Part shown: one piece after another, positions 1 to 64,000 of the stretch | Numbering within the stretch: the first letter of the stretch is position 1 | Layout: each line of letters starts with the position of its first letter | Source of the DNA: Octopus sinensis | Taxonomy: Eukaryota | Direction of reading: 5' to 3' | Length of the DNA: 64,000 bases | NCBI RefSeq assembly: GCF_006345805.1 | Contig: NC_043001.1 | Span: forward strand, 25,606,001-25,670,000 | The notes under the pieces: generated by a model | What the model was told of the DNA's origin: nothing | Seen by the model: the letters and a program-made list of their open reading frames with translations, nothing else | The model's database searches: none | Translations under genes and position numbers: made by a program

Positions 1-41
1 ATCATTCTTATTGTCCTTCTATCCATATATTTACTACTCCT

Positions 42-275
42 GAGAGCGGCAAACCGGCAGAAATGTTAGCATGCCGGGCGAAATGCGTAGCCGTATTTCG
101 TCTGCCGTTACATTCTGAGTTCAAATTCCGCCGAGGTTGACTTTGCCTTTCATCCTTTCGGGGTCGATAAATTAAGTACCAGTTACTCACTGGGGTCGAT
201 ATAATCGACTTAATCCGTTTGTCTGTCTTTGTTTGTCCCCTCTGTGTTTAGCCCCTTGTGAGTAGTAAAGAAATA
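42..275 (+). mobile_element. tRNA-derived SINE (family 2)
   Basis: ggcagaaatgttagcatgccgggcg...gagttcaaattccgccgaggt...ggggtcgat body; copies at 15575-15970 (tandem), 16415-16652, 58192-58385, 8995-9205 (-). Confidence 0.8.
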
Positions 276-816
276 CCTATAATTACTACTCCTGTTCACC
301 ATTCCCATCATTCACCTATGTACGTCTGACCACCTCCACCCCCATGTTTATATCTATCTCTCACCATCCCCTTATATTCTAACAACCCGTGCTCCTGATT
401 CTCCTGTCTCGAGGCTCTTTTCTACTCATCTTCTTGAATATATTACCTTGATGGTATGTCACCACCATATTTACCTCTCTTTGTTGTATAGGCAGGACAT
501 CCAGCTGTAGAAACTCTGCCAGATCAGATTGGAGTCTGGTGTAGCCATCTGGTTCGCCAAACCTCAGTCAAATCGTCCAACCCATGCTAGCATGGAAAGC
601 AGACGTTAAATGATGATGATGATGATGATGACTCCCATCCACTCGTAAAATATGAAGCTACCGTAAATCTCCCCCACAACAAACCTCTCTCTACCCTTCC
701 TATCATACATTAACCGTTCAACATCTTATGTAAATCAAGTATTTTATTTCCTATTACTTCTGTCAGGCAAGAGGACTCTTAAGTCTTGTGAGTTACAAAG
801 TAACCTCATTAGTGTT

Positions 817-1232
817 ATACTCTTTACTCTCTTTTACTTGTTTCAGTCATTTGACTGTGGCCATGCTGGAGCACCACCTTCAGTCGAGCAAATTGACCCC
901 AGGACTTATTCTTTGTAAACCTAGTACTTATTCTATCGGTCTCTTTTGCCGAACCACTAAGTTATGGGGACATAAACACACCAGCATCGGTTGTCAAGCA
1001 ATGTTGGGGGGACAAACACAGACACACAGACATACAGACATATACACACGCACATGATATATATATATACGACGGGCTTCTTTCAGTTTCCATCTACCAA
1101 ATCCACTCACAAGGCTTTGGTCAGCCTGAGGCTATAGTTGAAGACACTTGCCCAAGGTGCCACGCAGTGGGACTGAACCCGGAACCAAGTGGCTGGTAAG
1201 CAAGCCACTTACCACACAGCCACTCTTATGCC
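817..1232 (-). mobile_element. tRNA-derived SINE (family 1)
   Basis: Minus-strand tRNA-like head (ggctgtgtggtaag...ggttccgggttcagtccc), internal (CA/TA)n, tail gactgaaacaagtaaaagag; other copies at 8120-8503, 25435-25775, 41590-41895, 42221-42575. Confidence 0.82.
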
Positions 1233-1616
1233 TATGACAAAATTACTGTAAAGTAGTTGGCGTTTGGAAAGGCATCGAGCTGTAGAAATCATACCAAAAC
1301 TGAAATACTGAAACATAGCATGGTTCTACAACTCATTGAATCTTGTCAAACTATTCAACCCATAACTTTATGGAAAGTGTACATAAAAATTATGATAATG
1401 ATAACAGCAAAGGTAACTGCAGTGGCAATGAAGTAGTTTCTGTTCCTGAAAAAGAAGGTTATTGTTTTGTGATGCAGTTTTAGATATATTTTGTATGTGG
1501 GGATCATAAAACAAGATTATCAGAGATTATTAAGCTTCGTTATAGCAAGTTTGAGGATTTTAATTGCATGTTGTCCTAAACCAGAAAGGATGAGGTACAG
1601 AATTGTTTTCCTTGAT

Positions 1617-2100
1617 CATCATCATCATCACCATCGTTTAACGTCCGTTTTCCATGCTAGCATGGGTTGGATGGTTTGACCGGGGTCTGGGAAGCCAGGA
1701 AGCTGCACCAGGCTCCAGTCTGATTTGGCAGTGTTTCTACAGCTGGATGCCCTTCCTAATGCCAAATACTCCGTAAGTGTAGTGGGTGCTTTTTACGTGC
1801 CAGGGGAGGCTGGCAACGGCCACGATTGGTTGGTGCCTTTTACGTGCCACTGGCACGGAAGCCAGTCAAGGTGGCGCTGGCACTGGCCATGTTCAGATGG
1901 TGCTTTTTATGTACCACTCACAGATATCACAACTACAATTTCCATTTGATTTTTATTTTGATGTTGATGTACCTGACTCAATAGGTCTTCTCAAGCACAG
2001 CAGGTTTCCCTACGATCCAAGGTAAGCACTGCAGGCCGTCCTGCAATCCAAGGTACTTTGGATGGGCTGGGGCTGCTATGTGAAGCTGGTGTAGGAAATG
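1617..2100 (-). mobile_element. RTE-family 3' UTR retrocopy
   Basis: (CAT)n plus conserved catgctagcatgggttgg...ctacagctggatgcccttcc block; sister copies at 4455-4770, 10170-10385, 19025-19232, 24810-25410, 26372-26900, 55575-55920 (-) and 490-630, 12340-12548, 31395-31655 (+). Confidence 0.8.
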
Positions 2101-5036
2101 ATCTATATATAACTAAAGATCTCAACAATACTTTATCAAATAAAGTGAGTACCCTACTATTAGAGCAATGCATCATTCTTTTACAATCAGTTTTTATAGT
2201 CCACTTTTTTTCATATATTCCTTTGACTGAAGAACTTTCAGGGAGTGAAAGAAAATTTTATACCATTTGTTACAATTATGTTATTAAAATATTTTGAAGT
2301 TATTTTATGTTATATCTGTTCTGATGAAATACATGTGAATGATCCGCTTCCCCTAATATAATATATTTGAATGTTTCTTTTATAGATTTTGTCAAATAAA
2401 ACCCTTTATTAGAAGCAATTATAATGAATTCATAACATCATGACATGTACAACTGTATGACTACTTATTAAATTATACTTGCATGTAATTAAGAAAGCAC
2501 ACTTAGTATATATGAAACAAAATTTTAGCTTTTGATATTTTAAATTATGTTATTCTGTATATAAGTATATACTTATTGTATAGGATGGCATAAAAGATAC
2601 ATGAGCACTTTAGATGCACATCAGTTCCAGCAGTGCATATACAAGAAAAAAGTGTTTACAGCATTAAAGTATGTAATGTAGAGCCACCTTTATATATAGG
2701 ACCCAAGGCAAATTTTTTTGGAATGTTTATTTAAAAAAAGTGTCTTATATGCCATCAAATACAATATTTTTTAGTACACCTGAAACACAAAAGTATCTGT
2801 TTGAATACTGGTAAATCCTTCATATCTTTCTAGCATATTGGTTAATATTTGTTTAACAATGCTGGTCATTGTCATCACATCTGAGCATGCAGTTCTAAAA
2901 TTTACGAATCAAGATGTGATTCTTGTTTTAGCTACGGTTGGATGATTATTAATAAAAATTTACTTGTGATATTAGGATAACAACTGCTTAGAAACTCCCT
3001 CAATGGCTTGACTAACATTGTATAGTTTGCCTTTAAAATAGTCTTAATATGAGCTTATCCTTTGAATTGCATTACTTTTAATTTTTATACAGATAAAATA
3101 CTCCACAGAAAGAATTGCTCTGCATTAAAGGAAGTCAAGAATTTTCCAAAGCAGATTATGGTAATAATTTCCTCATCATACTTCATCTTTTCATCTCTTG
3201 AAATCAACCTCCATCTCTCTCTCTCTCTCTTTCTCTCTCCCTCCCTCTTATTCTCCTTTCAGTCATGGCAATTTTTTAGTCTTGCCAATTACAAGGTGAC
3301 CTCACTTGTGCAGGTGCCATGAACACAGTACCCTGTACTTTGAATTGGCTGTACATGTTCATGGATAGTAGTCCTAATCTGTTGCTCAATTTTGTATCAC
3401 CACCTAGTCTTTTGGTGCCTTTAGCAGATCTCAATACTTGCAGTAGAATGGAATTTTCAAGTCAGATTGTGGTAATGATTTAACTTCTGGTTAAGAAGGC
3501 ATCTGGTTATGAATGGCATCCATCTGTAGAGACCACCCCAAAACTAAAACATTGGAAAGCAGTGCAGGCTTCTATTCCATCAGGTCCTGTCAAACTATTG
3601 AATTATATGATTTTATACTTACTTACATTGACATTAGCTGCAATCCTTGAAAATTTCCGTTTCCATTAAGGTACAGCTATCGGATCTGGGAATGTTACCT
3701 GAAATAAACTGGCATTCTCTTCAGCTGTTTTTTTTTTTATATTCAAGTTTGAGACTAGTTTAGTATCAATCTATATTTATTGATAGTTAGGCTTTCATGC
3801 AACTAGTGATTCTGATGATCACAGTCACATGTCAGACTTTTCATTCTCTTTTCTGTGTTCTGAATTGCAAAGCATCGAAGTGTTTTACTGAAACAAAGAA
3901 TGAAATTAGAGTATATACTGAAGAAGCTTTTAAAACCTTCTTGCATGTATCTATGGCTATTTCTGCTAAAATATTTTGTTCATGCTTTAATCATTTATAG
4001 ATTGAACGTTTGTATTGTTTATCTATTTCCAGTATTGCATCTATTTATCCATGCTTTCTCAGTGTACAACTAAGTCTATAACTTAACCATAATGCAGGAG
4101 TGGAAGACATTAGTACTCTAGACTTGAGATAAACATTGTTCTACTCCTTATCTACACACAGAAGGCTCATAGACAGATTTAAAATCACTGCTACATGATC
4201 AGCAGTATAGTTCCTTAACTTCACTGCCACACTACTTCTCCAATTGTTTATTAGTGTTAGTAGACAATAGTTGCAGGCATAGCCCTGTTGTTAACAAGTT
4301 TGCTTCACAAGCATAGGGTTCCAGGTTTCATCTCACTACACATCATTTTGGGCAAGCATCTGCTGACCTTGGATCAACCCAAGCCTAAGTGAGATTTAGT
4401 AGGTGGGAACTGAGCAGAAGCCACTTGAATTGGCTGTACATGTTTATGGATCATAATCATCATCATTTAACGTCCGCTTTCCATGCTAGCACGGGTTGAA
4501 CGATTTGACTGAGGACTGGCAAACCAGATGGCTGCACCAGGCTCCAATCTGATCTGGCAGAGTTTCTACAGCTGGATGCCCTTCCTAACACCAACTACTT
4601 CGAGAGTGTAGTGGGTGCTTTTACGTTCCACCGGCATGAGAGCCAGTCAGGTGGTACTGGCAACAATCACGGTCAAATGGTATTTTTTACGTGCCACCTG
4701 CACAGGAGCCAGTCCAGCGGTACTGGCAATGACCTTGCTCAAATATTTTTTCATGTGTCACCAGCCCAAGTGCCAGTTGCTCAGTTTTGTATCACCACCT
4801 AGTCTTTTGGTGCCTTTAGCAGGTCTTAATACTTGCAGTAGAATGGAATTTTCAAGTCAGATTGTGGTAATGATTTAACTTAAAGACACAGGCATGGCTA
4901 TCTGGTTAAGAAGTTTGCTTTGAAATCACATAGTTTTAGGTGCAGTTCTGCTGCATAGCACTTTGGGCAAGTGTCTTCTGCTATAGCCTCAGGCTAATCA
5001 AAATCTTGTGAGCAGATTTAGTTGATATAAATTGTA

Positions 5037-6665
5037 TTGGGTCATCCCATAAATAATGCAGTTTTTTCAATTGCATGAACTAAAAGTCAGGAGGATGGGA
5101 TAAACTACCTGCATCAACTTCTATAAAAGCAGGGAGTAATTTTACATCGTCCTTATTCATAGTTCAAGTTTTGAAGAGTGCAGTTCGATTTTAACAGTTA
5201 TGTTTTCAAAGCTATCACTATAATAGAACTGAGAAAGGAGCATATTCGGCATATTTTGCTTTATGAGTTCAATAAAGGCAACAACACAATGGAAAGTGCA
5301 AGAAATATTAATAAGCATAAGAAATATTAATAAGCCAGTATCAACAGTAGTTCCAGAAATTCCTAGTCAGAAACTACAGCCTAGAAAATGAGCTTTGTCC
5401 TGGAAGATCTGTAGAGCTCGACAAGGATGTCCTGCAAAGCTTGATGGAACAAAATCCCATCATAACTGTTGAGCTACCAGAGAAGCTTGGATTTGGTCAC
5501 TCAACAACTCATTGACACCTGCGTGCTATCGGAAAAGTCAGCGAATTGGGTTAATGGGTCCCTCACAAACTTTCCAAGTCTAATCACACACAGTGAGTGA
5601 ATGTGTGCTCTTCTCTGCTGTCACATCTCCTGAATGAATCTTTGGACTGAATAGTGACTGGTGATGAGAAATGGGTTCTCTATGAAAATATGAAGAGCTG
5701 AAGGCAGTGGGTAGGGAAAGGAGAAACACTGGCACTCCAGGCTAAAGAAGGTCTTCACTCATGTAAGATGTTGTTATCTGTTTGGTGGGATATGAAAAGT
5801 TTAGTCCACTTTGAACTTTTAAACCCAAACCAAACAATAACGAAGATCTACTGTAAGCAGCTGGAGCAGCTTAAGTCAGCACTAGAAGAAAAACAACCAT
5901 CTTTGGTTTCAAGACAAAAGGTATTCTTCCATCAGGATAATGCTCGGCCACACACAATGAGGATGACATTCCAAAGGCTGGAGCAGTTTGAGTGGGAAAC
6001 GATGCTCTACCTACCATATTCACCAGACATTGCCCCATCTGATTATCATTTATTTTGTAGTCTTCAAAATCATTTGGATGAAAAAAATATGAATCCTGTA
6101 GTCGAGGTCAGAGCAGTACTGGAGAAGTATTTTTCATCACAGACGAGTGAATTTTGGAAGAGGGGCTTTGCAGGTCTACCAGACAGATGGAAGAACATTG
6201 TAGAAAATGGAGAGGATATCTCTCTATATATAAACGGCAAAATGTCTGTGTGTGTGTCCTTTATACAAATCCACAATTTTTCAGTTAGAGGGCTCGCACT
6301 TTCTATGGTCATTCAAAACCTTCCAAGGGTGGTCGTGCACATCTTTACATTTCCCCAGTCACCCCGCAAAGCCATTAAAAAATCAATAGAAGTGACTTTT
6401 TTGTGAATTTTCTATCCAAAACCCAATCAAAATGCCCGAAACTTGATACGCCAATTGAATGCCAGCTAGCTGTATGTGATTGCTCAGAGATTTGGACAGT
6501 ACTCACGTGTATGTACACACACATGCAGCTGTATATGCATGCACTAGTATTATGACATGGCGTTGTCGGGTCATAGTGCTAGTTATATATTAAAAAAGAA
6601 CTTTATCTTAATCTTGGAAAATAAAAGAAGTATAAAAAAAGCGCATTATATATGGGATGACCCAG
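5037..6665 (+). mobile_element. Mariner (DD34D) DNA transposon, degenerate
   Basis: TIRs ttgggtcatcccataaataatgc / gcattatatatgggatgacccag flanked by TA; transposase remnants GDEKW, HQDNARPH, YSPDIAPSDYHLF with upstream stops. Confidence 0.92.
6219..6582 (+). mobile_element. Non-autonomous Helitron-like element nested in the mariner
   Basis: Starts TCTCTCTATATATAAA and ends ...gtcgggtcatagtgCTAG; inserted between A and T at the transposase C-terminus. Confidence 0.65.
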
Positions 6666-7385
6666 TATGTGTGAGTATATGTTTGTGTCTTCTCGCCTTG
6701 ACATCACATGTTAGTGTAAATGAGTGTCACTATCACATAAGTAGTGTCATTGTGGTGCACCTGAGTAGTGTCATTGTGGTGCACTTGTGGTGCACCTGAG
6801 CACTGTATACAATAATTTCATTATTATCATTATTATTCATTTCCAAAATTCTGCAACGATATGTCTGGCTATGGAGAAATGTTACCTTGCTTGAAAACAG
6901 GTGAGGATTGGCAACAGGAAGGGCTTCCAGCTGTAGAAATTCTGCCTCAAAAAACTGCACCTGACCCATACAAGCACAGAAAAGTGGATGTTAAATAATA
7001 TTGATGCCCAGTTATATGAATGTTATTCATGCTAACATTCTGACATTAGCAGTACTTCTTGAAAAAATTTTCTTAATATGGTATTGCCATTAAAGAATAA
7101 TTACTAGAGATGTTACCTGAAACAAACTAGCATTTTTCCAGCAGGATATTTGATTTAGTTTGGAATCTTATGTTATTCAATATGTATTGATAACTGGTCA
7201 ATAGTCTGACAATAACTTGATATATTTGTGTCAAGCTTTCTATTGTAGTAGCCTGTATGTTGTGGTTTCTTATTTTCCTCTCCATCAGTCAAGGCTGCTG
7301 CATTACCTTGTCAGAAAAATCATTAAACACACACACACAAAGGAATATTACACATCCAGAATACCGTAACTTGCTTTATATTTAA

Positions 7386-7772
7386 CTAGCAGTATCGCCC
7401 GGCGTTGCTCGGGTTTGTAAGGGAAATAACTATATAAGCATTTTTAGAGTTATAGCCAAAAAATAGCAAAAAAATGCATTAAAAATGGAAAAAAAATTAT
7501 GGTAAATATTTTTTAAAAATCGTTGACTCATCGTAGACATTTTTAGAGAGTTACTTCCCTTATATAATAGCGAAAAAATGCATTAAAATGGAAAAAAAAT
7601 GATGGTAAATTTTTTTTAAAATCGTAGACGCACGCTAATACCCAGAAGGGCTCGATATGAATCACGACTATAAGATACCCGGTTTTGGTTAAACTGCACC
7701 GCAAAATGTGGGAGTAGTTAGGAATCTAAATCGTAGGAGACAGACACACAACCTTACTTTTATATATAAAGA
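7386..7772 (-). mobile_element. Non-autonomous Helitron-like element
   Basis: Minus strand 5' TCTTTATATATAAAAG; 3' hairpin cccgagcaacgccggg followed by CTAG. Confidence 0.7.
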
Positions 7773-7925
7773 TAAACACTGTATGAGTTTTTGTTGTTGC
7801 ATTACCCCAGGACTGCCACAGGAAGTAGATCTGTAAATAAATGCATTCAAATCATAACCTATTTTCAAACACAGTGTATCTCAGATTGCAGCAACTGATT
7901 TGTCCTCTTTTTTAAAGATAGTAGG

Positions 7926-8057
7926 ATGTTATTTGAGAGAGACTTGGCTGCTGTTTCTAGTAGGTCAAATGATTCTTTAGTGACTCCATCAATAGCTAAG
8001 CAAGTTCTAAAGATTACTAAAATACACAATCCTGGTCCTACAATTTTTAAAATAAAC
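7926..8057 (+). CDS. Possible upstream TK2 exon (MLFERDLAAVSSRSNDSLVTPSIAKQVLKITKIHNPGPTIFKIN)
   Basis: Pyrimidine tract plus AG at 7917, then a stop-free frame from ATG 7926 in phase with the P-loop exon. The donor is weak or absent. Confidence 0.3.
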
Positions 8058-8850
8058 GTCTTCAATTAATTTCATTGCTTTTATAGAAATGGAAATTAGT
8101 TTTGAAAGAACTAAATAATAGGTGCAGGCATGGCTATGTGGTCAGAAAGCTTGCTCTGTAACTACATGATTTCAGGTTCAGTTCCACTCTGTGGTACCTT
8201 GGGCAAGTGTCTTCTGCTATAACCCAGGGTCAATCAATGCCTTGTTAGTGAATTTGGTAGATGCAGAGGCCTATTGTGCATATGTATGTATGTGTGTGTT
8301 TGTCCTACCACCAACATTTGACAAATGATGTTGGCTTATTTACCTGCCCATAACTTACCAGTTCAGCAAAAGAGACAGACAAAAAAAAACTACCAGACTT
8401 CAAAAATAATTACTGGGAACAATTTGTTTGACTAAACTCTTCAGGGCAGTGCTCCAGCATGGCCACAGTCCAATGACTGAAACAAGTAAATGATAAAAGA
8501 TAATGCATTTTTCAAAACAGGATAAATGTCTAAAGCCAATTTCATAATTTTTATGGAGACATTAATTTGTTTTGAGAAGAATACAAATATTGATTAAAAA
8601 AACAAATTATGTAATCTGTAAAAGAGAATTAAGTTTTAAGAAGAAAGCATTACTTTATTCTGTTGTGTCTGGGGAGGGTCATTCTCTTTTAGTGCCTTAT
8701 TAACACACTCGCTGGAAAAGTTTCCATTCATTTATTTTTCCAAAAGTTTTCATTGCATCTTGCAACCTTTTCAATAGTTGTTACTTTATCCGTTATATCA
8801 CTCATATAACATCTTGATTCAAATTAATCTTTTGGTGTATATACATGTAG

Positions 8851-8925
8851 GTATCTGTTGAAGGAAATATTGGCTGTGGGAAGACAACATTGCTGAATTA
8901 TTTTGACCAGTTTGATAATGTTGAG
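8851..8925 (+). CDS. TK2: TK2-like exon (P-loop, [25 protein letters not shown])
   Basis: tag| acceptor, |gtaag donor, dNK P-loop. Confidence 0.93.
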
Positions 8926-11900
8926 GTAAGTAAAATTAGTAACATGGTTCACCGAAGATTATTTTTGTTATAGATTTGTCTACTGATTCTTTTCTGCTCT
9001 AGGCACAAGACCCAAAATTTTTGGGGAGAGGGCCAGTTGATTAGATCGACCCTAGTATGCAACTGGTACTTAATTTATTGACCCCAAAAGGATGAAAGGC
9101 AAAGTCGACCTTGGTGGAATTTGAACTCAGAATGTAAAGACAGATGAAATACCACTAAGCATTTTGCCTGGCATACTAATGTTTCTGCCAGCTTGCTGCC
9201 TTTTTATCTACAAGATATTGAAGTAGCAAAAATATCTATAGAAGGGACAAAAACTGTACTGCATAAATATTTTACCCAATCATAAAGTTTTCCTCATGAA
9301 AGTTGAAGCTATGATGTGTTTACCTTGGAATGTTCTATTCTTACATGTAAATTAGCAGAAACTATCAATATATTCAAGTATAATAATGAACTTATACAGA
9401 GTTCAGGTGTACTATAACTCATCAGAAAAAATAGCCAAAAGTGCATGAACAGTATGTAGAATAAAGCACAGAAAGTGAATAGTGAATGAGTCATTAAAAA
9501 AAAAAGAGGTAAGGTTGACATCAGGTGTATTGTTGGTGAATTTCAGGAAGCATGGAAGTTTTGAAGGATGCAGTGTCTTAGCAGCCAACAACTAATGCAG
9601 ATAGTTTATTCCATGCTTCTGCAATTCTGAGCAGGAAAAAATGTTTCTGAAAACCATGGGGGTTGTGTTGTTTTTTGATTTTGTAAGCATGTCCATGAGT
9701 GTTAGACATATCAAATTCAAAAGGGTGCCCAAACTTGTTGGAAAGATAGTGGATAGTCTTGTGGGTGTCTACCAAGTCAGTTGCCAGACGTCAGAGCTTT
9801 GTACTAAAATATAAATAATATAAATAAACCAGTCACATCACCTTATATGTGAATCATGGCAGTGTTTATCTATAATTAAAAGGCAGTATCTAATTTTTGA
9901 CAGGTGCAAGCATTGTTGTAGGTACTGGCATGGTTCTAACCTCAGGCATGGGTTACACACACATACATATATAGAATTTATAATTTATTTATTATATAAA
10001 TTAATTTTGTTTTGTAGACAATGCAAGAACCAATAGAGCAATGGATAAATGTTGATGGCCATAATTCTTTGGTGAGTTTGTTCTTCTTCTAAATTTCATT
10101 TATACAACTTTGAATGTAAAACGATTGTGGAGGTTTGTGGCTTAGTGATTAGGGTTTTGTACCTCTCATCATCATCATCATACATCCATTTTCAATGTTG
10201 GCATGGGTTGGACAGTTTGACAGGAGCTGGCAAGCCAGAGGGCTGCACCAGGCTCCAGTCTTCTGTTGTGGCATGGTTCCTATGGCTGGATGCCCTTCCT
10301 AATGCCAATAACTTTACAGAGTGTACTGGGTGCTTTTTACATGGCAGCAACACAGATGCTTTTTTACATGACACCAGCACTGGAGTAAGATTGTGGCTTT
10401 TGGTTTCTGGACCAGGTAATTCTTTTGTGTTCTTGAACAAATCACTTTGTTCCAATCGATTCAGTTGGTAAAAATGAGTAATCTCATGATAGACCAGTGT
10501 TCTATCCAACAGGGAATATATATACATTATTTACATTCAATGGATATTTGTCCTCATCTTGTTTGTTGTTAGCACAACGTTTCTGCTGATATACCTTCCA
10601 GCCTTCTTCAGGTTTCTTGGGGAAATTTCGAACCGGGTTCTCATTCCTAAGGTATTCTTCGATGTTATTATTATTATTATTGTTCAGGTCATTACTTGGA
10701 ATCGAACTCGGAATCTTGGGGTTAGTAGCCCACACTCTTAACCACTATGCCATATGAAGAATACCTTAGGAATGAGAACCCAGGTTTGAAATTTCCCCAA
10801 GACACCTGAAAAAGGCTGGAGGGTATATCAGCTGAAACGTAATAACAATAAACAAGATGAGGACAAATATCCGTCAAATGTAAATAATGTAAATAATGTA
10901 CATAATTCCTCATCTCTTAAATATAGAACTGTATTAGGGAATATATATATGCCACAGAGTCTGGAAAACCAGCCTTATGAGCTTATGACTCTGGAAAGAC
11001 CATTGATTCCATTTTTTTGTCATGGGGTTATTTGAAACAAATGCTTATGTTTAACTTTAGGCCATTTTATTTGAGCCTATTCTTCTATTTCAAAAAGTGC
11101 AACTCCTTAAATGTAAGGTTTTGACTTTAGCAAAATGAATGTGCATGTATGATAGAGTGTAAGCATCTTGAGAGAAAAATTGGGCATAAGAGGCATCAGA
11201 TGTGATGTGCAAGAGAGAAGACTGCGCTGGTATGGTCATCTGATGCTTATAGATGAGGACAGCTGTGTAAAGAAGTGTCAATTTCTAACTGTGGAGGGAG
11301 CTTGTGGAAGAGGTAGACCCAGGAAGACATGGGACGAGGTGGTGAAGCATGTTCTTCGGATGTTGGGTTTCACGGAGGTGATGACAAGTGATTGAGACCT
11401 TTGGTGATTTGCTGTGCTTCAGAAGACTCATGAAGCCAAGTGAAATCATAGTCATGGTTAGTGCTGATGACACTAGCACCTGTGCTGCTGACACGTAAAA
11501 GTCAGCTGTGGTTGGCATTAGGAAGGCCATCCAAGCATAGAAACCAAGCCAAATCAGACTGGAATCTGGTACCAATTCCAGTCAAACCGTCATAACCCAT
11601 GCTAGCTTGGAAAACAGATACTATATGATGATGATGACAGTGGTGGTGTTGAGAATGAAGGATTCTATTTGTTTTTCTAAAGATGTTTCTAATTATGCTG
11701 GTTGTAATTAACCTTATATAATTGTTAATGCACAAATTTTGTTACTAACATATTCTATCAACAAACTAATTTCTGAAAGAAAATAACGTTTCATTTTTTA
11801 AAACTTTTTTTTCTTAGGAACAACTGTATCAAGATCCGTCACGGTGGAGTTTCACGTTTAACAGCCATGCATTACTGACCCGAGTTGACTTGCATACCAG

Positions 11901-14900
11901 GCCTCAAGTGAGAAACTAAAAGAAAAAAAATTCTTAGTCTGATATATTGAATTATTTCATTCCTCATGACAAAACAGTTGACAGGGCCCTTCTACAGATT
12001 CTCCTAAGTGATAAAATTCTTGTCTTGTGATGACTAATTCTGGCCATCTGTGTATCATTATCATCATCATCATCATCATTTAACATCTGGCATGGTTGGA
12101 GATTCACCAGGAGCAGGCAAGCCAAAGAATAGCACCAAACTCCAATGTCTGGTTTGGCATGATTTCTATGGCTGGATGCTTTTTCTAACACCAACAACTT
12201 TACTTCTCTTACATTCACCTTCCTATAACTTGAGGATGTTTCTTGACCCATCTTTCTTTCCACCTGGGGCAACCATATATCTACCTACTTACTGGCATTT
12301 GTGCTGGTGTGCAGGTGACACATAAAAAAAAACACGATTTTTCCATGACCGTTGCCAGTACCACCTGACTGGCACGTAAAAGCACCCACTACACTCTCGG
12401 ATTGGTTTGCGCTAGGAAGGGTATCCAGCTGTAGTAATTCTGCCAGATCAGATTGGAGCTTGGTGCAGCCATCTGGTTTGCCAGTCCTCAGTTAAATCGT
12501 CCAACCCATGCCAGCATGAAAAGCGGACGTTAAACGATGATGATAATGATATATATAGAACAAATAGTGAGGAATTATCAATCCAGGCAAAATACTTCTT
12601 GAGCTCTCTATTGGCACATCAGGCTATTGGGTCCCTGGTTATGGTTGATCACAATTCTATATTGTAAATCCATGGATGGGCTCCAGATAAACTGGTTTTT
12701 ACACAGAGTGATATGTAAGGAACAAGTTTAAAATAATGGTCATTAGATATAATTCCTTTATTTGAGCAACCTATCAGTAATATACCTACAGTGACTACTG
12801 GAAATAACTGTAAGCCAAATTTGCTCAAATAGAGGAATTATATGTAATGATCATTGTTTCTAACTTGTTTCTTATATATATATATATATGTATATATATA
12901 ATTTAGAGAAAAACCACTATTAAACAATTCAATAAAGAAAGATGTTATTCACACCATATAGAAAACATATGCTATAAACGCTAAGTTTGACATTTTACGT
13001 TTAAATTGTTAGTTAACGAAAATCCTTCGACAAGATAAGTTATATTTCTACTTTAAGAAATATTGTTAAATGCCTTTCGATTATTTATAGTTAATACACG
13101 TATTTTTTTTATATAATTAGTATAAGTTAAGTACATTTATTCTATTATTATTTTTTTTTTTATTATCTTAGACCTGATGAGTAGCTATATTTTTAAATAG
13201 AATTAATTTTAGTTTGATTTAATTTTGAATCGAATTGATTTTATTATTATTATTATCTATTTGAAAATATAGCCATGAAATGTTTGTGGTCTTTTTACTA
13301 CTATTTACTATTTATTGTACTTTATTGATTTAAAATAAGTTTTTTTTATAGCTTACGTTTTCTATATGGTGTGAATAACATCTTTCTTTATTGAATTGTT
13401 TAATAGTGGTTTTTCTCTAAATTATATACATATATTATATATTGTGAAATTTGATTTAAAATTGTTAAATTGAATTTTTCCCTAGAAGTTTTGGAATTAT
13501 ATTCCCTACTATTATATATATATATATCTTGTTGTTTGATAAGAATCAATAAATGTACAGATGATGTAAGTGTTAAAATGGTTTTTAATCAGGTGTTTAT
13601 GTGTATTTCAGACTAAAACTGTCAGGATGCTTGAACGCTCAGTGTTTAGCACTTACCATTGCTTTATCAGAAACAATTTTTTAAGGTAAGGCTATTTCTG
13701 AAAAACATTATTGTTGTTTTAAACAAATCAATTAAAAAAACAAAACAAAAAAAAAACTACATAGATATATGAAGTGTTTGAAATATAATTAACGTGTATT
13801 GATATTTGGAGTATCAAAGATGTAATTTCTTACACTTTTGTCTACACCAATAAACTATGTAGCAGTTTTACAATGAAGCATGGACAAAGAGGAATCTGGT
13901 TTTATGAAGATTGCCTCTCCTTTGCATGTTTTGAAACCTAACATCATGTAGGGTTTCCAATAAAGGTCAGTCCTCATCTGAGCATGTGTTTAAGACCCCT
14001 AATGACAAGTGGAGACTAACACTTTGAAAGTATTATGGTTCACAAACTTGGAGTTATCAGTCAAGCCAGCAGATAACTTCAAGTCAGCCACAATAAAAAA
14101 ATAGAGAAGTAAAATTTACCTTACGGAGATGTACTTGCATAGCGAGTGACTTGATCTGAGATCGTGTGCTGGAACGATGTTTGTGCAGCACAAAGTTTTG
14201 TCAGTGAACAGATTGCGGTCTCAAAGCGCCGAAAATATTTTGACAAATTAAATTTAAATGTTGAAGTGGATCTAACGGTTTTTGTGTGTTTCTTAAATGG
14301 CTTATAAACACCTTCCACACTGCAATTGTTTAAAATTTACATCCTTTTTATATTCTTGCTACAGTAATCTCACTATAATTGCCTTCAACACTAATTACAT
14401 CATCTAGGTAACAAGCTATCTAATGATTCAAACCACCACCAACACCTTCACCACCACCATTGCCAATACTAGTGGCACACTGCATTAAATGTGCAAGCAT
14501 TGTCTTAGTGGTGGATATACAGAGTAGAGTGGTGGATACACAGGATAAAAACAACTTGAGATGAGATAGTTTTATTATACCTTAGAAAATTGTATTGCAC
14601 ACATCAGGTATAAATAAATTAAGTCATATGGAAAGCTCATGCATTACAGACCTATTCACCATACAGAAAAATGTATGTTAACCCTGTGATTGGTAGGAAT
14701 GTTAATCTAGAAGTGATTAAACTCTGGTGTGGTGAAATTCTTTGAAGTTTTCTGAACATTTTACACTGGGTTCAATTATATATATTTTCTTTTCAGTAAA
14801 GATTTAAATGGTCTTGAATTTGCAGTTTTAAAAAGATGGTTCCAGTGGCTGATACAGAAACATAACTTAGGGTTGGACCAAATAGGTATGTATTTTAAAT

Positions 14901-14973
14901 CATACATTTGAATTTAATTGGGCACAGTCTTATTTTAATTGCTATTTTGTTTTCATACAAGACATATATACAT

Positions 14974-15037
<64 letters not shown>

Positions 15038-16866
15038 CTTATAAACACGGGCAATAGAAAAATTATTTCTATGCCAGTATGCTGAGAACAGACTTTAAAT
15101 CGTCAATTTCCACATTTATAATATACATTCACTATAGATATACGTCATACTGAAATCGAGGAAAGCAGGCCAACAGAATTTTAAAAAAAAGTTTGTTATT
15201 TCTATACTGAATCAATTTTGGGATTAATCCTATGCATTTTTCCCTCTTCAGTAGAACATATGATAAGAAATAAATGAAATACTTACATGCACCCATGGAA
15301 AAAGCAAAAGCAAGATATATGTATGTATGTATGTGTCCGTAAAAGTTTGATGCTCTACCGACTGATTGTGTGTGAAAGCACATGGCTTAGTTGTTAGGGT
15401 ATTTGACTCACAATCACAGGGTCGTGAGTTTGATTCCTAGTGGTGCATTGTGTCTTTGAGCAAGATACTTTAGTCCACTCAGCTGGTAATTCAAAGGGCC
15501 TGCCTTGTCACATTCTATATCATGCTGAATCTCCCTGAGAACTATGTTAAAAGTATGCGTGTTTGTGGAGTGAAGGCGGTGAGCTTGGTAGAAACGTTAG
15601 CACGCCGGTCGAAATTCTTATTCTGAGTTCAAATTCCGCCAAGGTCGACTTTGTCTTTCATTCTTTTGGGGTCAATTAAGTAAGTACCAGTTACGCACCG
15701 GGGTCGATATAATTGGCTTAATCCGTTTGTCTGTCCTTTTTTGTCCTCTCTGTGTTTAGCCCCATGTGGGTAGTAAAGAAATAGGTATTTCATCTGCTGC
15801 TATGTTCTGAGTTCAAATTCCGCCGAGGTCGACTTTGCCTTTCATCCTTTCGGGGTCGATTAAATAAGTACCAGTTACGCACTGGGGTCGATATAATTGA
15901 CTTAATCTGTTTGTCTGTCCTTGTTTGTCCTCTCTGTGTTTAGCCCCTTGTGGGTAGTAAAGAAATAGGTATATGTGTTTGTAGAGTGCTCAGTCACTTG
16001 CATATTAATTTCATGAGCAGGTTGTTCCATTCTTCAGATCGCCTGGAACACTTGTTGTCATAATTGATCAACTACCAGTTTGTTATATATATGTTAATAT
16101 ATGATTATAAGGAAAAAATATTTCCTCCAAAGCATAGGCTTCACTTTGAAGTGCTCAGGATTTTAAAACTGAGGTGTTAGAATAATGTATGAGTAAGAAT
16201 CAAAGTTAGGTAAATCAGATTCACATATACATTTATATTTATTCAGCCCGAGACCTAGCGTGTACAAATTTCTCCGAAAGTATATTCAATATATCAAACC
16301 GATTAAAAATATATAGAGTAATCAATATATTAAGAATATACATATCAAAATATATAAATATATTGATATATACATTTAAAATATATTGAAAAATTAAATA
16401 CATATATAGGTCGTCTTGGCGAGCTGGCAGAAACGTTAGCACGCTGGGTGAAATGCTTAGTGGTATTTCATCTGCCGTTATGTTCTGAGTTCAAATTCTA
16501 CCGAGGTTGACTTTGCCTTTCATCTTTTCGGGGTCAATAAATTAAGTACCAGTTGTACGCTGGTGGGGGGGGGGGATGTAATCGACTTAATCCCTTTGTC
16601 TGTCTTTGTTTGTTCCCTCTATGTTTATCCCCTTGAGGGCAATAAAGAAATAAGATTATGAAACAAAGTCTTGAAAAGAATTAAGAGTCTTTAAAAAATG
16701 TATAGGTATTGCTAATCCTATTAACAATCCAACGGCCATTTCTGAGGGTTCAGTTGTCCTGTTATATAAAAGATATTTACATCCATTATAGGACACCACC
16801 TCCTCCATCAGGGAAAATAAGCTTCTAAAGAAGCCTCATAAGTATTTATTTTTTTCTATATTTTTA

Positions 16867-16921
<55 letters not shown>

Positions 16922-17321
16922 GTAGGTCCCGGGTTGATTCGGGGTTAACCACAGTAAATAAGGTACTCAATACATAGCAGAGTAAAATTAATTTATTATA
17001 TAGAAGGAGCTTCTACAGGACTAGAACTGTTTCATTCAAGAGAAATCATCAGGAAGCTAGTTAACAAGAATTGTTTTGGCATTTATACATTTAGGCAGGT
17101 TTAAAGGGGTGGTGGTGGGGGACTTTTTGGGGTAGGCATAGCGTAAAAATATCATACTTAGGGGAGTGGTCAGGAGTCTGGTAAATTAGATAAAAGAATA
17201 AATAAAAGAATAAAAAATAATAGAAGAATAGAGTTTTAGGTAAATAAGGAGATTCTCACTTATACATATACACATATGTATATATATACACACACACACA
17301 CATATACATACACACATATAT

Positions 17322-17373
<52 letters not shown>

Positions 17374-17664
17374 TATATATATACATGCATATATACACAC
17401 ACCCACACATACATATACACACAAATATATACATACACACACATACACATACACACATACACACACATATATACATACACACATGCACACACATGTCCAT
17501 ATATACACATACATATATATATACATATGTGTACCTATACATACCTACACATACACACATATACATACACATACAAACCCATTCCCTTATTTTAATTTTA
17601 TTATTATTTTCATTTATTACTTTTGTTATCTTTGACCGCGGTCATATATATATATGTATGTATG

Positions 17665-17724
<60 letters not shown>

Positions 17725-18873
17725 GGCGGGTGTGCTGAAAGTGTAACTGCTAGAGTAAGAATAGCTTGGGCAAAGTTCAGAGAGCTCTTACCTCTGCTGG
17801 TGACAAAAGGCCTCTCGCACAGAGTGAAGGCAGACTGTATGATGCGTGTGTACGAACAGCCATGCTACATGGCAGTGAAACATGGGCCGTGACTGCTGAG
17901 GATATGCGTAAGCTCGCTAGAAATGAAGCCAGTATGCTCCGATGGATGTGTAATGCCGGTACTCACACTCGGCAAAGTGTAAGTACCTTGAGAGAAAAGC
18001 TGGACCTAAGAAGCATCAGTTGTGGTGTGCAAGAGAGACGTTTGCGCTGGTATGGTCATGTGGCGAGAATGGATGAAGATAGTTGTGTGAAAAAGTGCCA
18101 CACCCTAGCGGTTGAGGGAACCTGTGGAAGAGGCAGACCCAGGAAAACCTGGGACGAGGTGGTGAAGCACGACCTTCGAACTTTAGGTCTCACTGAGGAA
18201 ATGACTAGAGACCGAGACCTCTGGAAGTGTGCTGTGCGCGAGAAGACCCGGCAGGACAAGTGAGTCCACAACCCGTGGCCTTCTACATGGGATGGAGCCA
18301 GCCTACGTATGCATACCTTCCCTTCTTGGGACACAAAACTCTACTTGTGAAGACGTGTTGAGGCAAGTGAGGATCAGAATCAAAATCGATCAATGGAAAT
18401 TGCGGATGTGCTACCAGTGCCGGTGGCATGTTGAAACTCTGCTTGTGAAGACCCATTGAGGCAAGTGAGGATCAGAATCGAAATCGATCAATGGAAATTG
18501 CAGATGTGTTACCAGTGCCGGTGGCATGTAAGAGAACTTTCCGTTTCGCGACCGTTGCCAGCACCGCCCCGTTTCGTGTCCGTTGCCAGCCTCGCCTGGC
18601 CCTCGTGCCGGTGGCACATAAAAAGCACCATCCGTTCGTGGCCGTTTGCCAGCTCTGTCTGGCACCAGTGCGGGTGGCACGTAAAAGCACCCACTACACT
18701 CACGGAGTGGTTGGCGTTAGGAAGGGCATCCAGCCGTAGAAACACTGCCAGATTTGACTGGGCCTGATGAAGCCTTCTGGCTTCACAGACCCCAGTAGAA
18801 CCATCCAACCCATGCTAGCATGGAAAACGGACGCTAAATGATGATGATGATGATGATGATGTATGTATGTATG

Positions 18874-18908
<35 letters not shown>

Positions 18909-18909
18909 G

Positions 18910-18958
<49 letters not shown>

Positions 18959-18989
18959 GTATATATATATATATTATATATATATATAT

Positions 18990-19024
<35 letters not shown>

Positions 19025-19228
19025 GTATATATTATATCATCATCATCATCATTGTCGTTTAACGTCCGTTCTCCATGCTAGCATGGGTTGGACGGTTCGA
19101 CCGGGGTTCTGGGAAGCCAGAAGGCTGCACCAGGCTCCAGTCTAATCTGGCAATGTTTCTACAGCTGGATGCCCTTCCTAACGCCAACCACTCCGTGAGT
19201 GTAGTGGGTGCTTTTTACGTGCCACCTG

Positions 19229-19287
<59 letters not shown>

Positions 19288-19672
19288 TATATTATATATA
19301 TGTAGGTCCCGGGTTGATTCGGGGTTAACCACAGTAAATAAGGTACTCAATACATCGCAGAGTAAAATTAATTTATTATATAGAAGGAGCTTCTACAGGA
19401 CTAGAACTGTTTCATTCAAGAGAAATCTTCAGGAAGCTAGTTAACAAGAATTGTATTGGCATTTATACATTTAGGCAGGTTTAAAGGGGTGTAGGTGGGG
19501 GACTTTTTGGGGGTAGGCATAGCGCAAAAAATCATACTTGGGGGAGTGGTCAAGGAGTCAGTGTTAAATTAGATAGGAGAATAAATAAAAAATAAAAATA
19601 AAAAATAAAAATAAAAAATATAAAATATAAAAAATAAAAATAAAAAATAAAAAATAGAAAATAAAAAATATA

Positions 19673-19709
<37 letters not shown>

Positions 19710-19720
19710 AAATAAAAATA

Positions 19721-19762
<42 letters not shown>

Positions 19763-20128
19763 GGGGGAATAGAGTTTTAGGTAAATAAGGAGATTCTCAC
19801 TTATACCTCTACACATACACACATATATATACAATCACACATACATATACATATCTACACATACACATATATATGTATACATACACACACTCACTTGCAT
19901 AATGTATGTGCGTGTGTGTGTGTGTGTGTGTATATATGTATAGATGTATGTATGTATATATGTATATTTGTGTGTATGCATATGTATGTGTATATGTATG
20001 TGTGTATGTATATATATGTGTGTAAGTGTGTGTATATATGTAAATGTAAGTGTGTGTGCTTGTATGAGAATGTATGTATGTTTGCACACATGTATATATA
20101 TGTGTGTGTATGTGTGTGTGTATGTATA

Positions 20129-20166
<38 letters not shown>

Positions 20167-20438
20167 CATATATATATATATGTGTATATATATGTGTATG
20201 TATATATATGTGTATGTGAGTGTGTGTGTATACATGTGTGTATGTGTATGTATGTATGTATATATATGCGTGTGCATGGGTATATGTATATGTACATATG
20301 CGCGTACGCTCGTGTGTTTATGTATGTGTAGGTACGTAGAGTTATCTATGTGTGTATTTATATGTACATGTGTAAGTATGTGTATATATGTATGTATGTG
20401 TATGTATATGCATGTGTATGTGTGTGTGTGTGTGTATA

Positions 20439-20485
<47 letters not shown>

Positions 20486-20551
20486 ATGTGTGTATGTGTA
20501 TATGTAGGTGTATGTGTGTATGTATATTTTTATATTATGTGTGTATGTATG

Positions 20552-20610
<59 letters not shown>

Positions 20611-20796
20611 TAAATATCTATGTGTGTAAGTTTATTATATGTATGTATCCGTCTATATAATAGGTAACTGCACGTACATATACTTAATATTTATTTTTTG
20701 AGTATGCATGTATGAATAACTGCGCGTATATATATTTACTATTTACTTATTTTTTGAGTATGCATGCTGGTATGAATATATATATGTATATATATG

Positions 20797-20838
<42 letters not shown>

Positions 20839-20957
20839 GTACATGTATGTATTTGTATGTAGGTGTACATGTATGTATATGTGTGTGTATTTATATTTAT
20901 GGGTGTATATGTATAGACTAGCCTTCTAAGAGTGTAGACATGAATCTGTAGGTACGC

Positions 20958-21007
<50 letters not shown>

Positions 21008-21878
21008 TATGTACATGTATGTATTGTATGTAGGTGTACATGTATGTGTGTGTATTTATATTTATTGGTGTATATGTATAGACTAGCCTTCTAAGAGTGT
21101 AGACATGAATCTGTAGGTACGCGTACGTATGTGTATATACGTGAATGTATGTAGATGTATGTATGTATGAATATAACGCGTGCGTGCGTGTATGCGTATG
21201 AGTGTACGAATGAGTGAGTGTACGTGCTAAAGAGTGAGCGTGAGTGAATGAGTAATTGTTTTCCAGTAGACGGATAAATGGTCTGGCTGTCATAGCCAAG
21301 ATGTTTGTGACCAAGCGGCCAAAGATAACAAAAGTAACAAAAGTAATAAACGAAGATAATAAAATTAAAATTAGGGAATGGGTCTGTATTTGTATATGTA
21401 TATATATATGTGTGTATGTGTAGGTATGCATGGGTACACATATGTATATATATGTGTATATATATATATATATATGTGTATGTATATATATGTGTATATG
21501 TATGTGTATGTATGTATATATATGTGTATGTATGTGTATGTGTGGGTGTATATATATGTGTGTATGTGTATATATGTGTATATAGGGACTAGTGTGCTGT
21601 GTGTGCATGTGTGTGTATGGATTAGTGTGTGTATGCGTGTATGTGAGTAGATGTGTGTGTATGTGTATATATATATTTTTTTCTGTGTGTATATGTATGT
21701 GTGGTCGTGTGTGTATATATACATGTGTGTATACGTGTATGCAAGTGAGTGTGTGTATGTATACATATATATGTGTATGTGTAGATATGTATATGTATGT
21801 GTGATTGTATATATATGTGTGTATGTGTAGAGGTATAAGTGAGAATCTCCTTATTTACCTAAAACTCTATTCCCCCTT

Positions 21879-21926
<48 letters not shown>

Positions 21927-22332
21927 TTTTATTTTTATTTTTTTATTTTTTATTTTTATTTTTTTATTTTTTATATTTTTTATTTTCTATTTTTTATTTT
22001 TATTTTTTATTTTTTATATTTTATATTTTTTATTTTTTATTTTTATTTTTTTATTTTTTTATTTATTCTCCTATCTAATTTAACACTGACTCCTTGACCA
22101 CTCCCCCAAGTATGATTTTTTGCGCTATGCCTACCCCCAAAAGTCCCCCACCTACACCCCTTTAAACCTGCCTAAATGTATAAATGCCAATACAATTCTT
22201 GTTAACTAGCTTCCTGAAGATTTCTCTTGAATGAAACAGTTCTAGTCCTGTAGAAGCTCCTTCTATATAATAAATATTATATATATATATATATGTATGT
22301 ATGTGTATGTATGTATAATATATATATATATA

Positions 22333-22374
<42 letters not shown>

Positions 22375-22883
22375 GTATGTATATATATAGTGCCGGTGGC
22401 ATGTCGAAACTCTGCTTGTGAAGACCCATTGAGGCAAGTGAGGATCAGAATCGAAATCGATCAATGGAAATCGATCAATGGAAATTGCAGATGTGTTTAC
22501 CAGTGCCGGTGGCATGTAAGAGAACTTTCCGTTTCGCGACCGTTGCCAGCACCGCCCCGTTTCGTGTCCGTTGCCAGCCTCGCCTGGCCCTCGTGCCGGT
22601 GGCACATAAAAGCACCATCCGTTCGTGGCCGTTTGCCAGCTCTGTCTGGCACCAGTGCGGGTGGCACGTAAAAAGCACCCACTACACTCACGGAGTGGTT
22701 GGCGTTAGGAAGGGCATCCAGCCGTAGAAACACTGCCAGATTTGACTGGGCCTGATGAAGCCTTCTGGCTTCACAGACCCCAGTAGAACCGTCCAACCCA
22801 TGCTAGCATGGAAAACGGACGCTAAATGATGATGATGATGATGATGATGATATATATATATATATATATAATATATATGTATA

Positions 22884-22915
<32 letters not shown>

Positions 22916-22957
22916 GTATAATATATATGTATATATATATATGTATATATATATATG

Positions 22958-22989
<32 letters not shown>

Positions 22990-23001
22990 TATATGTATAT
23001 G

Positions 23002-23040
<39 letters not shown>

Positions 23041-24715
23041 GTCCGGCACTTGTTGCCATGATTGATCATTAGCCACTACACACATTTTTTTTCTCTCCTT
23101 GTTTTTTCTGTGTCCCTTTCTGTAGAAAAGCGTAGGCTTGAAACGTAAAAGATTTTTTCTATTCCTGAGTGTTATACTTATACATCTGTTTGTTTTGTAC
23201 ACCACCTGTCTTCGTCTTTTGTTTTTTTCATAAACTCTCCTATATATATATTTATATATTTTTATATGTACCTTTTTAATGTATTGGTTACTCTATATAT
23301 TTTTAATATGTTTGATATATTGAAGATATGTTTGTATATGTGTATATGTATGTGTGTTTGCACTTGTGTGTGTCTATGAAGAAAAGCAAAACCAAAGCCA
23401 TCACTCGCAAGCAAGTATGACTTGGTAGCATGTACCATGCTTTTGCTAATTGTTTCTTGAACATACATTGACATCCCACTGGAATATGAGAGAGTCAGTG
23501 CTGTACCAGCACTCTGTGTGTGTGTGTGTGTATGTGTGTTAGGTGCAGGTTTGGTTCTGTGGTTAAGAAGTTTACTTCTTAACCACATAATTTCAGGTTT
23601 AGTGGGTGAATTTGGAAAATGGAAACTGAAAAGAAGCCCATTGTGTGTGTATATTTGTGTCTCCTTATCTTGACATTGCATGAGTGATTGTTGTAAATGA
23701 GTGCCATGGTCATACAAGCAGTGTCATTCTTATCCAATATTCTGTGTCTTGCCATAGAGGAATATTAAACTTGCTTGGAAAACAGGTGAGGGTTGCCAAC
23801 AGGAAGAGCATCTGTTCAGAGAAGGTCTGCTTTGGTAAACTCCATCTGACCCATGCAAACAGGGAAAAGTGGACATTAAATGATTGTGATGCTTATTATT
23901 ATTATTTGTATGTCATTATCATAAATTTAGTCCATTCTCCATGCTACCATGCTTGTTCCTTCTCGAGCCATGCCTGGCTCATAGGGCCGGTTTGCCGGTT
24001 TCCTTGGCGTATAGGTTCCCCACCTGGATGGGACGCTGGTCCGTCGCAGGTGAGCTACAAGATGCAGGAGGAATGAGTGAGAGAAAGTTGTGGCGAAAGA
24101 GTCAGCAGAAGTTCGCCATTACCAGAGCCGTGTAGAGCTTAGGTGTTTCACTCATAAACACACACACCGCCCGGTCTGAGATTCGAACCCGCGATCCCTC
24201 GACCGCGAATCCGCTGCTCTAACCACTAGGCCATGTGCCTCCACTCCATGCTACCATGGGTTGTACAAGCTGCCATGTTCCAAGTCAGTTCTTATTCAGA
24301 TGCGTTAGTTGGCATCTCTTGTTTGTATGTGCTATTTATATAATGCGTGTGTATGCATATCTGCATGTGTACTGATATTCATTTTTCTCTCAGTATATTT
24401 AAAGGCAGATCCTCATTTGTGCTTTGAGAGATTGAAAAAAAGATGTAGAAAAGAAGAAGATCCTGTTCCAGTGGTAAGAACCTTTACTGTTATATTCCTT
24501 AAAAACAGCCTTTTGGCATCTCTTTCCTGAAAAGAATGTGGATATCTGGAACACTGAAATCAAAAATGTAATTGATTTTACTAATTTGAAAATTCTGTTT
24601 GCTAAATTTTTTCTGCAAATCAAATTTCAAATTTTTTGATATTTGCACTGTCATTTTTCAGAATGACTTTATCATCATTCATCATTCATTCATTCATTCA
24701 TTCATTCATTCATTT

Positions 24716-24752
<37 letters not shown>

Positions 24753-27700
24753 CTATCATCACCATCATCACCACCATCATCATCGTCATCATCATCATCA
24801 TCATCATCATCAAGCATCTGTTATCCATGCTGGCATGGGTTGGATAATTTGACCAGGGCTGGTAAGCTGAAAGGCTGTACTAGACTCCAGTCTGATTTGG
24901 CATAGTTTCTATGGCTGGATGCCCTTCCTAACACCAACCACTTAACAGAGTGTAATGGGTGCTTTTACGTGCCACTGGCATGGGTGCATTTACGTGCCAC
25001 TGGCACGGGTGCCAGTCGCATGACACCAGTATCTGCTACAACTATAATTTCACTTGGCTTGATGGGTTTTCTGTTCAAGGGTCCCAGTCATTTATCATTA
25101 CTTCCGTGAGACCCAACACTTGAAAGGTGCATTTTACATGTCACCGGTACAGGTGCTAATTATGTGACACCAGCATTGGCCACATTACTACATGACATCA
25201 GCATTGACCACTGTGCCATGCGACACCAGCATTGGACACATTACCTCTGTTACGCCCAACACTTGAATGGTGTTTTTTTATGTGACACCAACATAAGCCA
25301 CGACTATGGTTCCACTTGGCTTGACGGGTCTTCTCAAGTACGGTATATCACCAAAGGTCTTGGTCACTAGTCATTGCCTTCGTGAAGCCCGATGTTCGGA
25401 GATCATGCTTCACCACCTAGTCCTAGCGCAGTCAACTTGTTTCAGTCATTAGACTTTGACCATGCTGGAGCACCTGCTTATAGAATTTTAGTCAAACAAA
25501 CCGCCCCCAGTACTTATGCTATTATTCTTTTTTACTGAACCACTAAGTTATGGGGACATAAACTCATCAACACTGGTTGTCAAGCAGTGGTAGGAGACAC
25601 ACATACATATATAAGACGGGCTTCTTTCAGTTTCCATCTACCAAATTCACTCACAAGATTTTGGTTGGCTTGAGACTATAGTAGAAGACACTTGCCGGAG
25701 GTGCCACACAGTGGAACTGAACCTGAAACCATGTGGTTGAGAAACAAACTACTTACCAAACAGCCATGTCTGTGCCTGTGTTCAGTTTTCCCATGCTCAC
25801 TTGGGTCAGACAGGATTTATTGAGGTAGATTTTCTACAGCTGGATGCCCTTCCTGCCACCAACCCTCACCTATAACCAAAAAGGATAATGCTTTCCCATG
25901 ACCAGATGTGTTTTCATGGAAGATTGGAACTGAAGGATGCTGCTTGCATGATGACACCTGCTTACAACTATTACATGATGTCAAGACAAGAAGATAGTAA
26001 CACACACAACACATGCATACATGCATGCATATGTATGTACTTACACATGTCCATCCATCCGTCCGTCCATCTATCTATCTTCGAGTTTCTATCTACTACA
26101 TCTCACAATTTTTTGTTCACCCCAGGTCTGTAGTAAAAGACACTTCCCAAAATGCCAGGCAGTATGACTGAACCCAAGACCACATTATCGGGAATCAGGC
26201 TTCTCAACCAAACAGCCGTTCCTGGACTGTAATTTATTTATTCATTTCCATAGTAGCTGGTGCTTTGCAACTTTCAGTATCCCATCACCTACTGTCATTT
26301 AGCAATACAGTGTGTTATCTTTCTCAAATTATATCCAGAGAGGTCTTACTTTTAGCTGTGTTGATTTACACATCATCGTCATCATCATCATCGTTTAACA
26401 TCCATTTTCCGTGCTAGCATGGGTTGGACAGTTCGACTGGGGTCTGAGAAGCCAAGAGGCTGCACCAGGCTCCAGTCTGATCTGGCAGTGTTTCTACAGC
26501 TGGATGCCCTTCCTAATGCCAACTACTCCGTGTGTAGTGGGTGATTTTTACGCGCCACCGGCACAGGTGCCAGGGGAAGCTGGCAGCGGCCACGATTGGT
26601 TGGTGCTTTTTATGTGCTACCGGCACAGAAGCCAGGCAAGGCGGCGCTGGCATTGGCCACATTCGGATGGTGCTTTTTACGTGCCACCGGCACAGGTATC
26701 ACAACTATAATTTCCATTTGATATTTATTTTGATGTTGATGTACTTGACTCAATAGGTCTCCTCAAGCACAGCAGGTCATGTGCCACCGGCACAGAAGCC
26801 AGTCAAGGTGGCACAGCAGGTCACCCTATGATCCAAGGTAAACACAGCAGGTTGTTCTGCAATCCAAGGTACTTTGGATGGGCTGGGGCTGTGCGAAACT
26901 GGTGCAAGAAGCAGCCATGAACTCACATTATTTGTCAGGTCTTTGCAGTCACAGCATATGTTTGTGAAAATGTATAGTGTATTTTTATTTATTGATACCT
27001 GCTGCAAATATCACATTTTGACAAATTCTGCTTCTAAACAGGCTTTCAGCTATCAACAAGCTTGTATTAAAATGCAGAGCTCCATCTTTTGTAAGTTAAG
27101 GAGAGATGTCACAGTTTGCTGTTGAGGGCAGGACAGCTCAAACATTGCGTCTCTCAACTTGTTCTTGGTTTAATTTCTATTTTGGTAGCTTCTATTACTT
27201 CGTTGTTAATTCAGTTTTTGACAACCATTCTCTTCACATGTAAATGTTTATGCTTCATCTATCAGACAGTTTTCTTTTTATATTTCTTCCAGTCTTTGCT
27301 AGAAAACCTTCACAAAATCCACGAAGAGTGGCTTATCAAACAATCTTATGGCCCATTACCTGCTCCTGTTAAAGTAAGTATTAAGATATTCTTAGTTATC
27401 AATATCATCCTTGAGATATATTGTTTCTATAGTCTATATTTCCATTTTTAGAATTTTTTCTTTTGTTGCTGAAACTTGTTCATTTAATTTAGAATTATTG
27501 TATTTCTAGAATTAAGTATGAATCTCATATACCACACTGTATGACAAAAGTTCAATGTTGGAAAAGCTGAAAATAATAGACAATATAGCTGATCCTTAGA
27601 GAATTCCATAGGTAATGCAAGTATGGGTTGAGAGAGTTCCATTGAAAGGAATAAAAATAGGATGGCAGAGGAAGATAATTCAGACCCATACAATTGGCTG

Positions 27701-30700
27701 TAATCCATAGAAAAAGAGGTTTAACATGCTCAAGTGAACTATAGAATGTTAAATAGATAACTAGGGATGCAAATAAGAAAAGAAATTTGCCAATGCAATT
27801 TGGATAGAATAGAAAAAGTGTAGTGGTATTCAGCATTCAAAACTGATAGTTCCATAACAAGCAAAAGCCATGACATATGAAATTTCTATATTTGGTGGCA
27901 TTGGTTCATATCAGGTGATCTTAGCCTACTTTTCAGCCAGTTGCTATCCCAGCACATTTGTGTAGAAAATTCCATATAGTTTCATGCCAAATGAAGGTTG
28001 TAAATTGACATGCATGGGAAATACAAATATAGAGAAGGGAGCTAGTACTAGTAGAAGGCTGCAGAAGTTCAAGAGGAGACAGATGAACACAGAGGCTTCA
28101 TAGAAGATTTTTGGTCATTTATGCCACTCATCTTAGGTTAAACAACCAACTCGCCAAATATGAAGACACATTTTTTCCTCTCTACACACAAAAACACACT
28201 CCTGACATTTAATCTCACAGCTTTCAGCAAGTAACCTTTGCAATATCGTTGTGGAAATAAATGTGTTTCACTGAAAGCAAATATTGTAACTTGGCTTTAT
28301 ATGGGCAACAACACACAGCCTAAACAAACATGTAGCTCCAGCTACTATAGTTCGAAAAGGTTTCGCCTTTTACAATGTCATGGTTTATCTATCTATATAT
28401 ATATATATATATATATTTATATTTATAAAAGAGGGTTTGTGTCATCATCATCATCATCGTTTAGCGTCCATTTTCCATGCTAGCATGGGTTGGACGGTTC
28501 AACTGGGGTCTGTGAAGCCGGAAGGCTTCATCAGGCCCAGTCAGATCTGGCAGTGTTTCTACGGCTGGACGCCAACCACTCCGTGAGTGTAGTGGGTGCT
28601 TTTTACGTGCCACCCGCACAGGTGCCAGACAGAGCTGGCAAACGGCCACGAACGGATGGTGCTTTTATGTGCCACCAGCACGGGGGCCAGGCAAGGCTGG
28701 CAACAGACACGAATGGATGGTGCTTTTTACGTGCCACCGGCACGAGGCCAGTCGGGGCGGTGCTGGCAACGGTCACGAATGGATGGTTCTCTTACATGCC
28801 ACCGGCACTGGTAACTCATCTGCAATTTCCATTGATTGATTTCGATTCTGATCCTCACTTGCCTCAACAGGTCTTCACAAGTAGAGTTTTGTGTCCCAAG
28901 AAGGGAAGGTATGCATACGTAGGCTGGCTCCATCCCATGTAGAAGGCCACGGGTTATGGTCTCACTTGTCCTGCCGGGTCTTATGTGTATGTGTGTGTAT
29001 GTGTATGTTCCTTATGCATTCAAAAACTGAGTTGCCAATTTTGATGTATGGGTATCAAAAGATTCAATAATCTTTCGGCTACCAAATAAACTTTATTTTC
29101 ATTTACATATTTTCTTCATTATCTCAACAACTAGCTGTAGTAATTTAAAGACACTACTCTACAACAACCAGGTTTCGTTAGAAAGTGAAAATAGTTTCAT
29201 ACTTTCAATTTGAACCAAAAATACAAAGTGTTACATTACGAGAGTGATGATGTGTGAATCATGAAAGTAATGTTTTTCCTAATTAGTCTCATCTGTACTG
29301 TAATAAAGAAAGCTGCTTATCATCTGTCTATATATATAAAGGTTACTAAATAAACTATGTTTTTGGCACTGCAACTCTTTTTTTATTACTAAAATAACCT
29401 CAGAAACAAGATCCTGTCACACAATTTTGAGGTCATTTTCGGGCAATATTTTGATTTGCTTCTAATGTTTAATTTTTGTCTAATGTTTCATGCATGCATA
29501 GAATTCTACTCAGACAAACATTTATGAAAATGTACACATAAATATTGTATTGAAATAAGCCACAACCAAAACAATTTCATTAAAAGACATCCATTTCTCT
29601 ATATGTTATGAGGAAATGCAGCCACTCACACTCTCTCTCACATGCACATGCTCATATACAAACAAAAAAGATGTTTGCATATGTATTTATGTGTATATGA
29701 AAGATAATGTGTGTGAGAGAGAGAGAGAGTGAGTGCCACTTATACATACATACAAAAAGTACATAGATGACAACACACACCTTCCCTCACTCACTCTCTT
29801 GCCGTGCTCTCTCTCACATACACACACACACATCCATTTCATATACACGTACATACATCTTTCACTTTCTGCTCTCACTTCAAAGCAAATGTCGTCTTTT
29901 CACTTTCTCATCTCTTTCAATTTCTGCTCTCTTCAAATCATAAAAAAATAAAATTTTTTGTAAAAATTAACGAGCAATCATATAATTTCACATGATCGAG
30001 CTGACAACTTTGCTGCTTCAAATGAAAGAATGCCATAAAACTCTTCCTTTGGCACGCATGCACACACACACTTGTGTACAAATTATGTTATTTCTTGCTG
30101 TGTGCATGCGCAAAATTACAACTCAAATCCAATTGAAATTACCTTTTTCTATTCTGTAATTTGTGTTTGTGATGAGTGTATTTAAAAACATGATCTTCAA
30201 TATAAACTCAGAAGTTTTCCCAGAAATCCTATCCTTTATCTGTTGTTTCTAGCATGTTTGAGGTGACACTTGCGCCCCACCCCTCACTCTTACCTTACTT
30301 TTTTCCTAAATTTCTTCTGATTCCTGTTTTTGATACAAGAAATTAGGATTTCACCCACAATACATGTTCTCAATATTTTAATTTTCTCCCTTCTCACCCT
30401 GATTTCTTCATCTTTTTTACTTTTTTCCAAATTTTTTTTCTTGATAATTCATGGAGAAAAAAACAGAGAGTACAAATCTTAAAAAAAATTTTCTTCTTCC
30501 TTTTCTTTTCTGAAAAGATACACTAAAATCTCCTTCTCAAACATCCACCTATCAACTCACCACTTTCAAAAAGCTACAAACTCCAAATGTTTCACCTTCA
30601 GCATTTTGAATAGTAGGGAAGTTTCTTCAGAAACAATGTCCTTTACCTGTTGTTTCTAGCATGTCGGGTTTTCTAGTGGTGGTCTAGTATTTTTTATGTC

Positions 30701-32701
30701 TGCTATTTCAGTACAATTCTAAGCATGTGTGAAACATTGGGAGGTTTTAGCTTTTTAAAAGTGGGTAGGTGATGGATGGGTGAGGTGGGTGAAGGGGCAT
30801 TGAGTGTTTCTTTAAGAAAATTAAACTTTAAAAAAATATTTCCCAGATTCATAATCTCTGTATTTTTCTATGTAGATAAAAAAAAAATTCAAAAAGAAAG
30901 TTACAAATTAAGAAATTGCAGTGGGGACGGTGGGGAGAGGAAATTGAAATTTTGAAAAGATTTCTGGGCAAAATCGTATTAGCTCCCTTTTATATTATGA
31001 AACAATACATAGTTTGTGATCCTTCTTAAGGACAGAAAGCAGTCATGCAAACCCATGCAAATTGTACCTTCCCCACCTTCACTTTTAGACTAACAATAAT
31101 TTCCATTACGGCAGTAATCCAGTTCACTACATATCAGCTGTGCTGATTCTGCCCATAAGAAAGGCAAAAATAATACACTGTAGCTGTAGGTCATAACACA
31201 CAGGCAATGCCAGGATACATTGCTAGTTAGAATAGAGAATCAGAAAAATTAGGAATTGTGGTTAATTATGCTATGGACTAACATTGTTTCAGAGGATAAG
31301 AATATTTGCCTAGTGAACCAGATGCAAGACATGAAATGACCCAAAATGTTGGTGTGATTGAGGGGACTTTTAGGAGTGATAGATTACTTTCCGCCTTAAT
31401 GGCACTTGTGCCGGTGGCACGTGAAAAAACATTTGAGTGAGGTCGTTGCCAGTACCACCTGACTGGCCCCCATGCCGGTGGCATGTAGAAGCACCCACTA
31501 CACTCTCGGAGTGGTTGGCATTAGGAAAGGCATCCAGCTGTAGAAACTCTGCCAGATCAAGATTGGAGCCTGGTACAGCCATCTGGTTCACCAGCCCTCA
31601 GTCAAATCATCCAACCCATGCTAGCATGGAAAGTGGATGTTAAAAGACAATGATGGGTACACTTAATCAGGTTTCTTACAGTCTAGTTTTTGCAATTGTA
31701 TAAATCTTTAAGGTACATATGGAATACTTCATCATCATATGAATTCAATATTCAGATGTTTTAAATTCATGCCAAGGCTCCACAGGAGCTGAACTACTGG
31801 ATAATTCATCAGAAAAAGAAAACCTTCAGTAATAAGCTTGCCTTTGTAATGTACTGTAGAATCAATTACTTCATTCCTTGGTCCTTTGGTACTCATTAGT
31901 TAAAAGCATTAGCTAGACATAAGCCTAGATCTCTTTACAAGTCTATTGCATACACTTTCCTGCTGGAAGAATTGAGTTCAACACATCAAAATAACAAATG
32001 ACTCACCAATTCTACAGCATTTATAGTGGTAAGCTAAACCCACTCTGTAGTATCTATTTTCAAGTAAGTGAACCTGAATGTTTTAACCAGAGATACAAAC
32101 TAGTGACAGTGACTGGATATAAACTGTTAATCTCTCATAATGTCTAATATCTTGTCAGCTATACTATTTGTAAACTCCCAGAAGAAAAAAGGTTGTCCTT
32201 ACAGAATAGCTGTTTTTATTAAAGGATATTTTCACATAATAGTTGTTATTATTTTTTAATTTCAAGTTTCATCGAAAGCATTTTCATTGAATAAATTTCA
32301 TTAAAATTATTTTTCAAAAATATATTCTTTTCCCAGTTTGTTTGAAATTTAAATATTGCAGTAATATTTTTAACTTTATGAAGGCGGCAAGCCAGCAGAA
32401 TTGTTAGCAATGCCAAGCAAAACGCTTAGTGGCATTTTACCCATCTTAATATTCTGAGTTCAAATTCCAAAATCGTCTTTGCCTTTCATCCTTTCATGGT
32501 TAATGAAATAAGTACCAGTCTAATCTGAAATTGCTGGCCTTGTGCCAAAATTTGAAATCAGTATTTTAAACTTTTCACTCAAGTTTTAAAAGTATTATAA
32601 AAAATTATACATTCCAGGTTATTGACACAAATCTGCATTTAGAAAAATTATTTAATGTCTATGAAGAGGAAAAATCACAGATTTTGTGCCGGGCATTATA
32701 A
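8851..32701 (+). CDS. TK2: Thymidine kinase 2 / deoxynucleoside kinase family gene (spliced CDS, 5' end not resolved)
   Basis: Exons 8851-8925, 10018-10071, 11818-11907, 13612-13685, 14797-14885, 24394-24473, 27293-27373, 32618-32701 join in frame through GT-AG introns. They encode the P-loop [32 protein letters not shown], the ERS motif (MLERSVFS), the lid region [22 protein letters not shown] and LHKIHEEWL, ending in TAA. Confidence 0.93.
10018..10071 (+). CDS. TK2: TK2-like exon ([18 protein letters not shown])
   Basis: tttgtag| acceptor, |gtgag donor; EP..W motif. Confidence 0.92.
10525..10935. mobile_element. tRNA-headed HHR-containing element (family C) with inverted arm and 14-bp TSD
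   Basis: TSD agggaatatatata at 10511-10524 and 10936-10949. Minus-strand tRNA-like head 10698-10752 (A box tggcatagtgg, B box gagttcgattcc). HHR motifs at 10571-10616 (-) and 10801-10845 (+). Confidence 0.72.
11135..11640 (+). mobile_element. Older RTE 3' fragment
   Basis: [24 protein letters not shown]...GRPRKTW plus degenerate 3' UTR and (GAT)n. Confidence 0.82.
11818..11907 (+). CDS. TK2: TK2-like exon ([30 protein letters not shown])
   Basis: ttcttag| acceptor, |gtgag donor. Confidence 0.92.
12893..13430. mobile_element. HHR-like element (family B) with ~85-bp inverted terminal arms in a TA-rich site
   Basis: 12893-12978 is the reverse complement of 13345-13430; internal agac-CTGATGA-long stem II-GAAA-tgtttgtg-gtct at 13170-13292. 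Confidence 0.6.
13612..13685 (+). CDS. TK2: TK2-like exon ([24 protein letters not shown])
   Basis: tttcag| acceptor, |gtaag donor; ERS motif. Confidence 0.92.
14797..14885 (+). CDS. TK2: TK2-like exon ([29 protein letters not shown])
   Basis: tttcag| acceptor, |gtatg donor; phase 2 to phase 1 consistent. Confidence 0.9.
15575..15970 (+). mobile_element. Tandem pair of family 2 SINEs
   Basis: Second unit restarts inside the head (aggtatttc...) at ~15785. Confidence 0.78.
16921..17645 (-). mobile_element. Non-coding HHR-bearing element (Penelope-like pLTR/retrozyme-like family A), truncated copy
   Basis: Near-identical to 19301-19901 and to the reverse complement of 21350-22275; contains an HHR and an internal CA/TA microsatellite; flanked by (TA)n. 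Confidence 0.65.
17008..17058 (-). ncRNA. Type I hammerhead ribozyme motif (family A, copy 1)
   Basis: Minus strand: agcuuc-CUGAUGA-uuucucuugaau-GAAA-cag(uucuaguc)cug-UA-gaagcu. Stem I 6 bp, short stem II, stem III, cleavage triplet GUA. Confidence 0.8.
17720..18860 (+). mobile_element. 5'-truncated RTE LINE, near-identical to 61547-62685
   Basis: Same ORF end (REKTRQDK*), same 3' UTR with internal ~105-bp duplication, (GAT)n tail. Confidence 0.93.
19388..19438 (-). ncRNA. Type I hammerhead ribozyme motif (family A, copy 2)
   Basis: Same as copy 1 with CUGAAGA core. Confidence 0.8.
22208..22258 (+). ncRNA. Type I hammerhead ribozyme motif (family A, copy 3; sense to TK2)
   Basis: agcttc CTGAAGA tttctcttgaat GAAA cagttctagtcctg TA gaagct. 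Confidence 0.8.
22391..22850 (+). mobile_element. RTE 3' UTR fragment (same young family)
   Basis: Matches 18413-18860; (GAT)n tail. Confidence 0.88.
23041..23245 (+). repeat. Repeat with hammerhead-like variant motif (family D)
   Basis: cttt-CTGTAGA-a-aagc(gtag)gctt-GAAA-CGTA-aaag at ~23116-23151; flanked by (TA)n. Confidence 0.4.
23952..24243 (-). mobile_element. Young tRNA-derived SINE (family 3) with 15-bp TSD
   Basis: TSD ctccatgctaccatg at 23937-23951 and 24244-24258; head tggcctagtggttagagcagcgg...gggttcgaatc; CpG-rich. Confidence 0.88.
24394..24473 (+). CDS. TK2: TK2-like exon (lid; [26 protein letters not shown])
   Basis: ctctcag| acceptor, |gtaag donor. Confidence 0.93.
26372..26900 (-). 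mobile_element. RTE-family 3' UTR retrocopy
   Basis: Colinear with 1617-2100. Confidence 0.8.
27293..27373 (+). CDS. TK2: TK2-like exon ([27 protein letters not shown])
   Basis: ttccag| acceptor, |gtaag donor. Confidence 0.92.
28441..28981 (-). mobile_element. RTE 3' end (same family, inverted)
   Basis: Reverse complement of the RTE stop region and 3' UTR; (CAT)n at left. Confidence 0.88.
29323..31226 (+). mobile_element. Long non-autonomous Helitron-like element, degenerate
   Basis: 5' TCTGTCTATATATATAAA; 3' caggcaatgccaggatacattgCTAG resembles the 3' end of the 7386-7772 element. Confidence 0.5.
32618..32701 (+). CDS. TK2: TK2-like terminal coding exon ([27 protein letters not shown])
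   Basis: ttccag| acceptor, phase 0, V.VID motif typical of dNK C-termini, TAA stop. Confidence 0.85.
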   Translation, partial: VIDTNLHLEKLFNVYEEEKSQILCRAL

Positions 32702-34309
32702 ATGCATGCATAATACCCATGTTTGATAGTTTTGCGTCAACATATGATGATGTAATGTAAGTATTATTTTTTAATCAATGCATTTTATGACTAAAGAAAA
32801 TACAATATATATTGAATATAATGAATATACCATTTTGCATCTTGATAAATAAAGTATACTCAGCCTTCAAATAAAATCCTCATCATCAAACTTATTATTA
32901 ATGGTAATTTGCATGTTAGTTAAAGGCTAAATTCATAATCAATATATGCATCATCTGGTTTACTAATTGATAAGAAATAATTTTATATTTGAGCTGTGAA
33001 TAAGCACTTGCATGGTTGTGTGGTTATGAAGCTGGCTTTGCAACCACATGGTTTCGGGTTCAGTCCTACTGCATGGCACTTTGGGCAAGTGTCTTCTATA
33101 GCCTTAGGCTAACCAATGCCTTGTGAGTGAACTTGCTAGTACAAGATAATCATGGCTTGAACACTTTCAGTCAAATGTCTGCTTGATCAAGGTTAGCCTG
33201 TGACAAAACAATAACTCAGTGCTTTAACATTTCTCATTTTTAATCATTGAATCATAATTTCTCACATTGGTAAAAAAAAATGTCACAAAGTGGTGTAGCT
33301 AATTGAATTGATTGCCAGTATATTGATTATTTATTTTATTGACCTAGGAGGGATGATAACTGAAATCAGCCCCAGTGTGGTTTGAACACATTGCTGAAAA
33401 GGACGAAATACTGCAAATTGCTTTGTTTGGATGCAACGTGATAGATCTGGATGAACGAGGGTATGTCATTTATGAAGTCACAAATGGCAACGAAAATGCT
33501 CTTGCAGAACAACTCATTGAATGATTGACCAATGATTAATCAAGCATTTGATTAGTCAATTGGTTAATTAGTGAACTAGTTGACTGATAATAATAAAAAG
33601 TTAAATAGATCCAGTGTACTTGTTTTTATTGGTAAAATGACTGTCCCAAGATACAACAATTTGTTTCGTGCCCCCTCAGTTGTGCCATCCATTCTAAACA
33701 CATAAGAATGGTAATGGTTAAAACTCTATGCAATCTCTCAACCCACTAGTAATAATATCAAAATCAAAGAAAATTAGTAATACACCACAACTGCCACCAC
33801 CACCACCACCAGAAAAGATAAAGCATTTTACTACTGTTTGTCATCATTTTAACATCCACTTTTCCATAATGATATGGGTTGGCGGGAATCTGCTGAAGTG
33901 GATTTTCAGTGGCTGGGTGTTCTTCCCATCACCAATCCTCCCCTGTTTCCAAATAAAGTAATATTTCTCCATGACCAGACAGGTTTTCACAGATTAGAAA
34001 AAGACACTGATTGCATGATGGTGGCACTCACATCTATCACAAAGTCAAGGTAAGAAGACATTAACATGCATGCACACACGACAGCCTTCTTTCAGTTTCT
34101 GTCTACCAAATCCACTCACAAGGCTTTGGTCAATCCAAAGACACTTAGCCAAGGTGCCATGCAGTGGGACTGAACCCAGAACCATATGGTTAGGAAGCAA
34201 ACTTCTTACTTTTATTTATCTTTTGGTCAGGAGGAAAGACAGTTTCCCTGATCCTCTACTGTACCTTGGAGACTGCTGGAAGGGAGAGAGTTACCCTCAA
34301 ATCAGAGAC

Positions 34310-35250
34310 CTGGCTCAAATTCTTGCAAGAGTGAAGTTAAGAGTGATGCTTTGGCCACTCCATGCATTTCTCTCCATGACACATACGTCACTGTATTGTT
34401 CACCCCTCCTATGCCACACCCTTGCTATCCGAGGTGGAAACACAGTACTGGCCCTTGTCAGGGAAGACTGCCGACATCCATTGTTGATGCCGCCAATGTC
34501 GGTGCTGTGTAGCCCACTGTAGTCGTGCATGATGGTAGCAGATGGTGAAGACAGGTCCTGATGCAGGGTGACAGCAATGTAGGTTGCTGGCGGCCAGTTG
34601 ACATTGTACTATGTCATCACTGATGGGTCACTGTCCAGTGCTAGTGGTCTTGCGAACTGTCACACTGGCTGGTCTGAAGCAATCATGGAGGTGTTGCATG
34701 TGGATGAAGTGGTCCTGCCTGGGCATGGTCACCTAGGGGTGCCCTCTGCGGGCACAGTCTGCAGTGATGTTGGTGTTGTATCACTGTTGCAGGCAACAGA
34801 TGGTGCTGGCAACAGATGGTGCTGGCAACAGATGGTGCTGGCATGGGTATTGTAAGGTTTCGCAACCAGGGCATGCTGCCCTGCTTGCAATCGGCCAATA
34901 GTTTGTTCTCTTTGCACTGCTGACAATCAAGTCATACCTGGTGTGTCCAAATTATGAATGCCAGGAATGCGGGTTGAGTTTATTTTTATACTCATAACCT
35001 CCACGAGATGCGTATGCATTTCAGTTTTCATAACAATTGTTTGCAACTGCCACCCACGGCATTCAACAAAGCTGCGTTTTGGTGTCTCGTTTCAGGGAAA
35101 GTTGAAAGGTTACCTGCAATCTGGGTCTCAACCATAAACCAGCATGTCTTGGAATATTTACACTCAATCCCCAAAATAAATTTTCAGAATTTGTCATATA
35201 AAAATGACATTTTAAAAAATTACATTTCTTTTGCAGTTCAGTGTGTGTGT
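34310..35250 (-). mobile_element. Tc1-like transposon fragment (transposase N-terminal half, frameshifted)
   Basis: Minus-strand frames LSAVQREQTIGRLQAG, RLQWATQHRHWRHQQW, RVWHRRGEQYSDVCVMERNAWSGQSI. Confidence 0.7.
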
Positions 35251-36859
35251 TTATATATATATATGTATATATATGAAATTTTGAATTTAGTTCATGGACG
35301 CCCAGTACTACCTTTGCAAACCACAGGTTAGGAATCACTGATTTAGAACAAAAGTTGTAACACAGTGAGAGAGATGAAGATGACTCCAAGAAAGAAGGAC
35401 AGTGGCTGAAGTTGTAGATAACATATTTATCTATTACATATAATTAAAGCCAAACCACGACAGGCAGGCTTGCATAAAAACAGTCAGAAAGCATATGAAG
35501 TAATGACAGCTATATTTTCTTGTAAAAGGGTAGATAGTGTTGAACTTACGTATTCTCATGTTCCCCGTTGTAACAGCAGTAACTAAATTGATTAAACGAA
35601 TGAGTGAGAAAGTAATTGGTGGACAGGACAACTGTATCGTTTGTTGAATTCCATAGCTGTCCCTCTACGATGTTCTGCCAAGATGGTATTTCGAACCAGT
35701 CAGTTACTGTCACTGCCTTTCTGTTTGCAGAGCGCTAGTATTTATAATGGCCCATTCCACTAGAAAGATGGATATACCATTATATGAATAACTTATATAC
35801 ATTTAGGTCACCTACTATCCATTTGAACTTTTCCTGACACTACGTGGTTGTGGGTCAATTGGAAACACATCAATCAATGTTCTTTTGACAGAGATTTTCC
35901 CACTTGGTCAACAAATAGTGGGTGGATTTGACAAGCAAGAAATCTTAGATTTGATTTCGAATCTCAGCAAGGCAGGGCCAAGTGAGATCCCTATAAGGTG
36001 ATATGGCACAATATTCAAATATATTGTAGTCACCACTATCTTTGTTTTGTTTTCAGATGTTTTAATATATTTTACAGTTTTTATTTACTACCAACAAATA
36101 CTGTTATATTTAGGATAAAGTTATAGATTTCTCATGGATAACTAATCTGAAACAGTTTGAGAGAAAAAAAAACAAAACAAAATAACTAACGCTACATTAA
36201 TGTTATGTCAATACTAACAGATGACTAACCACCAGGTTTTTTGTTCGAGATCTCTTGTCTGAGATTTTTGTTTAACTTCTCCATTTATTTAGCTAACACC
36301 ATCCTCATAACCTCCTTTAAAAAGACTAATTTATAATGAAATATTACAGAGGGTATACATTACAATGATTTTGCTAAGATCAGAAAAAAAAAAAAATTTA
36401 TTTGGAGGATGAATTTTTATATAATTTTCTCCCCTATCTAACTTTGTTACCCCAAATTTACCTAACTTTAGGATTTGTTTTTTAAATCTTGTCAGCATAA
36501 TCATAATCTACACCTACAGAAAATGTATTTCTGTAAAGTTTTGTTACAAATTATGCATTTTAAAGGGAGTTATGAAGAAGCAAGAGTGTGGGGTGGACAC
36601 CAAACTGTTAAGTAATGTACATTTCGTTGCGAGTATAGGACAAAAGCCCCATAGTTAAAGTGTGAAAGTGGACAAGAGCCCCATAGTTGAAGTGTGAAAG
36701 TGAACAACAGCCCCACGGTTATATTTTTCAGTTATTTTTTTAGTTTTTTTCACCTTTTACTTGTGGCCATACCAATAAGGCAACTTTACGATGCCCTGTC
36801 GAGTAGGAGGGCACCGCGGGCAAGAGCCTGGGTGAAAAACTTTTAGTTAAACGTATCAA

Positions 36860-37990
36860 CCCCAGAATTTTTTCTTCCTTTTTACTTGTTTCAGTCATTA
36901 GACTGTGGCCATACTGGAGCACCATTTTGAAGAATTTTTAGTCGAATGTAGCAACCCCAGAATTTTTTTTAATGGTTTTCAATAGCACATGAAGTTAAGC
37001 TTAGAAGGTCTTTTCATATGCTAGAAATAACAGCCAAATCTCTTGAAATTTTTTTGTAACCCCCTCCGTTATATTTTTTGGTTATTCTTCATTTTTTTTA
37101 ATATCTTCTAAAAATCTTTTTACCTGTTTCAGTCATTGAACTGTGGACATGCCTTGAGGAATTTTTAGTTGAATGTATTGACGTCAGAACTTTTTTCTTT
37201 TAACTTGTTGCAGTTATTAGACTGTGGCAACCACCATGAAGAATTTTTAGATGGCTGCATGGAACCCAGAATTTTTTTTAAAATCCTAATCAAACCCCTT
37301 CTGAGATATATTTTTTCCCTTTGTACTTGTTAAAATCATTAGATTGCAGCCATGCTGGGGTGCCACCTTGAAGAATTTTTATAGTGAAATGTATCGACCC
37401 CAGAATTTTTTTAGGTGATTTTCAACCAACGCATGAAGTTAAGCCTCGAAGATCTCTCCACATGCTAGAGATAACAGTCAAATCTCTTGAATTTTTTTGT
37501 TTTTAATTTCAAGTAAAAACAGAAATTGCAGTTATAAAAAAAAAACTTTTATTTTCCAAAATTCCAATTATTAAGTAATCAAATATAAGTTGAATAAAAT
37601 AAACAGAACATAATAGTCTTTACCACTCAATGTATATATTTTCTGAATTCTAAGAAAAGGGCCACTTTGAAGAATTTTTATAGTGAAATGTATCGACCCC
37701 AGAATTTTTTTTAGGTGATTTTCAACCAGCACATGAAGTTAAGCCTCGAAGATCTCTCCACATGCTAGAGATAACAGCCAAATCTCTTGAATTTTTTTGT
37801 TTTTAATTTCAAGTAAAATAGAAATTGCAGTTATAAAAAAAAACACTTTTATTTTCCAGAATTCCAATTATTAATAATAATAATAATAAAAAAACATTGT
37901 GTACAGTGCTTAGGTGCACTACAACTCATCTAAAGTGTATGAGTCTTTACCACTCAATGTATATATTTTCTGAATTCTAAGAAAAGGGAA
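36860..37990. repeat. Tandem array of SINE-tail-derived modules plus a ~300-bp tandem duplication
   Basis: About 5 degenerate repeats of cttgtttcagtcattagactg...ttgaagaattttta...ccccagaatttttt; 37368-37661 is duplicated at 37667-37987. Confidence 0.75.
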
Positions 37991-38439
37991 AACATTTACT
38001 TCAAGAAATGTGCTTTACAAGTCAAAAACATTCATCGGCAGCATCGTCATTATCTCAACTACCAACAACAACAACAACCTCATTCATCATCATCATCAAG
38101 CTAAGTAAAATCACTGCCATCCATACAAACAGGAATGTCCCCTACGTTCGTCTCTCTGCTAAGGTGTATTATTCTTGCGGGCTCGTGGCTGCTGGTTCCA
38201 CTTAGAAGCGCGTGTGTCTATACACAGAAAATGGGTGATGTACATATTCTTTATCTCCGCCCACTTCACGTAATTGTTTTGACTGCTTGAGTAACAACAA
38301 TTCCCCCATGTATAGATAAAAACATGTTTTCAAAAAAGAAAAAAACAAAAACAAAACGGAAGGCCTATAGTGCAACCAACCGCTAAGGTATCTTTTGAAA
38401 ACTGAAAGCAAATTTGTGTTGAGGTTCATTTAAAGTTCA

Positions 38440-38985
38440 TTTTATGACAACCTGATTCTGTGCCCTATGTCATTCAAAAAATTCCTCTATGGTTTTCCTT
38501 TCATTCACATAGTCCAGACATAGGTTCTTCAAACGTTGTCCATACTCCTCTGTGACAGTATCACTCATTTTCTTGGAGGTTCGCCACGAGAATCTTTAAC
38601 CAGTGCTTCTGATACAAGAGCATCTATTCGAATGCCTTCAATGGCTTTCCAGATGGTTGGGTGGGCATACCCCACAAGTTCATGGAAATAAAAATTCCAG
38701 CTCTCGCATAAATGTTGGTGCGACCGTCATTATCAACAGTTGCCTGGTGGGCATTCCATAACTGCGGTGGAAACAAGGGAGGAATCTTTCTCATGCGTAC
38801 TAGAGGAATTATTCCATCAAGAAGGGCTGGTGCCTAGATGCGACGTTAAGTGCCGAATACATGTGCTACTGAAATAGTCCACAAGATCTTTCAGTCCTTC
38901 AACATCAGGTAACCCTTTGGCCACTTTGTCTACAGGTGGAAAAGCCAGTCCATCCAACATTCTACAAAAATGTTTTACTCGGTCT
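38440..38985 (-). mobile_element. MULE/Mutator-like transposase remnant, C-terminal part
   Basis: Minus-strand frames PPLFPPQLWNAH...GRTN...HPTIWKAIEGIR, with stops and frameshifts. Confidence 0.7.
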
Positions 38986-39563
38986 TCATTTCTTTATACA
39001 GAGGTCAGTCCCACACTTTGTACCTTGTATTTGTACCTTTCTCCAGCGATTTGTGTACCCAAGCTTTACCAGGTGCTCATGAACGACGGATTTTGATAGG
39101 TTGAGGCTTTCTGCTAATTCTCGGGTTGTGCAATGTGGGTTATTCTCAATTAATGACTTGATTTGGTCATCATCTATAGTGGATGGTCTGCCCGATCGCC
39201 CTTTATCAATAAGGCTACAATCTCCAGCTCGGAACCTTGCGAACCACTTCCGAACTGTTCTTTCGGATAAAGAAACATCACCGTAAACTGCGCATATTTC
39301 TTTGGTTACTTGTGAGGCACTTTTCCCTTTACGGAAAAAGAAAAGCATCAAGTGCCGAAAATGAACTTTCTTATCTTCCATTCTAAAGGGTTACAGAATT
39401 AACACAGGTTATAGAAACATAAACCTTCTTCCACGAAAAGATAGCTTAAATTCTGCTCTAAATGGAGGTGTAGTCAAGTCCTATTTTATGGAATCAACCA
39501 TGTTCTAAAATAAGTCGAAAGGTAAGATACTATAAATCGGCACGAACTTTCCGGACAACCCAA
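38986..39563 (-). mobile_element. Truncated mariner element (5' TIR plus HTH-encoding transposase N-terminus)
   Basis: TIR ttgggttgtccggaaagttcgtgccgattt next to TA at 39564-39565; ORF MEDKKVHFRHLMLFFFRKGKSA...GRSGRP. Confidence 0.88.
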
Positions 39564-39565
39564 TA

Positions 39566-39870
39566 CTTAGGGTCAGATGGTAGAAAACAGCTACGAGATG
39601 ATACGTGTGGTCCCAGAATTGTTGAAATCGCATTGGATTGCATCCCAGATGATTGCATTCATCCAAGGAGTTCTTCAGATGTAGATTGCGACTTTCCCGA
39701 CAAAAAGGCATATATGTATGTTACGGCTGATAAACTAAGAGGGACTCGAATGATGAATACTTGTTGGAAAATTTTTGGAGCTGTTTTAAAAGTCCTATCC
39801 ATAAATTATGTTGTACTGCGGGCGAAATGCTCAAGTGCTTGGTTCATAGCAGTCGATTCCGACCCGTTTT
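39566..39870 (-). mobile_element. MULE/Mutator-like transposase remnant, N-terminal catalytic part
   Basis: Minus-strand frame FMDRTFKTAPKIFQQVFIIRVP...YAFLSGKSQSTSEELL (DGTF-like motif). Confidence 0.72.
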
Positions 39871-40058
39871 AAAAAGTAATTGGAATATTCGTATTTTAGA
39901 TATAAAACATCAATAGGATTATCAATTGTTTTGTTTCTGTCGTAATATAATGAATTAACTCGGAGTAAAATACCAATTAAAAACTTTAATACGTGATAGA
40001 TGTATTTATTCAGTGGATCCGAAACTCTGTAGCAAAATGGGAGGGGGGTATATTCCCA

Positions 40059-40097
40059 TATAAATAAAGCCGCACACGCCATTTCTGTCCTTTACGC
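40059..40097 (+). promoter_or_regulatory. Candidate nucleolin core promoter: TATA-like box and pyrimidine (TCT/5'TOP-like) initiator
   Basis: TATAAATA at 40059-40066; pyrimidine run tttctgtccttt at ~40082-40093, about 30 nt downstream and 70 nt before the ATG. Confidence 0.5.
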
Positions 40098-40163
40098 AGT
40101 AGTCGCATACTTGTTCACTTCGTTTTAAAGTCGCTTGAAGTTAATATTCAGAAGAAATTTGAA

Positions 40164-40190
40164 ATGGCTGGTAAAAAGAATAAGGAAAAG
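40164..40190 (+). CDS. NCL: Nucleolin exon 1 (MAGKKNKEK)
   Basis: ATG followed by |gtatg donor; short K-rich first exon downstream of TATA-like element. Confidence 0.8.
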
Positions 40191-41708
40191 GTATGTTATT
40201 TTATTATTTTTCTATTTTATTCGAGGATAATATCTTTTGAAGATAGAATAAGCTGGTTAAAATTGAAATATACAACTTGAAAGCTAGCCAATTGTGGAGA
40301 GTCCACGTGTTCAAGCACATGTAATAAGAGACGAGATTATTTCGAAATATTTCGCCAACAGCAAGTTAATCATTTCGAATTAACAAAAAATAATCACTAT
40401 AATATCAAGTAAATGGTCCTACGAAATGAATTTTGCAGTTTTAGTTGTAAAATTATTTGATTAGCTGTGGAAGTTATTAAAAATATTAAAACCTATTCCA
40501 TGTGGTTTGTGACCTTATTAAAGACGAACGCAAAGTGATTATTTAATCAAGTGCTGTTTATTTAATTTATTAAATTCTGTCTCCACTTTTTGGACTGAGC
40601 TTCGGAATAATTACCTTCTTGCTCAAAACAGCTTATGTTTTCGTAGAATCGTAATCTGTATTTAAACATCCAGAAATTTTCGGAAGAAGTCATGGAAAAA
40701 AAAAAAAAATCTACTTGTGTTTTCCAAAATGGAGAAAGAAGCGAAGTTAATTTTTGCAGAATCGGAATGCCCTATATTTAAATGTTTAAAAATTAAATTG
40801 AAAGTAACTGCTTGTTGTAAATCTTAAAGAGTACTATCAATATCTCCGTATTTATAGCCTATTTGAATTTATTAAAAAGCTAAAAGAATTTGAAAAATAT
40901 TTTGTATAAAGATCGGTGAAAGAGTGATAATATGGGACAAAGCGACGTAATTAAAATTGGTTACTGGTAATTAGGGGAATGTAAAAAAAAAAAATTGGCT
41001 TTTCTCAAAATCAGTAAATTCTTAATCAAGTAATGATATCTCCGTATTTATAGCCTATTTGAATTTATTAAAGACCTAAAAGAATTTGAAAAATATTTTG
41101 TATAATCTAGAGATCGGTAAAAGAGTGATAATATGGGACAAAGCGACGTAATTAAAATTGGTTACTGGTAATTAGGGGAATGTAAAAAAAATAAAAAATT
41201 TGGCTTTTCTCAAAATCAGTAAATTCTTAATCAATTGGATTTTCTAAGATATATTTTTGTTGAAAAGGCGTCGCTGCCATTGCTGTTTTTCTACGATTCT
41301 AATTTGTGTCATGGCTGGGGCGTCCACGTGGGTGAGCTATGCCGAGTGGAATGTTGCGCTAGTGTTCAAGGAGAGCCTCCTGCTTGACTGATTTCACATA
41401 TACATTGCGGCGGTTATCGATACAAAAGGCGATTCAGACAAAAATACTTTATTTTTGTGTTGTAGTGAATTAAGAATTACAACATATCTTTTCTCATCGA
41501 TTGTTACAATATGTTTGTGTGTGAAATCGACAACAGTAATTTTTACTCGTAGAGGTCAAGCTGTGAAACGAATAAACAGTTGAAGCGAAGATACTTCGTG
41601 GTTTCGAGTTCAGTACTACTACTCACTAGTATGGGCAAGGGCAATTGTCTGTTGTGGTCTCTGGTCAGTTGTTGTCATGTGAGCGAATTTGGTACGCAAA
41701 AGACCGAC

Positions 41709-41753
<45 letters not shown>

Positions 41754-44700
41754 ATATATATATAGCAGTTCGGCAAAAGAGGCCGATAGAATAAGTACTG
41801 GGCTTACAAAGAATAAGTCACGGGGTCGAGTTGCTCGGTTAAAGGTGGTGCTCCAGCATGACCGCAGTCAAATGACTGAAATAAGTAAAAGAGTATATAT
41901 ATGTATGTTTGTGCAATTTCTATTGACTAAAGAGTAATTTGTTTGAAGAACCACTGCATCATAGCAAGAACGATTTCCATTAAATTGAAATTCCATAACA
42001 GACGATCGTTTGTTTCCATACTGAAAGATGAGATTGCATCACTTCTAACTGATCTGGTGCAATAATGAGTTTACCTCAATGAAATTCCAGTCCACCACGA
42101 GGTGGGCTTGTGAGAATTGAATTAGCTGCGGAGAAATTGATGTATTAAAAAGAAAAATCAGATGACACTTTGAAACTTGTGCTACATCATAAAGAACTAA
42201 TTAGACAGATGCAAACTACTTTCTCTTTTACTTGTTTCAGTCATTTGACTGGCCATGCTGGAGCACCGCCTTTTAGTCGAGCAATTCGACCCCAGGACTT
42301 ATTTGTAAGCCTAATCGGTCTCTTTTGACGAACCGCTAAGTTACGGGGGCGTAAACACCAGCATCGGTTGTCAAGCGATGTTGGCGGGGAAAGACAGACA
42401 GACACACACACATGTGTATACATATACAACGGACTTCTTTCAATTTCCGTCTACCAAATCCACTCTCAAGGCTTTGGTCGGCACGAGGCTATAAGTAGAT
42501 GACACTTGCCCAAAGTGCCACGCAGTGGGACTAAAGCCGGAACCATGCGGTTTGTAAGCAAGCTGCCACACAGCTACTGCTACATTATTACATGCTGGCA
42601 AACTTGAAGTTGATAATGGAGCGGAAGCAACTGACGCATTCATTGTTTCTGTTGGATGGGTGCATTTATTCCAAAAACTTAGAAGTGCTTTCGAAAATTT
42701 TTTTTTTAATATTGATATAGTAGGGGGGGGGGTTAATTCGAAATATGTATTTCTTGTTCTATATTTGTTCAGTGCCCTTCATTTTATAAGACGCTAAAGA
42801 TGTGTGTTTTGAGCAATTATTTCTAGCATGCTGATCGATCATATCAAACGTTTTTCTCTTGAAGTGTCGTCTGCTGGTTAATTGTCCGGCAGGTTTTCAC
42901 GCATGCGCGACTAAATAAACATTTCAAAACTTCCAGACGATTGATGTCGGTGGTCGGTGGGGGTATTCCAAAAGACAGGACTGTCTGGAAATTTTTCCAG
43001 AATCGTGTAGTCAAAAGAGTTACTTACGCTGACGATTTTTGTTTCGATTTAATTAAAAAAGAAAAAAGCCAAGTCAAGATTTTTATATTTCCACTACTGT
43101 TGTTTCTAATTTTAGTTGCACCACTTTTCCTCATGTTACCAATATTTCTCAATGTCGCTGTTTTGGGCTTTAATTATTTCTGTTGAATCCAGTTCTGCTA
43201 TGAACCAAGTTGATCGGCGGGCGATCAGTAACTAAGTCAGTATCTACATTAACCTTTGTCCGACCCATGATAGAAATAGGAAAGTGGACGTGAAAGTAAC
43301 GCTTTGATTCCTAAAAACAGTTTTACTTTCATTATTACATTCTGAGTTCAAATGTCTCAGATCAACTTTGCTTTTCGTCCTTCCAGGATCAGTTAGATTG
43401 GTGATCTTTCATTTGAAGATAATAAAGTGGAAGTGATGTAAATAGGCACTTAAACATCAATGCAATTAAAGTGAATGTTACTTGATATCGATATTGTAAA
43501 CTCCAAAAGGTCCAAATATTCGCACATAACTGACAATGAAAATTGAAAAGTCATCAATGAAATGGCCGAAAGAAATTTTTCTTAAATGATGAGATTCATA
43601 ACATTTTTAAAATGTTTAAACGTGACTATCTTATAAATAATTTATGCTTTCATATTTTAGTACTAGTGATAAATTATTTCGATGTTGCATTATGGAGGTG
43701 AATGACTTTTTTCATTATTGAATTGATGAATCAGTTGGACCGTTTATAACTTTTTCAGATATTTAGCATATTCACTAGCATTTTCTTTCATAATTAATGT
43801 TGATTTACCTCACTGGGCAATTCTGCTATTTTAGACTGATAAATACAATTTGAGGGGGGTTTTGGCTGCTACTTTTGGAAAGTAGAGTGACTGCGCAGTG
43901 ACTCCATTAGGCTCGATTTCGGTGTTGGTTAATACATGCTCAATTCATCCATGTGATGAATTTGGCTGCCGTGGTTCCTTGCGTGTCGGTCGGTAATGCC
44001 ATTGGCTCGAGGGGTATCGAAAATATGCCATTGGCTGCGATATCAATTCGGTTTGGCCGTGTTTCGATAAATGGTTACCGTGCAAGCAAGTGGTTATCGA
44101 GTATTGCATATTCTGGATGCTGCAGTGGATTTCCTGGTTTGTGTGCAAGCTGGTGTCAACCTGGTCTTACAACTACACCCACTAACCAGTATTGTGAGTC
44201 TACGGTGGAGGCTAAGCTGCGCCATGAAAAGGGGTATGAGGTAAACATTATGCATTTTTCCAGTTAATACTATTCTTTGTCATTGCACATTGCTCAGTTG
44301 TTTTAAGTTGAGTGAGCATGCCATTTTAACCTTCTTGAACTTTAGCTGTTATGTAAATAACTCACAAAAATATAGCAAATTTTGAAGCGTTTCATAATGT
44401 ATCGCACCCAGCAATTGTTTACAGAGAAATTTATTTTCACATCATGGCCATATATTGTCTACAGTGGAAAATCCTCTAGTCAAGGGGTCACCAAACTACG
44501 ATCCACATGCGGGAACTGGCCTTCTGCCACACTACCTTTTGTTTTGTGTAAGTGCATGCAGTGAGAGTTCATTTGCATCTGGTATGGCATCAGTGTTTGG
44601 AACATCTTATGTCTGAGCAAATATTTTCAAAAATAAAGTATGAAGTCAGCACATCAAACGAGGTTGACTGATGAACATTTGAAAGCATTTTCCCTTGGTT

Positions 44701-47700
44701 GGATGCAGCAACTACAACACAAATACTGAGATTCTTGAAGTTAAACACGGTTTCACAAGTCTCCAATCTTTTTTGCTGCTTAGTTTGTGAGATTCAGTTA
44801 TATCACACCTGTGCACTGGGTGTGATGCAATTGCTGTTATTGCCTTCTTTGATAACTTTTTGAGAAATAAAATATTTTGGTTGTCTTTTTTTATGTGTAT
44901 TTATTGTGTTGAGCAAAATAGTTACATGGCCCATACTTGTTATTCCCTCTTATCTGGCACCCTGTGTATAAAGTTTGGTGATCCTGCACTAGTCAAGTGA
45001 AAATGTAAAACATTGCCTAATTTATATTATGATGGAAATACATTCTCCTTTTTTGAAACAAGATTTGAAATATTTCTTCTGATAAACTGATTGCAATTCT
45101 ATGTAAAAAAAATCTAGTTGCCAAAGGTACCAGCTAAAGTTTGAGAAAGTGAAATGGCTGTTAGGTTCAACAAGTTAATGCCTAAATAGGTTTGATAATA
45201 AACAGTTAGGTTGTGATTGGTATAATGCAAGAAGCATTAAGAATCAAATTTTTAGCACTTTGGCAAATCTAAGCACTATATATATATGTATATATAGATG
45301 TGTGTATGGTGAGATTGAAGATAAATGACAAAATAACTTGTGTCCTTTATGCTTTATCTTAGGAAAATTTTATATATTGAATATATTCAAAAATTGCTTA
45401 ATGCTTCTAGTATTTTACAGTCTCAACAAATGTTATATATCTTGTAGAACCTCTTTTATGTACTATTTCAAATTATGTTTAAAATAAAAAATTTTTACTT
45501 CTGGACATTTAATAAATTTTGAATAGGACACTTATTTCTTACTCTTTTTTTCTAAAACATGGATTTTCAAGAGCCTTAAGATGTGGCTACAAAATTAGAC
45601 ATACCTTAAATATAACTGACCATAGCGTCTTGATGTCTTTCTAGTTGTATTGTTTCCTTGATGTGCTAAACTATAAGAACATTCTACATGGATTAAATTA
45701 TATAAATTGCATAACTACCTGGATATTTTTATTTTTTAATGTAAAACAATTACAATTTATCAATGTGACAGTTCATGTTATGACTGCAAATTCAAAATAC
45801 AGTGACATTGCCTTAATTTAATTTTAAAGATAAAGAATAATTTCATTATTAAACTAATATTTGGGACATTTAACATGAAATGGGAAGTTTGTGTCACAAC
45901 TAGGGTTATTCTCAGGCAGGTTTATATTAAAAGGGTTAAATTTTTAGGAAAAGCAATTGTAAACAAAATTATATTTTCCAAGGTTTGATCCAGTAGAGGC
46001 TCTTTTCTAGCTTTATATAAAGTATACAATTTAATGTTGTCTGTGTTGGCAGTCAGTTTATCCTGAGTTCTGAAAGTTCCCAAAATTTACCCAGTTGCTG
46101 TATATGCTCTACTTCTGTGTTGGTATCTTTTTCAATTAATAATGTTTCTTTGTTTTAGGCTGCCAAAAAGACTGCACCTCCAAAGCCTGTAGAACCTGAA
46201 GAATCTTCAGAGGAGTCCTCTGCAGAATCAGAAGAAATGGAAGTTGTGAGTACCTTTTTTTTTTTAAAAAAAAAACTATCATAGATAAGATTCAGTGTGC
46301 TTAAGTGCAAATAAATCCTTGAATTAAATTTTGCATTTTTATTTTAAAATAATTTGGCAACACTTACTTTTCTCCTTAGTCATTTGCCATTTTTGAATGA
46401 TAACCATAACTTATTCAATCACCTTCTGATCATCTTACATTGTCACCACCACCACCAGCAATTGTTTACTTCACCCACTTTGTTGCCACTGTCCACCTGC
46501 GAGAATTTGTACTTCTGTTCCTACCTGTGATGAGTTCTGCTAAAGTTCCTTCCAACTTTTTGTACATAACATCTGTACAAACTCTGTAGATCTGTCTTAT
46601 GGTAGCTCTAAATTTAACTCTTGACAGGTTGTATAGGTTGGTGGCTTGGTCATAATTTGAGACCTGCAAAAAGTTGTTTTCTTGCAGTTAGTGGATTGTT
46701 GCACATGGACATGTTTACATGTGATTAAGAAGCTAGTTTCCTGACCATGTAGTTTTTGATTCAGTCCAACTACTTGGCACGTTTAGTACTTGTCTTCTAT
46801 TATAGCCCTGGGTTAAGTACTTTGAGTGGATGATGGAATATGGTGAAAGCTGGTCATTCATGTATGTGGGTGCTCTTGTCATTGCTGGTTTGAACAAGTA
46901 TTGTTGGTTTTCAGTCTTTGATGTTTTGCTATGGAAAAATATTACCTTGCTTAGTAATTCAATCTGATCCATGAATAAATCAAAAGGTGTATGCTGAAAC
47001 AAGTTTTTCTTATAGGAATAATTTTTTTTTATTTTTAGGAAACTCCAGTTGTTACAAAGAAGCAGTCAAAGGACAAAGGTGCAGCTGGTAAGATTTAATT
47101 TATATATTTATTATACTTGGTGTATAGACAAAATTTTTATTGGGCTTATGTTAAGGAATCAATTCACTCACTACTCTGGTCTATCCTGGCAATAAAGCAT
47201 TCAAAGACTGCTGTGTTTGAAGATGTTTTGAGTTTCCTGTTTCGTTTTTTTTTGTTTTTTTTTTTATTGAAAAATGCTAAATATCAGAAATATGTGAAGT
47301 GCTGTGCATTACTTTCGATATTTTGAGTTTGTAATAGATGCCAGAAGTTTCAGATTAATCCTGCGTTGTCCTGTGGCTGAGATTTCAGTGATGTGATTAC
47401 TTATTTTCAGAATGACATTGGTAAAAGTGAGATGCTGGATATCGCCAGTTTGAACATAAAACAAGTAGGCTATTAGGGTTGGGTATGGCCAGTTTAAATG
47501 CTAAAGGATTAAATATCTGTATTGGACTTGTACAAATTCATGAAATTTTAAATAGCTATAATCTATTTATATCTGCTTTATTTTTGTAATGTTTTTGTTT
47601 TGTACAATAGCAAAGAAAAAGAAGGAAGAATCTAGTGACAGTGAAGAAGAGGAGGAAGAAGAAGAAAGTAGTGAGGAAGAAGAAAGTGAGGATGAGGAAG

Positions 47701-50700
47701 AAGAAGAGGTAGTAGAAGTTAAAAAGAAAAAAGATAAAAAAGGAAAAGATGAAAAGGTTAAAGAGAAAGTTAAAGAAGAGAAAGTAAAAGAGGAAAAGAA
47801 GGTAAAAAAAGAGGAGGCTAAAAAGGCTGCTGAATCAGATGATTCTGAAGAGGATTCTGATGAAGAATCTGAAGAAGAATCAGAAGAGGATTCTGACGAA
47901 GAAGAGTCTAGTGAAGGTATTACAAATCCTAAAATATATCTTGAATAATTTCTGCTTTGAAATGTTTTCTGATATTGACTAAAAACCTCTTTTACATTAT
48001 AGAATCAGAAGAGTCCCCTAAGCCAAAGCTGAATGGAAAAGCTGATGGTAAGTAATTTCTTCCTCATTTACCATTTTATTGCTGTTCAATGTAATCAATG
48101 CGGTTCATGTTTCCCATATTTATGTATATAATTAAGAATTTAATATTGGTTTTATAAACGGCTATAACTTTGTTTGGGAGCCATTATGCCACTAATAGCA
48201 TACACTGGCATGTGTTATCATTATTTATGTAACCAGCTTCCCAAAACAGGATTTGTTTCCACTCACAATCTGGTAAGCCAAAGACAAAAACTTTTTTTTT
48301 TGTTAATGCTCGGCCGCATGGAGGTAATGACAAGTCGCTGACTGAGACCTTTGGTGATATGCTGTCAAGCCAAGTGAAATCATAGTCGTGACCATTGCCA
48401 CTGGTGCGTAAGAAGCACCCATTACACTCTTAGTGATTGGCATTACGAAGGGCATCCTGCTGTAGAAAGCATGCAGCCCTCTGGTTTACCAGTTCCATGC
48501 CAGTGTGTAGTTTAATTTTTTAATGGAAAGCAGCAATGTACACTTTTTATTTGTGAGGTAGTTAGAAATAGAAACTTAATTACATTGATTATATCTGTCA
48601 TCTTTTTGTCTTCAACAGGTTCAAAAGAAGCTAAGAAGCGTAAGACAGAGTCAGAAGATGGTAACGATGCCAAGAAAGCTAAAGTTGATGGTGGTAAGAA
48701 GATATGCTTTAGTTTGTGTGCATGTTCCAGTTTTGTGGTTAGAAGCTCTGCAGCTTCTATCAGGACACTTTCATATCTTGATGTGATAATGGTGTGGCTC
48801 TTTATGAGCATACCTCGTTTCATTTATTATCCTGACAAAGTTACTTAAGGAAAAGCATGAATGTGTTGAAGCTTGCTTCTTACCTACATGGTTCTGGGTT
48901 CAATCCTGTTGTGGGGCACTTTGGGCAATACTCCTTGTGAATGGAAACTGAAACCCTGTTGTCTCTATCTCTCACTCTCTCTGTATGTATGTGCGCCTTT
49001 GTCTGTTTCTTCCCCCCCCCCCACCTCAGTTACTGCACAACAAGTGTTTGTTCCTGTACCTTAACAGTTCAGCAAAAGGGGCCAATAGAATAAGTGCTAG
49101 CCTTTACAAAATGAGATCTGGGGTTTATTGGATTAAATTACTTAATGGGCTTTTAATGTCACATCCCAAACCAGTTGATCCAGTGAGCAATTGTGATCAT
49201 TCCATTCCTGCTTCGAATCTCTTCTTAAACATGTTTCATCCATATCACTTGGTGAAGAATCTTACAGATTTATGTCCGGTATCAAACTGCATATAGGAGA
49301 TAAATATATTGCTCACATTATCATCTCCAAGATCTCTTTTATTAATGCTTTTGCATTTAGATGATCGCCAAGTATGTTTATTAGGACCATTTTGAATTAA
49401 TCATGTGGCTTTGAGATTTAGGTAGAATATTTTGGCCAGTGTTTTCTAAATTAAGACTAAGCATTGCTTCTTGCTTGGAAAATTGCTTTGTCAGTGATCC
49501 AGGACAAGGTGGAAGATGCGTTACCCTGTGGTACAGGAGTTCAAATTGGTAGAGATACTAAATTTGATGAATGACAAGTTACCACTGACAATATTGTTGG
49601 TTATTGTGAAAGATTATTGAATTTTTCAATTCTTCCTTTTCAGAGCCTGTAACAGTTATGTGCAGAAATCTTCCTCAGGAAGTGACTGCTGAGACCTTTG
49701 AGAAATTTCTTAAGAAGAAAGGAATTGAATACACATCTGTTCGCAAGCGTGATGACAGAGCGTATGTATTACAATTGCTTCTTAGCTATTTTACATTTTA
49801 TAGGCTTTTTGTTATGTATATTCACTTTGTGTTGTTTTATATTCACTCCTTTATATTGTTTTTTTTATAGATTTGCCCACATTGACTTGGCTAATCCAGA
49901 TGATCTTGATAAAGTTTTAGCAATGCAGAATATTGACTATAAAGGGAATGCACTGACATTTGAAAAAGGTCGGCCCATGAGAGCAAAGGGAGAAAGAAAC
50001 ACTGGTATGTTGATTTTGTTTGTACAATAAAAACTCGAGGAAAATAACCATAGAAGTAATGTCCCGTTGGTACATTGAACAATACACATTTTGTGCACTT
50101 TTTTTCCCAGGTGATGATTCAAACACGCTATTTCTGAAAAATCTACCCTATGATGACTCCGAAGATACTATTAGAAGCAAACTGATGGAGATATTTCCTG
50201 CAGCACAAAGTATCAGAATTCCCTATAAAGGAGATTCACATAAGGGGTAAGATTTAAATGTCTTAGATTTGCAGTGTGCCATTTATATAATCATTTGTGA
50301 TAGTTTTCTTAGATTTACTTTTTTTTTCTTTGAATCAATTACTGCAGGATTTTATTTTACTTGCTTTTATTTACCTGGTGTTTAACAAACTTTGAATCGT
50401 GAGTCGCTGTTTCTGTGTATAGTTGGTGTGTATTTCATTTTGTAGATTTTTAGTTTTTAAAGACAAATCTCTTTAACCCTTTCGTTACCAAGCCGCCCGA
50501 AAAAAATTTTGGTTAATGTGACCTGTTCATATTTAAATGAGAATATCAGAGCAAATCTCTTTAGTACATTCGTGAAAATACGTGATTATACTTCGTAAAC
50601 AGTTCATCTACAGTTTTGTACGATCGACATGTAATTTTAATTCAACTTTGAAAATGGATAGGAGTTTCATGTTATCAAGCATTGATTTCGAATTGGAAAA

Positions 50701-53264
50701 TTTGTGAAGTAAATACTGGGTACTGTTGTGGGTTTAGTTTTTATACAGGGAGACTAATGTTAGCATGGCTTAGAGTATGATGTGGTCTAGAAGTTATTGT
50801 TTGAAGCGATCAATGCGGAAACAAACTTGCGCAGAATGTAAACAAACACAAAATGGGGGTTCAAATTTCGGAAAATTTGTGGAGCAAATACTGGGTACTG
50901 CGTGGATTTAGTTTTTATACAGGGAAAATAATGTTAGTCAGCATGGCCTAGGGAACGATGTCTGGAATTTATCACTTCCATACCATAACCAGGGCTGTAT
51001 ATTAATTTTTGACCGATTTCTTTAGTTCGGTCAAACTTGCGGTGGATTCCAGTATTTCACTTTATTCCACCTGGTGCACCAGTTGTGCAAATTCAACTGA
51101 TGATATAGTGATGTGCACAATTCTTCTTTATCAAAATTTTGTTGCATACCCATTTGAATATTAGCTGATGATTCATTTTCTATGGTGATGTTTAAACAAA
51201 ATTTTAGTATTTTTACCTTTTGCTCAATTTACCTGGATTTACCTGTAATTAAAGTCATTTTGAGACAAAAGTTATGAAATAGAATTAAGAACCCTTTCTT
51301 TAATTATGTTCCAAATATCACATTAATATGTTGATAAGTAAAAGGGTTAGTTATTTAACCCTTTAGTGTTCAGATTACTCTGTTAAATGTAATACTTTTT
51401 CACTCATTGTTTTGAATTAATCGTGCATTACCTCATAGCTTTGAGGTTTCAATGATGTGATTGTATAGTTTTTGAATGTCAATGTAGGTTAGGTTTGAGG
51501 GGCTAGATACTCCCAGTTAGATTATAAAACATAGAATATTTGGGCCAGGTATGGCCAGTTTAAACACTAAAGGGTTAATGAAACCAGCCTAGATTCATGA
51601 TTATTTTAGAATTTAATTGAAACTCATGAGGTGTATTTTGGTCAGAATTATAGTAACGAAAGTGTTAATGCTAATAACTCATTTTCTATGCTGCTGCTTA
51701 ATAATTTATCTCTAATGAGATTTGCCTGGTGTCAAATTGAGGAACAGATTTTTTAAATTCACTTTAATTCACTTATGATAAATAAAGAAGTTGTTTTTAT
51801 TAATCCACTCTAATGTGTATTTGTTTTGTTTTCAGCTTTGCATATATTGAGTTTGAGAGTTCCGATAGTGTAAAGGATGCAGTCGAAAACAAACAGGGTA
51901 TTGAGGTTGGAGACCGACAACTGTACTTGGATTATGCAGGCAGTTCTAGTAGATCTGATTCACAACCAAGAGGAAGAGGAGGCTACAGAGATGGTAATTT
52001 TTTTGAGATAATCATTTCAATTGTAATGAAATAACATTACATTGGTGTGTTTATTAAGTTTTTGCCTATTTTTATTCAAGATGAACCAGAAGAATCCAGT
52101 GTACTTTTAGTAAGAAATCTGTCCTATGATTCAACAGAAAGCTCATTAAGGTCATATTTCAAGGATGCTACTGATGTACGATTACCAACACATCCAGATT
52201 CTGGAAAGCCAAAAGGGTGTGTAATGACAACTTGTTCACTTTTTGCATTGTGTTGTATTGAATTTGATAGATTTTATTGCATGTGTTCTTAGCTGTTTTT
52301 AAAAATGGAACTTTTTTTTTTTGTTTTAGAATTGCCTTCATAGAATTTGAGTCTATTCCAAAAGCAAAGAGTGCTCTGAATAAAATGGATGGTAGTAATG
52401 TTGATGGCAGGTCTGTTCGGTGCTGTTATGCAAGAAGCAGAAGTGATGGTGATGGAAGAAGTGGAGGTACAGTAACTTTTCCTTCTGTTACTGAAGACAG
52501 GTGTGGTTGGGGTTAGCTTAAGAGCTTAGGCAGTAGACTTATTGGAAATATTTTAGAAAAGTAGATCGTGATGTATTGAGTGGCATTGACTTTTTTTTCT
52601 TGTTTGCTAAATCAGATTGTAGTGGTCTACAATTTCTTATAGTAACTTCGTTATCTCTAGCTATTTTGTTGACTATTGACCAGTTAGCATTTAATAAAGC
52701 CATATTTGGGCCAAAATATTGTACTTGTTTTGTGTGCAAACCTGTCAGATTCAACCTCTGGTACCTCGTGCTCTGATGTCATTCTGAAACTTACCAATTA
52801 CATCAGAATCTTAAAAGCTAGGAAGTATGACCCGATTCGTTCATAGTAAGCATTGCATTTAACAATATGCTGAATGCTAAAGAGTTAATGGTTGATTTTG
52901 TAAGTTCTTGGTCAGCGATTTTTCTTGACAATTTTTATACAAAACAATAAATTTCCTTTCCAGGTTTTGGTGGAAGGCGTGGAGGAGGTTTTGGTGGTGG
53001 ACGTGGAGGAGGTTATGGTGGCGGCCGTGGACGTGGAGGGTTTGGTGGTGGACGTGGTCGTGGTGGAGGTTATGGTGGCGGCCGTGGAGGTGGAGGTTAC
53101 GGTGGTGGACGAAGCAGTTTTGGTGGTATGTATAGCATTTTCTATTTTGTGTTTTTAAATTTCAAGTTTAAAATGGAATATTCATTTTTGCTGTTGTCTA
53201 AACGTTTTTTTTTTATTCTTCTCCAGGAACAGGAAGGAAAAAGACTTTCAGTGATAGCGATTGA
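40164..53264 (+). CDS. NCL: Nucleolin-like protein, complete spliced CDS (acidic/basic N-terminus, 3 RRMs, RGG/GAR tail)
   Basis: 14 exons: 40164-40190, 46159-46245, 47039-47087, 47611-47916, 48003-48047, 48619-48693, 49644-49761, 49871-50004, 50111-50246, 51836-51993, 52081-52216, 52330-52466, 52964-53125, 53227-53264. All introns are GT-AG with matching phases. RNP1 motifs AFAHIDL, KGFAYIEF, KGIAFIEF; C-terminus GTGRKKTFSDSD*. Confidence 0.93.
40841..41234. repeat. ~197-bp tandem duplication in nucleolin intron 1
   Basis: tatctccgtatttatagcc...aaattcttaatcaa present twice (40841-41030, 41038-41234). Confidence 0.88.
42221..42575 (-). mobile_element. tRNA-derived SINE (family 1)
   Basis: Colinear with 817-1232. 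Confidence 0.8.
44483..44986 (+). mobile_element. Non-autonomous hAT (Charlie/SPIN-like) element
   Basis: TIRs aaggggtcaccaaact / agtttggtgatcctg; 8-bp TSD ctctagtc/cactagtc; internal remnant of hAT C-terminus (FGTSY..., RLTDEHLKAF). Confidence 0.75.
46159..46245 (+). CDS. NCL: Nucleolin exon 2 (AAKKTAPPKPVEPEESSEESSAESEEMEV)
   Basis: ttttag| acceptor, |gtgag donor. Confidence 0.88.
47039..47087 (+). CDS. NCL: Nucleolin exon 3
   Basis: ttttag| acceptor, |gtaag donor; ETPVVTKKQSKDKGAA. Confidence 0.85.
47611..47916 (+). CDS. NCL: Nucleolin exon 4 (acidic/serine and lysine-rich tracts)
   Basis: ORF 47589-47948 with E/D/S and K blocks; splice sites in phase 1. Confidence 0.92.
48003..48047 (+). 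CDS. NCL: Nucleolin exon 5
   Basis: tatag| acceptor, |gtaag donor; ESEESPKPKLNGKAD. Confidence 0.85.
48619..48693 (+). CDS. NCL: Nucleolin exon 6 (bipartite NLS-like KKRK...KKAK)
   Basis: caacag| acceptor, |gtaag donor. Confidence 0.9.
49644..49761 (+). CDS. NCL: Nucleolin exon 7 (RRM1 N-half)
   Basis: VTVMCRNLP RNP2-like motif; splice sites. Confidence 0.92.
49871..50004 (+). CDS. NCL: Nucleolin exon 8 (RRM1 C-half)
   Basis: FAHIDL RNP1-like motif; splice sites. Confidence 0.92.
50111..50246 (+). CDS. NCL: Nucleolin exon 9 (RRM2 N-half)
   Basis: TLFLKNLPY; splice sites. Confidence 0.93.
50477..51664 (+). mobile_element. piggyBac-like non-autonomous element (TTAA-flanked) carrying a nested MITE
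   Basis: ttaa-ccctttcgttacc ... gtaacgaaagtg-ttaa; homologous to 54328-55304. Confidence 0.7.
51359..51574. mobile_element. TTAA-targeting MITE
   Basis: Perfect 12-bp TIR ccctttagtgtt/aacactaaaggg with TTAA TSD; the empty site is visible in the sister element near 55220. Confidence 0.8.
51836..51993 (+). CDS. NCL: Nucleolin exon 10 (RRM2 C-half)
   Basis: GFAYIEF...GRQ-type LYLDYAG; splice sites. Confidence 0.93.
52081..52216 (+). CDS. NCL: Nucleolin exon 11 (RRM3 N-half)
   Basis: VLLVRNLSYDSTE; splice sites. Confidence 0.93.
52330..52466 (+). CDS. NCL: Nucleolin exon 12 (RRM3 C-half)
   Basis: GIAFIEF...DGRSVRCCYA; splice sites. Confidence 0.93.
52964..53125 (+). CDS. NCL: Nucleolin exon 13 (GAR/RGG domain, ~54 aa)
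   Basis: FGGRRGGGFGGGRGGGYGGGRGRGG...; splice sites. Confidence 0.93.
53227..53264 (+). CDS. NCL: Nucleolin terminal coding exon (GTGRKKTFSDSD*)
   Basis: ctccag| acceptor, phase 1, TGA stop; resembles nucleolin C-terminal KKTxF motif. Confidence 0.9.
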
Positions 53265-54327
53265 TGAGATTTAGCAGTTTGGACAATAAAGCTGTGCCTT
53301 CCATTCTCAATGGATAATAGCTGATCATGCCACTTTGTTTTATATTCAAACACATTCAATGACTGCAGATAAAATCACTGTAATTCCAGTTTTAATATTT
53401 GTGGTCTTCCTTGTACATAGCCATAACTTTTTAAGCCACTGATGTATGCTGACTTACTGCCATTAAAGTTATAAAAATATTTGTCTTGTTTGTCAATTAC
53501 TTTCAAGTATCTTCCAATAATTGTTGATATCTGACTACAGACAGTTTTGCATTGTTTTTGGAACTGATTGCTTTCCTTCAGGTAGTTCTGTTATTCATTT
53601 TACAGTGAAGGTTATTGCTCTGGTTTTGATTTCAGCCTGTTAGCAGAAGTCTGTTGGGTTGCCACAGAATGCTTTTTTTAGTTCGTAGACTTTGTGTTAT
53701 TAAGAAAACTGCCTCTTATTTGAGATCCGAGTGGGGTTATGTGTTATTAAATTGCTTAGATTTTCACTTGGGAAAACATGTTCAGCTTAGTAACTGGTCA
53801 ATGGATATCTCTGGATCCTGTCTTACGAATAAAAATGATTTCACATTGTTGCTACTACATGTTGCATCAGTATTATAGATGTTTAAGACTGAAAGTTTTC
53901 GTTATCTTAAATATACATTTGACATAAAGGGGGGAGGTGAGAAGGTTACCAGGGTCATTAATCTTTAATAAGAGTTCTTAGAACCAATTGTTTTAGTTGT
54001 TCTTCCATTGCTATACAGGTAAACAAATCTTTGGTACATAAGGACTTGGGAGAACTTTAACCATGGGCAAATTACTCCATAGCAATAGGCTTTGTGCTGG
54101 CATTGGGAATAGGTCCTTTCAGTAGTAGATATCCTGGCAAGCTGGATAGCTTGCTAGTAACCGTCTTTCAAATGCTTAGACTAGAAAAAGTGACTTTACA
54201 GAGAGGACCATTTCTCCAACAGTTGAATGCATTCCCACTTAGAATTTAAATGCTTCATTCATCTTAGGGAGGAACTTACTCCAAGACATTGTCTCATAAA
54301 AGGTTCGGTATCTACAGTATTCCTTAA

Positions 54328-55304
54328 CCCTTTCGTTACCAAGCTGCCCGAAAAAATTTTGATTAATGTGACCAAACCTGCCCGTATTTACCTATTCATA
54401 TTTAAATGAGAATATCGGCAAATCTCTTTGGTGCATTCGTGAAAACAAGTGATTATATTTCATAAACAGTTCATCTACAGTTTTGTACAACGATCGAAGT
54501 GTAATTTTAATTCTGTGGATTTTGGGGGATTTTTTTCCGAAATTTGTTCCTATTGTTTTCAAAATTTGTAATTCTGACAAAAGATGGATATGAATTTCAT
54601 TATATCAAGCAGCGAGTCAGAATTCGAAGGACTTTCTACTGAAGACCTTGTTAAATCTGTCTACGACTGAAAAAAAAAAAGCATGTGGTATTTGATAGTG
54701 AATCTGATGTTTCATTTTCCAAAGTGAAAACTGAATCTGACAGCGATAGAGAAATGAATTGGCACCTGGATGGAGTGAAATTTTAAAACCTGTTTTTTTC
54801 TGAAGAAACTGGACCAAACCACAGACTTTCCCAGGAGAGTAAAGCCTTAGACTATTTCTTTTTACTTTTTCGAATGAGCCTATTTAAAATCATTACGGCG
54901 GAAACGAACCGTTACGCTGAATGTAAACAAAGCAAAAGAATGGATAGTTAGTGGTTTCCCACGACCTTAAATGAAATAAATATGGGTATCAGAAAGTTAC
55001 CCAGAATAACAAATTCTATAGTAAAATTTTGTTGTATACCCAATTGAATATTAGCTAATAACCCATTTTCTATAGCGATGTTTGAACAAAATTTTAATAA
55101 TTTTATATTTTGTTGAATCTACCTGCAATTAGTCGCTTTGTGACAAAAATTATAGTATAGAATATTTCATTAAATTATCTTCCAAAAATCAGATTAATAT
55201 ATTGATAAATAAAAAAGTTATAGTTGTTTAATGAAACCAGACTAAATTTAGAAATTAATTGAAACACATGAGGGGTGTATTTTGGTCAGAAATATAGTAA
55301 AGGG
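54328..55304 (+). mobile_element. piggyBac-like non-autonomous element
   Basis: ttaa-ccctttcgttacc ... gtaaaggg-ttaa; shares long blocks with 50477-51664. Confidence 0.7.
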
Positions 55305-56849
55305 TTAATAGGACCTGGTTTCAGGTCACAGTTCACTATGTACAAGCTATTCTGTTTGTACTGGCTCAGACATACTGTGGATAACCATTATTTACTTCCT
55401 GACTACGTTGATTTGGGTTCAGTATCTAGAAATTTGTGGGTTTGGTTGACAAGCCTGTTATGTATCTGAGTAAACTTGCATTCTCCCCATCATCTGCTTG
55501 CTGGTTACAAACAGTGGCCTTGCTATTTATGCAGATGGTGTCATTCTGTTCTACCACAAAAGTGCAACTACATTATCATTGTTTAACATCTTGCCATGCT
55601 AGCATGGGTTGGACGATTGGACTGGCGAACCAGATGGCTGCACCAGGCTCAAATCTGGCAGTTTCTACAGCTGGATGTCCTTCCTAATGGCAACCACTGG
55701 CACGAGGGCCAGTCAGGCGGTGCTGGTAACAGCCATGCTCAATTGGCACAGGCAATGACACCTCAGTTGAATGTTTTTTCAAGTGCCAGTAGAGCAACGC
55801 TAGTAACAGTCATGCTCGAATGGTACTTTTTACATGCCGCTGGCATGGAAGCCGGCTGCTCTGGCATCGAACACACTTTTGGATGGTGCTCATAGCGCTC
55901 CACTAGCACGGATACCAGTCATCAAATACTGCGCTGTCTTAGGCAAGTTTCCTTCGACTGATACAATTTTCTACATAGCCATGTTTTTGCTGTTTTGATA
56001 GATTGGCATCTGGTGGTTGAAAAAGTGCCAGCATATTTTCATGATCTGTACCCTCATGGAAGAGTAGACATTAAAGTTATGATTTGCTGCCAATGGATTG
56101 ATACAACTGCTTAGTTAGGATATGGTCTACAGTGATCATGGACAGTTCCACTAGTATGATTTGGTTGTACCTTTTCTCTGACATTCGTAGCTAGAGGTAT
56201 TTTCTTCACTTTTCGGCTCGCATTTAAAATGAAAGGATTTTACATGCCTGGATGTCCACATGTATAGACGTGGACTCACTTATACACACTTATAAATTGA
56301 GCATTCCACCCTTAGAAGGATGCTGTTTGTCCTAGGTCTGTTCATGTGCACTGAACTGTTTTCAGATTATATGGCTTTTAGAAGTAGCACTGAAATAGAA
56401 GCCCTTTTATTTTTGCACCAGCCAAGTGAAAGAGAATTTTTGTTTTTGTACAAAGTACCAAATGGCATAGTTTATGGGGAATCCTTTTGTCCTCATTATC
56501 ATGAAAGTCTATTTTCTACACTAGTGACCCTAACGTGGTGTGGCAGCAAGTAACACCTTAATATTTTAAGTTTTACCGTTAGATAGCATTGAATTCAAAA
56601 TATTTTCTCCCAGCGGAGCTTTTTTTCTTCTAACTACTATAATGTTCCCCTGACATTATATGGCAGTTGTAGAACTACAGTGGCACTGTTATTACAAATG
56701 CTAAAGACAACTCAGCCACTGCTATGCAATATTTACAACAGTTGTTTACATCCTGAAAATCCTTATTTGTACACAGATTTTTTTTTTTTTTTTGCCATTT
56801 AAATAAATTCTTTGAATACTCTCTGAAAAGCTGCTGGTTGTGGAATCTG

Positions 56850-58850
56850 CCTTATGTGGTCTATCAGAAGGACCAGCTATCCAATTTGATAAGGCAATGA
56901 AGACTGGGGAAGGACCACTGCCTTTCAGAATTCATCACAGATGCTTAGGATATGTGGCAGTGATTATATGGCCTAGCCACCTGTACAGTTAATCATATCC
57001 ATATCCAATGACTAGCAGTATTTATAGTCAATTGCTACAAATGTAAAAGTGATGCCCAAGTTAATTTTAGAGGTGCCAATACAAACTGAGAGACTAGGCT
57101 GTTATAGTTCGACTTAAAGCCTTGATGAGATGCAATTTGGTTTTGTATCCAGGGAGAAGCACCTGATGCTATCATCCTGGTAAAGCAGCTGCAGAAATAT
57201 TTAGCCAAGAATAAACCTGAACTTGGCTTTTGACATGGAGGAAAGCCTTTGACACAAATTCCCTGCTCCCTCATCTGGTGGTCAATGCAGAAGCAAGGGA
57301 TGAGTGGTTGGTGAGAGCTGTTCGGGTAATGCTGTCAGTAAGTTGGTGGTTGGCAATGAATTCAGTGTACGGGTAGTTTACTAAGAATCAATTCTTATCC
57401 CCTTCTTGTTCATCAAAGTCCTCCAAGAGATAACAGTCTGCCCATGGGAGCTCTTGTTCTTACAGCTAAGACACTATTCTAAAGTAGAGGAAATTTCAGG
57501 TTTGGAATCTAAAGACCTTAGAGTTAACTTAGCAAAGACAAGTAGGAAACACAATTCCCATAAGGTAGATAGCCCTGCTTGATATGGAGGAAAGGTGTTG
57601 GCAGAAATTCCAAATGATGTAGCCAGTGCAAGCTATGCGTGCTTTAGTATCACAAGAAGTAGTCTTTGTGTATGGCAGATGTGCAGGTACAGTAAAAAAA
57701 CTAAGAATCACCAATATCAGAAGGAACCCTTAGAAGTACTAGATGGCTTCTGTTACCTTGAGTATTAGCATTAAAGTAGGTATTCTGAAAGTATAGTTGC
57801 TAGTATGAGAACAAGCTGGGCAAAAGGCCTCCTTCAGAGTGAAAAGCAGATTGTATAATGCCTGTATACATTACAACAATGCTACATGGATTACGACCAC
57901 AGAGGATCTGCAAAGGTTTGAGAGAAATGAAGCCACTTACATTACCTGTTCAGTTCCAGTTTAACCCACTCTCATTACTGTATTTATTTTGAGATGCTCT
58001 GTGTTTCTTTCAATTACTCTAAATATAACAAAGAATTTAGTAAAATAACTTCGTTATCATTAAGCTGGTGTTAGGAACATAAATTGTGACTAAGATTTGG
58101 TGGAAGATTTTAATTCAAAACTTATGAAAACAAGACATTTGTACTACAGAGCCAGGGCCGGTTTCAGCCGGGTTGGTAATGAAAGGGTTAAGGCAGCGAG
58201 CTGGTAGAAACGTTAGCATGCCGGGCAAAATATTTCGTCTGCCGTTACGTTGTGAGTTGAACTTTGCCTTTCATCCTTTCAGGGTCGATAAATTAAGTAC
58301 CAGTTATGCACTGGGGTCGATGTAATCGACTTAATACCTATGTCTGTCCCCTCTGTGTTTACCCCCTTGTGGGTAATAAAGAAATAGGTAGTGTAAGTGT
58401 GCACGTACAACAGAGTAGATGAGAAAAGTAGCATTCAGGAGAGAAAATTGCTGGTATGTATGGATGAGGACAGCTACATTAAGAAGTGTCCAACTTTAAT
58501 TGTGGAGAGAATGTATGGAAGGGGTAGAAACATGGAATGAAGTGGTGAGAAAGGATCCTTAGACATTCTGCCTCACTGGGGAGATGACAAGAGACTGAGA
58601 CTCCTGGCAATTTGCTGTGCTTGAGGAAGAGTGTCAAACTAAGTAAAACTTTGGCTTTCCATACACATAGGTATGTCCTTTACAGCTATGCCCCTCTCTC
58701 AGTCAATGCTGTAAAGTGGTCGATGTTTAGCTGTAGAAACCATGCCAAAACTGATAATTGGGGCTTGGTGTATCTCTCTGGCTTGTCAGCTCCTGTTATA
58801 CCGTCTGACCCAGGGCAGGTTGGAAATGGACGTTAAATGATGATGTTAAA
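56850..58850 (+). mobile_element. Highly degraded RTE ORF2 region interrupted by a MITE and a SINE
   Basis: RT remnants MQFGF, DAIILVKQLQ, EKAFD-like, LIWWSMQ; 3' UTR tail near 58700-58845. Confidence 0.65.
57965..58187. mobile_element. TTAA-flanked MITE inside an old RTE
   Basis: ttaa-ccc ... ggtaatgaaaggg-ttaa. Confidence 0.55.
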
Positions 58851-59860
58851 AATAAATATCTATTTTCTAACACTGAGATTTACATTTTCACAAATTTTTG
58901 ATCGAAATGAGAGCTCTGGAACATAGTCCCTAAAGTAATCCACATTCTATTGAAGTCTTTGAAAGTTTTTCTCTAATGGTCTTAATTCTAACTTAAAAGT
59001 GTAAATCTTATCTTTATTTAAACCTGCTTTACAAAGACTATTAAAATAACAGGCACATCAATAAACCACCAACTTCAAAATTAACATCAGCAACATTCTT
59101 ATAATCACTTTTTCCTGCGTGCAAAATAGTCCTGTCACAACAGTGTCTGCTGAGCAAGTCGTCCTCAAAGTTTTACAAACCCCATCTTCCATTCATTACA
59201 AATCCTTTTAAAACTTTAAAAAATGCATGATAGCACTTCCAATCACATGGTTTTGAATTCAGGTCCACAGCATCGCACCTTCAGCAAATGTCTTGAGCTT
59301 GGGATGACCAAAGCCTTCCAAGTGGATTTGGTTACAGAAACTGAAACTGTTGTGTGAATGTGTGTATATTGTCTTGACATTATGTGGGAGGCATGCACCA
59401 TCTGTTGGTATATTTCTGAGGCCTTTTGCGCAACCTGCACAGCAGAGTCCAGTCAGTCCCCGTACTCTTGAAATACCTTACCTGTCATGACCATACGGCT
59501 GACCAACACAAGTTATCAACCCAGCTGGACCTTCCATGAAGAGAACACAATAAGCAGGATAACCTTGTAAATAAGTGTCTGTCATTCATCTCCAATATTC
59601 TGCACATACATGTCTGGCAATGGGAAAATGTTGCCTGGCTTGAAAACAGGTGAAGGTTGACAACAGGAAGGACATCCAGCTGTAGAAAAGCTGCAAGCAT
59701 GGAAAAGTGGACAATAATGTTTAAATTTCCAGTCATATACAACCAGGTGAAGAAGACAAACATTTAGTATCCACTTCTGTGAGTAAATCAATATTTTTCA
59801 CTCTTAAGAATCACAGTATTCAACTTTTCTATCATTGTCATCATGATATTAAATATTTTC

Positions 59861-59980
59861 ACTTACGGCCATATCACGTTGAAAGCACCGGTTCTCGTCC
59901 GATCACCTAAGTTAAGCAACATTGAGCCTAATTAGTACTTAGATGGGTGATTGCTTGAGAAACCTAGGTGCTGTAAGCGT
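59861..59980 (+). pseudogene. Orphan full-length 5S rRNA copy, probably a pseudogene
   Basis: 120 nt acttacggccatatcacgttgaaagcaccggttctcgtccgatcac...ggtgctgtaagcgt matches the 5S consensus. It has several transitions in the internal control region and no oligo-T terminator. Confidence 0.88.
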
Positions 59981-59994
59981 CACGCAATCTATAG

Positions 59995-60350
59995 GTGCAG
60001 GAGTGGATGTGTGGTAAATAGCTTGCTTACCAACCACATGGTTCTGGGTGCAGTCCCACTGCGTGGCACCTTGGGGAAGTGTCTTCTACTATAGCCTCGG
60101 GCCGACCAAAGCCTTGTGAGTGGATTTGGTAGACGGAAACTGTAAGAAGCCCGTCGTATATATGTGTGTTTGTCCCCCCAACATCGCTTGACATCTGATA
60201 CGGGTGTGTTTATGTCCCTGTAACTTAGTGGTTCGGCAAAAGAGACCAATAGAATAAGTACAAAGAAGAAGTCCTGGGGTCAATTTGCTCGACTAAAGGA
60301 GGTGCTCCAGCATGGCTGCAGTCAAATGAGGGAAACAAATAACGAGTAAA
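59995..60350 (+). mobile_element. tRNA-derived SINE (family 1), directly after the 5S copy
   Basis: Full head, body and tail. Confidence 0.82.
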
Positions 60351-60556
60351 AACACTTTATATTATATTGTTGACCAACTGACAACTCATACATTTGTTCC
60401 TTTTATGACATTTATTTAACCTGTTAGCATTCAGATTACTTTGTCAAATGTTGACATTGTTTTGAATTAATCAAGCATTATCTTGTAGGTGTGATTGCTT
60501 ATTTTTAGAATGACACTAAGGAGTAGGCATGACGGCTGGATTTGATCAGTTTGTTT

Positions 60557-61036
60557 ACAAGACAGGTAGAGTATCTGGTCATCAAATCTAAGTAGAGACG
60601 TCAAACTTGAAATCTTCAAAGCCACAGTCGAACCAATTCTACTATATGGCTCAGAAACCTGGACGTTATCAAAGAAGCTTGAGAGGCGGTTGGATGGAAC
60701 CTACACTCGCCTCCTTATGAGAGCTCAAAATCTCCCGTGGAAGCGCCATCCAACCAAAATGCAAATATATGGGAAACTACCACCTGTGTCATCTCTTGTG
60801 AAAGGTAGGAGAGTCCAGTTTGCTGGACATTGTTGTAGAGCTGAAAAAGAGGTAATTTCTACTCTCCTCTGGAAGCCATCTACTCGCAAGGCCAGAGGGC
60901 ACACACACTCTCCTACCCTGATGTAATCTCCAGGGAAACAGGCATCCAGCAACAGGACCTCCGTAATGCTATGATGGACCGTGAAGTCTGGCGTAGCATG
61001 GTAAATTCCATTGTCTCGACCACGGTTGAACAATGT
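60557..61036 (+). mobile_element. 3' fragment of a second RTE-clade LINE family
   Basis: KLEIFKATVEPILLYGSETWTLSKKLERRLDGTYTRLL...RRVQFAGH...DREVWR, with (GAT)n tail. Confidence 0.85.
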
Positions 61037-61318
61037 TGATGATGATGGGTTGGACAGTTTGACAGGGACCAACAAGCCAGAAGGTTGTGCCAAGCTCCAA
61101 CAAAATTTTTGGCATGGTTTTCTACAGCTAGATGCTTTTCTTAATACAAACTGCTTTACAGAGGGTACTGAGTGCTTTTTGCACAAATCCTTGTGAAAAT
61201 ATTACAACCCATGATCTGCAGGACCAAACAATGATGATGATGATTTGGGCTGGATATGGCCAGTTTAAATATAAGCATTTTAGAACAAGTAATCTCAGCT
61301 GAAAGGTTAATAAAGATT

Positions 61319-62685
61319 TGTTAAAGACATGTAGAAACTCTATGAGATGCACCAAGTGTAAGCTATGGACACATAAGAGATGCAGCAATGTCAAAGGAAG
61401 GCTAACTAGGAAGATGGTTTTTGTATGTGGCAGATGCTCAGGAACAATAAACACTGAAAATGCTCTGAGACCAACTTCCGTCACTTTCCAGGGAGAAAAA
61501 CTAGAAATAGTTGATAGTTTCCGTTACCTAGGTGACCAAGTCAGCAGCGGGGGCGGGTGTGCTGAAAGTGTAACTGCTAGAGTAAGAATAGCTTGGGCAA
61601 AGTTCAGAGAGCTCTTACCTCTGCTGGTGACAAAAGGCCTCTCGCACAGAGTGAAAGGCAGACTGTATGATGCGTGTGTACGAACAGCCATGCTACATGG
61701 CAGTGAAACATGGGCCGTGACTGCTGAGGATATGCGTAAGCTCGCTAGAAATGAAGCCAGTATGCTCCGATGGATGTGTAATGCCGGTACTCACACTCGG
61801 CAGAGTGTAAGTACCTTGAGAGAAAAGCTGGACCTAAGAAGCATCAGTTGTGGTGTGCAAGAGAGACGTTTGCGCTGGTATGGTCATGTGGCGAGAATGG
61901 ATGAAGATAGTTGTGTGAAAAAGTGCCACACCCTAGCGGTTGAGGGAACCTGTGGAAGAGGCAGACCCAGGAAAACCTGGGACGAGGTGGTGAAGCACAA
62001 CCTTCGAACTTTAGGTCTCACTGAGGAAATGACTAGAGACCGAGACCTCTGGAAGTGTGCTGTGCGCGAGAAGACCCGGCAGGACAAGTGAGTCCACAAC
62101 CCGTGGCCTTCTACATGGGATGGAGCCAGCCTACGTATGCATACCTTCCCTTCTTGGGACACAAAACTCTACTTGTGAAGACGTGTTGAGGCAAGTGAGG
62201 ATCAGAATCGAAATCGATCAATGGAAATTGCGGATGTGCTACCAGTGCCGGTGGCATGTCGAAACTCTGCCTGTGAAGACCCATTGAGGCAAGTGAGGAT
62301 CAGAATCGAAATCGATCAATGGAAATTGCAGATGTGTTACAGTGCCAGTGGCATGTAAGAGAACTTTCTGTTTCGCGACCGTTGCCAGCACCGCCCCGTT
62401 TCGTGTCCGTTGCCAGCCTCGCGTGGCCCTCGTGCCGGTGGCACATAAAAAGCACCATCCGTTCGTGGCCGTTTGCCAGCTCTGTCTGGCACCAGTGCGG
62501 GTGGCACGTAAAAAGCACCCACTACACTCACGGAGTGGTTGGCGTTAGGAAGGGCATCCAGCCGTAGAAACACTGCCAGATTTGACTGGGCCTGATGAAG
62601 CCTTCTGGCTTCCCAGACCCCAGTAGAACCGTCCAACCCATGCTAGCATGGAAAACGGACGCTAAATGATGATGATGATGATGAT
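61319..62685 (+). mobile_element. 5'-truncated RTE (BovB-like) LINE, young copy
   Basis: Intact ORF C-terminus ([28 protein letters not shown]), ~600-bp 3' UTR, (GAT)n tail, TSD gttaataaagatt at 61306-61318 and 62686-62698. Confidence 0.93.
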
Positions 62686-62984
62686 GTTAATAAAGATTAG
62701 TTAGTAACTGCAGAAATTATTTACAGACAACACAATAAGTGAATATTTTGATGTTTTTTAATCAGAGTAAGTGTTTACATACAATATCAGTAGTGCAAAA
62801 ATTCATGGCTATATACAAGTGAAACCACATATGTAAAGAACTGAATAAAAGTGACTTTTCTGCAGTCACTGGATGTGGATGTGGTTGTGATTGAATGTAA
62901 AAAAAAAAAAAAATCAAGACGATATCACCATCTAACACCCAATAACAACGGAAGCCACAGCTGTCTCATCCAAGATGTTAAATC

Positions 62985-63025
62985 TCATCTGTCGCTATCA
63001 CTATAAGTCCTTTTCTTACCCGTTC
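62985..63025 (-). CDS. NCL: Second nucleolin-like paralogue, terminal coding exon (GTGKKRTYSDSDR*)
   Basis: tttaaag| acceptor; peptide nearly identical to GTGRKKTFSDSD* of the first gene; proximal 3' UTR also similar (tgagattta..agctgtg.cttcc). Confidence 0.88.
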
Positions 63026-63168
63026 CTTTAAAAAAAACAAAACATGAAACAAAAATAAAATTGTTTTGACAATATTGCAATTAGGAAATAAATACTCAAT
63101 TATCTATCTCAAACTTCAAACTAAAATGCAAAACGAAAAAAAAAAAAAAAAAAAAATGGTTTATATAC

Positions 63169-63534
63169 CAATACTGTTTCGTCCGCCACTATAACCTCTG
63201 TTTCGACCATAGCTGCTGCCGTAACCACCACCACCACTGCCGTAGCTTCCGCCGCCACCATAACCACCACCACCACCACCGTAGCCTCCACCGCTACTGT
63301 AGCCTCCACCACTACGTCTACTGCCATAGCCACCTCCGCCATAGCCACCACCACCACCACCGTAGCCACCACCACCACCATAGCCACCGCTACCATAACC
63401 ACCACTTCGGCCACCATAACCACCACTGCGACCTCCATAACCGCCGCCGCCGCCGCCACCACCACCGTAGCCACCGCCACCATAACCTCCACTGCGTCCA
63501 CCATAACCGCCACTGCGTCTTCCACCAGCATAAC
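63169..63534 (-). CDS. NCL: Second nucleolin-like paralogue, penultimate exon (Gly/Tyr-rich GAR-like tail, ~122 aa)
   Basis: Minus strand: ttgcag| acceptor, frame GYAGGRRSGGYGGRSGGYGGGGY..., |gtatat donor; phase 1-1 as in exon 13 of the first gene. Confidence 0.85.
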
Positions 63535-64000
63535 CTGCAAATAAAGTTAAAAATTCAGAAAACCATAGCTGTTGACTTTCATGAACAGGATTTCATCATA
63601 CTTATATTGGAACTAATAAAAACAAAAAATGAATTAGCCATCAACATTTCCCTGTGTAGACCCGACACCATAAATGACAACTTTATACTTAGACACCTAA
63701 ACTTATAAAGGTCTAATTATTTAAATATAATTTTAGTAATATGCAATATAGCCGAAAAGCTGCAGAAAAAATCCCGATAGACAATATTGCATTATACTGA
63801 ACACTTTGCCTATCACGTGTGTTACTGGTGATTCCCACAGTACAGAATTGATATAATATTTATTCTGTACTGCGGGAGTCACCAGTGACACTCCTGCTAT
63901 ACATCAATGTGGTAAGTTTATATAATGAACTGGAACATATACATATTACGGAGATGTACTTGCATAGCAAGTGATTTGATCTGAGATCGTGAGCTGGAAC

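What the first reader, a model, noticed from the sequence alone, without database searches (positions are those of the whole stretch)
19371..22275. Intact-looking sense-strand ribozyme in the TK2 pre-mRNA, paired with its own antisense copy 2.8 kb upstream
Seen: 19371-19901 and 21738-22275 are ~530-bp inverted arms around a 1.8-kb spacer. The right arm holds the HHR in the TK2 sense direction; the left arm and the 16921 copy are antisense. Known: inverted 5' pLTR copies are a typical Penelope insertion structure, and long intronic dsRNA is an ADAR substrate, with editing very abundant in coleoids. Inference: the nascent TK2 transcript could self-cleave in this intron, or be protected because the earlier-transcribed antisense arm sequesters the ribozyme in a long duplex that may itself be edited.
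Basis: partly seen in the sequence, partly recalled or inferred. Interest (0 to 1): 0.7.

Follow-up and report, generated by a model that had tools for sequence, protein, structure and literature searches.

The report
Inverted retroelement ends carrying a hammerhead motif
Two nearly identical, oppositely oriented ends of a Penelope-like retroelement, each with a minimal hammerhead-ribozyme motif, sit in an intron of a TK2-like kinase gene; this is the usual way such elements insert, and the ribozyme is most likely silent because it is buried in a long RNA duplex.

Summary
Arms 19371-19901 and 21738-22275 are inverted copies. Their unique sequence differs by 1 substitution and 1 indel in 352 nt, and they lie 1,836 nt apart. 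A third copy (16913-17646) has the left arm's orientation. The right arm carries, on the + strand, a motif with every invariant hammerhead core base (22208-22258, cleavage A22252|G22253). The + strand is the sense strand of a TK2-like deoxynucleoside kinase gene, and the structure lies in its intron 14886-24393.

The three copies share the ribozyme-side end and differ at the other end, as 5'-truncated retroelement copies do. The left arm abuts the 5' part of a longer sense copy (19902-22275). Copy A and the B+C unit are bounded by (TA)n on all four outer edges, and a 78-nt tail sits at one end only. This is the published Penelope-like insertion pattern, but no RT/endonuclease ORF is present.

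"Intact-looking" is only partly right. Stem II is a U.U mismatch plus 3 bp, no Rfam hammerhead model matches, and three near-identical copies give no covariation. The minimum-energy fold pairs all 51 ribozyme bases with the upstream arm. It is most likely inert transposon debris and a probable ADAR substrate. Cleavage and editing are untested.

The parts
22208..22258 (+). Minimal type-I hammerhead motif in the sense direction of the host gene. Stem I is 22208-22213/22253-22258 (6 bp). CUGAAGA is 22214-22220. Stem-loop II is 22221-22232 (U.U plus UUC/GAA, loop UCUU). GAAA is 22233-22236. Stem III is ACAG/CUGU with loop UUCUAGUC (22236-22251). The predicted cleavage is A22252|G22253.
   Evidence: Read from the sequence; descriptor scan; 0 of 300 randomisations reach this level; energies; no Rfam hammerhead hit.
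21738..22275 (+). Right arm: the 3'-terminal 538 nt of the sense-oriented copy C. It ends 22 nt past the cleavage site, directly at a (TA)n run, and lacks the 78-nt tail.
19902..21737 (+). The 'spacer'. It is TG/TA-rich on the + strand throughout and continuous with the TG-rich inner part of the right arm. It contains unique sequence 21308-21419 that is homologous to the far end of copy A. It is best read as the more 5' part of copy C. It also holds an internal tandem duplication, 20786-21005 ~ 20958-21175 (88%).
   Evidence: GC skew is +0.45 to +0.85 across 19900-21900; sequence; blastn 21308-21419 vs 17644-17539, 79% over 114 nt, E 4e-21; nhmmer.
19371..19901 (-). Left arm: copy B, inverted and 5'-truncated at 19901 inside its CA-rich tract. 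The antisense image of the hammerhead is at 19388-19438. On the host sense strand it carries (AAAAAT)n with 17 AATAAA hexamers.
19293..19370 (-). 78-nt extension (tail) beyond the arm on the ribozyme side. It is present in copies B and A (16913-16990) and absent from copy C.
   Evidence: Alignment A1; direct repeat D12, 16913-17132 = 19293-19512 at 98%.
16913..17646 (-). Copy A: a solitary copy in the left arm's orientation. It has the tail and lacks the (AAAAAT)n/(TA)n expansion. It extends through a CA-rich tract to 17646. The antisense hammerhead at 17008-17058 has the core variant CUGAUGA. It is 96% complementary to 22117-22275.
   Evidence: (I2).
19232..19292 (.). (TA)n run abutting the outer (left) edge of the B+C unit. 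The matching runs are 22278-22371 at the right edge, and 16870-16921 and 17644-17719 at the two edges of copy A.
   Evidence: (TA)>=6 runs cover 8.9% of the intron and 0.25% of the rest of the window, and all four outer edges meet one within 3 nt.
14804..14885 (+). Upstream flanking exon of the TK2-like deoxynucleoside kinase gene (...[27 protein letters not shown]).
   Evidence: tblastn with distant homologues.
24394..24473 (+). Downstream flanking exon ([27 protein letters not shown], the lid region).

Best explanation
This is one composite insertion of the 3' end of a Penelope-like retroelement, or of a non-autonomous derivative, into a (TA)n microsatellite in an intron of a TK2-like deoxynucleoside kinase gene. 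A 5'-truncated sense copy (19902-22275) has a shorter, inverted 5'-truncated copy (19293-19901) joined to its 5' end. A related solitary copy lies 2.4 kb upstream.

The hammerhead motif is the element's own minimal type-I ribozyme near its 3' end. Any role it has is in the element's own transcripts, probably acting as a dimer.

In the host pre-mRNA it most likely does nothing, for three reasons:
1. It is a minimal hammerhead with a weak stem II and no recognisable loop-loop contacts.
2. Only one sense copy is in the transcript, so it has no dimer partner.
3. Its exact complement has already been transcribed, twice, when it emerges, and the arms zip from their inner ends into a duplex of about 530 bp that buries every ribozyme base.

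That duplex is the kind of substrate ADAR enzymes hyper-edit.

Shown here: the anatomy, the strands, the intron position, the motif, the chance level and the equilibrium pairing. Inferred: Penelope ancestry, lack of cleavage, and editing.
For: - Shared 3' end with variable 5' extent. Copies A, B and C align from the ribozyme side. B stops at 19901, A at 17646, and C continues at least to 21308. The ribozyme strand is therefore the element's sense strand and the motif is near its 3' end, where Penelope-like elements carry theirs (PMC8557442, PMC4209133).
- Head-to-head arrangement. The inverted copy directly abuts the 5' part of the longer copy, and the strand composition switches from CA-rich to TG-rich at 19901/19902. 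PMC8557442 describes this as frequent for these elements.
- (TA)n at all four outer edges. (TA)n is a reported preferred target (PMC8557442).
- A tail at one end of the unit only.
- The arms are near identical (1 substitution and 1 indel in 352 unique nt) and share the same microsatellite expansions that copy A lacks, so they come from one event.
- Motif: the invariant core is complete. Stem I is 6 bp and stem III is 4 bp. Chance expectation is below 0.01 per window.
- The only substitution within the motif among the copies falls on the free position N7 (A in B and C, U in A).
- Loop III has a central CUAG. Two copies are predicted to dimerise through an extended stem III (-27.0 against 2 x -8.5 kcal/mol), as described for metazoan type-I and Penelope hammerheads (PMC4209133).
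- Natural active hammerheads with U10.1-U11.1 and stems II of 2 bp are on record (PMC3088659).
- Sequestration: the MFE pairs 51 of 51 motif bases with the left arm. Duplex energies are -369 and -247 kcal/mol for the two unique blocks, against -7.3 for the active fold.
- Penelope min-hammerheads cleave poorly in vitro even as dimers (PMC4209133).
- Hyper-editing targets dsRNA formed by oppositely oriented repeats. It is exceptionally high in Octopus bimaculoides, and Penelope is massively edited in lizard (PMC5625713).
Against: - No reverse transcriptase or GIY-YIG ORF lies in or next to the copies, and none appeared among the long ORFs of the window that were scanned.
- No further family members could be obtained. 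Two metagenome scans gave nothing related, and the protein database holds no close relative of the host gene.
- Conservation and covariation of the stems therefore could not be tested.
- The motif departs from the published metazoan Penelope min-hammerhead consensus. It has no G10.1-C11.1 pair, no long stem II, and a real stem III.
- No Rfam hammerhead model matches.
- The tail is 78 nt, not the reported 30-40.
- The intron is so rich in microsatellites that (TA)n at the edges could be part of the element or a later expansion rather than the target.
- Equilibrium folding says nothing about co-transcriptional kinetics.
Confidence: 0.6

Rival explanations
1. The sense-strand hammerhead is active in the nascent TK2-like pre-mRNA and cuts the intron co-transcriptionally. 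This would happen either before the duplex closes or after it is loosened by editing or helicases.
For: All invariant core bases are present, with a GUA cleavage triplet, a 6-bp stem I and a 4-bp stem III. U10.1-U11.1 is the best-tolerated mismatch at that position and occurs in active natural hammerheads, as do very short stems II (PMC3088659). Local hairpins fold faster than long-range pairing.
Against: The active fold is only 1.8% of the local ensemble and loses to an AAGA/UCUU misfold. Stability is no better than shuffles (z 0.28). There are no recognisable tertiary contacts, which minimal hammerheads need at physiological Mg2+ (PMC3088659). Penelope-type motifs show low activity in vitro and work as dimers (PMC4209133), and only one sense copy is in this transcript. 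The complement is already present, and the arms zip towards the motif from 21738.
Confidence: 0.1
2. The hammerhead-like motif is a coincidence inside a repeat that is not Penelope-derived, for example another retroelement with a (TA)n tail.
For: There is no RT/GIY-YIG ORF. No Rfam hammerhead hit was found. The motif lacks G10.1-C11.1 and the long stem II said to mark real Penelope min-hammerheads (PMC4209133). Three near-identical copies give no covariation. At roughly 0.003-0.007 per 64 kb, a genome of gigabases would hold a hundred or more such chance motifs, and the scan looked at many windows.
Against: The motif sits where a Penelope ribozyme should: on the sense strand, near the 3' end, in an element with the inverted 5'-truncated partner, a one-sided tail and (TA)n edges (PMC8557442). 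Loop III carries the palindromic centre typical of dimer-forming metazoan hammerheads. LINE twin priming inverts the more 5' segment and does not duplicate the 3' end, so it does not explain the arms.
Confidence: 0.18
3. The inverted arrangement did not arise at insertion. It is either an assembly artefact or a later DNA-level fold-back duplication primed in the partly self-complementary CA/TA/TG microsatellite.
For: The arms are almost identical. The junction at 19901/19902 lies in microsatellite sequence where CA-rich switches to TG-rich. Such insertions are known to cause assembly problems (PMC8557442).
Against: There is a 1.8-kb spacer with unique sequence, not a zero-spacer palindrome. 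The arms differ in microsatellite length at several places. The left arm has a 78-nt tail that the right arm lacks, so neither is a simple copy of the other as they now stand. Both outer edges of the unit meet (TA)n, as expected for one insertion.
Confidence: 0.07

Closest known systems
Minimal type-I hammerheads in the pseudo-LTRs of Penelope-like elements (Cervera and De la Pena 2014, PMC4209133)
   Same: A complete core on the element's sense strand near its 3' end. Open stem I of similar length. No recognisable loop-loop contacts. A palindromic centre in loop III that allows a dimer with an extended stem III. The motif is dispersed mostly as solitary or oppositely oriented truncated copies.
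   Different: Stem II here is U.U plus 3 bp, instead of 6-8 bp starting with G10.1-C11.1 after a bulged base. Stem III is a real 4-bp helix with an 8-nt loop, rather than absent or 1-2 bp. No ORF-bearing copy is at hand.
Penelope-like insertion architecture: partial tandems, an inverted 5'-truncated copy at the 5' end, a one-sided tail, and a (TA)n target (Craig et al. 2021, PMC8557442)
   Same: An inverted 5'-truncated copy immediately adjacent to the 5' side of a longer copy, a tail on one side only, (TA)n at the edges, and abundant 3' ends.
   Different: The tail is 78 nt rather than 30-40. No direct pseudo-LTR pair flanks an ORF. (TA)n targeting was reported chiefly for Naiads, which lack canonical hammerheads.
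Intronic inverted repeats as ADAR hyper-editing substrates (Porath et al. 2017, PMC5625713)
   Same: Two oppositely oriented copies of a repeat within one transcript, nearly perfectly complementary over about 530 nt. The paper reports that Octopus has exceptionally high hyper-editing and that Penelope is massively edited in lizard.
   Different: No RNA data here, so editing at this locus is an expectation and not an observation. The source organism was not verified with the tools.
Natural hammerhead variants with U10.1-U11.1 and very short stem II (Perreault et al. 2011, PMC3088659)
   Same: The same mismatch at the first position of stem II, and a short stem II.
   Different: According to that paper, hammerheads generally need a stem I-stem II tertiary contact, often a pseudoknot, for activity at physiological Mg2+. 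None is apparent here.
Ultraconserved intronic hammerheads of amniotes (HH9/HH10; cited in PMC7229834)
   Same: A sense-strand hammerhead inside an intron of a protein-coding gene.
   Different: Those match Rfam models and are conserved single-copy sequences. This one is a young repeat copy with no Rfam match.

Membership tests
Hammerhead ribozyme | Invariant core: C3 U4 G5 A6 N7 G8 A9, G12 A13 A14, the A15.1-U16.1 pair, and H17 at the cleavage site | tested here: met
   CUGAAGA ... GAAA ... UA|G at 22214-22252. Copy A has CUGAUGA.
Hammerhead ribozyme | Three helices around the core, with stem II normally opening with G10.1-C11.1 | tested here: inconclusive
   Stem I is 6 bp and stem III is 4 bp. 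Stem II is U10.1.U11.1 plus 3 bp with a hairpin energy of -0.1 kcal/mol. The U.U variant is known in active natural examples (PMC3088659).
Hammerhead ribozyme | Match to a curated covariance model (Rfam Hammerhead_1, _3, _II, HH9, HH10) | tested here: not met
   No hammerhead family was listed at gathering score. None was listed at E<=10 on 101-nt stretches around copy C or copy A. None was among the 150 listed of 159 matches on 6.5 kb.
Hammerhead ribozyme | Covariation that preserves the stems among relatives | tested here: inconclusive
   Only three copies are available, and within the motif they differ at N7 alone. No outside relatives were found.
Hammerhead ribozyme | Site-specific self-cleavage giving 2',3'-cyclic phosphate and 5'-OH ends | not testable with these tools
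   Needs an in vitro transcript assay or end-specific RNA sequencing.
Penelope-like element | An ORF with a telomerase-like reverse transcriptase and a GIY-YIG endonuclease | tested here: not met
   No such ORF lies in 16.9-22.3 kb. Ten long ORFs of the window gave only mariner-type domains in Pfam. At best these copies are truncated or non-autonomous.
Penelope-like element | Variable 5' truncation with a shared 3' end, and an inverted 5'-truncated copy adjacent to the 5' end | tested here: met
   The 5' ends are at 19901 (B), 17646 (A) and at or beyond 21308 (C). B abuts the 5' part of C.
Penelope-like element | Insertion bias for microsatellites, notably (TA)n | tested here: met
   All four outer edges lie within 3 nt of a (TA)>=6 run. 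Whether the run is the target or part of the element is not resolved.
Penelope-like element | [quoted passage not shown] | tested here: inconclusive
   A 78-nt extension is present at the left end of the B+C unit and in A, and absent at the right end. The reported size is 30-40 bp (PMC8557442).
Penelope-like element | A hammerhead motif on the sense strand near the 3' end | tested here: met
   The motif ends 17 nt before the end of copy C, and 95 nt before the end of copies A and B including the tail.
Metazoan non-LTR retrozyme | Short head-to-tail tandem repeats, each unit carrying a type-I hammerhead | tested here: not met
   There is no tandem array. The copies are 2.4-2.8 kb apart, and two of the three are in the opposite orientation.
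C/D box snoRNA | A C box (RUGAUGA) and a D box (CUGA) next to a terminal stem | tested here: not met
   Copy A gives only a sub-threshold SNORD102 hit (17.2 bits against a 47-bit gathering score). No CUGA D box precedes the 3' stem, and copies B and C have UGAAGA.

The most novel reading that the evidence does not exclude
The motif is an active cephalopod-type hammerhead variant (U10.1.U11.1, 3-bp stem II, dimer-capable stem III) that current models miss. In this intron the earlier-transcribed antisense arm acts as a built-in inhibitor. Its grip would be tuned by ADAR editing or helicases, so that cleavage of the TK2-like pre-mRNA, and with it mitochondrial nucleotide salvage, depends on editing.
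Probability: 0.03. Interest if true: 0.7.

Novelty: new member of a known kind. Interest (0 to 1): 0.22.

Why it matters
As it stands this is an ordinary piece of transposon anatomy. The three ingredients are all documented: hammerhead motifs at the ends of Penelope-like elements, their head-to-head inverted insertions, and hyper-editing of intronic inverted repeats.

Two things are of modest use:
- The motif is missed by every Rfam hammerhead model although its core is complete. A census of the family in the source genome could define a hammerhead variant for cephalopod Penelope-like elements.
- The locus is a clean natural test case in which a ribozyme and its perfect antisense lie in one transcript. 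It could be used in a minigene to measure how far an upstream complement suppresses co-transcriptional self-cleavage.

There is no sign that the host gene depends on it.

Tried and rejected
- Rfam at gathering score on the whole window found only a 5S rRNA. At E<=10 on 6.5 kb and on 101-nt stretches around copies C and A and the tail it gave no hammerhead and no tRNA hit. The many mir-297, mir-466 and mir-3149 sub-threshold hits are TG/TA microsatellite artefacts.
- The start of the 78-nt tail (GGTCCCGGGTTGATTCGGGGTTAACCA) looked like a tRNA T-arm with CCA, or a primer-binding site on the other strand. ARAGORN found no tRNA in the window and Rfam found nothing, so the idea was dropped.
- A C/D snoRNA reading of copy A was rejected because there is no D box and the C box is mutated in B and C.
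- A MITE or foldback DNA transposon was rejected. Copy A is solitary yet shares 78 nt beyond the supposed terminal inverted repeat with B, and the two ends of the unit are not symmetrical.
- LINE twin priming was rejected because it does not duplicate the 3' end.
- Search for family members elsewhere: an exact 24-nt motif scan of JGI metagenomes gave 0 hits. A gapped core-plus-stems pattern gave 13 hits, all unrelated sequences without a stem I.
- nhmmer and blastn within the window found only the three copies.
- Search for the host gene's orthologues, to fetch the orthologous intron, returned only two distant dNK proteins and no close relative. Presence or absence in sister species could therefore not be tested. 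I ran no further search on spurious ORFs of the repeat for the same reason.
Full report
**1. The observation**

The two arms are real. blastn aligns 19371-19901 with 22275-21738 at 96.1% over 539 columns. The repeat finder reports two 142-nt blocks at 99% complementarity at the outer and inner ends of the arms.

A global alignment shows that the unique sequence is almost identical. There are 0 substitutions and 1 indel in the outer 210 nt, and 1 substitution in the inner 142 nt. The remaining differences are A/T length changes inside an (AAAAAT)n/(TA)n tract. The spacer, 19902-21737, is 1,836 nt.

A third copy at 16913-17483 has the left arm's orientation. It differs from the left arm by 10 substitutions and 5 gap columns in 292 nt. 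blastn and nhmmer find no further copies in the window.

**2. The hammerhead motif**

On the + strand, 22208-22258 reads AGCUUC CUGAAGA UUUCUCUUGAAU GAAA CAG-UUCUAGUC-CUG UA|GAAGCU.

- Every invariant core base is present.
- Stem I has 6 pairs.
- Stem III has 4 pairs, including A15.1-U16.1.
- The cleavage triplet is GUA.
- The antisense images are at 19388-19438 and 17008-17058.

A descriptor set at the candidate's level finds only these three sites on both strands of the window. It found none in 300 second-order Markov randomisations of the window, and a laxer version found one in 2 of 300. The motif is therefore unlikely by chance in one window. At that rate, though, a gigabase genome would hold a hundred or more such chance motifs, and the first-stage scan covered many windows.

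**3. How intact it is**

Stem II is the weak point. It opens with a U10.1.U11.1 mismatch, followed by U-A, U-A and C-G and a UCUU loop. The hairpin energy is -0.1 kcal/mol.

- The active secondary structure scores -7.3 kcal/mol. An alternative that pairs AAGA of the core with UCUU scores -8.5. The active structure is 1.8% of the ensemble.
- The 62-nt stretch is no more stable than its shuffles (z = 0.28).
- No Rfam hammerhead model matches. This holds at gathering score, among the 150 listed matches at E<=10 on 6.5 kb, and at E<=10 on 101-nt stretches around copy C and copy A.

Against this, Perreault et al. (PMC3088659) report natural hammerheads whose stem II begins with U10.1-U11.1. They note that this mismatch supports more activity than any other, and that stems II of two pairs are common. 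In that paper, tertiary contacts between stems I and II are what give hammerheads robust activity at physiological Mg2+. I see no such contact here.

Two small points favour a real, element-borne ribozyme:
- The only substitution within the motif among the three copies falls on the free position N7.
- Loop III has a central palindrome, CUAG. Two copies are predicted to dimerise through an extended stem III (-27.0 against 2 x -8.5 kcal/mol). This is the design described for metazoan type-I and Penelope hammerheads (PMC4209133).

"Intact-looking" is fair for the core and unproven for the whole.

**4. The host gene**

Six-frame motif searches and tblastn with two distant homologues place dNK-family exons on the + strand. 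They lie at 8845-8925 (P-loop), 10027-10075, 11818-11886, 13612-13680 (ERS motif), 14804-14885, 24394-24473 (lid) and 27299-27370.

The concatenated exons hit Drosophila deoxynucleoside kinase best among solved structures (E about 1e-24), ahead of dCK and dGK. The two database hits carry PF01712. "TK2-like" is reasonable, although TK2 itself could not be told apart from a multisubstrate dNK.

The exons ending at 14885 and starting at 24394 join without missing residues. The whole structure therefore lies in one 9.5-kb intron, and + is the sense strand.

**5. What the repeat is**

The arms are not the whole element. Copy A and the sequence to the left of the right arm share a further unique block beyond a CA/TG-rich tract: 21308-21419 against 17644-17539, 79% identity, E 4e-21.

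The "spacer" is TG-rich on the + strand throughout and continuous with the inner part of the right arm. The left arm is CA-rich up to 19901, where the composition flips.

The three copies therefore share the ribozyme-side end and differ in how far they extend the other way. B ends at 19901, A at 17646, and C at or beyond 21308. This is the pattern of 5'-truncated retroelement copies. It makes the ribozyme strand the element's sense strand and puts the motif near its 3' end.

- B is an inverted, shorter copy joined to the 5' part of C.
- B and C share large (AAAAAT)n and (TA)n expansions that A lacks. Together with their near identity, this points to one event.
- A and B carry 78 nt beyond the point where C ends.
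- Copy A and the B+C unit are bounded on all four outer edges by (TA)n runs. Such runs cover 8.9% of this intron and 0.25% of the rest of the window.

Craig et al. (PMC8557442) list exactly these traits for Penelope-like elements. [quoted passage not shown] They also name a bias for microsatellites including (TA)n, hammerhead motifs near the 3' ends, and non-autonomous derivatives that share the 3' end.

What is missing is the defining ORF. No reverse transcriptase or GIY-YIG endonuclease is present here or among the long ORFs of the window that were scanned. The motif also differs from the published metazoan Penelope min-hammerhead consensus of a long stem II, G10.1-C11.1 and little or no stem III (PMC4209133). 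I therefore file it as Penelope-like in architecture, with membership unproven.

**6. What it does in the host transcript**

Folding 19293-22300 as one RNA gives an MFE of -1495 kcal/mol. In that fold, 516 of 538 right-arm bases, and all 51 bases of the motif, pair with the left arm. The two unique blocks alone give duplex energies of -369 and -247 kcal/mol. Copy A offers a second complement, 96% over 159 nt (I2).

The left arm is transcribed first. The right arm emerges inner end first, so the duplex can zip towards the motif, which is the last part to appear.

Three more points weigh against cleavage:
- The weak local fold described above.
- The absence of a second sense copy for dimer formation.
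- The low in vitro activity reported for Penelope-type motifs (PMC4209133).

The likeliest outcome is no cleavage. This rests on equilibrium folding and published behaviour of related motifs, not on a measurement.

A near-perfect 530-bp intramolecular duplex is the standard ADAR hyper-editing substrate. Porath et al. (PMC5625713) find that hyper-editing tracks dsRNA formed by oppositely oriented repeats. They report it is exceptionally high in Octopus bimaculoides and that Penelope is massively edited in lizard. Editing here is therefore expected but untested, and I could not verify the source organism.

**7. Rivals**

- An active ribozyme in the nascent transcript remains possible (about 0.1).
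- A chance motif in a non-Penelope repeat is the main rival (about 0.18). There is no ORF, no model match and no covariation.
- An assembly artefact or a later fold-back duplication is less likely (about 0.07). There is a 1.8-kb spacer with unique sequence, the arms differ in microsatellite lengths, only one arm has the tail, and both outer edges meet (TA)n.
- MITE, twin-priming, tRNA-related and snoRNA readings were examined and rejected.

**8. Verdict**

The Penelope-type reading and the sequestration idea are supported as far as sequence can show. The claim of an intact, possibly self-cleaving ribozyme is not supported.

This is a new instance of known things and not a new kind of system, so interest is low (0.22).

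The decisive work is a census of the family in the source genome, a cleavage assay, end-specific and editing-aware RNA sequencing, and long reads across the locus.

Noticed in passing
window 59861-59979 (+): Full-length match to 5S rRNA (96.1 bits against a gathering score of 38, E 1.3e-19). It could be a 5S gene, a pseudogene or a 5S-derived SINE head.
   Followed up: no
window 17720-18330 (+) and 61303-62100 (+); tails 18336-18861, 22407-22849 and about 62100-62650: Two near-identical copies of a retrotransposon-like ORF (...[20 protein letters not shown]...; no Pfam hit). Each is followed by the same GC-rich block of about 520 bp ending in (GAT)n. A third, ORF-less copy of that block lies just right of the right arm (direct repeats D13-D16, 99-100%). 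It looks like a LINE 3' end and its SINE-like partner. That classification is from my own recollection and was not tested.
   Followed up: partly
window 19575-19725 (+): On the host sense strand the left arm carries an (AAAAAT)n tract with 17 AATAAA hexamers. It is transcribed before its complement, so it might act as an intronic polyadenylation site.
   Followed up: no
window 19293-19322 and 16913-16942 (+): The end of the 78-nt tail reads GTAGGTCCCGGGTTGATTCGGGGTTAACCA. This resembles a tRNA T-arm plus acceptor end, or on the other strand a primer-binding site. ARAGORN and Rfam do not support either reading, and its origin is unexplained.
   Followed up: yes
window 5702-6403 (+) and 38989-39390 (-): Mariner-type transposase remnants: Transposase_1 (E 7e-19) and the Mos1 HTH_48 domain (E 8e-23).
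   Followed up: partly
window 17250-17600 and 19900-21700: Dozens of sub-threshold Rfam hits to mir-297, mir-466, mir-3149 and similar families (up to 60 bits, gathering 90) fall on TG/TA microsatellite. They are low-complexity artefacts.
   Followed up: yes
window 20786-21005 and 20958-21175: A tandem duplication of about 170-220 bp (88% identity) inside the spacer, containing the unique string GACTAGCCTTCTAAGAGTGTAGACATGAATCTGTAGGTACGCG.
   Followed up: no
window about 49900-52510 (+): Open frames resembling RNA-recognition-motif exons (for example LLVRNLSYDSTESSLRSYFKDATDVRLPTHPDSGKPKG and AFIEFESIPKAKSALNKMDGSNVDGRSVRCCYA). They suggest a second, RRM-protein gene downstream of the kinase gene on the same strand.
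   Followed up: no

What the first reader, a model, noticed from the sequence alone, without database searches (positions are those of the whole stretch)
52964..63534. Tail-to-tail nucleolin duplication with an RGG-to-GY switch in the disordered tail
Seen: the minus-strand exons at 63534-63169 and 63025-62985 have the same phases, almost the same terminal peptide (GTGKKRTYSDSDR vs GTGRKKTFSDSD) and a similar proximal 3' UTR as the plus-strand nucleolin ~10 kb away. The paralogue's low-complexity exon is ~122 aa vs ~54 aa and is dominated by GGYG/SGGY repeats with few Arg, unlike the FGG/RGG tail of copy 1. Known: most animals are described with one nucleolin, and Tyr/Arg content tunes condensate behaviour of such tails. 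Inference: a lineage-specific duplicate that may have different phase-separation or localisation properties. The ORF track translates this exon in the wrong frame.
Basis: partly seen in the sequence, partly recalled or inferred. Interest (0 to 1): 0.72.

Follow-up and report, generated by a model that had tools for sequence, protein, structure and literature searches.

The report
Third octopus nucleolin with tyrosine-rich tail
The window ends with the last two exons of a third octopus nucleolin gene, in which the usual arginine-glycine tail is replaced by a long glycine-tyrosine-serine tail; the gene is real, old and already in public gene models, and its function is untested.

Summary
The window is Octopus sinensis CM016863.1:25606001-25670000.

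**What is there**
- The + strand carries a complete 14-exon nucleolin gene ("A", 40164-53264).
- The - strand carries a 122-codon Gly/Tyr exon (63534-63169) and a 13-codon terminal exon (63025-62985). Intron phases match A, and the end peptide is nearly the same.
- These two exons close an annotated 601-aa CDS ("C"). Its first exons (MAARKNK / NPKKSAEAEESNEESFSEPEEMDA) are also nucleolin-type.

- This is a three-gene cluster, A(+) C(-) B(+), not a pair.
- The same order and orientations occur in Argonauta hians. O. vulgaris and O. bimaculoides also have C head-to-head with B.
- C is sister to B, not to A (192/200 bootstraps).
- All octopod copies group apart from the cuttlefish nucleolin (200/200). 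The expansion is therefore octopod-wide and old.

**The tail switch is real and conserved**
- C has 0 RGG motifs and 19 Tyr, in both Octopus and Argonauta.
- Arginine is not scarce; it sits in RS rather than RGG context.

**Main gap**
The RRM exons of O. sinensis C lie in 12.2 kb that I could not read. Three RRMs are shown only for the Argonauta orthologue. Expression and function were not tested.

Interest is moderate to low.

The parts
40164..53264 (+). Nucleolin paralogue A: a complete CDS of 14 exons and 534 aa. It has an acidic/basic N-terminus, 3 RRMs, a GAR tail and a terminal peptide.
   Evidence: Exons: 40164-40190, 46159-46245, 47039-47087, 47611-47916, 48003-48047, 48619-48690, 49644-49761, 49871-50004, 50111-50246, 51836-51993, 52081-52216, 52330-52466, 52964-53125, 53227-53264. 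All have GT-AG introns and the frame is open throughout. The region is 100% identical to NCBI 'nucleolin [Octopus sinensis]' P0001 from the internal Met onward. The N-terminal exons match O. vulgaris P0321. Pfam finds 3 RRM_1 domains.
52964..53125 (+). GAR (RGG/FGG) exon of A, 54 codons, phase 1 at both ends.
   Evidence: The tail has 5 RGG motifs, 5 Phe and 3 Tyr.
53227..53264 (+). Terminal exon of A, encoding (G)TGRKKTFSDSD followed by the stop codon.
53265..53500 (+). Short 3' UTR of A, with ATTAAA at 53462-53467. It is alignable with the UTRs of B and C.
63169..63534 (-). Gly/Tyr/Ser-rich exon of paralogue C, 122 codons, phase 1 at both ends. It has no RGG motif and is built from 21-, 39- and 87-nt tandem units.
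   Evidence: Sequence and splice sites. Tandem units. Composition. The orthologous Argonauta exon (L001 27650-28023) has the same acceptor context and phase. Across the aligned codons of the GY and terminal exons together, 62 are identical, 40 differ synonymously only and 21 differ non-synonymously.
63026..63168 (-). Last intron of C, 143 nt.
   Evidence: Donor G|gtatat and acceptor aaag|GA.
62985..63025 (-). Terminal exon of C, encoding (G)TGKKRTYSDSDR followed by the stop codon. This is the 3' end of the called 601-aa CDS.
   Evidence: The called gene ends at L002 position 23328, which is window position 62985.
62745..62984 (-). Short 3' UTR of C, with ATTAAA at 62762-62757. It is conserved with Argonauta C (64% identity) and with Octopus B (63%).
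63535..64000 (-). Intron upstream of the GY exon. It runs off the window, and the RRM exons of C lie beyond it.
   Evidence: tblastn with P0008 finds no exon here. The gene continues to L003 position 5090, which is record coordinate 25687297.

Best explanation
The minus-strand exons are the 3' end of an intact third nucleolin paralogue, 'C'. It belongs to an octopod-specific cluster arranged A(+) C(-) B(+).

**Origin.** The cluster most likely arose by two successive inverted local duplications, after octopods split from cuttlefish and squid and before Argonauta split from Octopus. The ancestor first gave A and a B/C precursor. The precursor then gave B and C.

**What C keeps.** It keeps the nucleolin body plan:
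- an acidic, Ser-rich N-terminus;
- three nucleolin-type RRMs (shown in Argonauta, inferred for O. sinensis);
- the mollusc-wide basic/acidic end peptide;
- a short 3' UTR with ATTAAA.

**What C changed.** The glycine-arginine-rich (GAR) exon was remodelled by tandem duplication of about 7-aa units into a tail roughly twice as long. That tail is made of GGYGG and (R)RSGGY repeats and has no RGG box and no Phe.

**Inferred mechanism (not shown).**
- C still binds RNA through its RRMs.
- Its tail has lost the canonical sites for PRMT1-type arginine methylation.
- It has also lost the RGG-mediated contacts with RNA and ribosomal proteins.
- It has gained Tyr 'stickers' and RS dipeptides of the kind found in hnRNP A1, FUS or CIRBP-type tails.
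- Its self-association, partitioning or regulation should therefore differ from A and B.
For: **Shown**
- Exon anatomy and phases.
- The window is O. sinensis chromosome CM016863.1. The - strand gene has a 601-aa product running from window 62985 to L003 position 5090.
- Its start exons, MAARKNK and NPKKSAEAEESNEESFSEPEEMDA, have intact splice sites. They are identical in O. vulgaris and differ at a single synonymous base in O. bimaculoides.
- The same gene is called head-to-head with B in O. vulgaris (602 aa) and O. bimaculoides (580 aa).
- In Argonauta locus L001 the order is B(-), then C(+, 552 aa), then A(-). This gives the same relative orientations.
- Argonauta C has 3 RRM_1 domains. Its best solved-structure relatives are nucleolin, at E 9e-42, against 2e-9 for hnRNP A1.
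- In the tree, octopod copies group apart from cuttlefish NCL in 200/200 bootstraps, and B+C group in 192/200.
- A C-type RRM1, with its intron and splice sites, is present in a genomic contig from another octopod run. It groups with Argonauta C in 291/300 bootstraps.
- Tail composition is conserved: 0 RGG and 19 Tyr in both species.
- Between Octopus and Argonauta the tail has 40 synonymous-only against 21 non-synonymous codon differences, and 19 TAY codons remain unbroken.
- The tail has tandem-repeat structure.
- ATTAAA and the roughly 230-nt UTR are conserved.

**Own knowledge**
- Nucleolin GAR domains are PRMT1 substrates.
- Tyr and Arg counts set the phase behaviour of FUS-family tails (Wang et al. 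2018, Cell).
Against: - The RRM exons of O. sinensis C lie in 12.2 kb that I could not read (record coordinates 25670001-25682207).
- The 601-, 602- and 580-aa products have no Pfam hit on record. Neither RRM-based search returned them. Octopus models that lack RRMs are therefore not formally excluded.
- I obtained no transcript evidence. No Logan transcript-derived C protein appeared.
- Low-complexity tails change quickly. The A tail differs by 21 aa between O. sinensis and O. vulgaris, so part of the difference could be neutral.
- Alignment inside the repeats is ambiguous, so the synonymous/non-synonymous counts are rough.
- The tree is neighbour-joining on 246 columns, with one decapodiform outgroup.
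Confidence: 0.72

Rival explanations
1. C is a functional nucleolin copy, but the tail difference has no biophysical meaning. In this reading the copies are kept for dosage or for tissue- or stage-specific expression, and the GY composition is drift by replication slippage in a tolerant low-complexity region.
For: Repeat numbers change fast. The A tail is 21 aa shorter in O. vulgaris than in O. sinensis. TRF finds a recent 87-nt internal duplication in the C exon, 87% matching. Aromatic residues also vary among mollusc nucleolin tails; Mercenaria, for example, has Trp.
Against: The RGG-free, Tyr-rich, Phe-free composition is shared by Octopus and Argonauta C but not by A or B.
Confidence: 0.2
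2. In O. sinensis, C is a decaying or truncated copy (a pseudogene, or a model without RRMs), and only its two ends still look like nucleolin.
For: The called products have no Pfam hit on record and are absent from the homology searches. The middle of the gene was not read.
Against: A 601-aa CDS is called whose two ends I verified. Its length fits an N-terminus, 3 RRMs and a 135-aa tail. All four visible exons have intact splice sites and frames. Nineteen TAY codons remain unbroken. The poly(A) signal is conserved. Models of similar length exist in three Octopus species.
Confidence: 0.06
3. The region is an assembly artefact (a collapsed or duplicated haplotype), or the GY exon belongs to an unrelated glycine-rich gene.
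For: None found.
Against: A and C are only about 65% identical in the RRM region of the orthologues, and their tails differ completely. The arrangement recurs in four independently assembled genomes. The CDS that contains the GY exon starts with nucleolin exons.
Confidence: 0.02

Closest known systems
Animal nucleolin (NCL); mollusc nucleolin as in Acanthosepion pharaonis NCL and Mytilus nucleolin
   Same: Common descent: nucleolin is the best relative in the protein and PDB searches. C shares the acidic Ser-rich N-terminus, tandem RRMs and a Gly-rich C-terminal low-complexity exon. It also shares the terminal basic/acidic peptide (KKKTFSDSD-type) seen in cuttlefish, Mytilus and Sinanodonta.
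   Different: Octopod copies have three RRMs rather than the four of vertebrates. The C tail has no RGG/FGG boxes, is about twice as long as the A tail, and is Tyr- and Ser-rich. The C N-terminus in Argonauta has about half the Lys+Arg content of A.
Arabidopsis NUC1/NUC2, a duplicated nucleolin pair
   Same: A duplicated nucleolin retained over the long term. The two plant nucleolin genes are studied with separate mutants (PMC7607443). The antagonistic roles reported for NUC2 are from my own knowledge (Durut et al. 2014).
   Different: The duplication is independent and in plants, with 2 RRMs, and both copies keep a GAR domain. Nothing here shows antagonism in octopus.
hnRNP A1/A2, FUS-family and CIRBP/GRP-type glycine-rich RNA-binding proteins
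   Same: RRMs followed by a Gly/Tyr/Ser-rich low-complexity tail. GGYGGRSGG-type units also occur in small glycine-rich RRM proteins retrieved here (P0229, P0303).
   Different: The C RRMs are nucleolin-type (E 9e-42 against about 2e-9 for hnRNP A1), and C has the nucleolin N-terminus and end peptide. The resemblance lies in tail composition only and reflects convergence, not membership.

Membership tests
Nucleolin family (NCL / Nsr1 / gar2 type) | Descent: closest relatives are nucleolins, and position is syntenic with other nucleolin copies | tested here: met
   The A-C-B cluster is conserved in Argonauta.
Nucleolin family (NCL / Nsr1 / gar2 type) | N-terminal acidic, Ser-rich stretches | tested here: met
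   O. sinensis C exons 1-2 encode MAARKNK and NPKKSAEAEESNEESFSEPEEMDA. The Argonauta C N-terminus is 149 aa with 51 D+E and 21 Ser. The rest of the O. sinensis N-terminus was not read.
Nucleolin family (NCL / Nsr1 / gar2 type) | Central tandem RRMs (O. sinensis C itself) | not testable with these tools
   The exons lie beyond position 64000, in a 12.2-kb stretch that no tool could fetch. The 601-aa product was never retrieved.
Nucleolin family (NCL / Nsr1 / gar2 type) | Central tandem RRMs (orthologue of C) | tested here: met
   Argonauta P0008 has 3 RRM_1 domains, and its top PDB hits are nucleolin. A C-type RRM1 is present in a second octopod, on contig L006.
Nucleolin family (NCL / Nsr1 / gar2 type) | C-terminal GAR domain (RGG repeats interspersed with Phe) | tested here: not met
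   The C tail has 0 RGG, 1 RG and 0 Phe in 135 aa. Argonauta C has 0 RGG. Copy A meets this feature with 5 RGG and 5 Phe.
hnRNP A/B or FUS-like prion-like RNA-binding proteins | Gly/Tyr/Ser-rich low-complexity tail | tested here: met
   57% Gly, 14% Tyr, 13% Ser and 13 GYG motifs.
hnRNP A/B or FUS-like prion-like RNA-binding proteins | RRMs and overall architecture of that family | tested here: not met
   Nucleolin scores far better than hnRNP A1, and C has the nucleolin N-terminus and end peptide.

The most novel reading that the evidence does not exclude
Octopods keep three nucleolins on nearly the same RRM scaffold, with graded tails: A is RGG/Phe, B is mixed, and C is Tyr/Ser with RS in place of RGG. 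In the most novel reading, C is an expressed protein whose unmethylatable, Tyr-rich tail sends it to a different nucleolar sub-phase or RNA granule than A and B. That would be a natural test of 'sticker' grammar in a ribosome-biogenesis factor, in a group noted for unusual RNA biology.
Probability: 0.3. Interest if true: 0.55.

Novelty: new variant of a known kind. Interest (0 to 1): 0.35.

Why it matters
Nucleolin is a core nucleolar protein, and its GAR/RGG tail is regarded as a defining domain. Here a paralogue has kept the RRM scaffold while replacing that tail with a Tyr-rich one that lacks RGG. It has been retained since before the Argonauta/Octopus split.

This offers a natural comparison of how tail chemistry affects methylation, RNA binding and condensate partitioning. 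It also corrects the picture for octopods, which have three clustered nucleolins rather than one.

The practical value is modest. The genes are already in public annotations, and divergence of low-complexity tails between paralogues is common.

Tried and rejected
**Searches that found nothing**
1. A homology search with the C tail alone gave no hit at E<=0.001. Low-complexity bias is the likely cause. This used the last of three searches, so the 601-aa product was never retrieved.
2. Exact look-ups of P0005, P0007, P0002, P0121 and P0004 were not on record. As a result I could not inspect the neighbours of the cuttlefish gene or the O. bimaculoides A-C interval.
3. A look-up of the wrong-frame ORF over the GY exon, meant to fish a longer Logan contig, was not on record.
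4. The 50%-representative search returned P0008 itself for the C group, plus a 125-aa genomic ORF (P0243). The species of its run, SRR11869391, could not be identified.
5. A literature search for octopus nucleolin paralogues found nothing relevant.

**Ideas tested and dropped**
- A conserved RNA structure in the shared 3' UTR. RNAalifold gave a weak fold (-6.8 kcal/mol) with an unfavourable covariation term and only one compensated pair. The conservation is at sequence level and ends just after ATTAAA.
- snoRNAs in the nucleolin introns, as occur in vertebrate NCL. There were no Rfam hits at gathering score.
- The haplotype-collapse and unrelated-gene readings, both rejected on synteny.
Full report
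**Where the window comes from**

The plus-strand gene is 100% identical to NCBI 'nucleolin [Octopus sinensis]' (P0001). From the offsets of locus L002, the window is CM016863.1:25606001-25670000.

**Checking the observation**

On the minus strand the sequence reads ...tttgcag|GTTATGCTGGTGGAAGACGC... from 63534 to ...AACAGTATTG|gtatat at 63169.
- This is 366 nt, or 122 codons, entered and left in phase 1.
- A 143-nt intron follows, and then aaag|GAACGGGTAAGAAAAGGACTTATAGTGATAGCGACAGATGA, ending at 62985.
- Joined, the two exons read GYAGGRRSGGYGGRSGGYGG...GRNSIGTGKKRTYSDSDR*.

The plus-strand copy has a 54-codon exon (52964-53125) and a terminal exon (53227-53264). Both have the same phases, and together they read GFGGRRGGGFGGGRGGGYGG...RSSFGGTGRKKTFSDSD*.

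The mechanical ORF list does give the GY exon in a different frame (63121..63540).

**What the minus-strand exons belong to**

A gene with a 601-aa product is called on the minus strand. Its CDS ends at window position 62985 and starts at L003 position 5090, 18.3 kb away.
- I verified the start. Exon 1 is atggctgctagaaagaataag|gtatgt (MAARKNK).
- Exon 2 encodes NPKKSAEAEESNEESFSEPEEMDA. Both exons have canonical splice sites and are homologous to the first two exons of the other nucleolins.
- Both exons are identical in O. vulgaris; O. bimaculoides differs at a single synonymous base in exon 2.
- Both ends of the annotated CDS are therefore nucleolin-type.
- O. vulgaris (602 aa) and O. bimaculoides (580 aa) have the same gene.

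In all three Octopus species this gene lies head-to-head with a further nucleolin gene, which I call B (P0178, P0176, P0180). The locus is therefore a three-gene cluster: A(+) in the window, C(-) straddling the window end, and B(+) beyond it.

**The orthologue in Argonauta**

In Argonauta hians the same three genes lie on one contig, with B(-), C(+) and A(-). C is again tail-to-tail with A and head-to-head with B. Argonauta C (P0008, 552 aa) has:
- an acidic N-terminus;
- three Pfam RRM_1 domains;
- nucleolin as its best relative among solved structures, at E 9e-42, against about 2e-9 for hnRNP A1;
- a 140-aa tail, GYGGRRSGGYGGRSGGYGG...GAGKKRTYSDSD.

Its GY exon has the same acceptor context and the same phases as the window's exon.

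**History of the cluster**

I built a neighbour-joining tree on 246 gap-free columns of the RRM region.
- All octopod copies group together, apart from the cuttlefish NCL, in 200 of 200 bootstraps.
- B and C group together in 192 of 200.

C is therefore the sister of B, not of the tail-to-tail neighbour A. Three further points agree with this:
- The C 3' UTR is closer to B (63%) than to A (53.5%).
- The start of the B tail (GRSSGGYSGRHSGGGYGG) resembles the start of the C tail.
- The alternating orientations fit two successive inverted local duplications.

Both duplications occurred before Argonauta and Octopus diverged. From my own knowledge that split is on the order of 100 million years old or more; I did not test this.

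**The tail**

Tail composition by copy:

| Copy | Length | Tyr | Phe | Arg | RGG | GYG |
|---|---|---|---|---|---|---|
| O. sinensis C | 135 aa | 19 | 0 | 12 | 0 | 13 |
| Argonauta C | 140 aa | 19 | 1 | 14 | 0 | 18 |
| O. sinensis A | 66 aa | 3 | 5 | 10 | 5 | 3 |

- Cuttlefish and Mytilus tails are also RGG/Phe type.
- The arginines of C are mostly followed by Ser (RRS, GRS).
- The exon is built from 21-, 39- and 87-nt tandem units.
- Between Octopus and Argonauta, aligned tail codons show 62 identical, 40 synonymous-only and 21 non-synonymous differences.
- All 19 TAY codons, each one step from a stop codon, are intact.

The switch is therefore real, old and maintained. By contrast, repeat number is labile: the A tail is 21 aa shorter in O. 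vulgaris.

**What could not be shown**

The RRM exons of O. sinensis C lie in record coordinates 25670001-25682207, between the window and L003. No tool could fetch that stretch.
- The 601-aa protein was never retrieved.
- It carries no Pfam hit on record.
- It did not appear in the RRM-based searches. I cannot explain that absence.

There is some indirect support. A 920-nt genomic Logan contig from another octopod run carries C-type RRM1 exons with intron and splice sites. These exons group with Argonauta C in 291 of 300 bootstraps.

I obtained no expression data. The conserved ATTAAA and short UTR are compatible with a working 3' end but do not prove one.

**How it most likely works**

*Shown:*
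- C is a nucleolin-descended gene.
- Its RNA-binding scaffold is conserved, as seen in the orthologue.
- Its tail is conserved and lacks RGG.

*Inferred from general knowledge of GAR/RGG and Tyr-rich tails:*
- loss of the canonical arginine-methylation sites;
- loss of RGG-mediated contacts;
- gain of Tyr-driven self-association;
- possible control through RS or Tyr phosphorylation.

Partitioning or regulation would then differ from A and B. The main rival reading is that the tail difference is functionally neutral and that the copies differ only in expression.

**Verdict**

This is a new variant of a known family rather than a new kind of thing. The gene models already exist publicly, and no paper on them was found. 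Interest is moderate to low.

Noticed in passing
window 59861-59979 (+): A full-length 5S rRNA match (Rfam RF00001, 96 bits, model positions 1-120) lies in the spacer between the two nucleolin genes. It could be a dispersed 5S gene or a pseudogene.
   Followed up: partly
window 40164-49643 (+): The public O. sinensis model for copy A (P0001, 334 aa) starts at an internal Met. The window in fact encodes a complete 534-aa, 14-exon CDS. The N-terminal exons (including the small exon 47039-47087) match the O. vulgaris protein P0321.
   Followed up: yes
window 53265-53500 (+) and 62745-62984 (-); L003 26007-26245; L001 29140-29375: The short 3' UTR of about 230 nt, including ATTAAA, is conserved among paralogues A, B and C even though they are old. 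Conservation stops just after the poly(A) signal. No conserved RNA structure was found.
   Followed up: partly
window 59991-60342 and at least 10 other sites (e.g. 834-1225, 42228-42584, 25437-25766): A tRNA-derived SINE family is scattered through the window and through the introns of the nucleolin genes, at 70-85% identity.
   Followed up: partly
window 61318-62091 (+), 60725-61186 (-), 62164-62519: The A-C spacer contains a long ORF (257 aa) that looks like part of a transposable element but has no Pfam hit. It also contains 98- and 63-nt tandem repeats.
   Followed up: partly
terminal exons: window 53227-53264 (+), 63025-62985 (-): The end peptide, a basic patch followed by (T/S)(F/Y)SDSD with CK2-like sites, also occurs in cuttlefish, Mytilus and Sinanodonta nucleolins. 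It looks like a mollusc-wide C-terminal motif of unknown role.
   Followed up: partly
window 52964-53125 (+): The GAR tail of copy A is 21 aa longer in O. sinensis than in its close relative O. vulgaris, so repeat number changes quickly.
   Followed up: no
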